Positions 1-64,000 of a DNA stretch of 64,000 nucleotides are shown in pieces; positions within the stretch are counted from its first letter, which is position 1, and each line of letters opens with the position of its first letter. Under the pieces are notes generated by a model. It made no database searches, had not been told where the DNA came from, and saw nothing but the letters and a program-made list of their open reading frames with translations. Both the position numbers and the translations under genes were made by a program. This DNA comes from Candidatus Latescibacterota bacterium (GTDB taxonomy: Bacteria > Latescibacterota > UBA2968 > UBA8231): positions 4,384,001 to 4,448,000 of the forward strand of contig OZ241362.1 of the NCBI GenBank assembly GCA_965200315.1, read 5' to 3'.

Positions 1-356
1 TGGAGCTGGTCGCGATGCCGTGCGGCCGTTTCGAAGACGACGGTGGAGCCCACGACGTTTACCTTGGCCCCGCGCACTGGATCGGCCCGAACGAGGGGCA
101 CCTGCATGGCTGCTAGGTGCAGGATATGAGTAATACCGCAGTCGATCACGACTCGCTCGAACTGGTCTAGGTCTGCGATGTCGCCCTCGAGCAGTCGCAC
201 CCGATCCAGCTCTTCGTCCGTCATGATCGTCCTCAGCCGGTAGGGATCGCCGCCTAGGTCGTAGGTCCACACCGGCACTCCTTCGCGGGCCAGCCGACGA
301 ACCGCCCATGCACCCACGCAGCCGAGCGCCCCTGTCACCAAATACCGCTCATTCAT
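1..356 (-). CDS. NAD-dependent epimerase/dehydratase (extended SDR), runs off the window start
   Basis: Manual translation MNERYLVTGALGCVGAW...LLEGDI...ILHLAA...VNVVGS: Rossmann TGxxGxxG plus HLAA motif; absent from the ORF track. Confidence 0.85.
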   Translation of the reverse strand, partial: MNERYLVTGALGCVGAWAVRRLAREGVPVWTYDLGGDPYRLRTIMTDEELDRVRLLEGDIADLDQFERVVIDCGITHILHLAAMQVPLVRADPVRGAKVNVVGSTVVFETAARHRDQL

Positions 357-532
357 ATATCGCCTTTATTAGGAAAAATAAACCCGATTTTTTATCGCCC
401 TGCAGATAACATATTGCGTTTCACCTAGTGGTCAATCCACGCCTGGCTAAATGAGTAGAAGAGCGAGTACAAGGCAGGGCGCAAGGTGGATGCCTTCTTG
501 GGCAGCACATCACCGGGATGGTATGCGGACCG

Positions 533-1864
533 CTACTGGCTCAGCCGGTCGAGGACATTGCGGGTAATTTGGGCGACGGTCGCATCTCCTTTAAGCCCGT
601 GCGACCAATCGGTGGTCCCGGTTGTGAACACGGTGCCGCCGCGCGTATAGAGGCCCATGACGGCCGCGCCCTCCCGGCCCTTTTCCCAGCGCTCGTACCA
701 AACGCTGTCGTCTGGGTGCCATCGCGCCGGGGAGGTACACAAAATGGTGAAGTCCGCTGGGGTGCCGTAGGTCCCCTTGGGCACTGGCAGCCCGTTTTCC
801 AACACGAACTCGCAGCCGTCGCACTCGTAGCCGACGATAGTGTGCTTGCCGCCGAAGGTGTCGCCGCGCTGCAAGCCTGTCTCCGCAAAAACCCAGTGTT
901 CCGGGCGATGGACTGTAAACGCCCCGGACCCGTCCATGTATTGCCCGTGGCTTAGGTGATAGCCTCCGTAGAGGAAGCCGACGCCGGTCAGTTCGTTTTC
1001 TGGTCGGCCCACGAGGTGGTGGCTCCACAAGGTCGAAAGGTTCGCGTAGTCTCCGGCGGCGTAGGCTGGGTCCATGTTGAACTGCTGCTTCCAGCACACC
1101 AGCGCCCGGCCCGCGTCCTCGCTGCGCACCCGCCAGCACACGGAATTACCGCTGAAAAACGCGGCGTTGCCCCCGGCGGCGATGTAGGCTTCGAGATGGT
1201 CGCGCATGGGAGCCGACCAGTATTCATCGTGCCCCACGCTGAGCACGAGCCGGTAGTTGTCCAACAGTTCGGGGTGCCTTTCGAGGTCGGAATTGGCGCA
1301 GTAGGAGAGCGCGTATCCAGCGCCCTCTGCCCACTCGACAAAGTCGCGCTCCCAGCGGTCGAACAGCCCGGCCAGCGGACGGTCGAAGGAGACGCGATGG
1401 CCCTGCAAGCCGCCGCGGCCGTGATAGCTGTAGAAGCTGTAGCCGCCCCAGTTGTTGTAGGCACTGTAGGTATTAGTGGCTAGCTGGAGGAGGATGCGAG
1501 CGTCCGTGGGACCAGCCGGGCGGACGATGAAAAAGCCCCGGCTCTCGGCAGTGCGCTGCCCCCGCCGCACGAACTTGCCGCCTTGATCCCCGACGCGCAG
1601 CGCGAATTCGTAGTACCCGCTGCGCCAGTCGCCCGGTACTTCCAGCTCGCAGGAAACCGGCCAGTCGCAGCCATTGGACGAAGCGTCTTCTGGCACTGGA
1701 TGGGACGACCCAGGCAGTTGGTCCTGACGCCATACGACTTCGCGCTCGGCACCGATTCGCGCCACTTCCAACGCGTACTCGCCCGCGCTGGTGGCCACGT
1801 GAAAGCGCACCTGTTCGCCGGCTTGGTAGCTGAGTTGGTCGGTGTAGCCTTCGACGAACATCAT
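533..1864 (-). CDS. N,N-dimethylformamidase beta-subunit family / DUF6605-like protein
   Basis: Motifs TYSAYNNWGG, LSVGHDEYWS, FFSGN, GYECD, GGTVF; start overlaps proS stop (ATGA). Confidence 0.8.
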   Translation of the reverse strand: MMFVEGYTDQLSYQAGEQVRFHVATSAGEYALEVARIGAEREVVWRQDQLPGSSHPVPEDASSNGCDWPVSCELEVPGDWRSGYYEFALRVGDQGGKFVRRGQRTAESRGFFIVRPAGPTDARILLQLATNTYSAYNNWGGYSFYSYHGRGGLQGHRVSFDRPLAGLFDRWERDFVEWAEGAGYALSYCANSDLERHPELLDNYRLVLSVGHDEYWSAPMRDHLEAYIAAGGNAAFFSGNSVCWRVRSEDAGRALVCWKQQFNMDPAYAAGDYANLSTLWSHHLVGRPENELTGVGFLYGGYHLSHGQYMDGSGAFTVHRPEHWVFAETGLQRGDTFGGKHTIVGYECDGCEFVLENGLPVPKGTYGTPADFTILCTSPARWHPDDSVWYERWEKGREGAAVMGLYTRGGTVFTTGTTDWSHGLKGDATVAQITRNVLDRLSQ

Positions 1865-3630
1865 CCTTGGTACTCTACTTCCACCACCCGCTCGTTTAGC
1901 TCGCGTTGCAATTTTTCCATTTGTTCCACCACGTACTCTACGGCCTGTTCGACCGGGATGTCCTGCCGCTCTTTTTCGCGCCGCAGCTTGATCTCGACAA
2001 TCCCCCGCTGCAAACCGCGATCCCCCACCGTCACCCGCACCGGGAGCCCTATCAGGTCGGCGTCGTTGAACTTGACGCCTGGGTTTTCGCGGCGGTCGTC
2101 GAGAAGCACTTCAATGCCGCGCTCTGTGAGGTTGGAGTAGAGCTGCTCGCCCGCATCTTGCGCTGCGCCTGCGCCTTTGGCGAGGAGGACGATGTGGACC
2201 TGGTAGGGCGCAACGGCAATGGGCCACACCAAGCCGTCTTCGTCGTGGTACTCCTCGGCGATACAGGCCAGCAGCCGCCCCACGCCGATCCCGTAAGACC
2301 CCATGACGACTGGCTGCGCCTTGCCCTCGGCGTCGAGAAAGTCTCCACCTAGGGCCTCGGTGAATTTGGTACCGAGTTGGAAGATGTTACCCACTTCCAC
2401 TCCGCGCGATTCGCCCAGTGCCGCACCGCAGTTGGGGCAGCTATCGCCTTGCCGGGCCGAGGCGATATCGGCGACCACGTTGGCCGTGTAGTCGCGACCG
2501 TAGTTTACATTGGCGAGGTGGTAGCCCGGCTCGTTGGCACCGGCTACTAGATTAGGCGCGGACGCCACCGAGTCATCGACGACGACCAGCGCTCCAGCGA
2601 CGCCGATGGGCGAGCCATAGCCCGGCTCCGCGCCGACGGCGCGTATTTCCTCGGCCCGCGCTGGCCACATTTCGAGCGCGCCGACCGCGTTGGCCAGCTT
2701 GGTCTCGTTGACTTCGAGGTCGCCGCGTATGACTGCCAGTACAAACGCGTCTTTCTTATCTCGACCGTCGCCGACGGTGGCCATCATAAAGAGTGCCTTG
2801 GCGGTCTTGTGCGCCGGGATGCTGAGCAGCGCGGTCAGTTCCTCAATGGTCGTGGTATTGGGCGTGGCGATTTTCTCGGGCGCGGCGGGCTCTTCTGCCG
2901 GGTTGGCCTGTTTGGCGAAGGTGGCGATTTGGCGGTTGGCCGCGTACCCGCAGCCATCGCACAAGAGCAGGGTGTCTTCGCCGATCGGCGTCAGGTACAT
3001 GTATTCGTGGGCCAGCTCGCCGCCCATCATCCCGGTATCTGAGCGCACCGCAAGGACGTCGAGGCCGCAGCGATGGAAGATGTTGAAATAGTGCTGATAA
3101 TGGGCGCGGTATTGCTTTTTGAGGCCGGCCCAGTCGGCATCGAGGCTGTAGGAGTCCTTCATGGTGAACTCGCGCACTCGGATGAGACCCGAGCGGGGGC
3201 GGGGGTCGTCGCGCCACTTGGTCTGGATATGATAGACTAACTGGGGCAGTTGCTTGTAGGATTTGATCTCGCGGCTGACTAGGTCGGCGACGACTTCCTC
3301 ATGGGTCATGGCCAGCACCATGTCGCGCTTGTTTTTGTCTTGGAAGCGACCCATCTCCGTGCCGACTGCGTACCAACGCCCCGTCTGCTGCCAAAGTTCG
3401 GCCGGATGCACCACCGGCATGGTGATCTCCTGCCCGCCGATAGCATCTATCTCGTGGCGGATAATGTCCTCGATCTTGTGCATCGACCGCTGGGCCAAGG
3501 GCAAATAGCTGAAGATGCCGCTGGCCAGCGGGCGGATAAACCCGGCCCGCAACAAGAGCTGGTGGCTGGCGACCTCCACGTCGGCGGTGACGTTGCGCAA
3601 GGTCTGGCTGAAAAGCCGACTCATTCGCAT
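1861..3630 (-). CDS. proS: Prolyl-tRNA synthetase (bacterial type with editing insertion domain)
   Basis: SHQLLLRAGFI, THEE, WRDDPRPRSGLIRVREFTMKDSYS, EVGNIFQLGTK, MGSYGIG, GVKFNDADLIG. Confidence 0.97.
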   Translation of the reverse strand: MRMSRLFSQTLRNVTADVEVASHQLLLRAGFIRPLASGIFSYLPLAQRSMHKIEDIIRHEIDAIGGQEITMPVVHPAELWQQTGRWYAVGTEMGRFQDKNKRDMVLAMTHEEVVADLVSREIKSYKQLPQLVYHIQTKWRDDPRPRSGLIRVREFTMKDSYSLDADWAGLKKQYRAHYQHYFNIFHRCGLDVLAVRSDTGMMGGELAHEYMYLTPIGEDTLLLCDGCGYAANRQIATFAKQANPAEEPAAPEKIATPNTTTIEELTALLSIPAHKTAKALFMMATVGDGRDKKDAFVLAVIRGDLEVNETKLANAVGALEMWPARAEEIRAVGAEPGYGSPIGVAGALVVVDDSVASAPNLVAGANEPGYHLANVNYGRDYTANVVADIASARQGDSCPNCGAALGESRGVEVGNIFQLGTKFTEALGGDFLDAEGKAQPVVMGSYGIGVGRLLACIAEEYHDEDGLVWPIAVAPYQVHIVLLAKGAGAAQDAGEQLYSNLTERGIEVLLDDRRENPGVKFNDADLIGLPVRVTVGDRGLQRGIVEIKLRREKERQDIPVEQAVEYVVEQMEKLQRELNERVVEVEYQG

Positions 3631-3726
3631 GTTGGGCTCCCTTTCTCGTTGGTTTCGTTCCGATACGTCGGTGCATTCTTCATAAAATAACGCAGCATAC
3701 TATAAAAACCCACCAACCTCCTGAGG

Positions 3727-3893
3727 AATGTTCTGGGCTACAGGAGCCGCACCGCACCGGGTGTGCTTTGTGAGTCTGTCAGGATAGAGCCAGATGACTC
3801 CCGAGCAGCAGATGGTCCGGTTGCTGTGGTTTCATCGTAGTGGGTTGCTCCTTCTCCTTGGCGAGGGCGTCCCGCCCTCGATCCCAGATGTTG
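3727..3893 (+). ncRNA. Candidate structured non-coding RNA (long rod-like fold; 6S-like size)
   Basis: Nested complementary segments CTGGG/CCCAG, CTAC/GTAG, GGAGCCGCA/TGTGGTTTC (G-U pairs on + strand), CCGG/CCGG, TGCT/AGCA, GAGTC/GACTC, side hairpin GAGGGCG/CGCCCTC; TACTAT -10-like box near 3698-3703. Confidence 0.4.
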
Positions 3894-3932
3894 ATTAGTA
3901 CTGGTAGGCACCCTTGATATTTAGCTGTCGCG

Positions 3933-4640
3933 TCACGCCTTTTTTTCTCGGGCCATTGAGCGCATCGCCCGATACATGCAGGACAGCGACACTAGCACCC
4001 AGATGAAGGCAATCAGATACGCCAGATAGGGCACCTGCAATGGATCCAGCCCCCAATAGGCCGACAATATCCCAGCGTCTGTCCGCTCTGGATAGGACCA
4101 TAGGTCGGTGCGGAAGTCGTAGAGACTGTATAGGCAGAGCATCACCCCCATCCACACCGCGCCGATGCTTGCCAGCCGCCGCGACTTGCAGGCCATGATG
4201 CACAAGACCAACCCGCCGCCGATCCCCAACACAAAATCAACACTCCCCTCTTCCAGCGGCGTGTAGAACAGGGTCATCCCCGCGCAGGCCGCGCCAATGC
4301 ACAGCAATACCAAACGCTGCGCCTGCGGATAAAGCGAGGTGTACATCAGCAACGCCCCCCACAGCGCCGACCCCACGTAGCCTGCCGCGCTAATCAATGG
4401 GAAGAAGCCCCCTTTGGTCAGGGTGTGCCCGGACTCGTTCCAATGGGTGCGGATTTCGAGGACCTCGCCGCCGGTGATCAGGGCCGCGGCCGCGTGATTG
4501 ACCTCGTGGACTAGCACTACGAAGAAGCGGAACGGCTTGATCAACGCGGTGTCCCAAAAGGCGAGTGCCAGCCCTGTGCAAAGGAGATAGTAGCGGAATT
4601 GCCAGAAGACCCCGGCGATGTAGCGGATGCGGCGGGACAT
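3933..4640 (-). CDS. M50B-like membrane metallopeptidase
   Basis: HEVNH zinc motif, ISAAGYVG, TDAG motif, multiple TM segments. Confidence 0.85.
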   Translation of the reverse strand: MSRRIRYIAGVFWQFRYYLLCTGLALAFWDTALIKPFRFFVVLVHEVNHAAAALITGGEVLEIRTHWNESGHTLTKGGFFPLISAAGYVGSALWGALLMYTSLYPQAQRLVLLCIGAACAGMTLFYTPLEEGSVDFVLGIGGGLVLCIMACKSRRLASIGAVWMGVMLCLYSLYDFRTDLWSYPERTDAGILSAYWGLDPLQVPYLAYLIAFIWVLVSLSCMYRAMRSMAREKKA

Positions 4641-4645
4641 GGCCG

Positions 4646-6559
4646 CTAGTCCCTGATCTCAGCGCTGATTAGCTCGACGGCCTCGGCTAGCGGGAGCGGG
4701 TCGAGCTGTTCGCCGGATCGCTGGCGGATCGCCACCCTGCCCTCTTCGACCTCGCGGTCTCCGACGATCAGCATATAGGGCACCTTCTGAGTCTGTGCTT
4801 GGCGGATGCGCTTGTTGAGGGTCTCGCTGGCCGCGTCGAGTTCGGCCCGGATTCCGGCGGCTAGAAGCTGCTGGTGAAGCTGGCTCCCGTACTCGGCGTG
4901 GCGCTCGGCAATGGGCAAGACGACCGCTTGCACGGGAGACAACCACACTGGGAAGGCCCCGGCGTAGTGTTCGATTAAGAAGCCGATAAAGCGCTCGTGC
5001 GTGCCCAGCGGCGCACGGTGGATGCAGATAGGCGTCTCCTCTTCGCCCGCCGCGTTGGTGTACGTCAAGCCGAAGCGGCCGGGCACGGCAAAATCGACTT
5101 GGTTGGTGGCGATTGTAAACTGCCGCCCGATGGCGCTCCAAACCTCGACGTCGATCTTGGGCCCGTAGAAGGCGGCCTCGTCGGGCACCTCCTCGTAGTT
5201 GATCCCGCCCCGCGCCATGGCGTCGCGCACCATGTCCTCGGTGCGGACCCACCGCTCGGGATCGTCGACGTACTTTGCCCCCAAGCCCGAGGGCGCGTGG
5301 GTGCTCAAGCGCATCAGGTAATTCTCCAAGCCGAACAGCTCAAAATAGCGCAGATACATCTGGCAGACGGCGAGGAATTCCTCCTCGAACTGGTCGAGTG
5401 TGCAGTAGATGTGCGCGTCGTTCATCTGCAACGAGCGCACCCGCATCAAGCCAAACAACTCGCCCGATTGCTCGTAGCGATAGCAAGTGCCATACTCGGC
5501 CAAGCGCAGGGGCAGGTCGCGGTACGAGCGCGGGGCCGCGGCGAAAATTTTGTGGTGGTGGGGGCAGTTCATGGGCTTTAGGTAGTACTTGACCCCCTCC
5601 AACTCCATGGGCGGGAACATGGACTCGGCGTAGTACGGCAAGTGGCCGCTGCGCAGATATATGGACTCCTTGCAGATGTGCGGTGTGCGCACGCGCCGAT
5701 AGCCAGCCTCGCGCTCGGTCTTGCGGGCCAAGTCCTCCAGCTCGTCGATGAGCACCGCTCCCTTGGGCAGCCATAGCGGCAACCCCGGCCCCACTTCGTC
5801 GTCAAAGGTGAACAACTCCAGTTGCTTGCCGAGGGTGCGGTGGTCGCGCTTTTTGGCCTCTGCGAGCATCGCCAGATGGTGGTCGAGCCCCTCGCGGGTG
5901 GCAAAGGCCGTGCCGTAGATCCGCTGCAACATTTTGCGCCTCTCGTCGCCGCGCCAATAGGCCCCAGCCACGCTCAGGAGCTTGAAGTGCCTGATTTGCC
6001 CGGTGCCGAGCATGTGGGGCCCCCGGCACAAGTCGATGAACTCGCCGTCCTTGTAAAAGGACAAGGGCTGGCCTTCTTCCAAGTCGGCGAGGATCTCCTG
6101 TTTGTAGGGAGCGTTGGCGACCAGCTCTTCCGCTTCTTGGTGCGCAACATCGATCCGCTCGAACTTGTGGTTTTGCTTGACGACCCGCTTCATCTCGCGC
6201 TCGATCTTTTGCAAGTCTGCGGGCGCAAAAGGCTCGGCCACGTCGAAGTCGTAGTAGAAGCCGTCGTCAATGGCCGGGCCGATGGCCAGTTGCGCGTCCG
6301 GGAAGAGGCGCAGCACGGCCTGCGCCAACACGTGCGACATGCTGTGGCGGTAGATCCAAGCCGCCTCGTCCGCATCCCAGGGAATGAGCTCGACTTCCGC
6401 TTCGCTGCCGAGCCGGGTGTGGAAGTCGATGCGCTCGTCGCCGACGCGAGCGGCAATGTATTGCTTTAACAGCTCTTTGTTTTCTTGGGCGAGGATCTCC
6501 TTGAGCGTACCCTCGCCGGGGTATTCGATGGCCTGTCCTTGGGGGACGTTAATCAGCAT
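4646..6559 (-). CDS. thrS: Threonyl-tRNA synthetase
   Basis: RHSMSHVLAQAV, DLCRGPH, RDHRTLG, KPMNCP, GLMRVR, AFYGPKID, IHRAPLG. Confidence 0.98.
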   Translation of the reverse strand: MLINVPQGQAIEYPGEGTLKEILAQENKELLKQYIAARVGDERIDFHTRLGSEAEVELIPWDADEAAWIYRHSMSHVLAQAVLRLFPDAQLAIGPAIDDGFYYDFDVAEPFAPADLQKIEREMKRVVKQNHKFERIDVAHQEAEELVANAPYKQEILADLEEGQPLSFYKDGEFIDLCRGPHMLGTGQIRHFKLLSVAGAYWRGDERRKMLQRIYGTAFATREGLDHHLAMLAEAKKRDHRTLGKQLELFTFDDEVGPGLPLWLPKGAVLIDELEDLARKTEREAGYRRVRTPHICKESIYLRSGHLPYYAESMFPPMELEGVKYYLKPMNCPHHHKIFAAAPRSYRDLPLRLAEYGTCYRYEQSGELFGLMRVRSLQMNDAHIYCTLDQFEEEFLAVCQMYLRYFELFGLENYLMRLSTHAPSGLGAKYVDDPERWVRTEDMVRDAMARGGINYEEVPDEAAFYGPKIDVEVWSAIGRQFTIATNQVDFAVPGRFGLTYTNAAGEEETPICIHRAPLGTHERFIGFLIEHYAGAFPVWLSPVQAVVLPIAERHAEYGSQLHQQLLAAGIRAELDAASETLNKRIRQAQTQKVPYMLIVGDREVEEGRVAIRQRSGEQLDPLPLAEAVELISAEIRD

Positions 6560-6577
6560 GACGCGCTCCTTGGCATG

Positions 6578-6610
6578 AAAAAACCCGCTGTCATCGTGGC
6601 CGACAGCGGG
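6578..6610 (-). terminator. Intrinsic terminator in the thrS leader (attenuator)
   Basis: Minus strand CCCGCTGTC-GGCCACGAT-GACAGCGGG-TTTTTT, ending 18 nt before the thrS ATG. Confidence 0.85.
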
Positions 6611-6641
6611 GAGAGGTTGGAAAATAAACTTTAGTCCGTCG

Positions 6642-6740
6642 CTATCCGGTGGATATAGTAGTGGTAGAGGTAGCCGTCGGCTCCGACGGGAGACCGCTGA
6701 TGGACGGTGTGGACGCGACTGTAAGCAGAGCAGAAATCAT
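6642..6740 (-). CDS. Thr-rich leader peptide (32 aa) of thrS attenuator
   Basis: MISALLTVASTPSISGLPSEPTATSTTTISTG*; 8 Thr, 6 within codons 22-31; directly upstream of the terminator. Confidence 0.8.
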   Translation of the reverse strand: MISALLTVASTPSISGLPSEPTATSTTTISTG

Positions 6741-6747
6741 GGCGTAT

Positions 6748-6777
6748 AAAATACCGGCCAAGCGCCAATGGTGTCAA
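6748..6777 (-). promoter_or_regulatory. sigma70-like promoter for the thrS leader
   Basis: TTGACA-N18-TATTTT, 7 nt before the leader ATG (leaderless start). Confidence 0.65.
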
Positions 6778-7014
6778 GCATCCGGCGGTCGTTGTTGCGA
6801 CTGAACATCCGCCGCCCTGTGAGTGCCCGTCGGAGACTGCTTGGCCGCGCAGCGGGTTGTAGGCCGCTTCTGTGGCTTGGGGAGTCTCATGGTGGTGCCT
6901 CAGAAAGTTCTTTCATCCATAGGTCCCTTTGAGGCGGAACCCCTTCGTTGCGCCAGCATCCGCCGCTCGCCCTTGGGCTACAAACGATTGGCCTAGGTCG
7001 CCCTAGCGTCAAAC

Positions 7015-8502
7015 TCAGGCCAGTTCGTAGTGGGCGCGGTCGGGCAGGGGCACCGGCGGGCTGTCCTCGGTGCTGATGCTCCAGTCGGCTAGCCGCAGGC
7101 GCATGGCGTCGCGGGCGTCGCGGTGTTGCTCCTCGTCGATCACGTTGACCAGCTCGTTTGGATCGGCGACGAGATCGTAGAGTTCGTCGCGGTCTCCCAT
7201 GGGATCGTGGACGTACTTCCATTCGCGGGTGCGGACCATCTTGCAGCGGCCGGCCGCCTCGCGCCACTGCAAGGTGTCGATCAGGGTTTTGCGGCCCCAA
7301 GGTTGAGGCAGTTTTTCCAAGTCGGCCATGGTAAAAAGCGGCCCTCCGCTGCCGTATTCGGAAAAGGTCGCGTCCCGGGGTGCAGCGTCGGTCGCGGTGG
7401 GCAGCGGCGTTCCGTGCATTGAGCGCGGCTGCGCCAGCCCCTGCAAGTGCAACAGCGTCGGCACCACGTCGATCAGGTTGGCCATGCTCTGGTCGCGCAC
7501 ACCAGCGGCGACCTGCCCGGGCCAAGAGACAATGAGCGGCACTCGCGTCAGGCTGTCGTAGAAGACCCCGCCCTTGCACTGCATGGCGTGTTCGCCCATG
7601 AAGTCGCCGTGATCCGAACAAAAGACCACGATCGTCTGCTCCCGCAGCCCCAGTTCGTCGAGCTTGTCGAGGATTTGGCCGAGCGCGTCGTCGATAAAGC
7701 GCACCATGCCAAAGTACGAGGCCATGACTCCGTAGAGGTCTTCGAGCGGGTCGCGGCGTACTCCCAGCATTTGGTAGAGCACCCGGTTGCGCTCGGGGTT
7801 GCGCTCGTCGTCGAATTCGTCGTCGCGCCAAGGGGGCAGGTCAATGGCCGCGGGTGGAAACAGGGCCGCGTACTCGGCCGGGCACAGCCACGGCTCGTGC
7901 GGGTCGGGGAAGGAAACCCACAAGGCAAAGGGCTGGTCTTGGTGCTTTTCGATAAAGCGCGTCGTCTGCCCGGCGATCAGGCCGGTGGAGTGGTCCTCCA
8001 ACGGCAGCTCGGAGGTGCCGTAGCTAAAGCGGGGGTTCTGGTGAGCGAGCTGGCGATGCGCAGCGGCGACCTTGCGGCGACCTTCTTCCGGCCGGAACCA
8101 GTCCATGCCCCGCGTCTGTGGCCCCTCGTTGCGCCCGCCGTGGGTAAAGGCATTCCACACGTCGAAGAGCGCCAAATCTTCCTCCCGCTGGAAGCAGTGG
8201 TTTTTGCCGATCAGGCCCGTGGCGTAGCCAGCCTCCTTCCAGAGCTGCCAAGCGTGCGTGGCGCCGGCCGGCATCAAGGTCTGGTTGCGCCGGCCGCCGT
8301 GCGAGTGGGGAAACTGCGAGGTCCAAAACGAGATGCGCGCCGGCGCACAGAGCGGGTGCGGGGTGATTGCGTTCTCAAAGAGCACACCGGCGGCGAGGCG
8401 TTCCATGGATGGGGTTTGGCAGAAGGTGTTGCCGTAGAGGTGGCTGGCCGTAGCGCGCTGCTGGTCGGTCATTATGACGAGGATGTTGGGGCGGTCGGCC
8501 AT
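7015..8502 (-). CDS. Sulfatase (choline-sulfatase/arylsulfatase-like, Cys-type)
   Basis: PNILVIMTDQ, CAPAR (CxPxR), GKNH, DPHEP, SDHGD, ELYDLVADPNE. Confidence 0.92.
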   Translation of the reverse strand: MADRPNILVIMTDQQRATASHLYGNTFCQTPSMERLAAGVLFENAITPHPLCAPARISFWTSQFPHSHGGRRNQTLMPAGATHAWQLWKEAGYATGLIGKNHCFQREEDLALFDVWNAFTHGGRNEGPQTRGMDWFRPEEGRRKVAAAHRQLAHQNPRFSYGTSELPLEDHSTGLIAGQTTRFIEKHQDQPFALWVSFPDPHEPWLCPAEYAALFPPAAIDLPPWRDDEFDDERNPERNRVLYQMLGVRRDPLEDLYGVMASYFGMVRFIDDALGQILDKLDELGLREQTIVVFCSDHGDFMGEHAMQCKGGVFYDSLTRVPLIVSWPGQVAAGVRDQSMANLIDVVPTLLHLQGLAQPRSMHGTPLPTATDAAPRDATFSEYGSGGPLFTMADLEKLPQPWGRKTLIDTLQWREAAGRCKMVRTREWKYVHDPMGDRDELYDLVADPNELVNVIDEEQHRDARDAMRLRLADWSISTEDSPPVPLPDRAHYELA

Positions 8503-8559
8503 GGTGGGTTCCTTTTAGCGAATAATCTCGTACTTGTACACCGATTTACTGCATCCAAT

Positions 8560-8813
8560 CTCGAAATACTATGGCCTTCCGGGTCGGTCCGCCGATAAGC
8601 GACATCCCACAGTGCCCGAATCATCGCCATGAAAGAAGTCTTACCGGTGCTGTTTTCGCCGCCGAGCAGCGTCAGCGGCGCGAGGCGGTCTGTTCTTTGC
8701 GGAAGCAATGGAATCATACCTCTCTTCAGCACCGGGACCCAATCGGCTCCGAACCGCATCGACCTTATTTTAGTTACGCCTAGGGGCTTTTCCCAGTCAA
8801 CAGCTTTGGACAC
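8560..8813 (-). pseudogene. N-terminal fragment of an AAA/OLD-like ATPase
   Basis: APLTLLGGENSTGKTSF Walker A with no remainder of the domain; boundaries approximate. Confidence 0.55.
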
Positions 8814-8816
8814 TCC

Positions 8817-9528
8817 CTACCGCTCCCACAATTCGCTCAGCGGCACGGCGAGCATGCGCTCGTCGGCCAACGGGAGCCGGTCGTGGCCGGTGTAGAGCAG
8901 CACCCCAAGCTCGAAATCCTCGCCGCAGCGAGCGGCCAGCCTCATAAGCCCTTGCCCGTCTTTAGAGGTGAGCGCACTGGCGGCTTTGACCTCAATACCC
9001 CAAGTCTTCTGGCCTCGCGTAAGGGCTACATCAACCTCCACCTGATCCTTGTCGCGATAGTGCCAAAAACGCAAATCCGGCTCTGTCGAGGTGGCTTGGG
9101 CTATGAGTTGCTGCACCCATGCGGTCCCTATGGTTGAGCCAATCGGTCGCAGTCAGGTCGGCGAGGGTTGCTGCCAGTCCGCTATCGAGCAGATGAACCT
9201 TCGGTGTTTTGACGAGCCGTTTGGCCGGATTGCGGTGCCACGCGGGCAGGCGGCGCACCAGAAAGAGCCGTTCGAGTACGGAGATGTAGTGATCTACTGT
9301 GGCCCGGTGCAGGCCGAGGGTGTTGGCCAGATTGCAAGTGTTCAATAGTTCGGCGCTGCGCCTGTGCTCGTCTAGGCTGACGAACGCCCGGTCAGGCGCG
9401 AGTTGCTGCGCGAGCGTCGTTTTTCCGCTTTGCCGTGGCCCAAGCAGACAGACCACTAGTGTGTCTGCCAAAGCCTCTCGGAGGACGGGTGTCAGCGAGC
9501 GAGGAAACAGAGAATGATCAGCGTCCAT
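8817..9528 (-). pseudogene. AAA_14/DUF4143 ATPase, internally deleted and frameshifted
   Basis: GPRQSGKTT joined directly to ...KRLVKTPKVHLLDSGL, then frame change to HYRDKDQVEVD...GIEVKA; far shorter than the usual ~400 aa. Confidence 0.8.
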
Positions 9529-9725
9529 TTGTCGATTAAGCGAGCGTCCAATTGTCTAGTGACAACCTAGGGAGCGAGGACGCGGAGATCAAGATGGGAA
9601 GCTGAAGTCGGCTAGATCGAACTATAATACTCCGTTGCGATTTTTCTATATTATCGAATGTCATCTATCAATGGGCAATCCCAATGGACGCACCAACCAC
9701 CGGGAATCGGGCCGGATAACGACCT

Positions 9726-10937
9726 ATGAACCGACCGTCGCGTTTTGCGCGCATTACCGCTGGCTTGGAGCTCAATGCCCTGCTCAGCCCGCTGCGCAAA
9801 TCGTTTTGGCTGTCGCTGGGGGTCGCCGTGCTCCTGAACGCGATCTTGGTCCTGTTCAATCCCTTCCAGCAGCAGGCTGAAAAAGCACCCCGGCCGCTAA
9901 CCACCAAGTTCGTCAAACGCCAACCGCGCCTGACCAAGGCGCTGGAATTGCGCAAGATCCCCCAACGCAAACGCCCGATGATCCGCCGCCAAGTGCGCAT
10001 GGCCGCCGCCCGCATGGATCAGGTGCAAGCTACTGAGGCGTTCTCTACGCGCACCATCATCGCTCGTTCGACGGGTCTGACGGATGTGCTGCAAGTTGGA
10101 CAAAGCAACCCACAGGGGCTCCGAGCGGCGCTTTTACCGGTCATAGGGATAACTGCGAACTTGGGAATCAGCCGTGCGTCCGAGTACAAAATCGACATGG
10201 GATTAGAGATGCTGGATGTCGATGCCATGGACACGGGCCGCTACCGTGCCTTGGTGATACAGGACCCCAAAGACAAGCAGGGGCTCAAGGGCTTTGTCAA
10301 ATTCGCCCGCGTGGTCTCGGCCACTTATATGGCCGAAACCCAGACCAATGTCACCGATGGCGGGCTCAACAATCGGGAGATCGACGTCCTGTGCGATATG
10401 CTCAACGAGTGGACCGGCTTGCGCACCGAGTTCGTCGGCAGCTTTACCTTTGATGACAACCGCTTTCTAACGGTGCCGATCGTCATCCCTCAAGGCGAGC
10501 CCAATGAAAACGAGTTGGACAATCTGGCGCGCTACCTGCTGGCGGGGGGCTTTGTCATGGCCGAGCAATTCGACTTTGAGGGGTTTTGGACAGAGGCCCT
10601 AGAGAAATACGGGGGGCTGATCAAGGGGCGGGATTTTTATACGGAACGCCTGCGGGAAGACCATCCGATATTCTCGGCCTATTTTGACTTGGGGGACGGT
10701 GTCGCACAGGGTGCCTCGCGTTTTGACGATCCTTACTACTGGAATGTAGTGAAGGGCTTGTACGTCAAGGGGCGGCTGGTGGCCGTGCCTCGGGCCAACT
10801 CGGGTATTGGGGGGTATCTGGGCTTTGCCAGCGACCGCGACTCGACCCGCATACTACAGTTTGCAATCAACACCGTGATCTACGCACTGACCCAGGAAGG
10901 GTCCATGACTCAGCGGTTGATGCAGATTGTCCACTGA
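9726..10937 (+). CDS. Membrane-anchored DUF4159-like domain protein
   Basis: N-terminal TM helix plus basic linker; C-terminal ENELDNLARYLLAGGF, DHPIFSAYFD, INTVIYALT. Confidence 0.6.
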   Translation: MNRPSRFARITAGLELNALLSPLRKSFWLSLGVAVLLNAILVLFNPFQQQAEKAPRPLTTKFVKRQPRLTKALELRKIPQRKRPMIRRQVRMAAARMDQVQATEAFSTRTIIARSTGLTDVLQVGQSNPQGLRAALLPVIGITANLGISRASEYKIDMGLEMLDVDAMDTGRYRALVIQDPKDKQGLKGFVKFARVVSATYMAETQTNVTDGGLNNREIDVLCDMLNEWTGLRTEFVGSFTFDDNRFLTVPIVIPQGEPNENELDNLARYLLAGGFVMAEQFDFEGFWTEALEKYGGLIKGRDFYTERLREDHPIFSAYFDLGDGVAQGASRFDDPYYWNVVKGLYVKGRLVAVPRANSGIGGYLGFASDRDSTRILQFAINTVIYALTQEGSMTQRLMQIVH

Positions 10938-10952
10938 GCAGGAAGCCGTTGC

Positions 10953-11002
10953 GCTGGGTAGGCCAGTTCCTTTTCGAGGAGATCTTGATGGACCGCGTAG
11001 TT
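10953..11002 (+). repeat. 50-bp direct repeat, copy 1 (duplicate of ALS 3' end)
   Basis: 46/50 identical to 12237-12286. Confidence 0.9.
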
Positions 11003-11006
11003 TAGT

Positions 11007-11030
11007 GGTGGGGCCGCCCCACCCTTTTTT
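11007..11030 (+). terminator. Probable intrinsic terminator
   Basis: GGTGGGG-CCG-CCCCACC followed by CTTTTTT, downstream of the 9726-10937 gene. Confidence 0.5.
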
Positions 11031-11179
11031 CTGACCACTGCCGCGAGAAGGTGATATAGCAAGCCGACACGACGGGCGCGGCGCTCAGGAGCACACCCGG
11101 TTCGGGCGAGACGCCCGCGCTGCGCCGCATCGCACGAATAACGACGGCTATACTATGCTGCGTCCCTTATGACTTGTGA

Positions 11180-12145
11180 ATGATGGAGGATTGCTATATG
11201 CCGACGATTCAGGATCACATCTCTCTCGACGCACTCACCGACGGCACCTTGAGCACGCTGAAGGCGATTGGCGTCGACGACATTGCCATCATGCATCCAA
11301 CGCCGCCCGAGCCCGGAGAGGACCAATTCCCGCTGTGGCGCGATGTGCGCCGCACGGTGGAAGCCCACGGCCTGCGGTTTTTCAACATTGGCCTGCGGCC
11401 GCACCCCTCAATCACGCTGGGCCGCGATGGCCGGGACGAGCACATCGAAAGGTGGTGCGCCCTCATCCGCAGCTTGGGCGCGGCGGGTGTGCCGAGCCTG
11501 ACTTACAATTTTCGCGGCATCGGCAACTTCCGCACAGAGTCGGCCGTGGGGCGCGGCGGTGCCCGGTACAGCACGTTCGACTTTGCTGAGTTCGAGGCCA
11601 ATCCCCAGTTGCATCCCGATCAGCAGATTGCAGAGGGCGACCTGCGCGCCAATTTGCGCCACTTCATGGAGCGCATCACGCCGGTGGCCGAGGAGTGCGA
11701 GGTGCGTCTGATGATGCATCCCGACGACCCGCCGCGCCGCGATCCATTGGGTGGGGCAGCGCGCGTGCTGTCGTCGCTGGATGACTTTGAGCGCCTCTTT
11801 GAACTGGTGCCGAGCAAGGCCAATGAGATGTTGTTCTGCCAGGGGTGCGTCGCCGAGATGGGCGAGGACATTCCGGCGGCCATCCGCCGCATGGCCGGGC
11901 TCGGCAAGATCGGCACCGTGCATTTTCGCAATATCCGCGGCGGACCAGCGCGCTTTGAAGAGGTGTTCCTCGACGAGGGCGACGCAGATATGTACGCCAT
12001 GATGCAGGTTTACGCCGAAGTCGGGTACGACGGGCCGTTCATGCTCGACCATACGCCGGGTCTGCAGGACGAGTCGGCGGCTTGGGCCGGCCGGGCCTAC
12101 GCCATTGGTTTCATTCGGGCTACGATGCAGGCCGCGTACCGCTGA
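11180..12145 (+). CDS. Mannonate dehydratase (UxuA)-like protein
   Basis: LTYNF, VRLMMHPDDPP, FCQG, VHFRN, EVFLDEGD, DHTP. Confidence 0.85.
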   Translation: MMEDCYMPTIQDHISLDALTDGTLSTLKAIGVDDIAIMHPTPPEPGEDQFPLWRDVRRTVEAHGLRFFNIGLRPHPSITLGRDGRDEHIERWCALIRSLGAAGVPSLTYNFRGIGNFRTESAVGRGGARYSTFDFAEFEANPQLHPDQQIAEGDLRANLRHFMERITPVAEECEVRLMMHPDDPPRRDPLGGAARVLSSLDDFERLFELVPSKANEMLFCQGCVAEMGEDIPAAIRRMAGLGKIGTVHFRNIRGGPARFEEVFLDEGDADMYAMMQVYAEVGYDGPFMLDHTPGLQDESAAWAGRAYAIGFIRATMQAAYR

Positions 12146-12232
12146 GCAGCCAAGTCAGCCACCCGATGAGGATGACGTAGCCGACCGCCTGCAGTGTGGG
12201 CCGCCAGGCCAAACGATCTAGGCGCTACTCGC

Positions 12233-13867
<1,635 letters not shown>

Positions 13868-13886
13868 TACAATAGAGCTCCTTGTG

Positions 13887-14936
13887 CTAAACGCTTGGTA
13901 GGGCGGCTCCGACTCGCCGAGCGCAATCGAGGATTTGCCGCCAAGTTTCTTCCTCGACGATCACGCCGGCTTGACGCCGCTGTCGCTCGCGCTTTTCCAG
14001 TTCTCCGGGCAGCAGGATGGCATCGACGCCCGCGGCCTTGGGCGAGGCCCGCAAATAATCCGCGAACGCCCGCACTTGGGCCGCGTACTCGGCGAGCGGC
14101 TGAAAGCGCCCGATGTCGATGACCAGCAAGAAGCAGCCGTTGCCTATCCGCGCCTTCCGGCCCCGCGCACACCCGGCCCCGCTCAGTGCCCCGCCCAACA
14201 GTTCCACCACGACCCCAAGTCCGTAGCCCTTGTGGCCCATGAGGCCGCCAAAGGGCAAGAGGTTGCCGCGCGGCTCGTCGTAAAAATCCGCAGGATCGGT
14301 CGAGGGCCGGCCAGCCGCGTCGATGATCCATCCCTCGGGGACCGGCTCGCCGCGGTTGCGCTTGACCCGCACCTTGCCCTCGGCCACCACGCTCGTCGTG
14401 ATGTCCAGCACGAGTGCGCCGCCTTCTCCGTCGGGCCAGCCGCCGGCCAGCGGATTGGTGCCCAAGCGCCCGGCTATGCCGCCCCAAGGGGCCACGCCGG
14501 CACCGGCACCGTGCGAGTTGGCGCAGAGCAGGCCGATCATCTGCGCCTCGGCGATGTGCTCGACATAGCTGCCGAGGCGACCGATGTGGTTGGCGTTTTT
14601 GACGGTTATGGCCGCGACCCCGCAGGTACCGGCGCGTTCCAAGCCCATCTCCACCGCTTGGTTCATCACGACTTGGCCAAACCCCCAGTGCCCGTCAAGC
14701 ACGGCCGCCGCTGCTGTCTGACGCACAACTTCGACCTCGGCGTGGGGAACGATCTCCCCCTTTTCAATGGTGCTTATGTATTGAGGAATGCGGATGACGC
14801 CGTGCGAGTCGTGCCCCACAGCATTGGCGTCGGCCAGCAGCTTGGCGACGACCTCGGCGGCCGCAGGTGGTGCGCCGGCTGCGGCAAAGATGGTTGCGCC
14901 GACTTGGCGCAAGTGTTCGATGGAAAATACGGGCAT
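13887..14936 (-). CDS. Ldh_2 family (type 2 malate/L-lactate-like) oxidoreductase
   Basis: GHDSHGVIRIPQY, DGHWGFGQV, NHIGRLG, GTNP, GHKGYGL. Confidence 0.9.
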   Translation of the reverse strand: MPVFSIEHLRQVGATIFAAAGAPPAAAEVVAKLLADANAVGHDSHGVIRIPQYISTIEKGEIVPHAEVEVVRQTAAAAVLDGHWGFGQVVMNQAVEMGLERAGTCGVAAITVKNANHIGRLGSYVEHIAEAQMIGLLCANSHGAGAGVAPWGGIAGRLGTNPLAGGWPDGEGGALVLDITTSVVAEGKVRVKRNRGEPVPEGWIIDAAGRPSTDPADFYDEPRGNLLPFGGLMGHKGYGLGVVVELLGGALSGAGCARGRKARIGNGCFLLVIDIGRFQPLAEYAAQVRAFADYLRASPKAAGVDAILLPGELEKRERQRRQAGVIVEEETWRQILDCARRVGAALPSV

Positions 14937-14938
14937 AA

Positions 14939-16417
14939 TTATCGGGATATAGACGACGCCAGCACTGCCAGCAGGTCTTGCGCCTGCTCCTCGGAGAGTT
15001 TGGCCCGCCGCCGCGCTTTGTCAATTAGGGTTGCGGAACTAGCGACCTGGCCCTCGGCGTATATCTCGAGGGCCTCGCGGCAGAGCGATTGCACTAAGCG
15101 AGTGGCTTTGTCGCCATCCACGCCGACTTCGGCGGCCGCACGGGTGATCGGCGGATGTAGCCGCCCCTGCTCTAGGTCGGCCAGCGTCTTGGTCAGTAGT
15201 TGCTGCAAGAAGTGCCGCGCCTGCGCCCGCCAAGTCCCGGCGTATTCGGCGATGTCCATGACAATCCCGTCGGTGCGGGCATTAATGCGGTCCGCGGTCA
15301 GGCGCACCAGCGAGTGGGTCAATCTATAATAGAGCGAATCGACTTGGCCTAGCGACACCCCCGAGTCGTCGTTGAGCGCACGCACCCAATCCGGCGCGGG
15401 CTTTCTCTTCGTCAACAGCGCCCAAGTCTTCCGCGACCGAAGCGTGGGCACCGAGTCCGTTTGCCCGGCTTCTTGTGCCCGGCTTGGGCCAGAATCCCCG
15501 CTGACCGCTTGGGCCGGAATTTCCCGCTGTGCAATTGGATTTTTCTCAACGGCAACCGAGTCCTGTTGCGCCGGCTCCTTTTCTTCCGCTCGTTCCTCCC
15601 GGACCACTACTTTAGGTACGGTAATCTCCCGAGTCTTCTCGGCGATCTCGGCGATGACCTGCTGCTTGGGGGTCAGTAGGCGCAACCCCGGTGGCTGCCC
15701 CTTGAGCTGCACCTTGCCCTGCCACCAGATCCACTTGTTGCTCTGCCGCACTTTGTCGCGCAATTCCTCGTTGGGCAGGTCGGAATCCGGCAGCAAAAAG
15801 AGCGCGTCGAGCACCATGTTGGGCTGGGGATAGAAGCCCAGCCAGCGCCAGGGAATGCCCACTTCAAAGGTGTAGAGCTGATCGCGTAGCGCTCCTCCGG
15901 CTCTTACGGGCGCGTGCTCGGTAGGCTTCTTGCGCTGCATGCCCCCCCACAGATAGGGAGTGCCATTGGCCGGACTCAGCCAGATGGTGTGCCCCAAGGG
16001 TTGCTCTGGGCCGCGCAAGAAAATTTTTAGGTGATCGTAGTAAAACATCGCGTCCTTGCGCTCCCCGGATGGGCCGCGCCATTCGCTTTTGTCAGGGGGA
16101 ATCTGTTGGGCATCTACCGTGTCGTCAACTACTGCGGCCGCCACGTACACGTAGTCGGCGTCCCACATCAGGTAGAGGTCGGCCTCGTGATCGGCCGCGC
16201 CGCTAAAGGCCCCGCGTACGCCCACGCGCTCGCCGCCGGGGACGAGGCCAATGCGCTCAGGTGCGCCCCACTCGACCAATATGCCGTCGAGCGTTGGCTT
16301 GGAGGTCGCCGGGACCACGGCGACCGGCTCTGCGCCGACGGCTCCCACGGCCATCAGGCTTGCCCACGCGCTTGCCCTGAGCGCAGCCGAAGAGGCCCAA
16401 ACAGCGCCGCGCCGCAT
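14939..16417 (-). CDS. Secreted protein with CBM9/DOMON-like N-terminal domain and helical C-terminal region
   Basis: Signal-peptide-like start MRRGAVW...; LDGILVEW, YLMWDADYVYVAAAVVDD, YTFEVGIPW; the ORF-track extension to 17191 overlaps dCMP deaminase and is rejected. Confidence 0.6.
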   Translation of the reverse strand: MRRGAVWASSAALRASAWASLMAVGAVGAEPVAVVPATSKPTLDGILVEWGAPERIGLVPGGERVGVRGAFSGAADHEADLYLMWDADYVYVAAAVVDDTVDAQQIPPDKSEWRGPSGERKDAMFYYDHLKIFLRGPEQPLGHTIWLSPANGTPYLWGGMQRKKPTEHAPVRAGGALRDQLYTFEVGIPWRWLGFYPQPNMVLDALFLLPDSDLPNEELRDKVRQSNKWIWWQGKVQLKGQPPGLRLLTPKQQVIAEIAEKTREITVPKVVVREERAEEKEPAQQDSVAVEKNPIAQREIPAQAVSGDSGPSRAQEAGQTDSVPTLRSRKTWALLTKRKPAPDWVRALNDDSGVSLGQVDSLYYRLTHSLVRLTADRINARTDGIVMDIAEYAGTWRAQARHFLQQLLTKTLADLEQGRLHPPITRAAAEVGVDGDKATRLVQSLCREALEIYAEGQVASSATLIDKARRRAKLSEEQAQDLLAVLASSISR

Positions 16418-16419
16418 CC

Positions 16420-16962
16420 TCACTCGTCTTGGCGCAAGGAGGACACAGCCCAAGTAGCGTCTGGGTCGTCCATGGCCACGGCCCGTACGCCGCCCGGCAC
16501 AAAGGACAACAGCTCCGCGTAGCTGGCCTGCCGCTCGGCGTCGGGATAGGTCCAATCGTGTAGGTAATACACCGCGTGTATCTTGGCTTGCAGGATTTCT
16601 TTGGCACAGCCAAAACAAGGCCGCATCGTCGAATACAGCACCGCTCCCTCGGTGGCGATCCCAAAGCGGGCCGCCGACAGCAGCGCGTTTTGCTCGGCGT
16701 GGACGCAGATGCACAAATCGTAGTCCTTGCCCGTAGCGTACTGGTCGCGGTGGGCACAGCGGGCGCACCCGCCGTCGAGGCAGTTGACCATGTTGTGCGG
16801 GGTGCCGTTGTAGCCGGTTGAAATGATCCGGTCGTTCTGCACCAAGATGGCGCCAACGCGGTTGCCCGTGCAGTTGGCGCGCGCCCGCACGGCCATGGCG
16901 ATGCGCATGTAGTACTCGTCCCAATTGGGCCGCTCGAACACAGGGCTTCTCTTCCTCGACAT
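16420..16962 (-). CDS. dCMP deaminase (ComEB-like)
   Basis: RPNWDEYYM, STGYNG, CVHAEQNA, PCFGC. Confidence 0.93.
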   Translation of the reverse strand: MSRKRSPVFERPNWDEYYMRIAMAVRARANCTGNRVGAILVQNDRIISTGYNGTPHNMVNCLDGGCARCAHRDQYATGKDYDLCICVHAEQNALLSAARFGIATEGAVLYSTMRPCFGCAKEILQAKIHAVYYLHDWTYPDAERQASYAELLSFVPGGVRAVAMDDPDATWAVSSLRQDE

Positions 16963-17070
16963 GCTTGCTCAGTAGCCTAGCTATTTCGTGCGAATGGTGC
17001 GGAGTGCGGGTTGGTTGGGGAATAGTACGCCCGCTCTTGTAGCGGGTCAACCGCGCCCTAGTAAGGATGA

Positions 17071-19092
17071 TCAATAAGCCAACCCCACTGGGATGAGCCT
17101 CTTGATCACCTCGGCCTCTCCCTCGACTTCGAGTCCGAGTAGGTAGAGGCCCGTCGGCAAAAGTGCCCCGCTGTCGTCGCGGCCGTCCCAACGAATGCGC
17201 TGTGGGCCCGACTTCTGGCTGCCTATCGCTAGGGTGGCGACCTTGCGGCCGTCGAGTGCGTGGATGTTCAGGCGGGTTGCCACGGTACGGGGCAGCCCTA
17301 AGAGCGCATACTCGATTTTTAGCAGGTCGTTGATGCCGTCGCCGTTGGGCGTGATGACCGCGGTAGAGAGACGCAGGTCGCGGATCTTTTCGGCTTGAGT
17401 GGTCGAGGAAGCGAGGACGCGCAGGGTATTGGTGGCAATGTCGTCGCCGACATCGCCACTCTGCACGGGTTGCGGCAGGCTCTGGCGCTGGCTGTCGAGT
17501 ACTTGGCCGTCGAAGGTCCAGGCAAAGTCGAAGACCTCGGCGGCGAAGACGACGCGGATCAACTCGTTGCGCTCGGCGTTCAGCCGTTCCGGCAAGCGTA
17601 TCGTCAACCCCTCCTCGCCTTCGACTACCTCGCTCGCCACCGCCTGTCGCAAAGGGGTGCCCATTTCGAGGTGCTTAAACGCGGGCGGTCCGCCCGTGCG
17701 GATGCGCAGCGCGTCGAAGCCCGTGTCAGCGGCGGCAACTTCCGCTTTGACATCATAGACGAACTCCGTCGTCGCGCCCATCTCCACCTCGGCAACGCCG
17801 CGCAGGGGCTGCGGGTCGTCCAACCGGGCCACTTCGCCGATGACCGAGGTGGCCAACGTCGGCGAGGTTTCAATCCACAGGGAATCGAGCCGCACGAAGG
17901 AGTCGAAATCCTCGCTGTTCAGCAAAATTTTTAGCTGTAGATGGGAGCCGGACCGAAGGCCGAGCGTTTGGCCCGACTCCAAGGTCGGGACCGACCAGAA
18001 GGTCCATTTGTCTTGGTCGTATTCGATTCCAGCGCGAATCCCCGGTTTGGGGCGCGTCGTCAGCGTCAAGGCTCCCCCTTGCCCATCGTTGACGTTGACC
18101 GCCCCACTCGGGTTTTTGAGCACGTCTTGGTAGCGTTGCTGCGACACTGGGACGCGAGTGCCCATGTCGGTGAACTCGTAGTAGATGTCCGGCTTGGGGT
18201 CAATGCCAGTGCGCGCCTCGACTTGGATTGAGACGGGGGCGTCGGGGGCTTCCACCGGCTCGCCATCCACCATCCGCAGCGATGTCGCCGACCAAGAGAA
18301 GCGGCCGAAGTTGACCTTCTGCCCCAAGTCGAATATCCGCGTCTTGTACACCGCACTCAGGGGAACACCCTCGCCGAAGAGCTCGAAATCGCCGATGGTG
18401 CCTCGATAGGCTTGGCCCTTGGCCCAAATTTCCTGTGAGGATACTTGCAATGCCTCGATCTGCGCGGCTTCGAGCGAGCGCGAGAGCCGGCGGATATAGC
18501 GGGCGAAGCGCACGTACTGGCGGGGAAACTGGTGCCGCACGACGGGACGGAAATTCTCCTGCACGTCGGCGATCTGCCGCCATTCGTTCGGGTTGTGGGC
18601 GGCGATGTAGAGCTCGTAGGCGGGTACGACGTCTTCGTGCAAGCTCTTGCCGTCTGAGCGGTATCCCTGCGAGGGCGTATAGAACCCGAAGGAGAAGATC
18701 GGCACTGGCACGGCTAGGTCGAAGGTAAAGGTGCGGCCGTCGGGACTGGCACCTGAAGAGGGCGCGAGATAGGACGTGCTGTCGCCGTCCACCAAGCGCA
18801 AATTGCCAGACACTCGCGGTCTTTCGCCGTCGACGTAGCCGAGTTCACGGGGAGTCCAATCGCCCCAGTTGGCCAGATAGGAGAAGACGGAGCGGTCGGG
18901 CTGTATGTAGATGGGCTGTATCACTCCCGGCGTGGTCGTTTCATCGATGAGAATGGCGACCGAGTCGTGTTCGGCCCACTCCAAGCCGCTACCGCCGATC
19001 TGCCACAAGTCAATGTCAGCCTCCGCTGTGGAGATCCAAGAGGCAGTCAGCCATAGCAAGAAAGTCGATCGGTTGGCGAGGAACTTGTCCAT
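17071..19092 (-). CDS. Secreted protein with discoidin-like domain and C-terminal FlgD-Ig/T9SS-CTD-like domain (orphan paralog of the 46-52 kb proteins)
   Basis: Signal peptide; ITPNGDGIND...WDGRDDSG...GLY...GLAY*; shares WTFWS and FDALRI blocks. Confidence 0.75.
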   Translation of the reverse strand: MDKFLANRSTFLLWLTASWISTAEADIDLWQIGGSGLEWAEHDSVAILIDETTTPGVIQPIYIQPDRSVFSYLANWGDWTPRELGYVDGERPRVSGNLRLVDGDSTSYLAPSSGASPDGRTFTFDLAVPVPIFSFGFYTPSQGYRSDGKSLHEDVVPAYELYIAAHNPNEWRQIADVQENFRPVVRHQFPRQYVRFARYIRRLSRSLEAAQIEALQVSSQEIWAKGQAYRGTIGDFELFGEGVPLSAVYKTRIFDLGQKVNFGRFSWSATSLRMVDGEPVEAPDAPVSIQVEARTGIDPKPDIYYEFTDMGTRVPVSQQRYQDVLKNPSGAVNVNDGQGGALTLTTRPKPGIRAGIEYDQDKWTFWSVPTLESGQTLGLRSGSHLQLKILLNSEDFDSFVRLDSLWIETSPTLATSVIGEVARLDDPQPLRGVAEVEMGATTEFVYDVKAEVAAADTGFDALRIRTGGPPAFKHLEMGTPLRQAVASEVVEGEEGLTIRLPERLNAERNELIRVVFAAEVFDFAWTFDGQVLDSQRQSLPQPVQSGDVGDDIATNTLRVLASSTTQAEKIRDLRLSTAVITPNGDGINDLLKIEYALLGLPRTVATRLNIHALDGRKVATLAIGSQKSGPQRIRWDGRDDSGALLPTGLYLLGLEVEGEAEVIKRLIPVGLAY

Positions 19093-19104
19093 CAGTAGGC
19101 TACC

Positions 19105-19142
19105 GAGATCAGGCGGCTGAATGGCATAAGCCGCCTGATCTC
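19105..19142. other. 14-bp perfect inverted repeat just upstream of the 17071-19092 gene
   Basis: GAGATCAGGCGGCT-N10-AGCCGCCTGATCTC. Confidence 0.7.
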
Positions 19143-19609
19143 TGAGTTTCGGGCGTTGATCTTTAAGAACTGATGTTACGCAATGCTTGTACAGGCTCTT
19201 GGCGATTAGGGCTTGCAGCTTTTAGGGATCGGGGCCTCTGCTCTCGATGTTCTCAATCGAGTCTCCGCTCAACAGCAATCCCTAAGTGCGCTTCCATATA
19301 CTGACTGAAACTCATATTCCTCAGAAGCTGAAGGGGACCAGCAGGTGGCCAGACTTAGATTGTCCTATCCAAGTGCCGCTAGGGCGACGATAGCTGATAG
19401 CGAACCCTCGTCTCACGGACAGTACGCCTAACCGTAGGTAGGACAAAGGAGCAAGGTTGTGATGCGGAGTTGGTCGCCAGCGAGGGGTGTGGCCAGTATC
19501 AGGGCACTGACGAGGATGGCGTTGCACATGGGGATGTATCCGGTTGAGCCGAGCCAATAATCCAATATAGGACGCGCAAAAGGGGACTAACAACAAATAA
19601 TTCTTCTCG

Positions 19610-19987
19610 TTAGGCTACTCCGATGGAAGCGTGGATCTGCGCGAACTTCCATTCACCCGATTCCCGCTCCAATACGCCCGTCAAACGCAAGGCCAGTTCC
19701 TCGTACCGGCCTTGCCATTTGAGCCGCCACTGCTGCCGGGTGTAGAACCAAGCCACCGCATCGCGCTCCTGTACGTCGAGGTGCTCTGTGTCGATGGTGA
19801 AATCTTGGGTACTGGCGACGTGGTGATGGTAGTACTGGGCAGCGTGCCCACCGCCCTCGATGTATTCCTCTGGTTCCGTGCCGATTTTGACAAAGTGCTC
19901 GGCTGGGGAGATGAGCTCGATGAGCCGGTCGGCATCGCCGGTTGTCAACGCGGCGAAATAGGCCGCGACCGTCTGGCGGGCGTTCAC
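19610..19987 (-). CDS. SnoaL/NTF2-like protein
   Basis: VAAYFAAL..GD, RLTGVLE...WKFAQIHAS. Confidence 0.8.
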   Translation of the reverse strand: MNARQTVAAYFAALTTGDADRLIELISPAEHFVKIGTEPEEYIEGGGHAAQYYHHHVASTQDFTIDTEHLDVQERDAVAWFYTRQQWRLKWQGRYEELALRLTGVLERESGEWKFAQIHASIGVA

Positions 19988-20388
19988 TGTACTCGCTCAT
20001 AGGGGATGGAGGCGACCGCGTCTATTTCAATGAGGTACTCTGGCTGTACCAGTCGGCTGACCTCGACGAGGGTGCTGGCTGGATAGGGCGGCGTGAAGTA
20101 CTCAGCCCGCACGCGGTGGATCTGGTCGAGATGGGCCACATCCGTGACGAAGACCGTCACTTTGACAATGTCGTCTAGGCGACCTCCCGCGCTGGCGAGC
20201 ACTCGGGCGAGATTGTCCAGCACTTGGCGCGTCTGCGCCTCGACATCGCCGATGCCTACCGCATGTCCGTCGGTGGCTTGAGCCACTTGGCCGGAGAGGT
20301 GGAGGACGCGGCCCTCGGCTTGCCAAGCGGCACTGGAGAAAATGCCGAAGGGTTGGACGACGTCGGGGGGATTGAAGGCTTGGGGCAC
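19984..20388 (-). CDS. RidA/YjgF family protein
   Basis: LHLSGQ, QTRQVLDNL, IVKVTVF, PASTLVEV, LIEIDA; GTG start chosen after GAGGAG. Confidence 0.9.
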   Translation of the reverse strand: MPQAFNPPDVVQPFGIFSSAAWQAEGRVLHLSGQVAQATDGHAVGIGDVEAQTRQVLDNLARVLASAGGRLDDIVKVTVFVTDVAHLDQIHRVRAEYFTPPYPASTLVEVSRLVQPEYLIEIDAVASIPYERVQ

Positions 20389-20508
20389 AATGGCAATCTC
20401 CTCAGTGAATTTGGAAAGGTAGCGTAACTTCTTGCGGTCCGCAGCCATCCGCAAGTTTGACATGCAATGGCTCGCTTGTATAATTGAGCCTCCCGCATCG
20501 CTTTCCTA

Positions 20509-21669
20509 GTGCCCGACGCCATGGTCCGCATCCTGCTTGCCCTCCTCATCGCCGTCCCCCTCCGCGCCGATATCTACGACCGCCTCGACGAGTTGACCCA
20601 TCACCTGCGCTCGGGCGGGGTGCCCCGCGACGGCATCCCAGCCATGACCAATCCCCAGAGCGTTGAGCCGCAAGAGGCGCGCTATCTCGCGGATTCGGAT
20701 CTAGTCCTCGGCGTGGTCGCAAACGGCGCAGCCCGGGCCTATCCGCACCGCCTCGGCTGGAAGCACGAAGTCATCAACGACCAACTCGGCGGCCAGTACA
20801 TCTGCGTCACGTTCTGTCCGCTGACTAGCACTGGGCTGGTTTTTGACGCGACGCCCCCGGACTCGGGACAGATCGAATTGGGTGTTTCTGGCATGGTGCT
20901 CAACAGCAACTTGGTGCTGTACAACCGGCGCGACGAGAAAACCCTGTACCCGCAGATGATCTACGCCGGCATCAGCGGTGCATACAAAGGGCCGCGCCTT
21001 CAGCTCTTGCCCGTGGTCGAGACGACTTGGGGCCTGTGGCGTACGCTGCATCCGCACACCACGGTCGTCCAAGCGGCGACCGGCCTCGACCGCTACCCGG
21101 ACTATATCCGCGCCCTGTATCCGCTCGATTCGTACGACCACTATCCTTATGGTAATTATCGCAGCGACCATCGGATGATTATTTTTCCGCTTACTACCGC
21201 TCGGCCCAGCGACCGCTTGTCGGCCAAGGAGATGGTCTTGGGGTTGCAAGCTGCCGGAGAGAGCAGGGCCTATCCTTTCAGCAGGATGCCCAATAAGGCC
21301 GTCATCAACGATAGCGTCGGCGACCGAGATGTGCTCGTGCTCTACGACGCCAAGACGGCCACCGCCATTCCCTACAGCCGCGTTGTTCGCGGCGAGGTTT
21401 TGACCTTTCGCATCCTCAGCCGCACCGACGACCTTGGGCTGAGCGCAGGCGTTCGGTGCGCTCAGCCGAGCCGTCGAAGCCTGCCGTTGGCCTTTGCCGA
21501 TGTGGAGACCGGCAGCGAGTGGAACATGCGCGGCGAGGCCCTTGCCGGGCCGCTCAAGGGAGCGCAATTAGAGCAAATCCCAGCCTATAATTCGATGTGG
21601 TTTGGATGGTCGGCCTACTGGCCGAAAACCCGCTTGTGGAACGGCAAAGGCATCTTGCCGCCGCCCTAA
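20509..21669 (+). CDS. Secreted DUF3179 protein
   Basis: GGVPRDGIPA, RAYP, HEVIND, TFCPLT, GVSG..LNSNL, WFGW. Confidence 0.85.
   Translation: MPDAMVRILLALLIAVPLRADIYDRLDELTHHLRSGGVPRDGIPAMTNPQSVEPQEARYLADSDLVLGVVANGAARAYPHRLGWKHEVINDQLGGQYICVTFCPLTSTGLVFDATPPDSGQIELGVSGMVLNSNLVLYNRRDEKTLYPQMIYAGISGAYKGPRLQLLPVVETTWGLWRTLHPHTTVVQAATGLDRYPDYIRALYPLDSYDHYPYGNYRSDHRMIIFPLTTARPSDRLSAKEMVLGLQAAGESRAYPFSRMPNKAVINDSVGDRDVLVLYDAKTATAIPYSRVVRGEVLTFRILSRTDDLGLSAGVRCAQPSRRSLPLAFADVETGSEWNMRGEALAGPLKGAQLEQIPAYNSMWFGWSAYWPKTRLWNGKGILPPP
21436..21481. repeat. REP/RPE-like palindrome inside the DUF3179 CDS
   Basis: GGCTGAGCGCA-N9-TGCGCTCAGCC followed by GAGCCGTCGAAGCC. Confidence 0.6.
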
Positions 21670-21689
21670 TCCTGATAAGGAGCTTGGCT

Positions 21690-22823
21690 ATGCACGAAGT
21701 CCCCAAAGGGAAAATTACTTGTATTGAAAAATGCGTACTGCGCGGCACCCGGCCGCGCTACATCGGCTTCAACGCCCGCATCCCCGCGCACGGCTCGCAG
21801 ATTGTAGACCCAGTCGTCCGGGTTCGCACGGACGGCGGGGGGTGGGGCTTGGGTTGGTCGCGCATTGGCGAGGCCGAGGCGAGTGCGCTGCTCGGCAAGG
21901 AGATCGGCGATCTCTTCCAACTCCCCGACGGTTGCCTGCCCACAGGCCGCAATCTCGACCTGCCGCTGTGGGATTTGGTGGCGCGGACGATGGATTTGCC
22001 GCTGTACCGCTTGCTCGGTGCCCGCGGCAAACGCGCGGTCGAAGTGTACGACGGCTCGGTCTATATCGACGATTTGGAAGCCACCGATGAAGAACAGGTC
22101 AAAGACATCTTCCGCGGCGAAGTCGCCACCGGCCACGAGCACGGCTATTTGCACTTCAAGATCAAGGTTGGCCGCGGTGCGCGCTGGATGCCCACAGACG
22201 CCGGCCTCAAGCGCGACGAGTTGGTCATTCGCACGGTGCGCGAAGCCGCCGGTCCGCAGGCCAAGGTGCTCATCGACGCCAACATGGGCAATACGCTCAA
22301 CACGGCTATAGCCCTGTTGGACGCCTGCGCGGATGTGGGCATCTATTGGTTTGAGGAGCCTTTTGCCGAAGACGCTCCGCTCAACCAAGCGCTCAAGGAA
22401 CACATCGTCGCAAATGACTGGGACACGCTGGTGGCCGATGGGGAATTTGCGCCGCCACCGTACTTTTTTGACTTGGTAGAACAGGGATTTATCGATGTGG
22501 TGCAGCACGACTTTCGCGCTATGGGCTTGACGTGGTGGCGGAGCACGTCGGCGCGGCTAGAGCAGTGGAACGCGCTGTGCGCCCCCCACTGCTGGGGTTC
22601 GTACATCGAGCGCTTTCACCACGCCCATTTCGCCGCTTCCATCCCCAACTTCTGCCTGCTCGAAGCCGCACCGGCTGCCATGCCCGGGCTAATCACCGAT
22701 GGCTGGCAACTCGCCGACTCCATTCTGCACGTACCCAACACGCCCGGCGCGGGTCTCGACATCGATCCGCGCATCTTCGCGCAGGGAATGGAGGATCGAG
22801 AGGGGTTTAGGGTGGTGATTTGA
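21690..22823 (+). CDS. Mandelate racemase/muconate lactonizing enzyme (enolase superfamily)
   Basis: DLPLWDL, FKIKVG, IDAN, WFEEP, DGE, PHCWG; ATG after AAGGAG. Confidence 0.88.
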   Translation: MHEVPKGKITCIEKCVLRGTRPRYIGFNARIPAHGSQIVDPVVRVRTDGGGWGLGWSRIGEAEASALLGKEIGDLFQLPDGCLPTGRNLDLPLWDLVARTMDLPLYRLLGARGKRAVEVYDGSVYIDDLEATDEEQVKDIFRGEVATGHEHGYLHFKIKVGRGARWMPTDAGLKRDELVIRTVREAAGPQAKVLIDANMGNTLNTAIALLDACADVGIYWFEEPFAEDAPLNQALKEHIVANDWDTLVADGEFAPPPYFFDLVEQGFIDVVQHDFRAMGLTWWRSTSARLEQWNALCAPHCWGSYIERFHHAHFAASIPNFCLLEAAPAAMPGLITDGWQLADSILHVPNTPGAGLDIDPRIFAQGMEDREGFRVVI

Positions 22824-22948
22824 GGGCAAAAATTGAAGAATAGGGAAGCGAAAATCGCAGTTATGCGTATCTTTAGTACAATCCCCTCTATCCCCTGCCG
22901 TTTTCTATTTTAGCCCGACCGGACGCTGTAAATGAGGAGGAGTGTGCG

Positions 22949-24364
22949 ATGACAGACGATCTTCATACCAACCCATTTGAAAAGATCGACACCAATCAGG
23001 TCGCCGAAGATCTCCATATCGTAGAAGATAGCCAAAGGAATGCGAGGCGGGGGCGGCCCGTATTAGACAGTGCGGAAGACGATCTCGACCCCACGGAACG
23101 CAAGGTTATCGGGCTAATTGAGAGCGCTCAAACCCAGGCGCAGCAGACGTGCGAGAGCGAGCTAAAGGCGTACAGAGAGCGTCTCGTCGCGCTAGACTTC
23201 CGAGAGCAGCTAAGTTCCATTGATATTGAAACGGCCAAGCAACGGGCGGAGTTCGATCAGCACGTCGATAAGGCCATAGTGGAGTTGAGCAGAGAACAAC
23301 AGGGGCTGCGCCGCAAAAAAGAAGACATGCAGCAGTTTAAGGAACAAAATGGCCTCCATCGCGAGCCGCAGCCCCGCAGTTGGGACGACAAGATATTCAA
23401 CATCGGCATCATCGCCGTGCTCTTTCTCATTGAGACATTTGGCAATGCCTCCTTTCTGGCAAAGGGCAACGAATTTGGGCTGTTGGGCGCGTACACCGAA
23501 GCGGTTGTCATTTCGTTTGTCAACCTCGGGATCGCCTTTTTGCTCGGCATTCTCGTCACCAATTTCAATCACGTTCACCGAGTCAGAAAGTCCGTGGGCA
23601 TCCTCACCGCGGTGGTGTTTCTGGCCTTTGCGTTGTTTTTCAACTTGATGGTGGCTCACTACCGGGAAACAACGGGCACAGTGCTCGACGAAGGGGGCAA
23701 ACTCGCCATCGCCGCTTTTGGCACAAATCCACTGGGGCTGGAGGACTTCCAATCGTGGATTCTGTTTTTCATGGGATTCCTCTTTGCGATTATCAGCTTT
23801 ATCGATGGCATCCTGTGGGATGACCGCTATCCGGGGTACGCCAAGTGTGCGCGCGTATTCGCGGAGGCTGACGAAGCATACAACGCGCTTTATCAGGCCA
23901 GCCTAAAGGAATTGAAGAAAGCGTCGGATGAGGCGGTGCAAGCGTTGGAGCACATCAAGCAAAACATTTTGCTTGCGGGACGCCGACACGATTCTATCAT
24001 CGACGACCATCGCCGCCTCATCAAATCGTTCGACGATCATCTAGAGCACCTAGAGCATGCGGGAAACCACTTGCTCAAGCTCTACCGGGATACCAATCGG
24101 GCGATGCGCGACGGAGAAGCGCCGGAGCGATTCAAGAAGCCTTGGCACATAGTGAAAACGTCCATTGACACCAGCTTGCCGAAGGCCATGCTGACGCGCG
24201 AGGAAATTTTGAAGATTACTAGCGCCGCAGAAATAAAAATTGACAAAGGCATCGCCGAACTACACAATCAGTACGACATGGGCAGCGAGGAACTGCGACC
24301 TTTGGCTCCGCATCGGAGGCAGTCGGATAGCCGGATCCCGAGGGACGACCAGGAAGAGAGTTAA
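22949..24364 (+). CDS. Hypothetical membrane protein: coiled-coil / ~4 TM / coiled-coil
   Basis: 471-aa ORF with GAGGAG RBS; hydrophobic segments in the middle third, flanked by charged helical regions. Confidence 0.75.
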   Translation: MTDDLHTNPFEKIDTNQVAEDLHIVEDSQRNARRGRPVLDSAEDDLDPTERKVIGLIESAQTQAQQTCESELKAYRERLVALDFREQLSSIDIETAKQRAEFDQHVDKAIVELSREQQGLRRKKEDMQQFKEQNGLHREPQPRSWDDKIFNIGIIAVLFLIETFGNASFLAKGNEFGLLGAYTEAVVISFVNLGIAFLLGILVTNFNHVHRVRKSVGILTAVVFLAFALFFNLMVAHYRETTGTVLDEGGKLAIAAFGTNPLGLEDFQSWILFFMGFLFAIISFIDGILWDDRYPGYAKCARVFAEADEAYNALYQASLKELKKASDEAVQALEHIKQNILLAGRRHDSIIDDHRRLIKSFDDHLEHLEHAGNHLLKLYRDTNRAMRDGEAPERFKKPWHIVKTSIDTSLPKAMLTREEILKITSAAEIKIDKGIAELHNQYDMGSEELRPLAPHRRQSDSRIPRDDQEES

Positions 24365-25164
24365 TGAGCACGAGTAAGCTATCGAATAAAACGATAGCCG
24401 GCGGTGCGATGATCGCGGGGGTCATCGCGATCTTGCTCGTTTTTGTGTGGCTAAAGCCCCCGTCGGTCGAGCGCGACCCCAAGACCCTTTGCCGGTCGGA
24501 AGGCCCCTCGGCGATTACGGCGATTCTGCTCGATCGCACGGATTCGTTCATGCCCACTACCAAGACCGATCTGGAGACGCGGATTTGGAATCTGCTCGAC
24601 CAGATAGAGGAAAATCACGAGATCAGTCTTTTTGCGGTGGACCCTACGCATGGCGGGAGCCTCGACCCGATCATCAAGGTATGTAGCCCCGGCGACCCGA
24701 AAAACGTCGATCACCTCACGCAATCCGAAGCGATCATTCGGCGCAACTGGCAGCAGAAATTTCGCACTCCTTTAGAGGAGGAGCTTGGCAAGCTGCTCAC
24801 CAACAAGGAGGCCAAATCGTCGCCGATCATGGAGTCGGTGCAGTCGGTTGCCATAACGCATTTTCAGAGTACCCAGCGGCGCGATGTGCCGCGGCGTCTC
24901 ATCATCGTTTCAGATCTCCTGCAAAACAGCGACGCGATTTCCTTCTACAAGGATGAGCCGGATTTCAGGCGCTTTCACGCAAGCCCCCAAGCTCGAGGGC
25001 TCAACCCGGACCTGCGCGGCGTCGAGATCGAGCTATGGCTCATTCAGCGGAAGCAACGGCAGCAGGGAGACGGCGAAGCCGTGTTGCAATTCTTCCGCTC
25101 TTGGCTGGCGGAACACGGGGGCCGAGTCCGCACGTCTGTGCGAACTTCGGGCATAAACGACTGA
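24364..25164 (+). CDS. Membrane-anchored VWA-like protein
   Basis: N-terminal TM; ILLDRTDS (MIDAS-like), SPIME, IIVSDLLQNS; TAATG coupling to the upstream gene. Confidence 0.6.
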   Translation: MSTSKLSNKTIAGGAMIAGVIAILLVFVWLKPPSVERDPKTLCRSEGPSAITAILLDRTDSFMPTTKTDLETRIWNLLDQIEENHEISLFAVDPTHGGSLDPIIKVCSPGDPKNVDHLTQSEAIIRRNWQQKFRTPLEEELGKLLTNKEAKSSPIMESVQSVAITHFQSTQRRDVPRRLIIVSDLLQNSDAISFYKDEPDFRRFHASPQARGLNPDLRGVEIELWLIQRKQRQQGDGEAVLQFFRSWLAEHGGRVRTSVRTSGIND

Positions 25165-25306
25165 TGAAGAGACGCGATGAGAGTTTGGGACTGTAACCGC
25201 TCTTGTTTCTGAGTTGGCGACCCGCAAGCTCGTAGCACCGAATATGAAGTGGATTCTGGCGACGAAACTCAAAATCCAGTATTGAGATCTATGGCGGGAG
25301 GTCAAA

Positions 25307-25564
25307 TTATCGGTACGCTTGATCGCGGCGGCTGCCCCTCGTCACCAAGACGCGATCCTGAATGTCGCAAATCACGCGATAGCCTCCCACCCGATAACGC
25401 CATAGCCCGCTCAATGGGCCAGTCAGTGCCTCGCCTAGGTGCCGTGGATCATTGAGCACTGCGATACGCTCACTCATGTAATCGACGATGCGTCGAGCCA
25501 TCTGTTTATCGAGCTTGCCAAGCTGTTTTTCTGCCGTGTCGGTGTACTCAATCGTCCAAGCCAA
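25307..25564 (-). CDS. RelE/ParE family toxin, C-terminus possibly degenerate
   Basis: WTIEYTDTAEKQLGKLD...LWRYRVGGYRVICDIQD. Confidence 0.8.
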   Translation of the reverse strand: MAWTIEYTDTAEKQLGKLDKQMARRIVDYMSERIAVLNDPRHLGEALTGPLSGLWRYRVGGYRVICDIQDRVLVTRGSRRDQAYR

Positions 25565-25763
25565 GTGCTTTTCTCACCTCGACGGAGGAATGTACCTTTT
25601 CCTCTCCTTGGTGGACGCGTTCTAGCACGGCCATGGCGAGGTAGTAATCTTCTATGTCCTCAAGGCTGCGTTCAGTGAGCTCGCGCCGGTAAAAAGCCTT
25701 GCTGCGCCCGGTCTCGGACACCAGCAGGTCGAGCCGTCGCTCGGTCTCGGGATCTAGTTGCAT
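25548..25763 (-). CDS. RHH antitoxin (RelB/TraY-like), in frame with the upstream Res ORF
   Basis: LDPETERRLDLL..TGRSKAFY...EDIEDYYLA...LGLDD; overlaps the toxin start. Confidence 0.75.
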   Translation of the reverse strand: MQLDPETERRLDLLVSETGRSKAFYRRELTERSLEDIEDYYLAMAVLERVHQGEEKVHSSVEVRKALGLDD

Positions 25764-28375
25764 CGTAGTTTCCCCATCATAGAGTCTTAACGCATGTTGG
25801 ATGACCTGTTGGATGCAATCAGCCTCATTTAAAAAATAAACACCATCCGTTTTCCACTCATTCACAGAACGACCGCCGTCATCAATCTCCGAAGCTGGTG
25901 TGACGGACAAAATATAGGCATGCAGGTACAAGTCCGAGTCGTTCTTGCGTACTCGCTCTTCAATTTCCGCGATCTCGTGGTGTAGTTGCACCTTTTTGTG
26001 TTCTCTTTGGCCGAACCGGCTCAAGCCCTTCGGATCGAGAAACAGAACGTGCTGATGTGCGTCGTCCTTCAACCAGACGATAAAATCCGGGTAATAACCG
26101 AAGTCATCGAAAAAGGACACACCCCGACCGCGGGTCAGATTGCGAATCAGAAACAACTCTTTGCCTTGTAAGCAGGGATCACCTTTCCGGGCCAGCTCTT
26201 CTAGCTGCTCGACAACGCGCTTCTCGTTTTCGTCCAAGGGTACAGGTTGAACTGTAACGCTGCGATCCTTCCGGGTATGTAGCAGTGGCTGATACGCATG
26301 AGCCTGTGACCAAATGACGCCGATTTTCAAATTTTTATACCAACTTTCTAACTTGTTGTACCGGCCTTCGCGGACATTATACGCTAGTTCACCCGCGTCC
26401 TTGACCAACTGATCTTCGGTTACATCCACGGATAGCTCGTAGTTTACGGCATTGTTTGGATCATCCTCTTCCAGCGCGGCGACCTCAATCTCGTCGTGTT
26501 CCCAGTGTCTGCGCTGCCTGCGCCAGAAGTTATCGGCGTATTCGGTAATCAGATCAAGGGCGATGTTCTCCAATCCGCGTATCTGCTTGAATCCGGTGGC
26601 GTTCAACCGATCCGGCGGCATATAGAGTTCGTACCAGTCATCGCTTTGCAATAGCTGTTCCACTGTCCCCGGTTTAATAACCAGATTGTGCCAGCCTTTT
26701 TGTTGCTTGCGCGATAACAGCCGCTCGTAAATACGGACTGTGTTGAAGAAGGTGGCGTGAGGCGTGAGGCTGACCGAATCTTGTTCTGTTCCCTCACTGA
26801 ACTCAGTGCCATCAGATGCAACGGATTGAAGTCGTGAATATAGATCCAGCGTCACTATGCGGTTACTATTAGTCGGCCCCGGCAGGACGGGACGCTCAGC
26901 GGAGAGGTTGTATTTTCGATCATCCTTGAGTTGGATCAGCTTCAGAGCTGTCTCCTTGGCAAAGTTCCATGTAATGGGAAAGCTAAATATCTCTTGTTCG
27001 GTGCGCATTCCTTCTTTTTCTAAAAGATCCCGGAAAGTCTGCATATAGTTGGCTCGCAGCCCAAAAATGTATAACTTTTCCAGTTCCGCCAGTTCATCAC
27101 TGTCCTCCGGCAGTTCCACTCCGCTTTCGCGGTGCCGCTTCAGGCTCATATTATAGCCCTTCAGACGCACACCGCGTCCGAACATCTGGATGATTTCCGG
27201 GCCTTCGCCTACACCGACGTGCATTAGCCCCATCGTGCTCACGCGCCATGAGTTCCAACCCGCGATGAAACGCCGTGCGCCGATGACGATATTCACGGTT
27301 GAATCTGGATGGTCCACATCGGCGAATAGCCGTGCAGCAAAGCCCATCTCTCGATCAACATCGAAATCGAGGTTAGAATTTTCCGTGAGCAGACTGTAGA
27401 GTTTCGCCGAGTCCCCGACATTGACCACACCAAAAGGATTATTGTCCGCGGTGCGAAGATGCAACTCGCCCTCGCCTGCGGTCAGATAGACGACGTGCAA
27501 CCGCCCTGCTCCGTGAAATAGAGTCTCACAGAGATCGGCGTAGAGGTCTTCTCCGCTGGACAAATGAGAAAAGCGGCCAGAAAAGTAATCGTTGCCAGTG
27601 CTGTCGAGCAATCCCGATTCCCCGGCTAATAGGCGTAGGATCACAGCCCGCACATCTTCGCCGTGGGTCAGCACCCAACCGAGAAAATTCAAAATGCGGA
27701 TAACGTCGGATCGGATCACTTGGTCCGCCCTGCTCGATCCCGTCACCGTCTTGCCGAGAAATACCCAAAGCGGCTTTGCCGGATTGAACGCCTTCCACAA
27801 CGCGCCCTTGTCTCGATAGATGCGGTATTGCTGGTAGAAGGTAAGCAGGCAGCCCAGCAAGTACATGTCGCTATTCTCGTCCTGCACCCCGCCCGGCAGG
27901 TTCAGGATCGCGTAGTCCTTGCCGTAGCCATCTGCGTGAAATCGGCTGTACGAGTAGTCGAATAGCAGACACTTGCCGTAGGCATTCAGCAGATCTTCGT
28001 TCTTCCCCGCTACCTGATTGAAGGTCGCAGAATACTCAAACGCAAAGCCACCGATCGCCAACTCACGACGGCGTTCGCGCCAGACCTTGCCCGACGCGCC
28101 TAGGTGCCCTTCATCAACCAGCACCAAATTGTCGTCGCCGAAGTCCGTCACCGCAATGCGCTTCACTCCCTTTTTCTCGGCCAGTTTATTCAGGTCAATG
28201 ATCTCAACGGTCGTAAACAAATTAGAACTGGCCTCGCGGGAAAACAGCCGCGCCCGCAGACCGCTTTCCCGCATCTCGCGCTCGTGTTGCACAGACATCT
28301 GCTCATTCGGCGTCACCAGCACGATATTGTTTAGCCGCCTGCCCGCACGGTCCAGATAATGCCTGTATTGCAGAA
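25764..28375 (-). pseudogene. Type III restriction-like helicase/endonuclease (Res), N-terminus including Walker A removed at the IS boundary
   Basis: VLVDEGH, EYSATF, LFDYSY, QMFGRGVR, YYPDFIVW...FLDPKG; recognisable sequence begins abruptly at LLQYRHYL next to the TIR. Confidence 0.8.
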
Positions 28376-28395
28376 GGCAATTAGTATTTAAGGGC

Positions 28396-28424
28396 TTGAC
28401 TGTCCCTTGATTCTCTAGTACTTT
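28396..28424 (+). promoter_or_regulatory. Promoter overlapping the left TIR, driving passenger genes
   Basis: TTGACT-N17-TACTTT, 7 nt before ATG 28432. Confidence 0.6.
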
Positions 28425-28431
28425 CCTCTGT

Positions 28432-28942
28432 ATGAACAGAGTTAGACTTGGCGATATTTGTACCGTCCGCAAGGGGGCTGCTCCGACCGCCTTTGATGGA
28501 GATATACCCTATCTGACGATGGAGTACCTTCGCGGGGAAAAAAACGAACCTCCGCTAGTCAAACCCGATTCTAATAGCCTTCTGGCGTCCGATGGAGACA
28601 TCCTACTGCTATGGGATGGGGCAAACGCTGGGGACTTTATACGAGCCAAGAGAGGCGTAGTATCTTCGACGGTTGCCCTGCTTAATCCCAATACTCAAAT
28701 CGTTGATCTTGACTTTTTCTACGCAGCCTGTAAGAGAAAAAGCAACAAGAACGGGTACTACGATCCCCCACGTACATGGGAAATCTCTTGCAACTATCCT
28801 CTTCGATCTACCCCCCCTCTCCGAACAACAAGTTATAGCGGAACTATTGGGGAAAGCCCGTCAAAGCGTTGAATTAGCCCAGCAGCTAACCGAAAAATAC
28901 CGACTACAAGAAAAAGCACTAAGGAAACGTTTGATACCATGA
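28432..28942 (+). pseudogene. hsdS: Half-size Type I RM specificity subunit (one TRD plus conserved helix), frameshifted near 28730-28745
   Basis: VRLGDIC..RKG, IPYL, GDILLLWDGANAG, SSTVALL, then frame change to GTTIPHV...LPPLSEQQVIAELL. Confidence 0.75.
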
Positions 28943-28945
28943 GAA

Positions 28946-28976
28946 AGCCCGTAGAAGGTGCGAACTTCTACGGGCT
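28946..28976. other. 12-bp stem hairpin between the IS passengers
   Basis: AGCCCGTAGAAG-GTGCGAA-CTTCTACGGGCT. Confidence 0.65.
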
Positions 28977-29009
28977 AAGTACTACCCCTAACCAACAGAA
29001 AGGACGACG

Positions 29010-29261
29010 ATGGCGATTGTGCCAATTACGGGGAAAAATCTCTTGCATGTACTAGCCGAGATGGGGATAGAAAAACAATTTCAAATCTATAAGGCAGGAG
29101 AGATTCGCGTTTTGCCTGTTGAGCCGGACCCTGCTTCTCACTTTTTGCTGTCTTTCGATGAATGCCACTATTTGATTCCTCGAAATGAGGCTCTTGTACT
29201 GGCTGATTTTTTTGCAAATTACCACCAGAACCACCCTGCTGAGGAGCAGTCATTTGATTGA
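29010..29261 (+). CDS. Hypothetical 83-aa IS passenger protein
   Basis: AAAGGA RBS, clean ORF converging on the transposase. Confidence 0.6.
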   Translation: MAIVPITGKNLLHVLAEMGIEKQFQIYKAGEIRVLPVEPDPASHFLLSFDECHYLIPRNEALVLADFFANYHQNHPAEEQSFD

Positions 29262-29271
29262 CTCCGTATGG

Positions 29272-30144
29272 CTACGCAAAGCAGGCCCGCAAGAAACCGT
29301 TGAAGGCGTCGGCGTCTTTGCGGTGGTTGTATTTCCAGACCGCTTCTGCTACGAACAAGGGCGACCAACCTTTCGTGTACTTATGATGCGAGCCGTACCA
29401 AGCGCGTTTGAGCAACGACCAAAAGCCTTCAATGGTATTGGTGTGTAGGGTCTTGTTGCTGGCGTCAACGTATTCCTCGGTGCGGTGGTTGACGGTGCGG
29501 TGCGGCATCAGCTTGTGAGCGTTGAAATAAACCGTGTACTCGTCCGTAATCAACGACGATTCTTCTACCTCGACAGACTGCGCGATAAAGTCCAAGACGG
29601 TCGCGGCCTTAGTGTCGTCTGGTACAGCGGCTTTGACGCGCCCCCCGCGCTGGACGGCTCCAACGACGGGCGTTTTGCCAGTACCGCGCCCGCGCTTGTT
29701 GTTGTCGTTCTTGTAGCGAGGCTTACCGCCTACATACGTTTCGTCGGCCTCGATGATGCCGCGCAGTAGGGCCTTTTCGTCCGATGCCATAGCGGCGCGA
29801 ATCCGCTGTTGCATGAACCACGCGCTTTTCTGGTTGAGTTCCAGATCGCGGGCTAGCTGGCAACTCGACAAGCTCTTTTTGGCGTTGGCCATTAGCGAGA
29901 TGGCCAAGAACCACTTTTGCAGCGGGATTTTGGTCCCCTGAAAAATGGTTTGGGACAAGACATTAAAACTAGAATGGCAGCCGTGGCAGTTCCAGCGGCC
30001 TACACGCTCATTCTCCGCTTTGCGGGCAACGTCACAATCGCCGCACAACGGGCAATAGGGGGCATTATTCCAGCGGATTTGCTCTAGATGAGCGATGCAA
30101 GCGGCTTGGTCGGGGTACTGATTGAAGATGCTTATTAGGTTCAT
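29272..30144 (-). CDS. IS1595 family DDE transposase
   Basis: Zn ribbon CPLCG...WNCHGC, HTH, EADETYVGG, LITDEY, HTNTIEGFWSLLKR; AAGGAGG RBS; TTGCCA-N17-TATCTT promoter at the right TIR. Confidence 0.95.
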   Translation of the reverse strand: MNLISIFNQYPDQAACIAHLEQIRWNNAPYCPLCGDCDVARKAENERVGRWNCHGCHSSFNVLSQTIFQGTKIPLQKWFLAISLMANAKKSLSSCQLARDLELNQKSAWFMQQRIRAAMASDEKALLRGIIEADETYVGGKPRYKNDNNKRGRGTGKTPVVGAVQRGGRVKAAVPDDTKAATVLDFIAQSVEVEESSLITDEYTVYFNAHKLMPHRTVNHRTEEYVDASNKTLHTNTIEGFWSLLKRAWYGSHHKYTKGWSPLFVAEAVWKYNHRKDADAFNGFLRACFA

Positions 30145-30202
30145 TTTCGTACCTCCTTTAACTACTATAAAGATAGGAAAATAAAGAAGATATGGCAAGC
30201 CC

Positions 30203-31459
30203 TTAAATACTAATTGCCTTGCATTTTTTGCTTTTTTGCCAAGTGGCATAGACGCAGTATTCAAAAAGTTCTTTTTTACTGTTGCGCTTTCTTATTACTT
30301 TGCTTCCTATATTGGTGAATCCGCTACTTGCCAAGGATTCCGCCAGTATTTCTTGTGTGCGAACTTGGATTCCGTAGAAGCTGGAGTTGCCAACAATATA
30401 TGAGAGCACCGCACCGCTCCTCAATTTTCTTCGCAAGTTTTGCAGATGTACGTGCATATCGTGAAAGTACTTCCACACGTAATTTGCCATCAGATCAGCA
30501 TTTTTTTCTTTAGTTTTCAGTATTTGCGAAACGGCGCAATTCAATGAGCGCGGAAGTTCAATCTCGTTTGATTGCCAGTTTTTAAGCCTACTAGTTGCAA
30601 TCCCCCACGTTCCGCCAATAGATTTCCAATCTAACTCGCTAGCCTCCCGGGCAGAATCGAGAAATTTGGTCCAGTACATGTACGGACGAAGTTCGCGGAC
30701 GTAGCTCATACGGTTTGGATATGGTGGCGAAGTGACGACGTGTGAATACTTTTCTTCGTCGATTGAAATGAGTTCTATTGAATCTGCATAGTACGCGGTG
30801 GATGAACCCGCAAGTTTTTCGCTGGCACTTTCGATGATAGTGCTTAACGCATTCTGATACAGGCACTCAATCTGTTCGATAGTGTGGGGCTTTACACCGT
30901 CGCGAAAGGACATGGATACGTGATTGAACGCCGCTGCCGATGTCTCAATAGCTACGCGGCAAAATGCGATCCATACCAAAGCTGAAACATGGCCTTCTGT
31001 GGGTTCGCCAAACCGCTCGACGAGTGCATTGCGAAGTACAGCGAGTACTTGCAAGGTGCATTTAGGCCACCATCGAGTAATGTTATATATATTGGGCACC
31101 CAGTTATCTCCATTTGCAACGTTCTTGCAAGTTGAAAAAATTTGAGTGCTTTCTTCCTTTAACCCTTCCAGTTCTCTTTTTGAATAGTTGCGGCACTTGG
31201 CATTTCCAAGCCATATAAGAAATGGGTTTATATCAAGACAGTGTGCAGACAATCCGCGCTCGGCGGCGACTAGGCCGCTCGTAGCGGTCCCCGAAAAGGG
31301 ATCGAGAATGAAGGAGTCCTTTGGAACGCTAGCGATAATTTCGCTTACGAGTTTGACCGAATAGGCGGGTGTCAAGCGCAGCCATCCGTGCCGCCCGATA
31401 TTCTCGTTGTACTTGAACGTATAGTCTGCTTGCCGTTTAATTCTATTCACGTCTATCAC
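30203..31459 (-). CDS. Amino-DNA methyltransferase (likely N4-mC, motif I before motif IV)
   Basis: LDPFSGTATS and VTSPPY; last codons and stop (AISI*) are supplied by the IS TIR; visibly AT-richer. Confidence 0.88.
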   Translation of the reverse strand: MIDVNRIKRQADYTFKYNENIGRHGWLRLTPAYSVKLVSEIIASVPKDSFILDPFSGTATSGLVAAERGLSAHCLDINPFLIWLGNAKCRNYSKRELEGLKEESTQIFSTCKNVANGDNWVPNIYNITRWWPKCTLQVLAVLRNALVERFGEPTEGHVSALVWIAFCRVAIETSAAAFNHVSMSFRDGVKPHTIEQIECLYQNALSTIIESASEKLAGSSTAYYADSIELISIDEEKYSHVVTSPPYPNRMSYVRELRPYMYWTKFLDSAREASELDWKSIGGTWGIATSRLKNWQSNEIELPRSLNCAVSQILKTKEKNADLMANYVWKYFHDMHVHLQNLRRKLRSGAVLSYIVGNSSFYGIQVRTQEILAESLASSGFTNIGSKVIRKRNSKKELFEYCVYATWQKSKKCKAISI

Positions 31460-32256
31460 TCAGCACTTAGCAATTGTTCGAGCACATCGTTGATTTCCGT
31501 TCTTATAATCTCCGTATGATGCTTGAAAAAACCTGCTAAGTCGTAACCTAAGATCTGTTTGCAGAACGCGTATAAGGATTCTTTATTGTTTTCATTGGTG
31601 ACGCCGATGAGTATTCCACAACGATCATTACGGTATCTCAGAATGATGTCAGTATCAATTTGAGAAGAAAAAGCAGCAAATACTGGTAAGTAGCTGTTCG
31701 CCCATGCTACGGTCGCGTTGTCAATATCTGCATGTTGACGTTTAGAATCTTTGCTTTTGTATCCTTGGCGAATTTCAAAAACAACCCCGTTGGATGGTTG
31801 GGAAACTTGGCTCAAGTCTGCACAGTATTCTTTGATCCATAACTCGACATTCGTCAATACTTCCCGATTTCTGATTTCTGCAAGTTCCAACCTACCATCA
31901 AGAGACAGGGTTTTAGATTGGCCTGAACGAGTTTGGGTAGTGTAAGACCATGCAGCAGACTCAGGAGTTGTATAGCCAGTGGAGTCAATTAGAATGTCGC
32001 GGAATAGCCTTTCGCAGCCTATGCCTATTTGGCGATATATGGAAGTCATGCCGCCCGCGGCGCAGTGTGCTGCGTATATGAGATCGCTATCGAGGCCGAT
32101 CCATGAATAGAAAGGGTCTGAACCGTATAGGCTCTTGAATTCGGCCAGCGAGACTCCGGCCTCGTAGCTACCCCGTCCGAATTTTGGCCTGTATCCCTTG
32201 CTGTTTCTGATATACGCCAAGAAGGTTTCGAGATATTTGGAGTCTTGGGGTTCCAT
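31456..32256 (-). CDS. Putative Type II restriction endonuclease (PD-(D/E)XK-like)
   Basis: Adjacent to and overlapping the MTase; LDGRLE...FEIRQGYKSKDSKRQ; AT-rich. Confidence 0.65.
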   Translation of the reverse strand: MEPQDSKYLETFLAYIRNSKGYRPKFGRGSYEAGVSLAEFKSLYGSDPFYSWIGLDSDLIYAAHCAAGGMTSIYRQIGIGCERLFRDILIDSTGYTTPESAAWSYTTQTRSGQSKTLSLDGRLELAEIRNREVLTNVELWIKEYCADLSQVSQPSNGVVFEIRQGYKSKDSKRQHADIDNATVAWANSYLPVFAAFSSQIDTDIILRYRNDRCGILIGVTNENNKESLYAFCKQILGYDLAGFFKHHTEIIRTEINDVLEQLLSAE

Positions 32257-33449
32257 TACACCTCCAGCAGCAACCGCGCCGGATCCTCCAATAGTTCCTT
32301 GATCCGCACCAAAAACGAGACCGACTGCTGGCCATCGACGAGCCGATGATCGTAAGACAGTGCCACGTACATCATTGGCCGAATCACCACTTGGCCTTCC
32401 ACGGCCACGGGCCGATCCTGTATGGTGTGCATTCCCAGAATTCCACTTTGCGGCGCGTTTAGAATCGGCGTGGAAAGCAGCGAGCCGAAGACTCCGCCGT
32501 TGGTGATGGTAAAGGTGCCGCCGCTTAGCTCGTCCATGGCCAGCTTGTTGTCGCGGGCGCTCAGTGCGAGCCGCTTGATGTTGCTTTCGAGCTGGGCGAT
32601 GGACATCTGATCGGCGCGGTGCAAGACGGGGACGACTAGACCGCGCTCCGTGCTCACCGCGATCCCCAAATTGACGAAATCGTGATACACAATGTGGGCG
32701 CCGTCGATCTGCGCGTTGATGGCTGGAAATTCGCCGAGCGCGAGGACCGCGGCTCGCGAAAAGAAGGACATCAGCCCGAGCGATGAGCCGTGGACTTGGG
32801 CAAAGCGCTCCTTGTACTTGGCCCGGAGTTGCATCACCGCACTCATGTCGATTTCGTTGAAGGTCGTCAGCATAGCCGCATTGTGCTGGGCAGCGACCAA
32901 GTGCTCGGCAATGCGCTGGCGCAGCCGGCTCATTGGCTCGCGGCGGGTGAGCTCGGGATCGGCGGACGCGGGTTCGGGCGGAGTGGATTCAGGCTCAGGT
33001 GAAGGAGCGGGTTCGGGTGCAGGGGGCGGTTGAATAGGTTCAGGCGCAGATAGGGACTCTAGATGGGCGAACACGTCCTTCTTCGTCAGCCGCCCGTCCT
33101 TGCCCGTCCCCTCAATCGCGGTCGGGTCTAGCTCCTGCTCTTCGACTAAGCGACGCACGGCGGGGCTTAGGACGGGTTCGGGGTTGGACGCCGGGGCCGA
33201 AGCGGCAGCTTGTGCTGTTTCATCTATCTCCGCGACTACTGCACCTATGGCTAGCGTGGCGTCGGTGGGTTGGAGGTGTTTGAGGGCTCCGCTGGCTGGG
33301 GACGGTAGCTCGACGTTGGCCTTGTCGGTCTCTAACACGCAGAGCGGCTCGTCCTGCTCGACGCGCTCGCCATCGCCCTTGAGCCATTCGAGAAGAATGA
33401 CCTCGCTGACCGATTCGCCCATGCTCGGTATTTCGACTTGTACTGACAT
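32256..33449 (-). CDS. sucB: 2-oxoglutarate dehydrogenase E2 dihydrolipoamide succinyltransferase
   Basis: Lipoyl [49 protein letters not shown]. Confidence 0.96.
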
Positions 33450-33459
33450 GCAAATGCTC

Positions 33460-36252
33460 CTAACCAGATTGTCGCCGCTGATGCAGGACCACTTCGCGGC
33501 TGCGGCCTAGTGCTTGCTCGACGATTTCTCGTTGCTCGGTTTCGTGCAGGTGCCCGGAGCCAGTGGCCGGGCTAGCCGCTTCGTCGCGGCCCACGTAGTG
33601 CAACTCGCAGTGCGCGGGCAACAGCTTCTCTATGTGAGGCTGGACAAAGGACCAAGCGCCCATGTTCTGAGATTCTTCCTGCACCCAGTAGAACTGCTTG
33701 GCCGCGGGATAGCGGCTGAACGCAGCTTGGAGTTCAGCAGCCGGAAACGGATAGAGTTCTTCGACGCGCAGCAGTGCTACTTGGTCGCTGCCGTTTTGCT
33801 CGCTGCGGGCAGCGACTAAGTCGTAGTAAATTTTGCCGGTGCAGAGCACCACCCGGGCGACGGCGGCTGGATCGGCGACGTTTGCGTCGTCGATGATCCG
33901 CTGGAACGCCCCCTCGGAAAACTCTGCTAGTTCCGAGACGCATTGCTTGTGCCGCAGGAGGCTCTTGGGGGTCATCAGCACCAGTGGCTTGCGAAAGTTG
34001 CGGTGCATCTGCCGCCGCAAAATGTGAAAAAGTTGCGCGGGCGTGGTTGGATAAGCCACCTGCATGTTGTTTTTGGCGCACGATTGCAAGAAGCGCTCTA
34101 GCCGTGCGCTAGAGTGCTCTGGTCCCATGCCCTCGTACCCGTGTGGCAACAGCAGCACCAAGCCACTCATCCGCTGCCACTTGGCTTCGCCGCTGGAAAG
34201 GAATTGGTCGATGATCATTTGCGCACCGTTGACGAAATCGCCGAACTGGGCCTCCCACAAGACCAAGCGCCTCGGATCTGCCGAGCTGATTCCGTACTCA
34301 AAGCCGAGCACTGCTAGCTCGGACAGCATGGTGTTGATCGCGACGAAGTCGGCCTGATCCCGCTCCAAGCACTGCAAGGGGACGTGCTCTGCGCCTGTTT
34401 CCGTGTCGTGCCAGACGGCGTGGCGGTGGGCAAAGGTGCCGCGCTGGGTGTCTTGGCCAGTCAGGCGCACTGCCACGCCCTCCCGCAGCAACGAACCGAA
34501 GGCCATCACCTCGCTGCAGCCCCAGTCGATGGGTGCTTGGCCAGCGGCCATGGCGCGGCGCGCTTCGACCATCCGCTGGATTGTGCGGTGCGGGGAGAAC
34601 CCTTTGGGGACTTGGATCGCCCGCTCGACGATCCTCTGTAGGATTTTGGCATCGACCGCCGTGTGTGCGCTCCAGTCATCGGGTGCCCAAGTCAGGCCCT
34701 GCCAGACGCCCCCGAAGGACGAAATTTGCGGCTGGACTTGTAGGCGGCGGGCGATTTGCTGGGCTTCTTCGAGCCGGGTGCGGATTCGTGCGCGAATATC
34801 GTCGGCTTCCTCTTGGAAAAGTTTGTTTTGGGCAATGAGTTGGAAGGAATAGAGGTGGAGGATCGTCGGATGCTGGGCGATCTTCTTGTACATCAGCGGC
34901 TGGGTCAGGGTCGGGTCGTCGGCTTCGTTGTGGCCGTGGCGGCGATAACACCACAAGTCGATGATGACGTCCACCTTGAAGCGGTGCCTGAACTCCATCG
35001 CCACTTGCGCCGCTTGGATTACGGATTCGGGGTCGTCGGCGTTGACGTGAAAGACCGGGGCCTGAATCTCCTTGGCTACGTCGGTCGGATAGGGGGTAAA
35101 GCGCGTCTCGTCGGCTAGGGCCGTATAGCCGAGTTGGTTGTTGATGATGATGTGGACGGAGCCGCCGGTGCGGTAGCCGGGCAGTTCGGATAGATTGAGA
35201 GTCTCGGAGACGATGCCTTGGCCGGTAAAGGCGGCCTCGCCATGGATGAGCACCGGGACCACCCGCTCCCCTTCGTCGTCGTGCAAGTAGGCTTGCTTGG
35301 CATAGACAATGCCCTCAATGACCGGATCGACTAGCTCTAGGTGGCTAGGGTTGAAACTGAGCGAGAGATGGACCTTACGTCCCTCTTCGGTGACGTGGTC
35401 ATGGGAATAACCCTTGTGGTATTTGACGTCGCCCTCGTCGTCGCGGTCGGTGCGGTCGGCGCCCTCAAATTCGGCGAGGATTTCCTCGTAGGGCTTGTGC
35501 AAAAGGTGCGCCAGCACGTTGAGCCGGCCGCGGTGAGCCATGCCGATGACCATCTCTTCGACGCCCAGCTTAGAGCCGGTGCTGACTAGTTCGTCCAAGA
35601 GCGGCACCATGGACTCGGCCCCTTCGAGCGAGAAGCGCTTTTGCCCGACGTAACGCGTGTGCAAAAACTGCTCAAACTCCTCGGCGGCGATTAGTCGCGC
35701 GAGCACCCGACGCGTGGCTTCTTCGGACAAATTAGGGTTGTTGAGGCAAGGTTCGATCCGCTCTTGTAGCCAGTCGCGCTGCTCCTTGTCTGGGATATCC
35801 ATGTATTCGACGCCAATGGAGCGACAATACGTGGTTTTCAGCTTGCTCAATAGCCCCTTTAGCGTCCCGTCCGTGCGCCCGAGGAAGCCGCCGTCGCCCA
35901 CGGTCTTTTCGAGGTCTTCTTCGGCGAGGCCAAACTCCGTCAAATCCAACAATGGCAGGCTCTGGCGGTTGTAGCCCAGCGGGTCGAGCCGAGCGACGAA
36001 GTGGCCCATTTGTCGATAGGCCTGCACGAGGGCTTGGACGCCTTGGAGGACCAAAAGGCCCTCGTTGGCCTCTATGGATTGCTGCAAGGCGTCTTTGCTT
36101 GGCGCCTTGGTGGTCGCAGAGCGGGCGAAACCGAATTCAAAGCCGCGGAAGAAGTGTTGCCACTCTGCTGGGATCGCGCTGGGATCACGCTGGTACTGCT
36201 CGTAGAGACTTTCAATGTACTCGGCGTTTTCGCTGTGCGTAGCAAATGACAT
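33460..36252 (-). CDS. sucA: 2-oxoglutarate dehydrogenase E1
   Basis: [57 protein letters not shown]. Confidence 0.96.
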
Positions 36253-36839
36253 AGGAACCTCCAGTTCCATGGACTGATTCTGAAGATAGACATTATATAC
36301 ACAGGTGCAAAAATAAGCTCGGCGAGCCGCCGCAATCCTCGAGGGTTTTTATAGCAGCACCTACATTTTGTCTAATCTAATTCCTTGAGAAACGTTGTTA
36401 AAACCCACGTTGGCAGTGGCTGGTGGCCAGTCCCCCACCTTATGGGGAAGAGAGTAATTGACCACTAACCACTAACCCTAAGTACACGCCAGTAGAATGG
36501 GTTGATATTGTTGGGCGTGTGTTAGGCTGCGGACCCTGTTGGTGTATGCACTGGATGGGTTGCTCAAGGCCTCGTCGAAAGCGGATTATGGCGGGTTGTT
36601 AGGGGCTGGGTTTTCTTGGATTGCCCCAGCGCACTGGATCAGCGTACAGACCAAGCCGCTACGCAGGTCGATACGGGGGCGCGTGAGGGATACAGCCCCT
36701 TGGATGGGGCCTTCTTTAGCGTATGAATAAGCACACTACGGCTCCTGTGTTTAGGGCACTTTATTTGTAATCAGCGCGAGTAAAAATAACCCTAAATCAG
36801 GGCCAGACCAAAACTTAGATTACTGTCGTGTTCTTAGCA

Positions 36840-37005
36840 GGCTGAGTTAAAACTTCCGTCAAGGTAATAGCCGAGGTAAATCCGGCGAAAAATCTCGGTA
36901 ATCCAGTACATCGTACTCAGGATGCGTTTCGATTAAATAGATGATGGGGGACGTATCCAATTCCAACGTCGTCACCTCGGCCAAGGCGTCGTCGAGTGGG
37001 ATCAC
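36840..37005 (-). pseudogene. Decayed PIN-domain (VapC) toxin
   Basis: LDDAL...LDTSPIIYLIETHPEY, then broken frames ...TSAITLTEVLTQP; end approximate. Confidence 0.65.
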
Positions 37006-37231
37006 GGTCGCTGGTCCCATTCTTCACGAAGACCATCGACATACGTTTGAGCAGCGATCCCTTGCCAAATTTCTTTGCCTAATCCACGTAGCTCCAGAAT
37101 ACTCAGTTTTTGGGGGGCAGTGGAGCGGTGAGGGCCAAATCATGAGCCGTCGTTTCCAACAGGCGCAAGCGCTCGCCGGTGGGCAACGGTTTGACATATT
37201 TTTCATAGACTTCCTCCAAGCGATCCGTCAT
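37002..37231 (-). pseudogene. Frameshifted antitoxin upstream of the PIN remnant
   Basis: MTDRLEEVY...LPTGERLRLL, then shifted frame SILELRGLGKEIWQGIAAQTYVDGLREEWD. Confidence 0.65.
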
Positions 37232-37293
37232 ACCATCTCCTTTTCCCGGTTCGAGTTTCAGCAAGGTCAGCGTTCCGAGCGCCAGCAAGTCAC

Positions 37294-38337
37294 CTACCCA
37301 TTAACCGCAACCCCCACCTTCGCCCCACTCGCCACAATCTGCGCCCACGTCTCGTCCTCTATGAAAATTCCCTCAACCTTCCGCTGCTGGGCCATCGCCC
37401 GCTCGCTGTCCCCGGGCATCAAGATCGCCTCGACTCCCGGTGAGGTGGCCGCGGATTTAACAAACTCGATGTACGTGTCGGCCTCGGCGAAATAAGCGTC
37501 TAACCCCACCAGTTTTTCCACGTCGAGCGCCAACAGCAGTGCCCCGTTGCGGAAGGGCCGATCTTGGCCTACGCAGCCGGCCCCAGCCAGCGCTCCGGCC
37601 AACAGCTCAACTCCCACGTTGAGGCCATAGCCCTTGTGGCCGAGACTGCCGCCCAAGGGCAGGATGGTGCCAGGCGGATCGGCATATAGGGTGTTGGGAT
37701 CGTTGGTCGGCTGGCCCGCGGCGTCGAGCAGCCAGCCGTCGGGCACTTGGGCACCGCGATTGCGCTGCACCCGCACCTTGCCCTCGGCCACAGCCGACGT
37801 GGTCATGTCGAGGACTACCGGCTGGCCGCTGCGCGACGGGAAGGCCATGGCGATTGGATTGGTGCCGTGCCGGGCTTCGCGCCCGCCCCACGGGGCCATG
37901 CGGCAGACCGGCGCGCCGTTGACGAACATCAGGGCAATAGCAGTCTCCTCGGCAATGCGCTCCACGTAGCTGCCGAGGCGGCCGATGTGATTGGCTTGGC
38001 GGACGGAAATAGCGGCCATGCCCACAGCCCGCGCCTTCTCCAGAGCCAGTTCCACGCCGCGGCTCATCGCGACCTGCCCAAAGCCCCAATGCGCGTCGAG
38101 CACGGCGAGCGTCGGGGCCTCGTGAACGAGTTCGACGGCCGCATCTGGCACGATGTCGCCGGCTTCGACTTGGCCCAAGTACTGGGGGATGCGGATAATT
38201 CCGTGGGAGTCGTGGCCAACGAGATTGGCCTCGACGAGCAATTCGGCGACCACGCGCGCCTCGCTGGGGCGCATTCCAGCCGCGGCAAAAATGGAGGCGG
38301 TGGTTTCAGTCAGCTTGGTATGGGAAAAGACCGGCAT
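37294..38337 (-). CDS. Ldh_2 family oxidoreductase (paralog of 13887-14936)
   Basis: GHDSHGIIRIPQY, HWGFGQV, NHIGRLG, GTNP, GHKGYGL. Confidence 0.9.
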   Translation of the reverse strand: MPVFSHTKLTETTASIFAAAGMRPSEARVVAELLVEANLVGHDSHGIIRIPQYLGQVEAGDIVPDAAVELVHEAPTLAVLDAHWGFGQVAMSRGVELALEKARAVGMAAISVRQANHIGRLGSYVERIAEETAIALMFVNGAPVCRMAPWGGREARHGTNPIAMAFPSRSGQPVVLDMTTSAVAEGKVRVQRNRGAQVPDGWLLDAAGQPTNDPNTLYADPPGTILPLGGSLGHKGYGLNVGVELLAGALAGAGCVGQDRPFRNGALLLALDVEKLVGLDAYFAEADTYIEFVKSAATSPGVEAILMPGDSERAMAQQRKVEGIFIEDETWAQIVASGAKVGVAVNG

Positions 38338-38363
38338 GAAGTCTCCTTTGGCATGGGGAGTTT

Positions 38364-38786
38364 TTACTCAGTCGGCGCACCAGCTGCGATCCACGCGCGG
38401 ATGATCTCCACCTGCTCTGCGGACAACGGCGAGCCCGGCGGCATCTGCTGACTGACGATTTCGTCGTCGCCGCGCACCTTTATCAGCAGGTACGAGCCAG
38501 CAGGATTTCCCGGATCGACCAGCTTGAAATCGGGCCGCTGGCCACTGTCAACGCCGACGATGTCATCGGCAAAATCGCCCTCCAGCGACAAACCGGCCGC
38601 GGGAGCCCCGCTGCTGTGGCAACCCGAAAGGACGCAACTAACCGCGAAGACCTCGCTGACCTCGGCGAGGGTAGCTTCCGTGCGCCTGCCTTCGCTCTCG
38701 TCTGGCCCTACCGTCGAGTCCTCGCCCCCGCAACCGGCCCACGACAGAACCGCGACCAACAGCATACATTGCGTGATTTTCGTCAT
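38364..38786 (-). CDS. Lipoprotein, putative monoheme c-type cytochrome (CX4CH)
   Basis: Lipobox WAGC; SCVLSGCH; VDPGNPAGSYL; QMPPG distal Met; IRAWIAAGA. Confidence 0.7.
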   Translation of the reverse strand: MTKITQCMLLVAVLSWAGCGGEDSTVGPDESEGRRTEATLAEVSEVFAVSCVLSGCHSSGAPAAGLSLEGDFADDIVGVDSGQRPDFKLVDPGNPAGSYLLIKVRGDDEIVSQQMPPGSPLSAEQVEIIRAWIAAGAPTE

Positions 38787-38802
38787 GTTCTCCTCCTAAA
38801 GT

Positions 38803-39825
38803 CTAGCCCGCCTCGCGCACCCGGCGCAGCAGCTCGTCGCCGCTGGCGCATTCGACGATCCAAGCGCCCACGCGCACCAAATCCTCGCGCACCCAGCCTT
38901 CCAGCAATTTTCCCAAGCTCGCCGCCACCTCGTCGCCAAATTGCCGCGCCGCCAAGCCGCACAACAACGCCCGCTCTCCTTCGATGCGACCCTGTGCCAG
39001 CCCTTCGACGCGACCCTGCGCTAACCCCTGTGCTCGGCCTTCGGCCCGGTGCCTCGACAGCCGCGCCGAACCCTCTGGTCCAGCCGTGCCCAACTGCTTG
39101 GTCAGGCCCTTGGCCACGCGCAACAAGGCGGCGGTCGTGGCCTCCGACCAGCCCTCCCGCTCGTTCAGTGCCGAGTGGATCTCGGCCGCTGTCCAGCCCG
39201 CAAACGCCCGACTCTCCTCCACCTGCCGATAGTATCCCGCCTCCCACACGCGAATCGTCAGCCCCGGCGCACCCGCACGGCGATATGGCGTAAACGCCTC
39301 TGGGACCTCCACCCACAGCTCGGGGAATCCCCATGCCTGATACTTCTGCAACTTGCTCTTCCGAATGTCCGTCGTGTGGTCCACTTCCAAAACCACATCC
39401 GGCAGGGAGTGAATGCCCAACTTCAGCCCTAGGTGATCCGGCAGCCAAGCCTCGTGTGGACGCAAATATATGAACTGATCGGGCCGCAAAATGGCCTCGT
39501 AACGGTCCTCGGCGTCTGGCCGCCAGATGCTCGTGGTGCCAAACGCCATAAAATGTGCGCCGCACTCGTCGGCGAGTTGCTGAGTAAGCTGGGCCAGATA
39601 CTGGGCCGGCAGCTCGTGATCGGCACTAACGATGTTCGCGTCGTCGGCCACAATCAGGGTTTCGGTCGGGCCGTCCCAGTATTCAAAGCGACCTTCGTAC
39701 GTTTCGATATCAGCCGCCGATACGTGCTTGGCGTGGCAGCCGGGGAACACTAGCCGCTGACCATCGAGCGTGTACAGCACCGGCCCTTCGTCCGCTAAAA
39801 TCTCTGCGACACTTTTTTCTGTCAT
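38803..39825 (-). CDS. Uma2 family endonuclease with Rpn/DUF4351-like C-terminal tail
   Basis: HE, RPD, PDVVLEVD, KLQKYQAWGFPELW; AEGRAQGLAQGRVEG repeats; ARQFG. Confidence 0.8.
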   Translation of the reverse strand: MTEKSVAEILADEGPVLYTLDGQRLVFPGCHAKHVSAADIETYEGRFEYWDGPTETLIVADDANIVSADHELPAQYLAQLTQQLADECGAHFMAFGTTSIWRPDAEDRYEAILRPDQFIYLRPHEAWLPDHLGLKLGIHSLPDVVLEVDHTTDIRKSKLQKYQAWGFPELWVEVPEAFTPYRRAGAPGLTIRVWEAGYYRQVEESRAFAGWTAAEIHSALNEREGWSEATTAALLRVAKGLTKQLGTAGPEGSARLSRHRAEGRAQGLAQGRVEGLAQGRIEGERALLCGLAARQFGDEVAASLGKLLEGWVREDLVRVGAWIVECASGDELLRRVREAG

Positions 39826-39991
39826 GGAACCTTCCTCCTTTTTTGCGACACCTCCTATCCCACTGCCACTGCCTAATTAATGCCTTGTATGGCACCTGTC
39901 AAAATGCGGCGGCAGGGTTTAATAGGCGCAGCCGAGGCATTATATTAACGAGTTTATTCACCCGCTCGTTCACCATACTTCAGGAGTACGC

Positions 39992-41533
39992 ATGAATCTA
40001 AGCTGGATTGACTACGCTATCGTCTTCGTCTATGTCGGTGCTACGATCGTCGCCGGTACGTTGGCCCGAGGGGCCATCAAGGGCATCTCCGACTTCCTCG
40101 TGGCCGGCCGCGGCCTCAAAACCCACATGGCCGTCGCCACGATGGTCTCGACCGGGCTGGGGCTGGTCACGGTCATGTACATGGCCGAAGAGGGCTTTAA
40201 GTACGGTTTCGTGCCCTTCGTCTTTGGACTCATGGCACTGATCACCACCCTAATCATCGGCCGCACCGGCTTTATCGTCAGCCGCCTGCGCCATTTGCAG
40301 GTGATGACCGTGCCCGAATTCTACGAACTCAAATACACGCGCGGCGTGCGCCTGCTCGGCGGCATCATCCTCACCTTGGCTGGCACCCTCAACATGGGGC
40401 TGTTTCCCATCCTCGGCAGCAAGTTCATCGTCGGCTTCACCGGCCTCGACAAGGAATACGTCAACTACGTCATGATCGGCATGTTGGTCATCGTCGTCTT
40501 CTACACGCTGATGGGCGGCATGGTCTCGGTGGTGCTGACGGACTTCGCGCAGTTTGTGCTGCTGGCACTGGGGTTTTTCTTCGGCACGTACATCATTCTC
40601 AATCACCCGCAGCTCGGCTGGGACAACCTCGTCCATGCCGTGCAAGTCCACAAAGGCGATGTCGGCTTTGACCCCATAGCCAATCCCGGCTACGGCATCT
40701 CAATGATCTTATTTCTATTCTGCGTCGGCTTGGTCGGTGTGGTCTGGCAACCCGAAATGATGCGGCCGCTGAGTGCCGAAAGCCCCAAGGTGGCCCGCCG
40801 CGTGTTCTGGATTTCCTCTGCCACCGTCATGGGGCGGGCGATGGTGCCGATGTTTTGGGGCATTGCGGCGCTGGCCTATTTTGGCGACCCCGGACTCGAC
40901 CCCCACTACGCGATGCCGGAAATGCTCGGCAAAATCCTGCCCATCGGCATAGCCGGCCTGCTCATGGCCGGGATGTTCGCGGCCTTTATGTCCACCCACG
41001 ACAGCTACCTGCTCGCTTGGAGCGGCGTCATCGTCCGCGACGTGGTCTCGCCGCTCAAGGCCATGCTCGCCAAGGCGAGCGGCGAGCGCGAGGAAGACGG
41101 CACTTGGGGCGGGCTGTCGAGCGAGCGCGAGATATACTGGACCCGGGCCATCGTCGTCATCCTCGCCGCCTTTTTGGCCATCTTCGGCGCGTTCTACCAG
41201 CTTCCCGAGACGGCCTTCCGCTTTATGTACGTCACCGGCAGCATCTACTTCTCCGGCTGCGTCGGCACCGTGGCCTTGGGGCTGTATTGGAAAAAGGCCA
41301 ATACCCCGGGGGCCTACTGCGCCTTGATACTGGGTGCGCTGGTGCCGCTCAACTTCCTCATTATGACCGAAAACCAGCACTTGGTGCCCGAGTTTTTGTT
41401 GCCGTTGGTCGAAAACTCCAACCTCGTCGGGCTTACCAGCCTAGCCTTGGGCGGCCTCGCCATGCTGGTCGTGGCCTCGTTCACCCAGCGCTCGCACCCG
41501 CCGCGCCCCCTAGACTTTAGCAACATGGAGTAG
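39992..41533 (+). CDS. Sodium:solute symporter
   Basis: DFLVAGR, TVPEFYE, YTLMGGM.SVVLTD.Q, AAFMSTHDS, GLYWKKAN. Confidence 0.92.
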   Translation: MNLSWIDYAIVFVYVGATIVAGTLARGAIKGISDFLVAGRGLKTHMAVATMVSTGLGLVTVMYMAEEGFKYGFVPFVFGLMALITTLIIGRTGFIVSRLRHLQVMTVPEFYELKYTRGVRLLGGIILTLAGTLNMGLFPILGSKFIVGFTGLDKEYVNYVMIGMLVIVVFYTLMGGMVSVVLTDFAQFVLLALGFFFGTYIILNHPQLGWDNLVHAVQVHKGDVGFDPIANPGYGISMILFLFCVGLVGVVWQPEMMRPLSAESPKVARRVFWISSATVMGRAMVPMFWGIAALAYFGDPGLDPHYAMPEMLGKILPIGIAGLLMAGMFAAFMSTHDSYLLAWSGVIVRDVVSPLKAMLAKASGEREEDGTWGGLSSEREIYWTRAIVVILAAFLAIFGAFYQLPETAFRFMYVTGSIYFSGCVGTVALGLYWKKANTPGAYCALILGALVPLNFLIMTENQHLVPEFLLPLVENSNLVGLTSLALGGLAMLVVASFTQRSHPPRPLDFSNME

Positions 41534-41537
41534 TGCA

Positions 41538-41717
41538 ATGGATGTCGAAACTTGGAAAGCCCTATGGCAATTCGTCTTTATCGCCGCCAGCGTCCTCTTT
41601 TACGTCATTGTCATCGCCGTCGCCTACAAGGGCTTTGGCGATGTGGCCCAGATGATCCGCAACATGGCCGCCGGCCGCGGGGCCAGTGAAGCCGCCGCTG
41701 ACGCCGAGCGCACGTGA
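41538..41717 (+). CDS. Small single-TM protein, probable symporter accessory (59 aa)
   Basis: Manual translation MDVETWKALWQFVFIAASVLFYVIVIAVAYKGFGD...; GGAG RBS; fills the gap between SSS and CRTAC1 genes. Confidence 0.7.
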   Translation: MDVETWKALWQFVFIAASVLFYVIVIAVAYKGFGDVAQMIRNMAAGRGASEAAADAERT

Positions 41718-43315
41718 CGCGGTGCGTCCTCTTAGGGGTCGCTTTCGCGTGCCTGTGGGCCGCGCTGGGCCGCGCCGAGGTGCAGTTTGTGGAGGTGGCG
41801 GCCGAGGCCGGGGTCGCTTTTCGCCATCAAAATGGAGCCAAGGGGCAAAAGTACCCCATGGAAACTATGGGCTCGGGCACGGCCTTTTTCGACTCCGATG
41901 GCGACGGATGGCTCGACCTGTATTTCGTCAACAGCGCCGGGCCGGGTGCGCTCTACCGCAACGCGAGTGCCGGTCAGTTCGCCGATGTAACCGACGCGGC
42001 CGGCGTGGCCCATGCGGGCTACGGGCTGGGCTGTGCCGCAGCCGACTACGACGGCGACGGCGACTTGGACTTGTACATCACCGCGTACGGCCCCAACATC
42101 CTCTACCGCAACGGGGGCAGCGGCCAGTTCGCCGATGTAACCGACCAAGCCGGCGTGGCCGGGCCAGTGCTAGCCAATCCGGCGATGAGTACGGGCGCGG
42201 CCTTTGCCGACTACGATTTGGACGGCGACTTAGATTTTTTCGTGGCCAATTACGCCAAGTTTCGCCCCGAAATACACGAGCCCTGCATCCGCTCCGGCGG
42301 GATTGCTGTGTACTGCGGGCCGGAGGCCTTTGAGCCGCAACGCGACGTGTTTTATCGCAACGACGGCGACGCGACTTTTGCCGATGTCGCCGAGGAAGCC
42401 GGATTGCTGCCGGACGCCGCCAAGGAATTAGGGGCCTTTTTCATCGACTACGATGCAGACGGCGACTTAGACTTGTACGCGGCTGGCGACCGCACCCCCA
42501 ACTTGCTCTACCGCAACGACGGCGGCCGCTTTGCCGAGATCGGTGCTTTGGCCGGAGTCGCCTACAACGACGCGGGCAAGCCGCTGGCGGGCATGGGGGT
42601 TGACGTGGGTGACTACGACGGCGATGGCCGATTCGACTTCTTCGTCACCAACTACCAGTGGGAGACCAACAGCCTGTACCGCAACCTCGGCAATGGGTTT
42701 TTCGCCGATGTAACCTTTCAGGCTGGGCTGGGGGTTCCCAGCTTGCAGTTCCTCGCGTGGGGCACCCTTTTCATCGACTACGACAACGACGGCGACCGCG
42801 ACCTGTTTGTGGCCAACGGCCACCTCGACGACAACATCCACCTGTTCGACGCGGTGACGTACGCGCAGCAAAACCAACTCTTCCGCAATCAGGGCCAAGG
42901 GCGCTTTGCCGACGTGAGCAATCAGGTGGGCCCCGGCCTGCTGTTGCAGCAAGTCAGCCGCGGTGCGGCCATGGGCGATTACGACAACGACGGCGACCGC
43001 GACATCTCAGTAGCCAACAACAACCAACCAGCCGCGCTCTTGCGCAACGACGGCGGCAACGCCCAGCACTATTTGAGCTTGCGGTTGGTCGGAGACTCCG
43101 TTGGCGCCGAGGTCCGCGTCGCCGCGGGCGATTGGGTGCGCTGGGACGTGGTGCGCGTCGGGTCGAGCTATATGTGCCAAAGCGCAATGCGCCCTTTTTT
43201 CGGCTTGGGAAACCGCACCCACGTTGATGAAGTGGAAATCCACTGGCCCAGCGGTGCTGTGCAGCGCTTGCAAGACATTGCAGCCGACCAAATTCTAACG
43301 GTACACGAGCCTTGA
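41714..43315 (+). CDS. CRTAC1-like FG-GAP repeat protein with ASPIC/UnbV domain
   Basis: Repeated DYDxDGDxD motifs; C-terminal FGLG...VEIHWPSG. Confidence 0.9.
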   Translation: MTRCVLLGVAFACLWAALGRAEVQFVEVAAEAGVAFRHQNGAKGQKYPMETMGSGTAFFDSDGDGWLDLYFVNSAGPGALYRNASAGQFADVTDAAGVAHAGYGLGCAAADYDGDGDLDLYITAYGPNILYRNGGSGQFADVTDQAGVAGPVLANPAMSTGAAFADYDLDGDLDFFVANYAKFRPEIHEPCIRSGGIAVYCGPEAFEPQRDVFYRNDGDATFADVAEEAGLLPDAAKELGAFFIDYDADGDLDLYAAGDRTPNLLYRNDGGRFAEIGALAGVAYNDAGKPLAGMGVDVGDYDGDGRFDFFVTNYQWETNSLYRNLGNGFFADVTFQAGLGVPSLQFLAWGTLFIDYDNDGDRDLFVANGHLDDNIHLFDAVTYAQQNQLFRNQGQGRFADVSNQVGPGLLLQQVSRGAAMGDYDNDGDRDISVANNNQPAALLRNDGGNAQHYLSLRLVGDSVGAEVRVAAGDWVRWDVVRVGSSYMCQSAMRPFFGLGNRTHVDEVEIHWPSGAVQRLQDIAADQILTVHEP

Positions 43316-43385
43316 TCGCAGCGGCGTTGCACGAGCACACCCTAGGTATTGTATTATACCCCGTCACAAAAAAGGAGACCTCATC

Positions 43386-44201
43386 ATGCAAGCCCTTTCT
43401 ACTTTTGACGATGCACACCACGAGCAGTTCATGGATCAAGGCTACGTGCGGCTGGGCAATGTCCTGTCCCCAAGCGAATTGGCCGCCTTGCAGCAGCGCA
43501 TTGACGACATCATGCTGGGCCGCGTCCGCTACGAGCACATGCGCTTGCAGGTCGTCGAAGAGGACGGCGAAGTGCGCCGTACCATGGGCAACGAGGTGCA
43601 GACGCTCGCGTACCGGCGCATCGACGACCTAGAGCAAGACCCGCTCTTCCTCGCCTATATACAAACCCCCCTCTTCCACCAGATCGCCCGTCGCTACATC
43701 GGCGAGGAGGTCTCGGTCTTTCGCTCGATGTTTATGAACAAACCGCCCGAGCTTCGCCGCGAACTGCCCTGGCATCAAGACGTGGGGATTGGCTGGGGCA
43801 TCGACACCAATCCCATCGTCACGGTGTGGACGGCACTCGACGACGCGACCACAGCCACGGGCTGCATGCAGATCGTGCCGGGCAGCAACAAGCACGGCAT
43901 CATCAACGAGCGGCACTTTCTCCCCGCCGAGCAAGAGCCCCAATACACGCCCCCAGAGGCGGTGATCGACTTGGAAGCCGAGGCCGGGGAGGCCATTCTG
44001 CTGCACAATTTCCTCCTACATCGCTCGGGCCCCAACTCCACCGCGTCGGCCCGCCGCGCTTTCAGCGCGACCTATATGGATGCCGAGACTCGTACCCGAG
44101 ACACCGGCCAAACCTTTCCAGTGGTCTTCGGCACACAGGCACTGGAGCCGGCGACGGTCGATGGCAAACCGGCCGAGTTGGTTGCCAAATTTTACGGCTG
44201 A
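43386..44201 (+). CDS. Phytanoyl-CoA dioxygenase (PhyH) family
   Basis: WHQD, WTALDDA, VPGSNK, LHRSGPN, RRA. Confidence 0.88.
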   Translation: MQALSTFDDAHHEQFMDQGYVRLGNVLSPSELAALQQRIDDIMLGRVRYEHMRLQVVEEDGEVRRTMGNEVQTLAYRRIDDLEQDPLFLAYIQTPLFHQIARRYIGEEVSVFRSMFMNKPPELRRELPWHQDVGIGWGIDTNPIVTVWTALDDATTATGCMQIVPGSNKHGIINERHFLPAEQEPQYTPPEAVIDLEAEAGEAILLHNFLLHRSGPNSTASARRAFSATYMDAETRTRDTGQTFPVVFGTQALEPATVDGKPAELVAKFYG

Positions 44202-44228
44202 TTCTTCAGCACTCTATAGCACTATATA

Positions 44229-46193
44229 ATGTCTATAAAACCCGAGCGGACAGCACCCAAGGAGGCAGACGGAATACCGGCTTTTACCGTCAAATCCGTG
44301 CTGGTTGGATGCGCCGGGGCCTTCAGCGTGTCGGCCGGGGCCGCCTACGGGACCCTCTATCTACACGGCTCCTTTATGGCCTTGGGCACCAGCATGCCCG
44401 GGGCGGTGTTCATCCTCTTCCTACTGACCCTCTTTATCAATCCCCTGCTCAAGCTCGTGCATCCGCGCTTGGGACTCAATCGGCGCGAACTGCTAGTCGT
44501 CTATGCTATGATGGTGATGGCCTCGCCGATCCCGACCCTCTTCGTCGGCAAATTCCTCAGTGCCATTAGCTACCCCTTCTACTATGCCACCGCTGAAAAC
44601 GAGTGGCGGCAACTGATCCACCCCTACATCCCCGATTGGCTGATGGTCCACGACGTGGAGACCGTCCGCAAATTTTACGAGGGCAGTGGACGCGATGAAC
44701 CCATTCCTTGGGAAGTATGGCGCAGCGTCATCGCGATGTGGACGCCCTTTATCTGCGCCCTCTTCCTGATGATGATTTCCTTCATGGCGATCCTGCGCAA
44801 ACAGTGGATTGAGCACGAGCGGCTGATCTATCCCCTGATGCAGGTGCCGCTGGCTATGACCGAGGAGGGCGAAGACGACCAAAAGCTAAGCCCCTTTTTC
44901 AAAAATCCCGTCATGTGGGCCGGTTTTGCCATCCCCGCGCTGTGGGGCACGTTGCACGGGCTGTACAACTACTTTCCCGAGACCATCCCCATCGCCCAGA
45001 ACGTCGATCCCGTGCGCATGGACGTACCGGTTTTCCGCCGCACGGCCGACCTGTATGTTGCGCTGCGCTTCAACATCATTGGTTTCTTCTACTTTCTCAA
45101 GACCGACATCGCCTTCAGCCTGTGGTTTTTCAACCTGCTCTCTTTTGCGGTGCGCGGCATTTTTGGCATTCTCGGCGTGATCAGCAGCGAGACGGGGGGG
45201 GCCGGCCACGCGGTACGCGATCCCTTTTTGGCCTACCAGTCGATGGGCGCGATTCTCGTGCTCTTTTTGGGCGGCATTTGGACGGCGCGCAAGCATCTGC
45301 GAGGTGTGTGGCGCAAGGCTTTCAAAGGCGACGATAGCATTGACGACAGCGACGAAATCCTCTCCTATCGCGCGGCCCTGCTTGTGCTGGCGGTTTCTTG
45401 TCTGGTGATAGTAGGTTGGCTGGGGCTGGCCGGGCTTCCTCCGATCTTCGGACTGGCCATTCTCTTCTTAGGCGTCGTCATCATCTTTGGCTATTCGCGG
45501 GTGGTGGCCGAGGGCGGACTTTCGGATGGCTCACCGCCGGTGGTGCCAGCGGGGATTTTAGTGTCCGCAGTGGGTTCGTCGGTCATCGGTGCCCAAGGTC
45601 TAGTCGTGCTGGCAACGACCTTCCTGTGGACCACTGGGCGCAATTTCGTCATGGTCTCCTGCGCCAATAGTCTGCGGCTGGGCGAGGAGTTGGGGCGCAA
45701 CCGCCGACCGCTCTTTTGGGTCATCGTCTTGGCGCTAGTCGTGGCCGTGGGCGCGGCCGTGTGGATGGTGATGCTGCTCAGCCACAAATACGGAGCAATC
45801 AACCTGTGGATTTGGAGCGGTGGCAACTACAGCTATATAGAAAAAGTCCTCCGCACGCCGACCGATTTCTACGGCTGGGGCTGGGTCAATATGGGGATTG
45901 GCGTGGCCATTATGACCGGATTGATGGTCGCACGTTGGCTCTACGTGTGGTGGCCGCTGCATCCGCTGGGCTACGTGATCGGGCCGATCTGGATCATGGA
46001 CCACTTGTGGTTCAATATGTTCATCGCTTGGGGGATCAAGGTGCTCGTGCTCAAATACGGGGGCGTGCGGCTCTACCTGAAGACGCGACCTTTTTTCATG
46101 GGGATGATCCTCGGCTATTTCACGCCCGGCGGGTTTTACCTGATCGTCGATCACTTCACCGGCATGACTTGGAACGTGATATTCTGGGGTTGA
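44229..46193 (+). CDS. Polytopic membrane protein, DUF6785/DUF6784 (OPT-like) putative transporter
   Basis: Many TM segments; LRKQWIEHERLIYPL, SRVVAEGG, WWPLHPLGY, LKYGG...RPFFMG. Confidence 0.75.
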   Translation: MSIKPERTAPKEADGIPAFTVKSVLVGCAGAFSVSAGAAYGTLYLHGSFMALGTSMPGAVFILFLLTLFINPLLKLVHPRLGLNRRELLVVYAMMVMASPIPTLFVGKFLSAISYPFYYATAENEWRQLIHPYIPDWLMVHDVETVRKFYEGSGRDEPIPWEVWRSVIAMWTPFICALFLMMISFMAILRKQWIEHERLIYPLMQVPLAMTEEGEDDQKLSPFFKNPVMWAGFAIPALWGTLHGLYNYFPETIPIAQNVDPVRMDVPVFRRTADLYVALRFNIIGFFYFLKTDIAFSLWFFNLLSFAVRGIFGILGVISSETGGAGHAVRDPFLAYQSMGAILVLFLGGIWTARKHLRGVWRKAFKGDDSIDDSDEILSYRAALLVLAVSCLVIVGWLGLAGLPPIFGLAILFLGVVIIFGYSRVVAEGGLSDGSPPVVPAGILVSAVGSSVIGAQGLVVLATTFLWTTGRNFVMVSCANSLRLGEELGRNRRPLFWVIVLALVVAVGAAVWMVMLLSHKYGAINLWIWSGGNYSYIEKVLRTPTDFYGWGWVNMGIGVAIMTGLMVARWLYVWWPLHPLGYVIGPIWIMDHLWFNMFIAWGIKVLVLKYGGVRLYLKTRPFFMGMILGYFTPGGFYLIVDHFTGMTWNVIFWG

Positions 46194-46200
46194 TTCTCAT

Positions 46201-46231
46201 TTGACAGGCACTTGTTATTTTGCGTTATATT
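46201..46231 (+). promoter_or_regulatory. Possible sigma70 promoter
   Basis: TTGACA-N19-TATATT (long spacer), followed by AGGAG RBS. Confidence 0.4.
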
Positions 46232-46258
46232 CGCCGTGAGATTTTCTGCTTTTAGGAG

Positions 46259-48322
46259 ATGGCCGGTATGAAATCCAAGCTCTGTTTGGCAGCGGCGTGT
46301 ATGGCCATAGTCCAAGTCTGCACGGCTGGAGCGCAAGTGTCGCAATTCCGTCTCGGCGGCGCTGATGGCCTCGATTGGGAAGAGCAGACCCTGATCAATT
46401 TGATGGTCGATAACCTCGCGATCCCCGGCTCGATCCAGCCGCTGGAGCTCAAGCCCGACGTCAATGTGGTGACCCGGCTACGCCACTGGACGCGCTATCG
46501 GCAGCCGATTGACATCAGCTATCAAGAGGGGATGCCCCGCATCTGGCGGGCAATCGGCGACGTCTCCCGGCCCGGGCACGTCTCCAACCCGATGGAATTT
46601 ATCGACGGGGATCTCAACACCTTTTACGAAGGGCGCGACTTTCAGGGCAGTGGCGGACTGGGAGGCATCTGGGGCGAGTTCTACACGCTCGATATGGGCA
46701 TGCAGATTCCCGCCGATCACTTCAAGTTGGTGCCGCCCGAGGGCAACGACCCCTTCTTCCAAGAACCGTACCGACCCAACTACAAATTTGAAGCCTACGA
46801 GTTGACGGCCAGCAACGACAAGGTCTTCGTAGAAAGCCAACAACCCCCGCAATTTCGCTCGGGTGTCTCCGTCGCCAACACGCCGTCGGCTTACTATCTG
46901 CCGCTAGACAAACTGTTGGCTAAGGTTGATCAGAACTTCGACGCCGTTATCGAGATCGACTTTCCGCTTCAGTATCTGCGCTTCTTCCGCATGCGAGTAG
47001 TACCTGATCTGCCTCATAAGTTCTCGCGCTACGCGCTGGCCGAGCTAGAGGTTTACGGCCGCGGTTTTGTTCCCCGGGCGCGCTGGCTATCCCAAGTGAT
47101 CGATATGGGCGATCTAATCAATGTCGGCGAAGTGAACTTCGGCTTGAGTACCTATCGGCGCGACGGGGATCAATTGATCGAATCTCCCGCCGCCAAGGCC
47201 GGAGTCAATATCGAGATCAAGACCGGGCTGGACGACGGCCCCATCGCCTATCACTCGTACAACGACTTGGCCCAGCCCGTGGAAGTGGAAAAGGACGTCT
47301 ACGCCAAGCTCAAACCGCGCGTGTGGCCGTGGGATCCACCGGCCGTGGGTTGGCAGGGCGTCATTGCCGCCGACATCAATAACTGGAGCTTCTGGTCGCC
47401 ACCGATCCGGGTTTCAGGACAGCGGCCCCGCGTGCCTAAGGGGCGCTATATTCAGCTACAAATCCAGCTAGAGACCAAAGCCTTGTGGGAGTTCGCCCGT
47501 CTCGATTGGATCACCATCGAGACCTCCCCGTTGTTGGCCGACCGGATCTTGGGCGAGGTCGCTGCGGTTGACCAATTGCGCCCCGACGGCAAAGTGCCAC
47601 AAGTGCCCGCAGGCGCACTGACCAAGTTCATCCTCGACTTGCGCGCTGAGTTTTCCGCCGCCGGCCAGCAGGGATTTGACGCGGTGCGGCTCGGCATGCC
47701 TTCTACGGGCCGGGTGCTGGGGCTGGAGATGGGCGATCCGCTGGCGACTGTGGAGCCGGACAGCATCGTCGACGAAGTGGACGAGTTGGCGGTTTATTTG
47801 CCGCAGATGATCGGGCCGGACACCAACGACGGTATTCGGTTGCACCTAGAAACGACCGTGTATGGTGCGTCTGACCAGTTGCGCGCCGAGGTCTTTGCGC
47901 GGCAGGGCGATTCGCTGCCCCAAAGCGTGGAAGGTGGCGACGCCAGCGACGAATTGGGCACTGACCAGTTGCGGGTATTAGTCAGTTCCGGTTCTCTCGA
48001 ATCCGTGCTGTCCGACGTGGCGATTACCCCCCCAGTCTTCACGCCCCAAGGAGACACTATCAACGACCAAGTGGCCATTGAATACACCTTATTCAGCGTG
48101 CTCGATGCGGTCGAAGTGGACGTCGAGTTGCTGACTTTGGCCGGTCAGCGGGTGCGGAGCCTATCGGGTGGAGTGCAGGGTGCTGGGCATCACGCACTGC
48201 AATGGGATGGCCGCGATGAGGCCAATCAACTCGTCGCGCCAGGCGTGTATCTGGCGCGCATTGGGGCCAACACCGACCGAGGCCGGGAGGTGCGCTTCGG
48301 GGCGGTGGCCGTAGCCTACTAA
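46259..48322 (+). CDS. Secreted discoidin-like + FlgD-Ig/T9SS-CTD-like protein (paralog A)
   Basis: Signal peptide; IDGDLNT, WSFWSPP, FTPQGDTIND, WDGRD, ends AVAY*. Confidence 0.8.
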   Translation: MAGMKSKLCLAAACMAIVQVCTAGAQVSQFRLGGADGLDWEEQTLINLMVDNLAIPGSIQPLELKPDVNVVTRLRHWTRYRQPIDISYQEGMPRIWRAIGDVSRPGHVSNPMEFIDGDLNTFYEGRDFQGSGGLGGIWGEFYTLDMGMQIPADHFKLVPPEGNDPFFQEPYRPNYKFEAYELTASNDKVFVESQQPPQFRSGVSVANTPSAYYLPLDKLLAKVDQNFDAVIEIDFPLQYLRFFRMRVVPDLPHKFSRYALAELEVYGRGFVPRARWLSQVIDMGDLINVGEVNFGLSTYRRDGDQLIESPAAKAGVNIEIKTGLDDGPIAYHSYNDLAQPVEVEKDVYAKLKPRVWPWDPPAVGWQGVIAADINNWSFWSPPIRVSGQRPRVPKGRYIQLQIQLETKALWEFARLDWITIETSPLLADRILGEVAAVDQLRPDGKVPQVPAGALTKFILDLRAEFSAAGQQGFDAVRLGMPSTGRVLGLEMGDPLATVEPDSIVDEVDELAVYLPQMIGPDTNDGIRLHLETTVYGASDQLRAEVFARQGDSLPQSVEGGDASDELGTDQLRVLVSSGSLESVLSDVAITPPVFTPQGDTINDQVAIEYTLFSVLDAVEVDVELLTLAGQRVRSLSGGVQGAGHHALQWDGRDEANQLVAPGVYLARIGANTDRGREVRFGAVAVAY

Positions 48323-48324
48323 GC

Positions 48325-50283
48325 ATGGAGTTTCAATCAATGGGCTTGCGCACGACAATTTCTCGCTTGGCGACCCTGTGCATAGCTGCTGTGGTCCTCG
48401 CTCCACAACCAGCAGTTGCGGAAGTCCGCCAGTGGGTGGTGGGTGGGGACGAAGGAGCCGCTTGGCGGGAACACGAGTTGCTTTCCACCGCGATGAGTTT
48501 CGACGTGCCGGGTGCCATCCAACTCGTAGCCTTTACCTCTAAGGACAACGTCATTCCGAGTCTGACTTGGGTTGATGGGTTTCCGAGTGGCTACGTGGAG
48601 GAACGCGCCCAAGCACTGATTTGGGACAACGTAGCGGTCGTGCGCCCCCTGTTGGAGATCGTCGATGGCATCGACACGACCTCCACCCACCTCGCGTTTA
48701 AACGCTTTGGCATCGCCCAAGACGGCACCAAGTTTTTCTTTGATTTAGGGACCCGCTTTCCCGCCAATCGAATTGCGTTTTTTCCGCGCTTAGAGGGCAT
48801 CAGTTCAGAGGGGCGTCCCTTCAGCGAAGACTACATCCGCGGCTACGTGCTCAAAGTCAATGACGGCGCGAGCTTCAACGAGCGGGACGAGCCGATCTAT
48901 ACCCCCATAAAGCGCGTCGACTTTACCCGCGAGAACACGACGCAGATCGACTTCCCCCTGCAATTCGTCCGCTACATTGAATTAGAAGTCACCTCGGCTA
49001 GCCCGTTTGAACTGGCCGAATTTCAACTCTTCGGTACGGGATTCGCGCCGGCCGGCTCCTATCGGTCAAAGATCATCGACCTCGGAGAGCCAGCTAATCT
49101 CAGCCGCATGGAATGGACGCTGGAAAAGCTGCGTCAGAGCGGCGACGAGCTAATCGTCGAGCCAGCCGCCGATGCCGATTTGACGGTGGTGATGCGCACC
49201 GGCCTAGACGACAACCCCCGGGTCTATTACGAGTACGTCGATCTCTTTACCCGCGAGCGGCAGGTCGTCTCCGAAGACGAGTACAAGGCCCTCGACGAAA
49301 GTGTGCGCGGCCCGATTGACGACGACCAAGTCAACTGGAGTTTGTGGTCGCCCCCCTTCCTTGAGTCCGGCCAGCCCATCCAGCTACCCAGCCCAAGGCG
49401 CTACTTCCAGTTTGAGGTGCGAATCGAAAGCGGCGCGATTCTCGACGGCTTGCGGCTCACCTCCCTGCGCGTCGAACACACGATCCCGCCCGTGGCCCAG
49501 CTCTTGGTGGCTGAGGTTTCCGAGTTAGACGTCCCCCGTCCCCCCGGCGATGTGCCCATTGTAACCGCCGGGGACTTTACGACGTTTGCCTACGATGTCG
49601 TAGCCCAAATCGAGGAGGCGGACACCGGCTTTGACGCCCTGCGCATCCTCACACCCCAATCGACGCCCGTGTTTCGGCAATTCTTCACCGGAGAAGATGG
49701 GGTCGAGGTCACACCCGACAGCGTGCAAGCAGACCTAGGCAGTCTGACTATTTTCTTTCCTTCGCAACGGCCAGCGATCGGCATTCACCGCATGCGCGCC
49801 GTATTCGACTCGCAGATTTTCATCCAAGGCACCTCGGTCGAAGCTGAGGTCTTTGACTCGCAGGCCGAGGACGGCGTGCCGCAGCGAGTGCAGCCCGGCG
49901 ACGCCAACCCAGAAGTGCTGACCAATGCTCTGCGGGTGCTGACAACGGCCGCTTCGGCCAGCCAGTTGGTGTCCTCCTTGGCAGTAAGTAGTCCGGTCTT
50001 TACCCCCAATGGAGACGGTATCAACGACCAAGTAGAATTGATCTACAGCCTGTTGCAGTTGGTCAAGCCGGTCGCAGTGGCAGTTGAAATTCTCGATTTG
50101 GCCGGTCGCCCCGTGCGTACCGTCCTCAAAGCCGAAAGCACGAGCGGAGCCTATGCAGTGGCTTGGAACGGGCGCGACGATCGAGGACAGGTCGTTCCGC
50201 CGGGCCTGTACCTCGCCGTGGTCCAAGTCCACACTGAGCGCGAGACACTTGTGCGTTCTAGCAGCATGGGCGTGGCGTATTGA
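48325..50283 (+). CDS. Secreted discoidin-like + FlgD-Ig/T9SS-CTD-like protein (paralog B)
   Basis: Signal peptide; FFDLG, WSLWSPP, FDALRI, FTPNGDGIND, WNGRD, ends GVAY*. Confidence 0.8.
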   Translation: MEFQSMGLRTTISRLATLCIAAVVLAPQPAVAEVRQWVVGGDEGAAWREHELLSTAMSFDVPGAIQLVAFTSKDNVIPSLTWVDGFPSGYVEERAQALIWDNVAVVRPLLEIVDGIDTTSTHLAFKRFGIAQDGTKFFFDLGTRFPANRIAFFPRLEGISSEGRPFSEDYIRGYVLKVNDGASFNERDEPIYTPIKRVDFTRENTTQIDFPLQFVRYIELEVTSASPFELAEFQLFGTGFAPAGSYRSKIIDLGEPANLSRMEWTLEKLRQSGDELIVEPAADADLTVVMRTGLDDNPRVYYEYVDLFTRERQVVSEDEYKALDESVRGPIDDDQVNWSLWSPPFLESGQPIQLPSPRRYFQFEVRIESGAILDGLRLTSLRVEHTIPPVAQLLVAEVSELDVPRPPGDVPIVTAGDFTTFAYDVVAQIEEADTGFDALRILTPQSTPVFRQFFTGEDGVEVTPDSVQADLGSLTIFFPSQRPAIGIHRMRAVFDSQIFIQGTSVEAEVFDSQAEDGVPQRVQPGDANPEVLTNALRVLTTAASASQLVSSLAVSSPVFTPNGDGINDQVELIYSLLQLVKPVAVAVEILDLAGRPVRTVLKAESTSGAYAVAWNGRDDRGQVVPPGLYLAVVQVHTERETLVRSSSMGVAY

Positions 50284-50299
50284 GAAAGGAGCGGTATCT

Positions 50300-52588
50300 A
50301 TGAACCGACTATGGCTTTGTTTGCTGACGCTGGTTTTGCCAGCGAGTTTTGTCCATTCTCAAGAGGTTTTTGAAATAAACACCAAGGCGCAGTGGGAGAC
50401 GTGGACCTACCCGATCGGGGCTGTTGACTTGCGAGAGGATGGATCGATCCGGCCGGTCAAATTCGAGCAGCCCTTCAACGCCGCCCCGAGTTCCCCTCTG
50501 TTCACGCATGAGCTAAAGAAGGTCAAAGAGCAGCGCGGCGGGGTGTGGAAGGCCGGGTCCAACGCGGCTGATGCCCACCTGATCATCGACGACGACACCG
50601 CGACCTATTGGAAGCCCAATCAAGACGACCCGCTCGACACTTGGTGGATCGAAATCGATTTGGGCCGCATGGTGGCCGTCAAGGAAGTTCGCCTGCACTT
50701 CCCCGACGAGGAAGGTGCCCGCCCGCTGCGGGCACTCCGGGTCTTTGGATCCGACGGCAAATTTCAATCCATTACCGATGACGTCTTTCTCTTCAACCTC
50801 ATCGGCGGCACGACCAAGCGCAACGAAGAGACCCTCTTGTCGTATCCAGTGGCCTTTGGCGAAGCAACCAAACGGGTGTTGAGCTTTGGCCAACCTGCCG
50901 AGGGCGCCTCCACAACCTTCGCGCCCACCCAATACATCCGCATCATAGCCGACGTCAAGAGTGAGGACGCGGCCCTTGCCGAGGTCGAAGTCATCTCGTT
51001 TGGACAGAACATCGCCCAAGGGACCGTGGCGCGGGGAGGCATAATCGACGATCAGGGCAAGGAGCGTGCGCCGGCCATGATCGACGGCAATGTCAATACC
51101 TTCTGGGAGGAACTCAACTGGAGTGAGACCGGCCAGTTCATCGCCCAGTGGCGCTGGGATTTGGGTGCTGTCTTTTGGGTCAACCGCGTCATCTTCGTAG
51201 CGTTTCAGGAGACCACCACTTGGGGTCGGCCGCGCATCTTGCGCCACCGGCTGCTGGGGTCGGCCGGCGAGCTCAAGCCCTCCGGCGATATCGATTTCGA
51301 CGTACTTTTCGACTTCCCTGCGCCAGGTGATTGGAACAATCCCGAACCAATCACCTATCTCATGCACCCGTACCGGCCCCTGCGCTATCTCGAAATGATC
51401 TTCGGCGGCAGCAGCAGCGGCGCGATGGCCGAAGCCGTCGTCGTACCCACCGGCTATGTCGCTGAAGTGGAATTGCGCTCGGACTTCCTCAAGGTAGACG
51501 ACAGCCCCAAGGTTTTCCGCACCCTCGAATGGGACGCCGACTTACCCCCGGGAACGCAAATTTTGGCGCAGACGCGCTCGGGTAGCGGTCTCGAAGAGGG
51601 CAATACGTATTACCACCGCAAGGGCCACGAAGTGACCGAGGACGAATACAACGCCTTGAAGAAACGGTGGAAAGGCGACATCGTGCCCTACATTCGGCCG
51701 ACCCAAGATTGGAGCGGCTGGAGCAACACCTACCTGTTCTCCGGTCAAGAGTTTCTCTCGCCCAGCCCGAGGCGCTACGTGCAGTTCAGGGTGTTACTCA
51801 AATCGGATAGCCCAGATGTGGCCCCCACCCTAAAAGGGCTGTGGCTCAACTACACGGATTCGTTCCTCAACGGGGCGCTCGGCCAAGTCACCCCCAACGA
51901 GGCCCAAGTGGGCCAGCCGGAAAACTTTACGTACGTGTTGCAGCCGGACTTCAAATCGGGCGACAAGGGCTTTAACCTCCTGCGGCTAAACACGCCATCG
52001 CAAGCGGCCGTCGAGAGCGTGGTCATCCGCGTTGCCGGTACCGAAGTCGCGCCGGTCTCCCTAGTGCTGTTGCCCGACTCGCTGGTAGTGGAACTGCCGC
52101 AAGTCGTCCGGCGGCAAGAGGTCGAAATTGATCTACAGGTCAACGTATTCTCCAATCCCTACCTCTTTTCTGCCTTTGTCGGCCACACCGACGAGATGGA
52201 GTTCTGGCAGCAGGTTGATCCGGCTGGGCGGGCGGCCACCACGGTATTTCTGCCCGAAGTGCCGGCGTCCGAGAGCCTGCTCGACAAAGTCGCTATTTCG
52301 CCCAAGGTCCTCACGCCCAACGGCGACGGAATCGGCGACCACGCCGAGATTCGCTTTGCGGTATTAAAGACAGACGCCCCGATAGCAGTCGATATCTATG
52401 CGCTCGACGGTCGGCAGGTAGGCTCGTTGGCGGGCGGCCGCAAAAGCGATGGCTTCCTCGTCTATGAGTGGAATGGCGAAGACGACGCAGGCCAGCGCGT
52501 ACCCCCGGGGATTTACGTGTGCCGCATCCAAATCAATGCCCAAGCCGAAGTCCAAAACTTGGCGCAGATCATCAACGTAGCTTACTAG
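50300..52588 (+). CDS. Secreted protein with two discoidin-like modules and FlgD-Ig/T9SS-CTD-like tail (paralog C)
   Basis: ATG after AAAGGAG; IDDDTATYW/WWIEIDLG and IDGNVNTFW/WRWDLG; LTPNGDG; ends NVAY*. Confidence 0.8.
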   Translation: MNRLWLCLLTLVLPASFVHSQEVFEINTKAQWETWTYPIGAVDLREDGSIRPVKFEQPFNAAPSSPLFTHELKKVKEQRGGVWKAGSNAADAHLIIDDDTATYWKPNQDDPLDTWWIEIDLGRMVAVKEVRLHFPDEEGARPLRALRVFGSDGKFQSITDDVFLFNLIGGTTKRNEETLLSYPVAFGEATKRVLSFGQPAEGASTTFAPTQYIRIIADVKSEDAALAEVEVISFGQNIAQGTVARGGIIDDQGKERAPAMIDGNVNTFWEELNWSETGQFIAQWRWDLGAVFWVNRVIFVAFQETTTWGRPRILRHRLLGSAGELKPSGDIDFDVLFDFPAPGDWNNPEPITYLMHPYRPLRYLEMIFGGSSSGAMAEAVVVPTGYVAEVELRSDFLKVDDSPKVFRTLEWDADLPPGTQILAQTRSGSGLEEGNTYYHRKGHEVTEDEYNALKKRWKGDIVPYIRPTQDWSGWSNTYLFSGQEFLSPSPRRYVQFRVLLKSDSPDVAPTLKGLWLNYTDSFLNGALGQVTPNEAQVGQPENFTYVLQPDFKSGDKGFNLLRLNTPSQAAVESVVIRVAGTEVAPVSLVLLPDSLVVELPQVVRRQEVEIDLQVNVFSNPYLFSAFVGHTDEMEFWQQVDPAGRAATTVFLPEVPASESLLDKVAISPKVLTPNGDGIGDHAEIRFAVLKTDAPIAVDIYALDGRQVGSLAGGRKSDGFLVYEWNGEDDAGQRVPPGIYVCRIQINAQAEVQNLAQIINVAY

Positions 52589-52646
52589 CTAAATTGCAGC
52601 TAGCTCCTAGCCCATTCGGCAAAGCCTCTTGAGGGAGGGGTATTTT

Positions 52647-55280
52647 ATGTATTTGTCTCGCATCCGACCGGCATTGTGTGCAGCACTCGCGTTGCTGGCG
52701 CTAGACTGGAGCATCGCTCTAGCTCAGTTGACTACAGGCTATCGGCCCATAGCCGAGCCAGGGATCTACGGGGTGCGTATCCATCCCGGTGCGCTAGCGC
52801 CCAACCGCCGCAAGTTCTACCTTCCGCAAAATCTCTTCTACGAATACGGCTGGCGGGGCTGGGAGTACAGCAACTACGCCCGCGACGAGTACGAGCGCTA
52901 CGTGGACATACAACTAGAGGGAAACCGCCACTACGACGCCTTCGGCAACTACATCGCCCGCGGCTGGACGATTTACGACTGGACCGAGAACAACCCTCTG
53001 CGCCAAGGCAGCGGCATCTTCAAAAGCCCGCGCTACAGTAGTTGGTTCGACCGCGTGGTGATCTCGTCTGCCCACAAGGGCCAGTTTCACACCGCGCTAA
53101 CAGTCGGCGACGCCATTCGCACCACCCTGACCCCACTGACCTTCTCCAAGCCGACCTTTAACGGCATCCAGTGGGACTTCCTCTCCGACAAGTACGCATT
53201 CACGTTCCTCGGCTCGCGCATCAGCTCACCGGCCAACCCGGCCGGAACCCAGTCTGAGGCCGCTGCCCTCGTGGAAAACTCCACCCGCCTACTCGGCGGC
53301 CGGGGCGTGGCCCAAGTGGGCGACTTCGCCAAGGTTGGGGCGACGTGGGTCAGCGCCCACAACGCGCGGAGCACCCTCGACATGGGGGACAATTCGCTCA
53401 AGGGCGTCTTGACCACGCCGCAGAACACGGGCAGCGTCGAGACCGTGACGATCCTCATCTCAGACGATTCGCCTGAGTCGAGCGACAACGGTGCGCTACT
53501 GTTTTTCGACCGAGTGCTGATCGACGGCGAGATTCACCCGGAAATCACCCCCATTGTTCGCGGCGGAATCCGCACCGGTGGCAGCTTAGAGGCGAGGGGT
53601 GTGGACAACATCGAACTGATCTACGACATCCGCAACAGCTTCCGGCCCACCGAAAAGGTGCCGACCTATCAGGAGGCGAGCAAAATCGAGTTTGAGTTGA
53701 TTCTGGCCAACGACTACCGAGTGGCCGTCACGTCCAACGTGCAAACCGACCGCTTGGGCGACCCCGTCTTTTTGCCCGTGGCCCAAGCCGAAGGCGAAAT
53801 ATCCGACGGGTCGAACCAACAGTTTTTGCGCTTTGAGTACGGGTTGCCCACTGGCAGCGATGTAATCGGGGTTGACTTTGAGATTCTGAGCCGCGGCGGC
53901 CTAGACCTGCGCGCCGAGTTCGTGCGCAACCGACGCTTCCGGCGCTTCCCCAACCAAAACCTAGAGCAACATACCCTCGCCGAAGACAAGGGAGAGGCCG
54001 GTTATATCACCGCGTCTTATACCTCCTATCCGTGGTTTGCCTACGGCGAGATGTTCACCATGGACCCCGATTACAGCACGACCGCGTTCATGGCCAACTC
54101 GCTGGGCGGCATCGATTACAGCAGCGAAATTTTTCACCTCTTCGAGTTCGTCGATGACAACGACGACCAAGACCGCTTTGCCGACTGGCAGCGGGCTGGT
54201 CAATTCGGCACCGGAGTAGGTGCTTCAGGCGGCTCGGTGGGTTCCGACTTAGAGGTGTTCCCCGGGCTAGACGAGAACAACGACTTCGTCTCCGACTTCA
54301 ATCAAAACCGCAACTCGCGGCCCGACTACGACGAGCCTTTCTTGCGCTATGAAGTCGATCCTCCGGCCTTCCTCTTCGGCATGGACATGAACAACAACAC
54401 CCTGATCGACCGCTTTGAAGACGACCGTCAGCCCGACTATCCCTATGACCGCGATCACCGTGGCTACAACGCCTACGGCGGTCTGATGTTCAGCGAGGAC
54501 GCACAACTAACCCTTGGCCGATTGAGCGAGCGCCAGCTAAGCTCAGCGCGCAAGAGCAAGGCCAACTACGGCTTGTTCACCGTGCGCTGGAACTTCCCGG
54601 GCCTGCGAATCGCGCTCTTTGAGCACGCGAAACTCGTGTCGGACAACATCCCGGAAGACCGCCTGCGCTGGATAGACCCAACGGGCCGGACGGACTTTAC
54701 CGATCCACTCGACAACCAAAACACTTTCGTCAACAGCATCTACTTGCAGGCAAACTACAACCGCATCCGCAACTTCAGGGCGACTGCCAAGGTCAAACAC
54801 GAGATTTTCAACCAGCGCGATGAGCAGGCCGACAAGCGCGACCGCTCGTTTTTCGGGCTGATTACCAAGGCCGACTACACCATTCCCATTGGCGCGGACC
54901 TGACTGTCTGGCCCAAGTGGAAGAGTACCTTCAGGCGCGAGACTCCCACCGATCCGTCACTGGCCAATATCCGCGAGCTAGAGGAAACCCTGTTCTTGAT
55001 TTCGCGCTATGCGATTCTCGAACAGACTTGGATCGCGCTCGGTCTAGAGTTCAGTTGGTTTGAGAACTTGCACGACCGGCCGGCCGAGCTACAAGTCGGT
55101 TATGTCGAGGATTTTACCAGCCGCGTCTATTCGATTCTGTTCTCCAATACGTCGGCCTATTTGGGCTACCAGCTAACCTTAAATGCGGGCCTTCAGCTAG
55201 AGGAGCAAAACTTCGAGGCCGAGCAGCGCAACACCTCGCTCGGATTCATTCGCGTTTTCGCCAGCACTGGGCAAGAGTAA
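52647..55280 (+). CDS. Large exported protein, probable outer-membrane beta-barrel with Ca-binding loops
   Basis: Signal peptide; DDNDDQDRFAD, DENNDFVSD, DMNNNTLID motifs; alternating amphipathic strands in the C-terminal third. Confidence 0.6.
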   Translation: MYLSRIRPALCAALALLALDWSIALAQLTTGYRPIAEPGIYGVRIHPGALAPNRRKFYLPQNLFYEYGWRGWEYSNYARDEYERYVDIQLEGNRHYDAFGNYIARGWTIYDWTENNPLRQGSGIFKSPRYSSWFDRVVISSAHKGQFHTALTVGDAIRTTLTPLTFSKPTFNGIQWDFLSDKYAFTFLGSRISSPANPAGTQSEAAALVENSTRLLGGRGVAQVGDFAKVGATWVSAHNARSTLDMGDNSLKGVLTTPQNTGSVETVTILISDDSPESSDNGALLFFDRVLIDGEIHPEITPIVRGGIRTGGSLEARGVDNIELIYDIRNSFRPTEKVPTYQEASKIEFELILANDYRVAVTSNVQTDRLGDPVFLPVAQAEGEISDGSNQQFLRFEYGLPTGSDVIGVDFEILSRGGLDLRAEFVRNRRFRRFPNQNLEQHTLAEDKGEAGYITASYTSYPWFAYGEMFTMDPDYSTTAFMANSLGGIDYSSEIFHLFEFVDDNDDQDRFADWQRAGQFGTGVGASGGSVGSDLEVFPGLDENNDFVSDFNQNRNSRPDYDEPFLRYEVDPPAFLFGMDMNNNTLIDRFEDDRQPDYPYDRDHRGYNAYGGLMFSEDAQLTLGRLSERQLSSARKSKANYGLFTVRWNFPGLRIALFEHAKLVSDNIPEDRLRWIDPTGRTDFTDPLDNQNTFVNSIYLQANYNRIRNFRATAKVKHEIFNQRDEQADKRDRSFFGLITKADYTIPIGADLTVWPKWKSTFRRETPTDPSLANIRELEETLFLISRYAILEQTWIALGLEFSWFENLHDRPAELQVGYVEDFTSRVYSILFSNTSAYLGYQLTLNAGLQLEEQNFEAEQRNTSLGFIRVFASTGQE

Positions 55281-55303
55281 GCGGAAACGGCGAAAAATTG
55301 AAC

Positions 55304-55332
55304 TTGCTAAGCACTCTTAAAAGACGTAAAAT
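55304..55332 (+). promoter_or_regulatory. Internal sigma70-like promoter
   Basis: TTGCTA-N17-TAAAAT upstream of 55393 with GGAGG RBS. Confidence 0.55.
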
Positions 55333-55392
55333 TAAAAATTCTTAGAGGATGAATCGTCGATAGCCTCATCACTACTCTCACGGAGGAAATGT

Positions 55393-56319
55393 ATGAAAAA
55401 ATCCTTTTTCTTTATTTTCGTTTGCGCCGCAGCGTTTGCCTTAGTCAGCCCGGCTAACGCGCACGTCGGTGCTGAGTATTTCATCCCGGGCGTACCCAAT
55501 CCCAGTGCCATGACCATCGACGGTCTCGAAGACGATTGGGGCTGGCTGGACGAGGAATTCATCCTCACGACCGAGGGCATGTTCACTGCCGGGGGCGAGA
55601 CCATCGCAAAAGAAGACTACGACGTCAGCATTCTGATGGCGTGGAGCACGCCGCCAGACAACCGCTTCTACTTCTTCATCCGCGTTCAAGACGATACACT
55701 GCGTCTGCTCGAAGAAGACCAGAAGCGCTGGTGGAACGACGACTGCATCCAGATTACCTTCGACCCGGATCACTCGGGTGGCGACTTCTTGGGCGAAAAC
55801 GTCGATCAGGTCCTCAACGCCCAGCGCTATCACCTGCGCATCAAGCCGCTGCCGGGACAGCCCGTGGCGTACAACAGCCTGCTCGAATACATCGACCTAC
55901 CGCCGATTGGCTGGAGTTCCGATATGTTTGAGGGACAGGCCACTGGCGACATTTTCGAGATCGCTTGGACCGTCAATCCGCCGGATGCCGAGCATTTTTC
56001 GACCAACGTCTCGTACACCTTTGAGTTCCGCAACGCCTTTTGGGACATCCACGGTGTAACCCAAGACGAGGCGGTTCGGCACATATTCGAAAATGATCAA
56101 GTGACCCATATCGGCGTACGTCCGCTTGATGGCGATGGCGGCGAGACCGGTGCCAAGCACCAGCTCTATCCGCTGGGCGGCTCCACGGGCCAAGACCAGA
56201 AGGGCGACCAGATGCTCGACTACATCCTGTTGGAGGCCGACGAAGTCGAGGAAGAGACGGCCGTCGAAGCCACAAGTTGGGGTCGAGTCAAGAGCCATTT
56301 GAACAGCCAGCTCGACTAA
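55393..56319 (+). CDS. Secreted acidic CBM9/DOMON-like protein with C-terminal TAVEATSWGRVK motif
   Basis: Signal peptide; TIDGLEDDW, FYFFIRVQDD, DDCIQITFDPDHSGG. Confidence 0.7.
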   Translation: MKKSFFFIFVCAAAFALVSPANAHVGAEYFIPGVPNPSAMTIDGLEDDWGWLDEEFILTTEGMFTAGGETIAKEDYDVSILMAWSTPPDNRFYFFIRVQDDTLRLLEEDQKRWWNDDCIQITFDPDHSGGDFLGENVDQVLNAQRYHLRIKPLPGQPVAYNSLLEYIDLPPIGWSSDMFEGQATGDIFEIAWTVNPPDAEHFSTNVSYTFEFRNAFWDIHGVTQDEAVRHIFENDQVTHIGVRPLDGDGGETGAKHQLYPLGGSTGQDQKGDQMLDYILLEADEVEEETAVEATSWGRVKSHLNSQLD

Positions 56320-56352
56320 GCACGGCTGAATTGTATCAGCGGTCTAGCAAAG

Positions 56353-56387
56353 CGAGGAGGGGCAGCCGCCCCTCCTCGTCTTGTATT
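56353..56387 (+). terminator. Strong hairpin, probable terminator or mRNA stabiliser
   Basis: CGAGGAGGGGC-AGCC-GCCCCTCCTCG followed by TCTTGTATT. Confidence 0.65.
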
Positions 56388-56458
56388 AGGCGCGGGTATC
56401 TCTCTCCGTTGAAGGCGGGGAGCGGATTGAAACAACAAAGAAGCGAGGATAGCCAGCC

Positions 56459-57214
56459 ATGAAGACATTGGGCAGCTTGCTCCTATTGCTAATCGCGCTC
56501 GCCGGATGTGGCTTGAAGTTTGGGTATCGGCATTTTACCGGTCCGGTGGTGCCCACGGAAATCGCGGATGACAACTACTTGGTCGGCGACGATCACAGCA
56601 TCACTTTCGTCAAAGATCGTCTAGAGGTAGCGATGTTGCCCATGTCGACCGAGGCCCTGAACCGGCAATTCTCCGGCGTCTCAGCGGCCCCAGCGGGTTT
56701 TACCCTGCCCAATCCCTACGCCGTGGCGACCAATCCCTACACCTATGGCGATTGGACGCCGCCCGGTGAAGAGCAAGCACCGACGCGGTTTACCGTTTTT
56801 TTAGTCAAGGTCAAAAACTACGCCTATCCCAAAGTTCGCCTAAATCCGGCCAACATCGAATTGATCGCCCCCAACGGGCGTCGCTATGAGGCGCTCACTC
56901 TCCTCGCCCTGACCGAGTACTACTGGCCCTATGCCCAAGCCTATGGCGGCAATGCGCGCAAGGGCTTTAAGGCGCGGCGCGATCTCTTGCAGCGCACTCT
57001 GTTTGCCGACGACATGATCTTCAGCGGCCAAGAGCAAGAAGGGTACTTGGTCTTTCCCCCGCTCGACCGCGACGTCGAAGAATTTACGCTGTGGGTCCGC
57101 GAGATGGTGCTGAGATTCGACTTCCGCGACGCTCCTGTGGAGACCGTCGATATCCCCTACGACTTCCAGCGCGAAGTGTACTACGCCCGCACCCCACGTG
57201 AAAACAAGAGCTAA
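56459..57214 (+). CDS. Hypothetical lipoprotein
   Basis: Lipobox LAGC; beta-rich body (FTVFLVKVKN, GYLVFPPL). Confidence 0.75.
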   Translation: MKTLGSLLLLLIALAGCGLKFGYRHFTGPVVPTEIADDNYLVGDDHSITFVKDRLEVAMLPMSTEALNRQFSGVSAAPAGFTLPNPYAVATNPYTYGDWTPPGEEQAPTRFTVFLVKVKNYAYPKVRLNPANIELIAPNGRRYEALTLLALTEYYWPYAQAYGGNARKGFKARRDLLQRTLFADDMIFSGQEQEGYLVFPPLDRDVEEFTLWVREMVLRFDFRDAPVETVDIPYDFQREVYYARTPRENKS

Positions 57215-57215
57215 A

Positions 57216-58886
57216 ATGGCGGCGCGTACGATCGGTTGTTTGTCTCTGGTCATTATCGCTGCCTGTAGTTCCCCCCAAAGCGACAAAAGCGTCGTAGCCC
57301 GCGTCGGCGAAGTCGCTATTACCTTTGAAGATTTACAGCGCTTCAAAAGCGACATGCCCCCCCTCCTGCTCTCCACGCGGGAGGGCGTCGCTGCATTCAA
57401 AGAATATCTTCAAGCGATGATCGCCATGGAGCTCATGTTGCTAGAGGCGCAAAAGCGGCAAATCGCTAGCGACCCAGATTTTATAGAACAATGGGAACAG
57501 GCGCGCAGAGAAAAGCTCTTCCAAGAATTCGTCAAGCTAGAAATCCAAGACAAAATTGACCTGCCGCAAGAGGAAATAAAGCGGCAGTGGAGTGAGAGCA
57601 AGTGGAATCGGCTACTAAAACTCGCTCGCATCCGCTCGAGTACCGCCGACGAGGCCGCCCAAGTCCTGAGTGCCCTAGAGAGTGGGACCCCGTTTGAGGA
57701 ACTGTCCGGCCAACCCCTGATCCACCACCAGCAAGGGAGTCTGCAAGGGGCGTTGAACTCCTATGTTGGACGAAACAATATCGAAGAGTTCGGGGTCTCT
57801 TTCGATGTGGCGGAGGTACTCTTCGAGCTCGCTAAAGGCGAAATTAGCGAGCCGCTGAAGGTCGAAGCCGGCTACGACATCTATAAGGTGTTGGACGAAC
57901 GTCCCGCGCCAGCCAGCTATTACTTGGTCTTTTCCCAAGGGACACTAATGGCCGCCTTCGGCGAACGTCGGCGAGTGCTCATTGCCGAGCTGATGCGGGA
58001 ATACAATGTCGAACTAGATCCCCGTAGTATCTCCGAGTTAGCCACCCTCGTCGCCCAAGACAATGTGGAGGCTATCGACACGGAGGGCATTGTGGGCCGC
58101 TACAACGGTGGTCAGATAACGCTAGCTGATTTCCTAGCGCTCTACCCGAAAGTGCGTCGGGTCGCCTCAGTGGGCACTGACAGTAGCGGTATCGATGAAT
58201 TCGTTCGGCTCTATCTGGTGCCCGAGATGCTCTTCCCCGTGGCAATCGAACGCCGCGGCTTGGCGCAGGAGCCAGCGATAGCCGACTGGCTGCGGAGCAA
58301 AAAACGGGCGATGCTCATCGAAGAGCTGCGCCGCCGCGACGTGGAAGAGCACGTCGATCTGAGCGAAGATGTGCTTCGACGCTACTACGAGGCCAATCTG
58401 CATCGTTTCATGGAAGATCGAGAAGTGACCGTGCAGGAGATCCTAGTTGCCACCCAAGAAGAGGCCGAGGCGCTAGCGGTACGCATTCGAGCGGGTGAAG
58501 ACATGGCGACGTTAGCTACAAGGCACAGCATCCGCCAAGGCAACGACAAGGGCCGCTTCCACATCCACTCCTTTGAGCGGGTGGTTTTCGGCGAACTGTT
58601 GACAGAGGCCCTAGCCGCAGAGGTTGGTGTGCTCACTGGTCCGGTGGCCATCACTGGGACTCCACACCGCCAAGGTGGTTTCTCGCTGTTTGAGGTGCTG
58701 GAAAAGAGCCCCGAAAAGCCTAAGCCATACGACGGGGTGGTCAAACAAGTCCGCTACTGGTGGACCAAGAGGGAGGAAAATCGCCTCTATAACGAACTGA
58801 TTGACCGCCTGCAAAAAAAGCATGCCGCACAAATCTCCATCTACGAGGATCGCTTGGCGACCATGTATGACACGGCTCAGCTATAG
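57216..58886 (+). CDS. Parvulin-type peptidyl-prolyl isomerase / SurA-PrsA-like lipoprotein chaperone
   Basis: Lipobox IAAC; two rotamase-like repeats (FEELS...GEISEP; QEILV...GEDMATLATRHS). Confidence 0.75.
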   Translation: MAARTIGCLSLVIIAACSSPQSDKSVVARVGEVAITFEDLQRFKSDMPPLLLSTREGVAAFKEYLQAMIAMELMLLEAQKRQIASDPDFIEQWEQARREKLFQEFVKLEIQDKIDLPQEEIKRQWSESKWNRLLKLARIRSSTADEAAQVLSALESGTPFEELSGQPLIHHQQGSLQGALNSYVGRNNIEEFGVSFDVAEVLFELAKGEISEPLKVEAGYDIYKVLDERPAPASYYLVFSQGTLMAAFGERRRVLIAELMREYNVELDPRSISELATLVAQDNVEAIDTEGIVGRYNGGQITLADFLALYPKVRRVASVGTDSSGIDEFVRLYLVPEMLFPVAIERRGLAQEPAIADWLRSKKRAMLIEELRRRDVEEHVDLSEDVLRRYYEANLHRFMEDREVTVQEILVATQEEAEALAVRIRAGEDMATLATRHSIRQGNDKGRFHIHSFERVVFGELLTEALAAEVGVLTGPVAITGTPHRQGGFSLFEVLEKSPEKPKPYDGVVKQVRYWWTKREENRLYNELIDRLQKKHAAQISIYEDRLATMYDTAQL

Positions 58887-60225
58887 GGCACTGGGTTTTT
58901 TCGCCTGCGCATTGCTTTGCGCTTGCGACGGCGACGGCGACCACTTAGCAGCAGCCAAGCGTCTAGCGACAGAAGGCAAATACACCGATGCCGTCGCCGC
59001 GTGCCACCAAGCACTCGCAGCCAATAGCCAGCACCTTGAAGCCCTCTTGCTCTTGGCTCGCCTCAATCTGGTTCAAGGCCATCTAGCGCCGGCGGCGCAA
59101 CTGGCCGAGCAGGCCGTTCAGCTAGCCCCCGACTACGCCGATGCCTATCTACTTTTGGGCGATATCTACATCCGGCAGCGGCGCAACGCCGATGCTGCAA
59201 TAATCTATCAAGAGGGTCTGCACACCGTCCCCGAGCGGGAGGATTTCTACCGCAAACTCGCCATAGCCTACGCCGACGACGGGCACTACAGTGAAGCCAT
59301 AGAGGCCCTCCAACAAGCCCTGCAACACTCCGACGACGCAGCCATTCACTACAATTTGGGCGTGGTCTATGAGCGGCAGGCGCACTACGACGAGGCTAGC
59401 CGCGCATTTGCCCGCACCACTGAGATAGACACCGCCTATGGCGACGCTTATTTTCGGCTGGGGCAAATCCAAGGCAAGCAGGGCCTATTCGAGGAGGCCG
59501 CGGCTAACTTCGCGCGCATGATCACCCTAGACCCAAACTACGCCCCGCCCTATACTGGGCTTGGCCAAGTCCGCATGCAGCAAGGTCGCTCAGACGAAGC
59601 CGAGCGCCTCTTTAAGCAAGCCATTGCCCTTGACCCCTTTGAAGGCGAAGCCTACCACCGACTCGGTACGCTCTTTTTGCGGCGGGGAGACCAAGAACGG
59701 GGCGAGAAGCTCTTGGCCATGTTCAAACGCATCCAACCCGTCAGCGCCGATATCGAGCGTTTCCGCTATATCCTCAACCTCTACCCCGACGACGCCAACG
59801 CGCACTACAACCTAGGAGTGCTCTACGGAGGGCTTGGTCGCTACGCCGAGGCCGGCGTCGAGTACGCTGCGGCATTGCGCATCAACGACCAAGATCTCAG
59901 TGCCCGCAACAACTTGGCCAATGTTCTCCTGCGGCAGCGACGCATCGACGAAGCGATCCACCACTACGAGATCGCGCTGGCGCTCAATCCGCGCTATGCC
60001 CAAGGCTTTAACAATCTGGGCTCGGCTTATCTGATGAACGGCGATTTGCAGCAAGCCATCCAAGCTTTTGCCAAGGCGCTCAAGCTAGCACCGGACAACG
60101 CCGATACGCACTTCAATCTTGCCCGTCTTTACAAAAGCCAAGGGCTGGATGCGCGGGCCGCCGCTGAGATGAAGATCTACAATCAGCTTGTACAGGCCGC
60201 TAAAAAAAAAGAACACAGTGAGTGA
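58867..60225 (+). CDS. TPR-repeat lipoprotein
   Basis: Lipobox LCAC; many TPRs (HYNLGVVY, AYFRLG, NNLGSAY). Confidence 0.88.
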   Translation: MTRLSYRALGFFACALLCACDGDGDHLAAAKRLATEGKYTDAVAACHQALAANSQHLEALLLLARLNLVQGHLAPAAQLAEQAVQLAPDYADAYLLLGDIYIRQRRNADAAIIYQEGLHTVPEREDFYRKLAIAYADDGHYSEAIEALQQALQHSDDAAIHYNLGVVYERQAHYDEASRAFARTTEIDTAYGDAYFRLGQIQGKQGLFEEAAANFARMITLDPNYAPPYTGLGQVRMQQGRSDEAERLFKQAIALDPFEGEAYHRLGTLFLRRGDQERGEKLLAMFKRIQPVSADIERFRYILNLYPDDANAHYNLGVLYGGLGRYAEAGVEYAAALRINDQDLSARNNLANVLLRQRRIDEAIHHYEIALALNPRYAQGFNNLGSAYLMNGDLQQAIQAFAKALKLAPDNADTHFNLARLYKSQGLDARAAAEMKIYNQLVQAAKKKEHSE

Positions 60226-61735
60226 AGACCAGCTAAACCACCAAAACCGCTTGCTGCTCTACGGCACCGTAACCATCTCCGGGGCGGCGGTGATGATGCT
60301 AGAGCTGTTGGGCACGCGCATCATTGGCCCCTTTTACGGGGTCAGCCTCTACGTGTGGTCGTCGCTCATATCCGTCGCTTTGATCGCCTTGGCACTGGGC
60401 TATTACCTCGGCGGCTTGGTCGCCGACAAACAGACGCGCTTCCGGCTTTCCTATGCCATAGCACTCGCCGGGCTGACGACGGCTGTGATTCCGCTCGTCA
60501 GCCGCCCGATCTTGCTGTGGACCAACGACCTGGGGCTGCGCGCTGGGGCTTTTACTAGTGCCCTGCTGCTCTTTGCCTTGCCGCTGACTTGCCTCGGGAT
60601 GGTGGGGCCACAGGTAATCGCACTGGCGGCACGGCGGCGGGCAGGCGTGGGCATGGCAGCCGGCTCGGTCTTTGCGGTCAGCACGGTCGGCAGCGTGGTG
60701 GGCACCTTGCTGCTGGGCTTTTTTCTGCTGCCGGCCTTTGGGTCGCGGGTGATTCTCTACGCAGTCAGCGCGGCCTTGATCCTGTTGGCAATCGTCGTCG
60801 CATGGTACGAGCGGCGATGGGGGCACTCAGCACTGGGGCTGGTCGTAGCCGCAGCGATCGCGACCGGCGCGGGACTGTGGCTACAGCCCGATCTGGGCCC
60901 GCCCGAATACGGAGATTATCGCCTAGTCCACCAAGCCGAAAGCCACTATGGCTGGGTGCGGGTCGTCGATGACCGCGACCGCCGGGTGCGGTGGATGCTG
61001 TCGGACGCTTCGGTCATCAGCGCAATCCGGCTCGACACGCGCGGGCCGGTGCTCAGCTACCAAAAAATCATCGCCGACCTGCCCCAATTACGCCCAGAGG
61101 GACGCAATGCGCTGCTGATCGGCCTCGGCGGAGGCTACATTGCCATGGCATTTGCAGCCCAAGGCATTGCCACCGACGCCCTAGAGCTAGACCCAGAGGT
61201 GGCAAAAGCCGCGCAGCAATACTTTCTCTACGAACCATCGGGTGCGCTGCGAGTCGGCGATGCCCGCTACGAAATCCGCCGCCTCGATCAGCAATACGAC
61301 TTCATCGTCCACGACTGTTTCACCGGCGGGTCCGTACCCAGCCACCTGCTGAGCGTCGAAATGCTCGGCGATCTCGACCGGCTCCTCAAAGGCGACGGCC
61401 TCTTGGCCGTGAACTTCGTCGGCTTTACCGAGGGACCCGAAGCCGATGCCGCGGCGGCCGTGTACCGAACACTCGGAGAGCTCTATCCGCACCGGTTGGC
61501 CCTCGTCACAATACCGGGCGCGGAGTTTAACGATTTTGTCTTTTTGGCTTCGCGGCAGCCGATTTCCCTAGCGGATGAAGCCAAGTGGCTCGCGGCACAC
61601 CAACATCCCATGCCCGCCGAGGGCGACCTCATCACCGACGACTTCAACCCACTCGAACGACTACAAGTGGCCAAGGCCGAGCGCTATCGCGCCCTTTTGC
61701 TGGAGCGCATGGGGCCGATGCTGCTGGCCTTCTGA
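60218..61735 (+). CDS. Fused membrane domain / spermidine synthase-like SAM-binding protein
   Basis: MMLELLG.R...WSSLISV, STVGSVVG; LLIGLGGG, ELDPEV, GDAR, HDCF, TDDFNP. Confidence 0.88.
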   Translation: MSEDQLNHQNRLLLYGTVTISGAAVMMLELLGTRIIGPFYGVSLYVWSSLISVALIALALGYYLGGLVADKQTRFRLSYAIALAGLTTAVIPLVSRPILLWTNDLGLRAGAFTSALLLFALPLTCLGMVGPQVIALAARRRAGVGMAAGSVFAVSTVGSVVGTLLLGFFLLPAFGSRVILYAVSAALILLAIVVAWYERRWGHSALGLVVAAAIATGAGLWLQPDLGPPEYGDYRLVHQAESHYGWVRVVDDRDRRVRWMLSDASVISAIRLDTRGPVLSYQKIIADLPQLRPEGRNALLIGLGGGYIAMAFAAQGIATDALELDPEVAKAAQQYFLYEPSGALRVGDARYEIRRLDQQYDFIVHDCFTGGSVPSHLLSVEMLGDLDRLLKGDGLLAVNFVGFTEGPEADAAAAVYRTLGELYPHRLALVTIPGAEFNDFVFLASRQPISLADEAKWLAAHQHPMPAEGDLITDDFNPLERLQVAKAERYRALLLERMGPMLLAF

Positions 61736-61751
61736 CAAAAGGAGCGTTGCC

Positions 61752-62270
61752 ATGCTAAAAATTCTCAAGGTTCCCGTAGAGCCATTGACCCCCTCGGCCT
61801 TTGCTCCTTTCGGGCAAATCATCTCCACCTTTGACGAGGCCAAACCCGAGGTCGTGGTGGGCGCACTCGTCGAACGCGCATACCCCGTACGGGCCGAAGT
61901 CAAAGACCCCACATCCGATCAGCTCGACCTATCCGAGGGCCGGCTGCGGGCGCACTTTGCCTTTCACGACGACGCCGGGCAGTCCTTCTATCCGAGTCGG
62001 CACTGCCCGACCGTCTTTTTCGTGGCCCCGATTCAGCCCATGATCGAGCCGGAAGATCTGCGCGCCTTTTACTCCGATGGCAGCACCGGCATCTGCATGC
62101 ACCTAAAGGTGTGGCACACCATGCCCGTGTGCCTGCGCGGCGAGGAGGTGTACCTAACCGTGCGCGGCAACCAGAACTATCACGACCACTCGGTCGACGT
62201 CCACTTCGACCAAGATCGCGGCTTGGCCCTGCTGCCCGACATGAGCAGCGTCCCCAACTGGCAGGAGTAG
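61752..62270 (+). CDS. Ureidoglycolate lyase-like cupin
   Basis: EPLTPSAFAPFG, H..GQSF.P, LRAF...G..VWH; AAGGAG RBS. Confidence 0.65.
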   Translation: MLKILKVPVEPLTPSAFAPFGQIISTFDEAKPEVVVGALVERAYPVRAEVKDPTSDQLDLSEGRLRAHFAFHDDAGQSFYPSRHCPTVFFVAPIQPMIEPEDLRAFYSDGSTGICMHLKVWHTMPVCLRGEEVYLTVRGNQNYHDHSVDVHFDQDRGLALLPDMSSVPNWQE

Positions 62271-62273
62271 CCA

Positions 62274-63518
62274 ATGGACAAGGTGCGCCTAGCCCTCGTC
62301 GGCTGCGGCGGCATGGGCACCCGCCATCTGCACGGCCTCAAGCAGCTAGCCGACTCTCCCTTCGACGCAGTCGAACTAAGCGCGGTCTGCGACATCAGCG
62401 CGGAAAACGCCGAGATGGCCGCTGTCGAAGCCGAGAAGCTCCTCGGGATCCGCCCCAAGGTCTGTACCAACATGGAGGCGATGGTCCAGCAGGTGCCGGA
62501 CCTGGAGGCTGTGGATGTGGTGACCGATCCCTCGGTGCATCACACCGTCGTCTGCGAGGCCCTCGACTTGGGTTTGCACGTGCTAGTTGAAAAGCCGCTG
62601 GCCATCACCGTGCGAGCCTGTCAGCGAATCCTCGACGCAGCCGCGCGCAACGAGCGCATTGTCTCCGTAGCTGAAAATTTCCGCCGCGACCCGTCGGCCC
62701 GCATCGTGCGCCACCTGCTCGACACCGGTGCCATCGGCACGCCCTATATGGGATTGTATCACTCGCTCGGCGCGGGCAATTCCATTTTTATCACCCCTTG
62801 GCGGCACCGCCGGGAGTTGGGCGGCTTTATCCTCGACATGGCCGTCCACTTCACCCACATGATCCGCTACCAATTGGGGGATTTTGCCGAAGTCTATGCC
62901 GATGCGCGGATGATAGAGCCGGAGCGGCAAAAATCGTCAACCATGTCCATGGACTACGAGTTCTACAAAAGGCGCTTCGCTGCCATGCCCGAGCGCATAC
63001 CCGCCGCGGCCGAGGACACGACCCAAGCGATCTTCAAAATGGAGAGCGGCGCAACCCTAAACTGGATCGTCGGGATAGCCGGCCACGCGGGCGCGCACCG
63101 CGAGCTAATCATGGGCACCGACGGCAGCATTGACGGCTTTGGCGTACGCGGAGGACGCATAACGCTTGCGCGGCGCGATGCCGAGGCCCTGAGCCAAGAG
63201 GACATCCTCGCGTCTGCCGAGGGCGCGGGATTGGCATTCGACCCGCTGACTCGCTACCTCTTTCCGAGCGGCGTCTCGGGCGGCGATCCGCTCGTCGATC
63301 TGAAGCTAATCGCGTATGAGTTGCACGAAATGGCGGAAGCCGTTCGCGGCCAGCGCACCGTCGAAGTGGATGGCCGCTGCGGCTTGAAGGACGTGGCCGC
63401 GCTCTACGCGGTATTTGAGTCGTGGTGCGCCGGTGGCCCGGTTTCGCTCAGCGCGGTCGAATCCTGCCAATCGTACGCCTATCAAGCGGAGATAGACGCC
63501 GCCTTGGGCATCGACTAA
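62274..63518 (+). CDS. Gfo/Idh/MocA oxidoreductase
   Basis: VGCGGMG, HVLVEKPLA, ENFRR, GGFILDMAVH. Confidence 0.9.
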   Translation: MDKVRLALVGCGGMGTRHLHGLKQLADSPFDAVELSAVCDISAENAEMAAVEAEKLLGIRPKVCTNMEAMVQQVPDLEAVDVVTDPSVHHTVVCEALDLGLHVLVEKPLAITVRACQRILDAAARNERIVSVAENFRRDPSARIVRHLLDTGAIGTPYMGLYHSLGAGNSIFITPWRHRRELGGFILDMAVHFTHMIRYQLGDFAEVYADARMIEPERQKSSTMSMDYEFYKRRFAAMPERIPAAAEDTTQAIFKMESGATLNWIVGIAGHAGAHRELIMGTDGSIDGFGVRGGRITLARRDAEALSQEDILASAEGAGLAFDPLTRYLFPSGVSGGDPLVDLKLIAYELHEMAEAVRGQRTVEVDGRCGLKDVAALYAVFESWCAGGPVSLSAVESCQSYAYQAEIDAALGID

Positions 63519-63542
63519 TCACGCCAATGAAAGGAGATTGCC

Positions 63543-64000
63543 ATGTGGAACCTCGTCAAAATCCCAGTCGAACCGCTCGTACCCGAGACGTTTGCCCCCT
63601 TCGGCCACGTAATTCGCACCTTTGAGGAGCGCAAGCCGGACAAGGTCAAAGGCGGTTATGCCACCAATGCATACCCGGTCCTCGCCACGCCCGGCCCTGA
63701 GCCCAAAGATGACCCCGGCTGGTACGCGCCCCATCCCCAGCGCGTACCTATCTCCGAAGGGTTGGAGCGCGCCCATTTTGCCTTTCACACGGACGCTGGC
63801 CAGTCGTTTTACCCCAGCTTGCACTCGCCGAGCGTGTTTCTCGTCGGAGCGATCCAAGACGACATTCAAGCCGAGGAACTGCGCGCTTTTTACTCGGCGG
63901 GCGACGTGGGCGTCTGCTTGCACCTCGGGGTGTGGCACACCATGCCCATCTGCGTCGAGGGCCACGACGTGTATCAGACCACGCGCGGCGACCAAGACTA
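63543..64000 (+). CDS. Second ureidoglycolate lyase-like cupin, runs off the window end
   Basis: Manual translation MWNLVKIPVEPLVPETFAPFG...HFAFHTDAGQSFYPS...LRAFYS...GVWHTMP; AAAGGAG RBS. Confidence 0.7.
   Translation, partial: MWNLVKIPVEPLVPETFAPFGHVIRTFEERKPDKVKGGYATNAYPVLATPGPEPKDDPGWYAPHPQRVPISEGLERAHFAFHTDAGQSFYPSLHSPSVFLVGAIQDDIQAEELRAFYSAGDVGVCLHLGVWHTMPICVEGHDVYQTTRGDQD

Follow-up and report, generated by a model that had tools for sequence, protein, structure and literature searches.

SusC/SusD PULs occur as many paralogous loci, each with a large outer-membrane (OM) barrel and surface binding proteins; an inner-membrane carrier is often part of the locus, and the energizer is encoded in trans. 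Barrels of the PorP/SprF type are 14-stranded and ~33 kDa, and type B cargo of the Bacteroidota remains bound to its cognate barrel, as described in passages of PMC9143113. The Agl-Glt core, according to the pertinent passages of PMC3169522, consists of AglR/Q/S, TPR proteins and the TonB-like GltG. The Latescibacterota are portrayed, in excerpts from published genome analyses, as polymer degraders with non-specific porins. Our literature search, which covered listings and text passages rather than supplements that might list these genes, returned no paper on DUF6785, none joining 'Latescibacter' with 'type IX secretion', and no description of the cassette system reported here.

The window that we analyzed, a stretch of 64,000 nucleotides from a Candidatus Latescibacterota genome, contains nine co-oriented ORFs (44229-60225, (+) strand) that overlap or are spaced by 2-139 bp (Table 1), as the original prediction of a tightly packed cluster had it. 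The co-oriented run continues beyond these genes on both sides, with SSF, CRTAC1-like and PhyH genes upstream and a fused MFS/spermidine synthase gene downstream. A promoter-like match (55304-55332) preceding the CBM9-like gene and the hairpin that follows it are leads only, because the totals of such sites do not exceed those in shuffles. Contigs from RNA libraries of three studies cover 30, 30, 30 and 29 of 30 bins of the region, a coverage that, being one of contigs, can neither show transcription nor rank the genes; their depth is higher over the CBM9-like gene, likewise a lead only.

Table 1. Features of the cassette locus and its surroundings (positions within the window)
Feature	Coordinates	Strand	Evidence
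CRTAC1-like FG-GAP/ASPIC-UnbV protein, recurrent accessory of barrel loci	41714..43315	+	Pfam; outside the cluster as originally delimited
DUF6785/DUF6784 inner-membrane protein, predicted OPT/YSL (Yellow stripe 1) fold, ~14 TM helices	44229..46193	+	Pfam E 3e-123/8e-28
Secreted Tyr-tailed protein, class B1: discoidin-like domain, shared body, FlgD-Ig/type B CTD-like tail (FTPQGDTIND ... VAVAY)	46259..48322	+	Pfam, profiles
Secreted Tyr-tailed protein, class A1 (FTPNGDGIND ... GVAY)	48325..50283	+	Pfam, profiles
Secreted Tyr-tailed protein, class C, two discoidin-type domains (CBM32-like + F-type lectin-like)	50300..52588	+	Pfam F5/8 E 3.6e-10
Large predicted outer-membrane beta-barrel, ~23-24 strands, 877 aa, uncatalogued family	52647..55280	+	AF2 pLDDT 86.9, pTM 0.86
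Secreted CBM9-like protein with short conserved TAVExxSWGxIK-type tail	55393..56319	+	Profile match CBM9 1i82 E 1.5e-6
Putative terminator-like 12-bp GC-rich hairpin, after CBM9-like gene	56352..56379	+	Lead only
Lipoprotein, uncatalogued family	56459..57214	+	Lipobox-like LAGC in sequence
PrsA/SurA-type parvulin PPIase lipoprotein (foldase)	57198..58886	+	Pfam Rotamase, NCBIfam
TPR lipoprotein	58867..60225	+	Pfam/NCBIfam; ATG at 58867 read from sequence

The cluster belongs to a cassette type present in dozens of copies in the genome, where barrels number 38, Tyr-tailed proteins 101 and DUF6785 genes 34. Seventeen close orthologous loci have the gene order of the cluster, as do two further loci at ~60% identity (L033/L034), where the order of all nine genes is identical; in loci L040-L062 the same parts are kept after rearrangement. 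The clustering is far beyond chance: each of the 38 full-length barrels of the genome has a tailed protein no more than 15 kb away. One of each of the tailed classes A, B and C is found near 26 of the 30 non-divergent barrels (null mean 7.0, maximum 18). The barrel also co-diverges with its partners, with distance correlations of 0.93, 0.84 and 0.86 for classes A, B and C and 0.89 for the CBM9-like protein; within clades, those between the barrel and A, B and C are 0.60-0.97. Together the six cassette families make up 9.4% of the genome, a lineage-specific expansion, and the barrel is present in 63/63 genomes sampled within the taxonomic family and in 11/14 sampled families of this rank.

Genome-wide, the DUF6785 protein, the lipoprotein, the PPIase and the TPR protein are variable members, with a DUF6785 gene within 15 kb of 18/38 barrels and a lipoprotein gene within 15 kb of 16/38. 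Neither this variability nor the dozens of paralogous copies had been recognized in the original prediction. Apart from the CRTAC1-like genes (22 of 40 within 15 kb of a barrel in the genome; null 5.1), no family has more than four members near barrels, in contrast to classical PULs, and no hydrolase family recurs there. Three groups of catabolic enzymes that we counted show no enrichment around barrels (PhyH 3/41, Gfo/Idh/MocA 3/40, a crude sulfatase motif 1/14).

The AF2 model of the barrel is that of a confident large OM barrel, in agreement with the earlier assignment of 52647-55280 from sequence. We counted 23 long strands, with an inserted beta domain at residues ~242-397 and an Asp-rich loop (473-604) whose four Dx[DN]x[DN] motifs suggest that it is likely Ca-binding. 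The N-terminus carries a conserved aromatic segment, and the first 45 residues of the model are of low confidence. The barrel has no Pfam or NCBIfam match (E 0.05), and a sequence-profile search of the PDB gave nothing credible. Fold matches are generic (best Foldseek TM 0.29 to MtrB, rmsd 18.6; best VIA match Z 14.2, rmsd 9.9, 250 aligned), so that its likeness to TonB receptors, LptD, ushers, MtrB or Omp85 members is that of barrels in general and neither assigns it to nor excludes it from any of them. In the ESM Atlas, queried with the homologue P0121, all 30 of 30 neighbours are uncharacterised and the nearest named cluster is DUF6029 (0.89). The barrel is without a close solved relative.

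The barrel had been proposed to be a shuttle of the PorP/SprF type. We reject this identity on its size (877 aa vs about 300), its ~23-24 strands (vs 14) and its profile: PF11751/TIGR03519 do not match it at E 0.05 or at E 1, while they do match small barrels of the master operons described below. It also lacks a match to PF00593/PF07715 (TonB-receptor barrel/plug); the genome has 13 PF00593 matches, all elsewhere, vs 38 barrels. The predicted lack of SusD holds for the whole genome, in which PF07980 has no match (the control, B. thetaiotaomicron, was detected).

The three tailed proteins are divergent paralogues, as predicted (26-32% identity; hhalign probability 100), and fall into three ancient classes. 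Pfam places FlgD_ig/CHU_C at all three C-termini; CHU_C scores are 27.7 bits in the third protein, above the cut-off of 27, and 24.2 and 14.9 bits in the other two, and TIGR04131 scores are below the cut-off of that model. The motif FTPNGDGxND, cited in the original prediction, is exact in 48325-50283 and replaced by variants in the other two (FTPQGDTIND in 46259-48322, LTPNGDGIGD in 50300-52588). Similarly, the discoidin domain attributed to all three reaches Pfam level in the third, which also has profile matches to FBP32 (E 2e-7) and to CBM32 proteins, and is recovered in the other two by alignment profile only. Across the cassette, profile matches predict lectin-type domains (F-type lectin, CBM32, CBM9), with the Pfam CBM9_1 match of the CBM9-like protein being weak (E 0.0065). 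The trio are predicted to be sugar-binding surface proteins. They are distinct from the 44 tail-only proteins of the genome, of which 34 end in K/R.

A search for core T9SS genes, suggested at the outset, identified SprA, PorV and PorU (621, 237 and 615 bits, all above curated cut-offs) in the genome (94.7% complete); GldM, GldN and PorP/SprF were not found, in searches that had no positive control. We infer that the tailed proteins are exported by the T9SS via a small PorV/PorP-like shuttle encoded elsewhere. The cassette could be a platform for surface display, in which the barrel anchors or assembles a heteromeric lectin or adhesin (A, B, C and the CBM9-like protein) for attachment or host recognition and DUF6785 is a co-regulated passenger. 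We consider this unlikely, but several features fit it: a fixed A/B/C set co-diverging tightly with the barrel, a dedicated foldase, the presence of ushers among the generic fold matches of the barrel, the lack of enrichment nearby of the catabolic enzymes counted, and type B CTD-like tails, given that Bacteroidota cargo of this type stays barrel-bound (passages of PMC9143113).

DUF6785 is not readily explained as a passenger. Its AF2 model (pLDDT 89.2) matches barley YS1 (PDB 7wst) over the whole length in Foldseek (E 2e-8, TM 0.64/0.69, 11% identity), YS1 being the sole family under E 0.001, and we predict on the basis of this fold that it is an importer of the plant OPT/YSL type. Two homologues score 23.1 and 25.9 bits against Pfam OPT (cut-off 25.8), the window protein has no match to it, and a sequence-profile search of the PDB gave nothing credible; peptide transporter/OPT neighbours in the ESM Atlas (0.78-0.79) are a lead only. 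Within the subfamily of the window barrel, DUF6785 is found in 51/54 loci with full flanks and in 9/10 orthologue groups, and this combination of an importer fold and near-constant presence argues against a mere display platform.

Genome-wide, 15/34 DUF6785 genes are near a barrel (null 4.1) and 19/34 are not; an M28-FtsX fusion adjoins 6/34. Co-divergence with the barrel is weak (rho 0.38, 9 pairs). The barrel-linked genes are scattered across the DUF tree, as they would be if the locus were a mosaic in which an independent DUF6785 module and a barrel-trio-CBM module are merely co-located in expanded genomic islands, as might also be read from the 19 unlinked genes. Such a mosaic is very improbable in view of the order of nine genes kept at ~60% identity, the retention of the parts after rearrangement and the occurrence of DUF6785 in nearly all orthologue groups.

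In 8/10 sampled genomes a 'master' copy joins the barrel family to ExbB-ExbD-ExbD, and in 7/10 a separate small PorV/PorP-like barrel (~310 aa) lies beside the tailed gene; this sample is selected and related, because the regions were chosen as the best matches of a divergent barrel. The window lipoprotein, which has no Pfam match and nothing credible in a sequence-profile search of the PDB, has longer homologues in the master operons with a C-terminal AgmX/PglI (TonB-C-like) domain (6/6 over the NF033768 cut-off) that it lacks itself. The master operons also encode a long TPR protein. There is no ExbBD at the locus in the window; of the four ExbB genes in this genome, two have a barrel closer than 15 kb (p 0.07). 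Both the ExbBD linkage, for which a passive anchor would have no need, and the small barrel already beside the tailed gene speak against display as the role of the large barrel.

The content of the master operons raises another possibility, an energized machine of the envelope that resembles the Agl-Glt/Nfs core, moves or assembles material at the surface and may take the place of GldLM in powering the T9SS, with the expanded loci serving as interchangeable outer modules. ExbB with two ExbD, the long TPR protein and the AgmX/PglI protein parallel the AglR/Q/S, TPR proteins and GltG of that core (passages of PMC3169522); the AgmX/PglI domain, over its cut-off, is the sole one in the genome; and GldM/GldN were not found despite SprA, PorU and PorV. 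This operon arrangement is absent from the locus in the window. GltG matches are weak, far below cut-off, and the window genes, including the barrel, lipoprotein and tailed proteins, match no Glt family (NCBIfam). ExbB with two ExbD also occurs at the fourth ExbBD locus of the genome, which is unlinked to a barrel, the Gld searches lacked a positive control, and DUF6785 is left unexplained. We therefore regard such a machine as improbable, more so than display.

Synteny and the barrel model support the original prediction of an undescribed conserved envelope system; of its two branches, PUL-like uptake is the one supported, because DUF6785 has a predicted OPT/YSL importer fold and the master operons connect the barrel family with ExbBD. 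We propose, with a probability of about one half, that the cassette is a SusCD-like food-capture-and-import module built from unrelated parts. Type IX secretion would export the three Tyr-tailed proteins, whose domains are predicted to bind sugars; together with the CBM9-like protein, these would then attach to the barrel, predicted to have ~24 strands, which a shared ExbB-ExbD motor encoded in trans may open. The PPIase and TPR lipoproteins could assist folding, and DUF6785 would carry the solute, perhaps glycans, glycopeptides or metal chelates, across the inner membrane. Each paralogous copy may serve a different substrate, as Bacteroidota SusCD loci do. Several observations count against this proposal: the catabolic enzymes counted are not enriched around barrels, DUF6785 and the lipoprotein accompany fewer than half of the barrels, the co-divergence of DUF6785 is weak, the locus in the window has neither ExbBD nor a TonB-C-like domain on its lipoprotein, and the barrel matches no TonB-receptor family. 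A more specific version is tentative: a new class of pmf-driven OM uptake machine in dozens of substrate-specific copies, combining the calcium-loop barrel, a T9SS-delivered lectin heterotrimer, ExbBD acting via a TonB-C lipoprotein and the OPT/YSL importer; its ExbBD motor may also drive a T9SS that lacks GldLM. If true, a system of many copies dedicated to capture and import would account for the feeding of Latescibacterota, with about a tenth of this genome devoted to six cassette families. It would also provide a testable function for DUF6785 and for the uncatalogued barrel family and, where no GldLM has been found beside a T9SS, a candidate for the motor.

Among known systems, barley YS1 shares the whole-chain fold of DUF6785, homologues of which have weak Pfam OPT matches, but differs in sequence and in that DUF6785 has 34 paralogues in one genome. 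The Myxococcus Agl-Glt/Nfs core resembles the master operons (ExbB-type and two ExbD-type proteins, TPR, AgmX/PglI domain, OM barrels), but here the AgmX/PglI domain is on a lipoprotein of another family, and T9SS-type cargo and a predicted importer are present. As in SprB-SprF and PG1035-PorP-PorE, the tail is CHU_C-like (above the Pfam cut-off in the third protein), cargo genes adjoin those for an OM barrel and for a TPR lipoprotein, SprA is present, and the tailed gene of the master operons has a PorV/PorP-like gene after it; unlike them, the cassette has a barrel of 877 aa and ~24 strands and three fixed cargo classes per locus, in a host in which GldM/GldN were not found (searches without positive control). 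The cassette differs from SusC/SusD PULs in lacking SusD and a TonB-receptor barrel/plug match, in binding proteins with T9SS-type tails rather than lipid anchors, in a carrier of predicted OPT/YSL fold, and in that the degradative enzymes counted are not clustered with it, but it shares with these Bacteroidota loci their paralogous multiplication, large OM barrel, predicted surface binding proteins and inner-membrane carrier, and putative energizer encoded in trans.

The nine ORFs at 44229-60225 of the window share one orientation and either overlap or lie 2-139 bp apart, in agreement with the original prediction of a tightly packed, co-oriented cluster. Pfam and NCBIfam assign DUF6785 and DUF6784 to the first gene, FlgD_ig/CHU_C C-terminal tails to three paralogs (26-32% pairwise identity; the third also contains an F5/8 type C domain), and a parvulin PPIase and a TPR protein; the CBM9-like protein matches CBM9 weakly, and these libraries assign no family to the 877-aa barrel or the lipoprotein. 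The FTPNGDGxND motif attributed to the tails is present exactly in one and wanting in the other two. Seventeen close orthologous loci conserve, as anticipated, the exact nine-gene order, and so do two further loci (L033 and L034) whose first seven genes are ~55-69% identical; the remaining orthologue groups contain the same parts, rearranged. Among the 54 full-flank loci of the 74 fetched, which are kin, so that the counts are not independent, tailed proteins occur in 54, the lipoprotein in 53, DUF6785 in 51 (9 of 10 orthologue groups), PPIase in 50 and CBM in 47. A fused MFS/spermidine synthase gene downstream is retained in most close orthologous loci, with none seen in more distant ones.

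Literature searches, with subscription papers mostly outside their reach, returned no paper with "DUF6785" and none pairing "Latescibacter" with "type IX secretion"; among the entries listed by further searches, none described the cassette. Excerpts of two Latescibacterota genome papers contain no such system (PMC12993501, PMC4454575), the latter invoking non-specific porins. The cassette is real and undescribed. We favor, with a probability of about 0.5, a capture-and-import function, in which the tailed proteins (classes A, B and C) would be exported by a type IX secretion system (T9SS) and would dock, with the CBM9-like protein, on the large barrel, ExbBD would drive its opening, and DUF6785 would import the solute.

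The source genome (one 5.36-Mb contig, 94.7% complete, 7.8% contaminated) encodes, by our own ORF calls with the window's second tailed gene added by hand, 38 barrels of at least 600 aa, 101 tailed proteins with a shared body, 34 full DUF6785 genes, 30 CBM9-like proteins, 30 PPIases and 14 lipoproteins of the cassette families; these six families occupy 9.4% of its DNA. Within 15 kb, all 38 barrels have a tailed protein, 31 a PPIase, 31 a CBM, 30 a TPR protein, 18 a DUF6785 and 16 a lipoprotein. Of the 151 phylum genomes searched, 95 yielded the barrel, including 63/63 of the same family; in two other families it was found in 0/30 and 0/19. At E 0.001 it is matched by 720 protein clusters (50% identity); database records of near-identical barrels are mostly labeled Candidatus Latescibacterota, with some labeled Gemmatimonadetes.

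A barrel fold is indeed predicted for this protein (AlphaFold2, 82 sequences; pLDDT 86.9, pTM 0.86). In the model's DSSP string 23 long strands can be counted, along with some shorter ones at the N-terminus, which makes 24 the likely predicted number. Two insertions interrupt the barrel: a beta domain and a loop of 132 residues. This loop contains 33 Asp/Asn, several of the Asp invariant; its Dx[DN]x[DN] motifs, four in number, suggest that it may bind calcium. Structure searches returned generic barrels only. Because PorP and SprF are 14-stranded, according to an excerpt of PMC9143113, the proposed PorP/SprF-type identity is ruled out for a barrel of ~24 predicted strands.

The tailed proteins form ancient classes, labeled A, B and C from tree clades. 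With the eight divergent barrels left out and twin barrels sharing loci, all three classes occur near 26 of 30 barrels (label shuffling, 7.0; maximum, 18). Patristic distances (one barrel per locus, 8-22 pairs) correlate between the barrel and A (0.93), B (0.84), C (0.86) and CBM (0.89), and at 0.39 for PPIase, 0.38 for DUF6785 and 0.58 for the lipoprotein; within each barrel clade the A, B and C correlations are significant, while that of CBM is not in clade 1 (p 0.09). This shows that the barrel and trio co-duplicated as a unit, and we infer that they form a physical complex. The genome contains two clean CTD classes: 101 body-bearing, barrel-linked proteins (Tyr C-terminus in 98, [TS]PNxD in 94) and 44 tail-only, unlinked ones (34 ending in K/R, 37 with PNP[FA]; 3 of 40 scored near barrels, null 4.8). 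In 41 proteins (0.09 expected from internal frequency) the chain ends with a short [ST]W[GA]x[ILV]K sequence, mostly after TAVE; these are 25 of the 30 CBM9-like proteins and 16 others of varied sequence. This tail may be a third sorting signal.

Alignment profiles of the tailed proteins match F-type lectin (E 2e-7), CBM32 domains and FlgD, and that of the CBM-like proteins matches CBM9 (E 1.5e-6). No degradative family was found to cluster with the source genome's barrels, the main result against uptake; CRTAC1-like genes alone recur near them (22/40, null 5.1). That the cassette is instead a lectin display platform is somewhat unlikely.

For the import step, the DUF6785 model (pLDDT 89.2) aligns with barley YS1 along the entire chain (E 2e-8, TM 0.64/0.69), with no other family below E 0.001, and two homologs weakly match Pfam OPT; we regard an OPT/YSL-type importer as the most likely identity of the protein. 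A second, probably OPT-like family is homologous to it (hhalign 93%), and 6 of 34 DUF6785 genes lie near a Peptidase M28-like/FtsX fusion. Nineteen of the 34 copies lie away from any barrel, which counts against a fixed role; that the cluster is a mosaic is very improbable.

Of the core T9SS components proposed for checking, SprA and PorV, and also PorU, score above curated cut-offs; GldM and GldN were not found in searches run without positive controls. Three loci, which also encode a ~1100-aa TPR protein, a lipoprotein and DUF4159, contain the eight divergent barrels; two of these loci encode ExbB and two ExbD as well. These master operons comprise a Tyr-tailed gene, a PorV/PorP-like barrel, one to three large barrels, the TPR protein, ExbB, two ExbD, a TM-stalk-DUF4159 protein and a lipoprotein, some loci lacking some parts. 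Among 20 regions from 10 other genomes, picked around divergent-barrel matches, the order barrel-TPR-ExbB-ExbD-ExbD occurs in 8 genomes, and a ~310-aa PorV/PorP-like gene lies between the Tyr-tailed gene and barrel in 7. In the sampled regions of one genome (G002) neither the ExbBD run nor the small gene was found, and the loci of another (G001) end early, with no ExbBD in them. For the small barrels, the NCBIfam matches to PorV_fam and PorP/SprF fall short of the cut-offs; one of these barrels exceeds the Pfam PorP_SprF cut-off. Every one of the six long lipoproteins tested has an AgmX/PglI TonB-C-like domain, of which the source genome has a single one; an Agl-Glt-like envelope motor, as described in an excerpt of PMC3169522, is an improbable alternative to capture and import. 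The window's locus has none of the motor parts, and the motor would therefore act in trans.

Coordinates of features in the window, the source genome (contig C1) and related loci
Feature	Position	Remark
Stand-alone DUF4159 gene	window 9726-10937 (+)	
Orphan Tyr-tailed gene	window 17071-19092 (-)	class B1
Low-GC stretch	window 22949-32256	GC down to 0.45; five ORFs without Pfam match
IS1595-family transposase	window 29272-30264	inside low-GC stretch
Large barrel	window 52647-55280	877 aa
CBM9-like protein	window 55393-56319	among the [ST]W[GA]x[ILV]K-tail proteins
Fused MFS/spermidine synthase gene	window 60188-61735	overlaps TPR gene
Two related ureidoglycolate-lyase-like ORFs	window 61755-63998	on either side of a Gfo/Idh/MocA gene (second ORF judged by eye)
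Master operons	C1 1.355-1.373 Mb, 3.93-3.95 Mb, 4.84-4.86 Mb	also loci L119-L135
Six tandem Tyr-tailed genes	C1 4940613-4953884	C and B1 alternating; no barrel nearby
Peptidase M28-like/FtsX fusions	L087 2389-6975, L093 11997-16589	~1530 aa; close to DUF6785 genes

An excerpt of PMC12618676 describes one common shuttle for the orphan type B cargo of F. johnsoniae, which fits a shared shuttle in the source genome. No SusD was found there by a search that was positive in a control genome. The cassette belongs neither to the SusCD systems nor to PorP/SprF; under the capture-and-import reading, it would work as a SusCD locus does.
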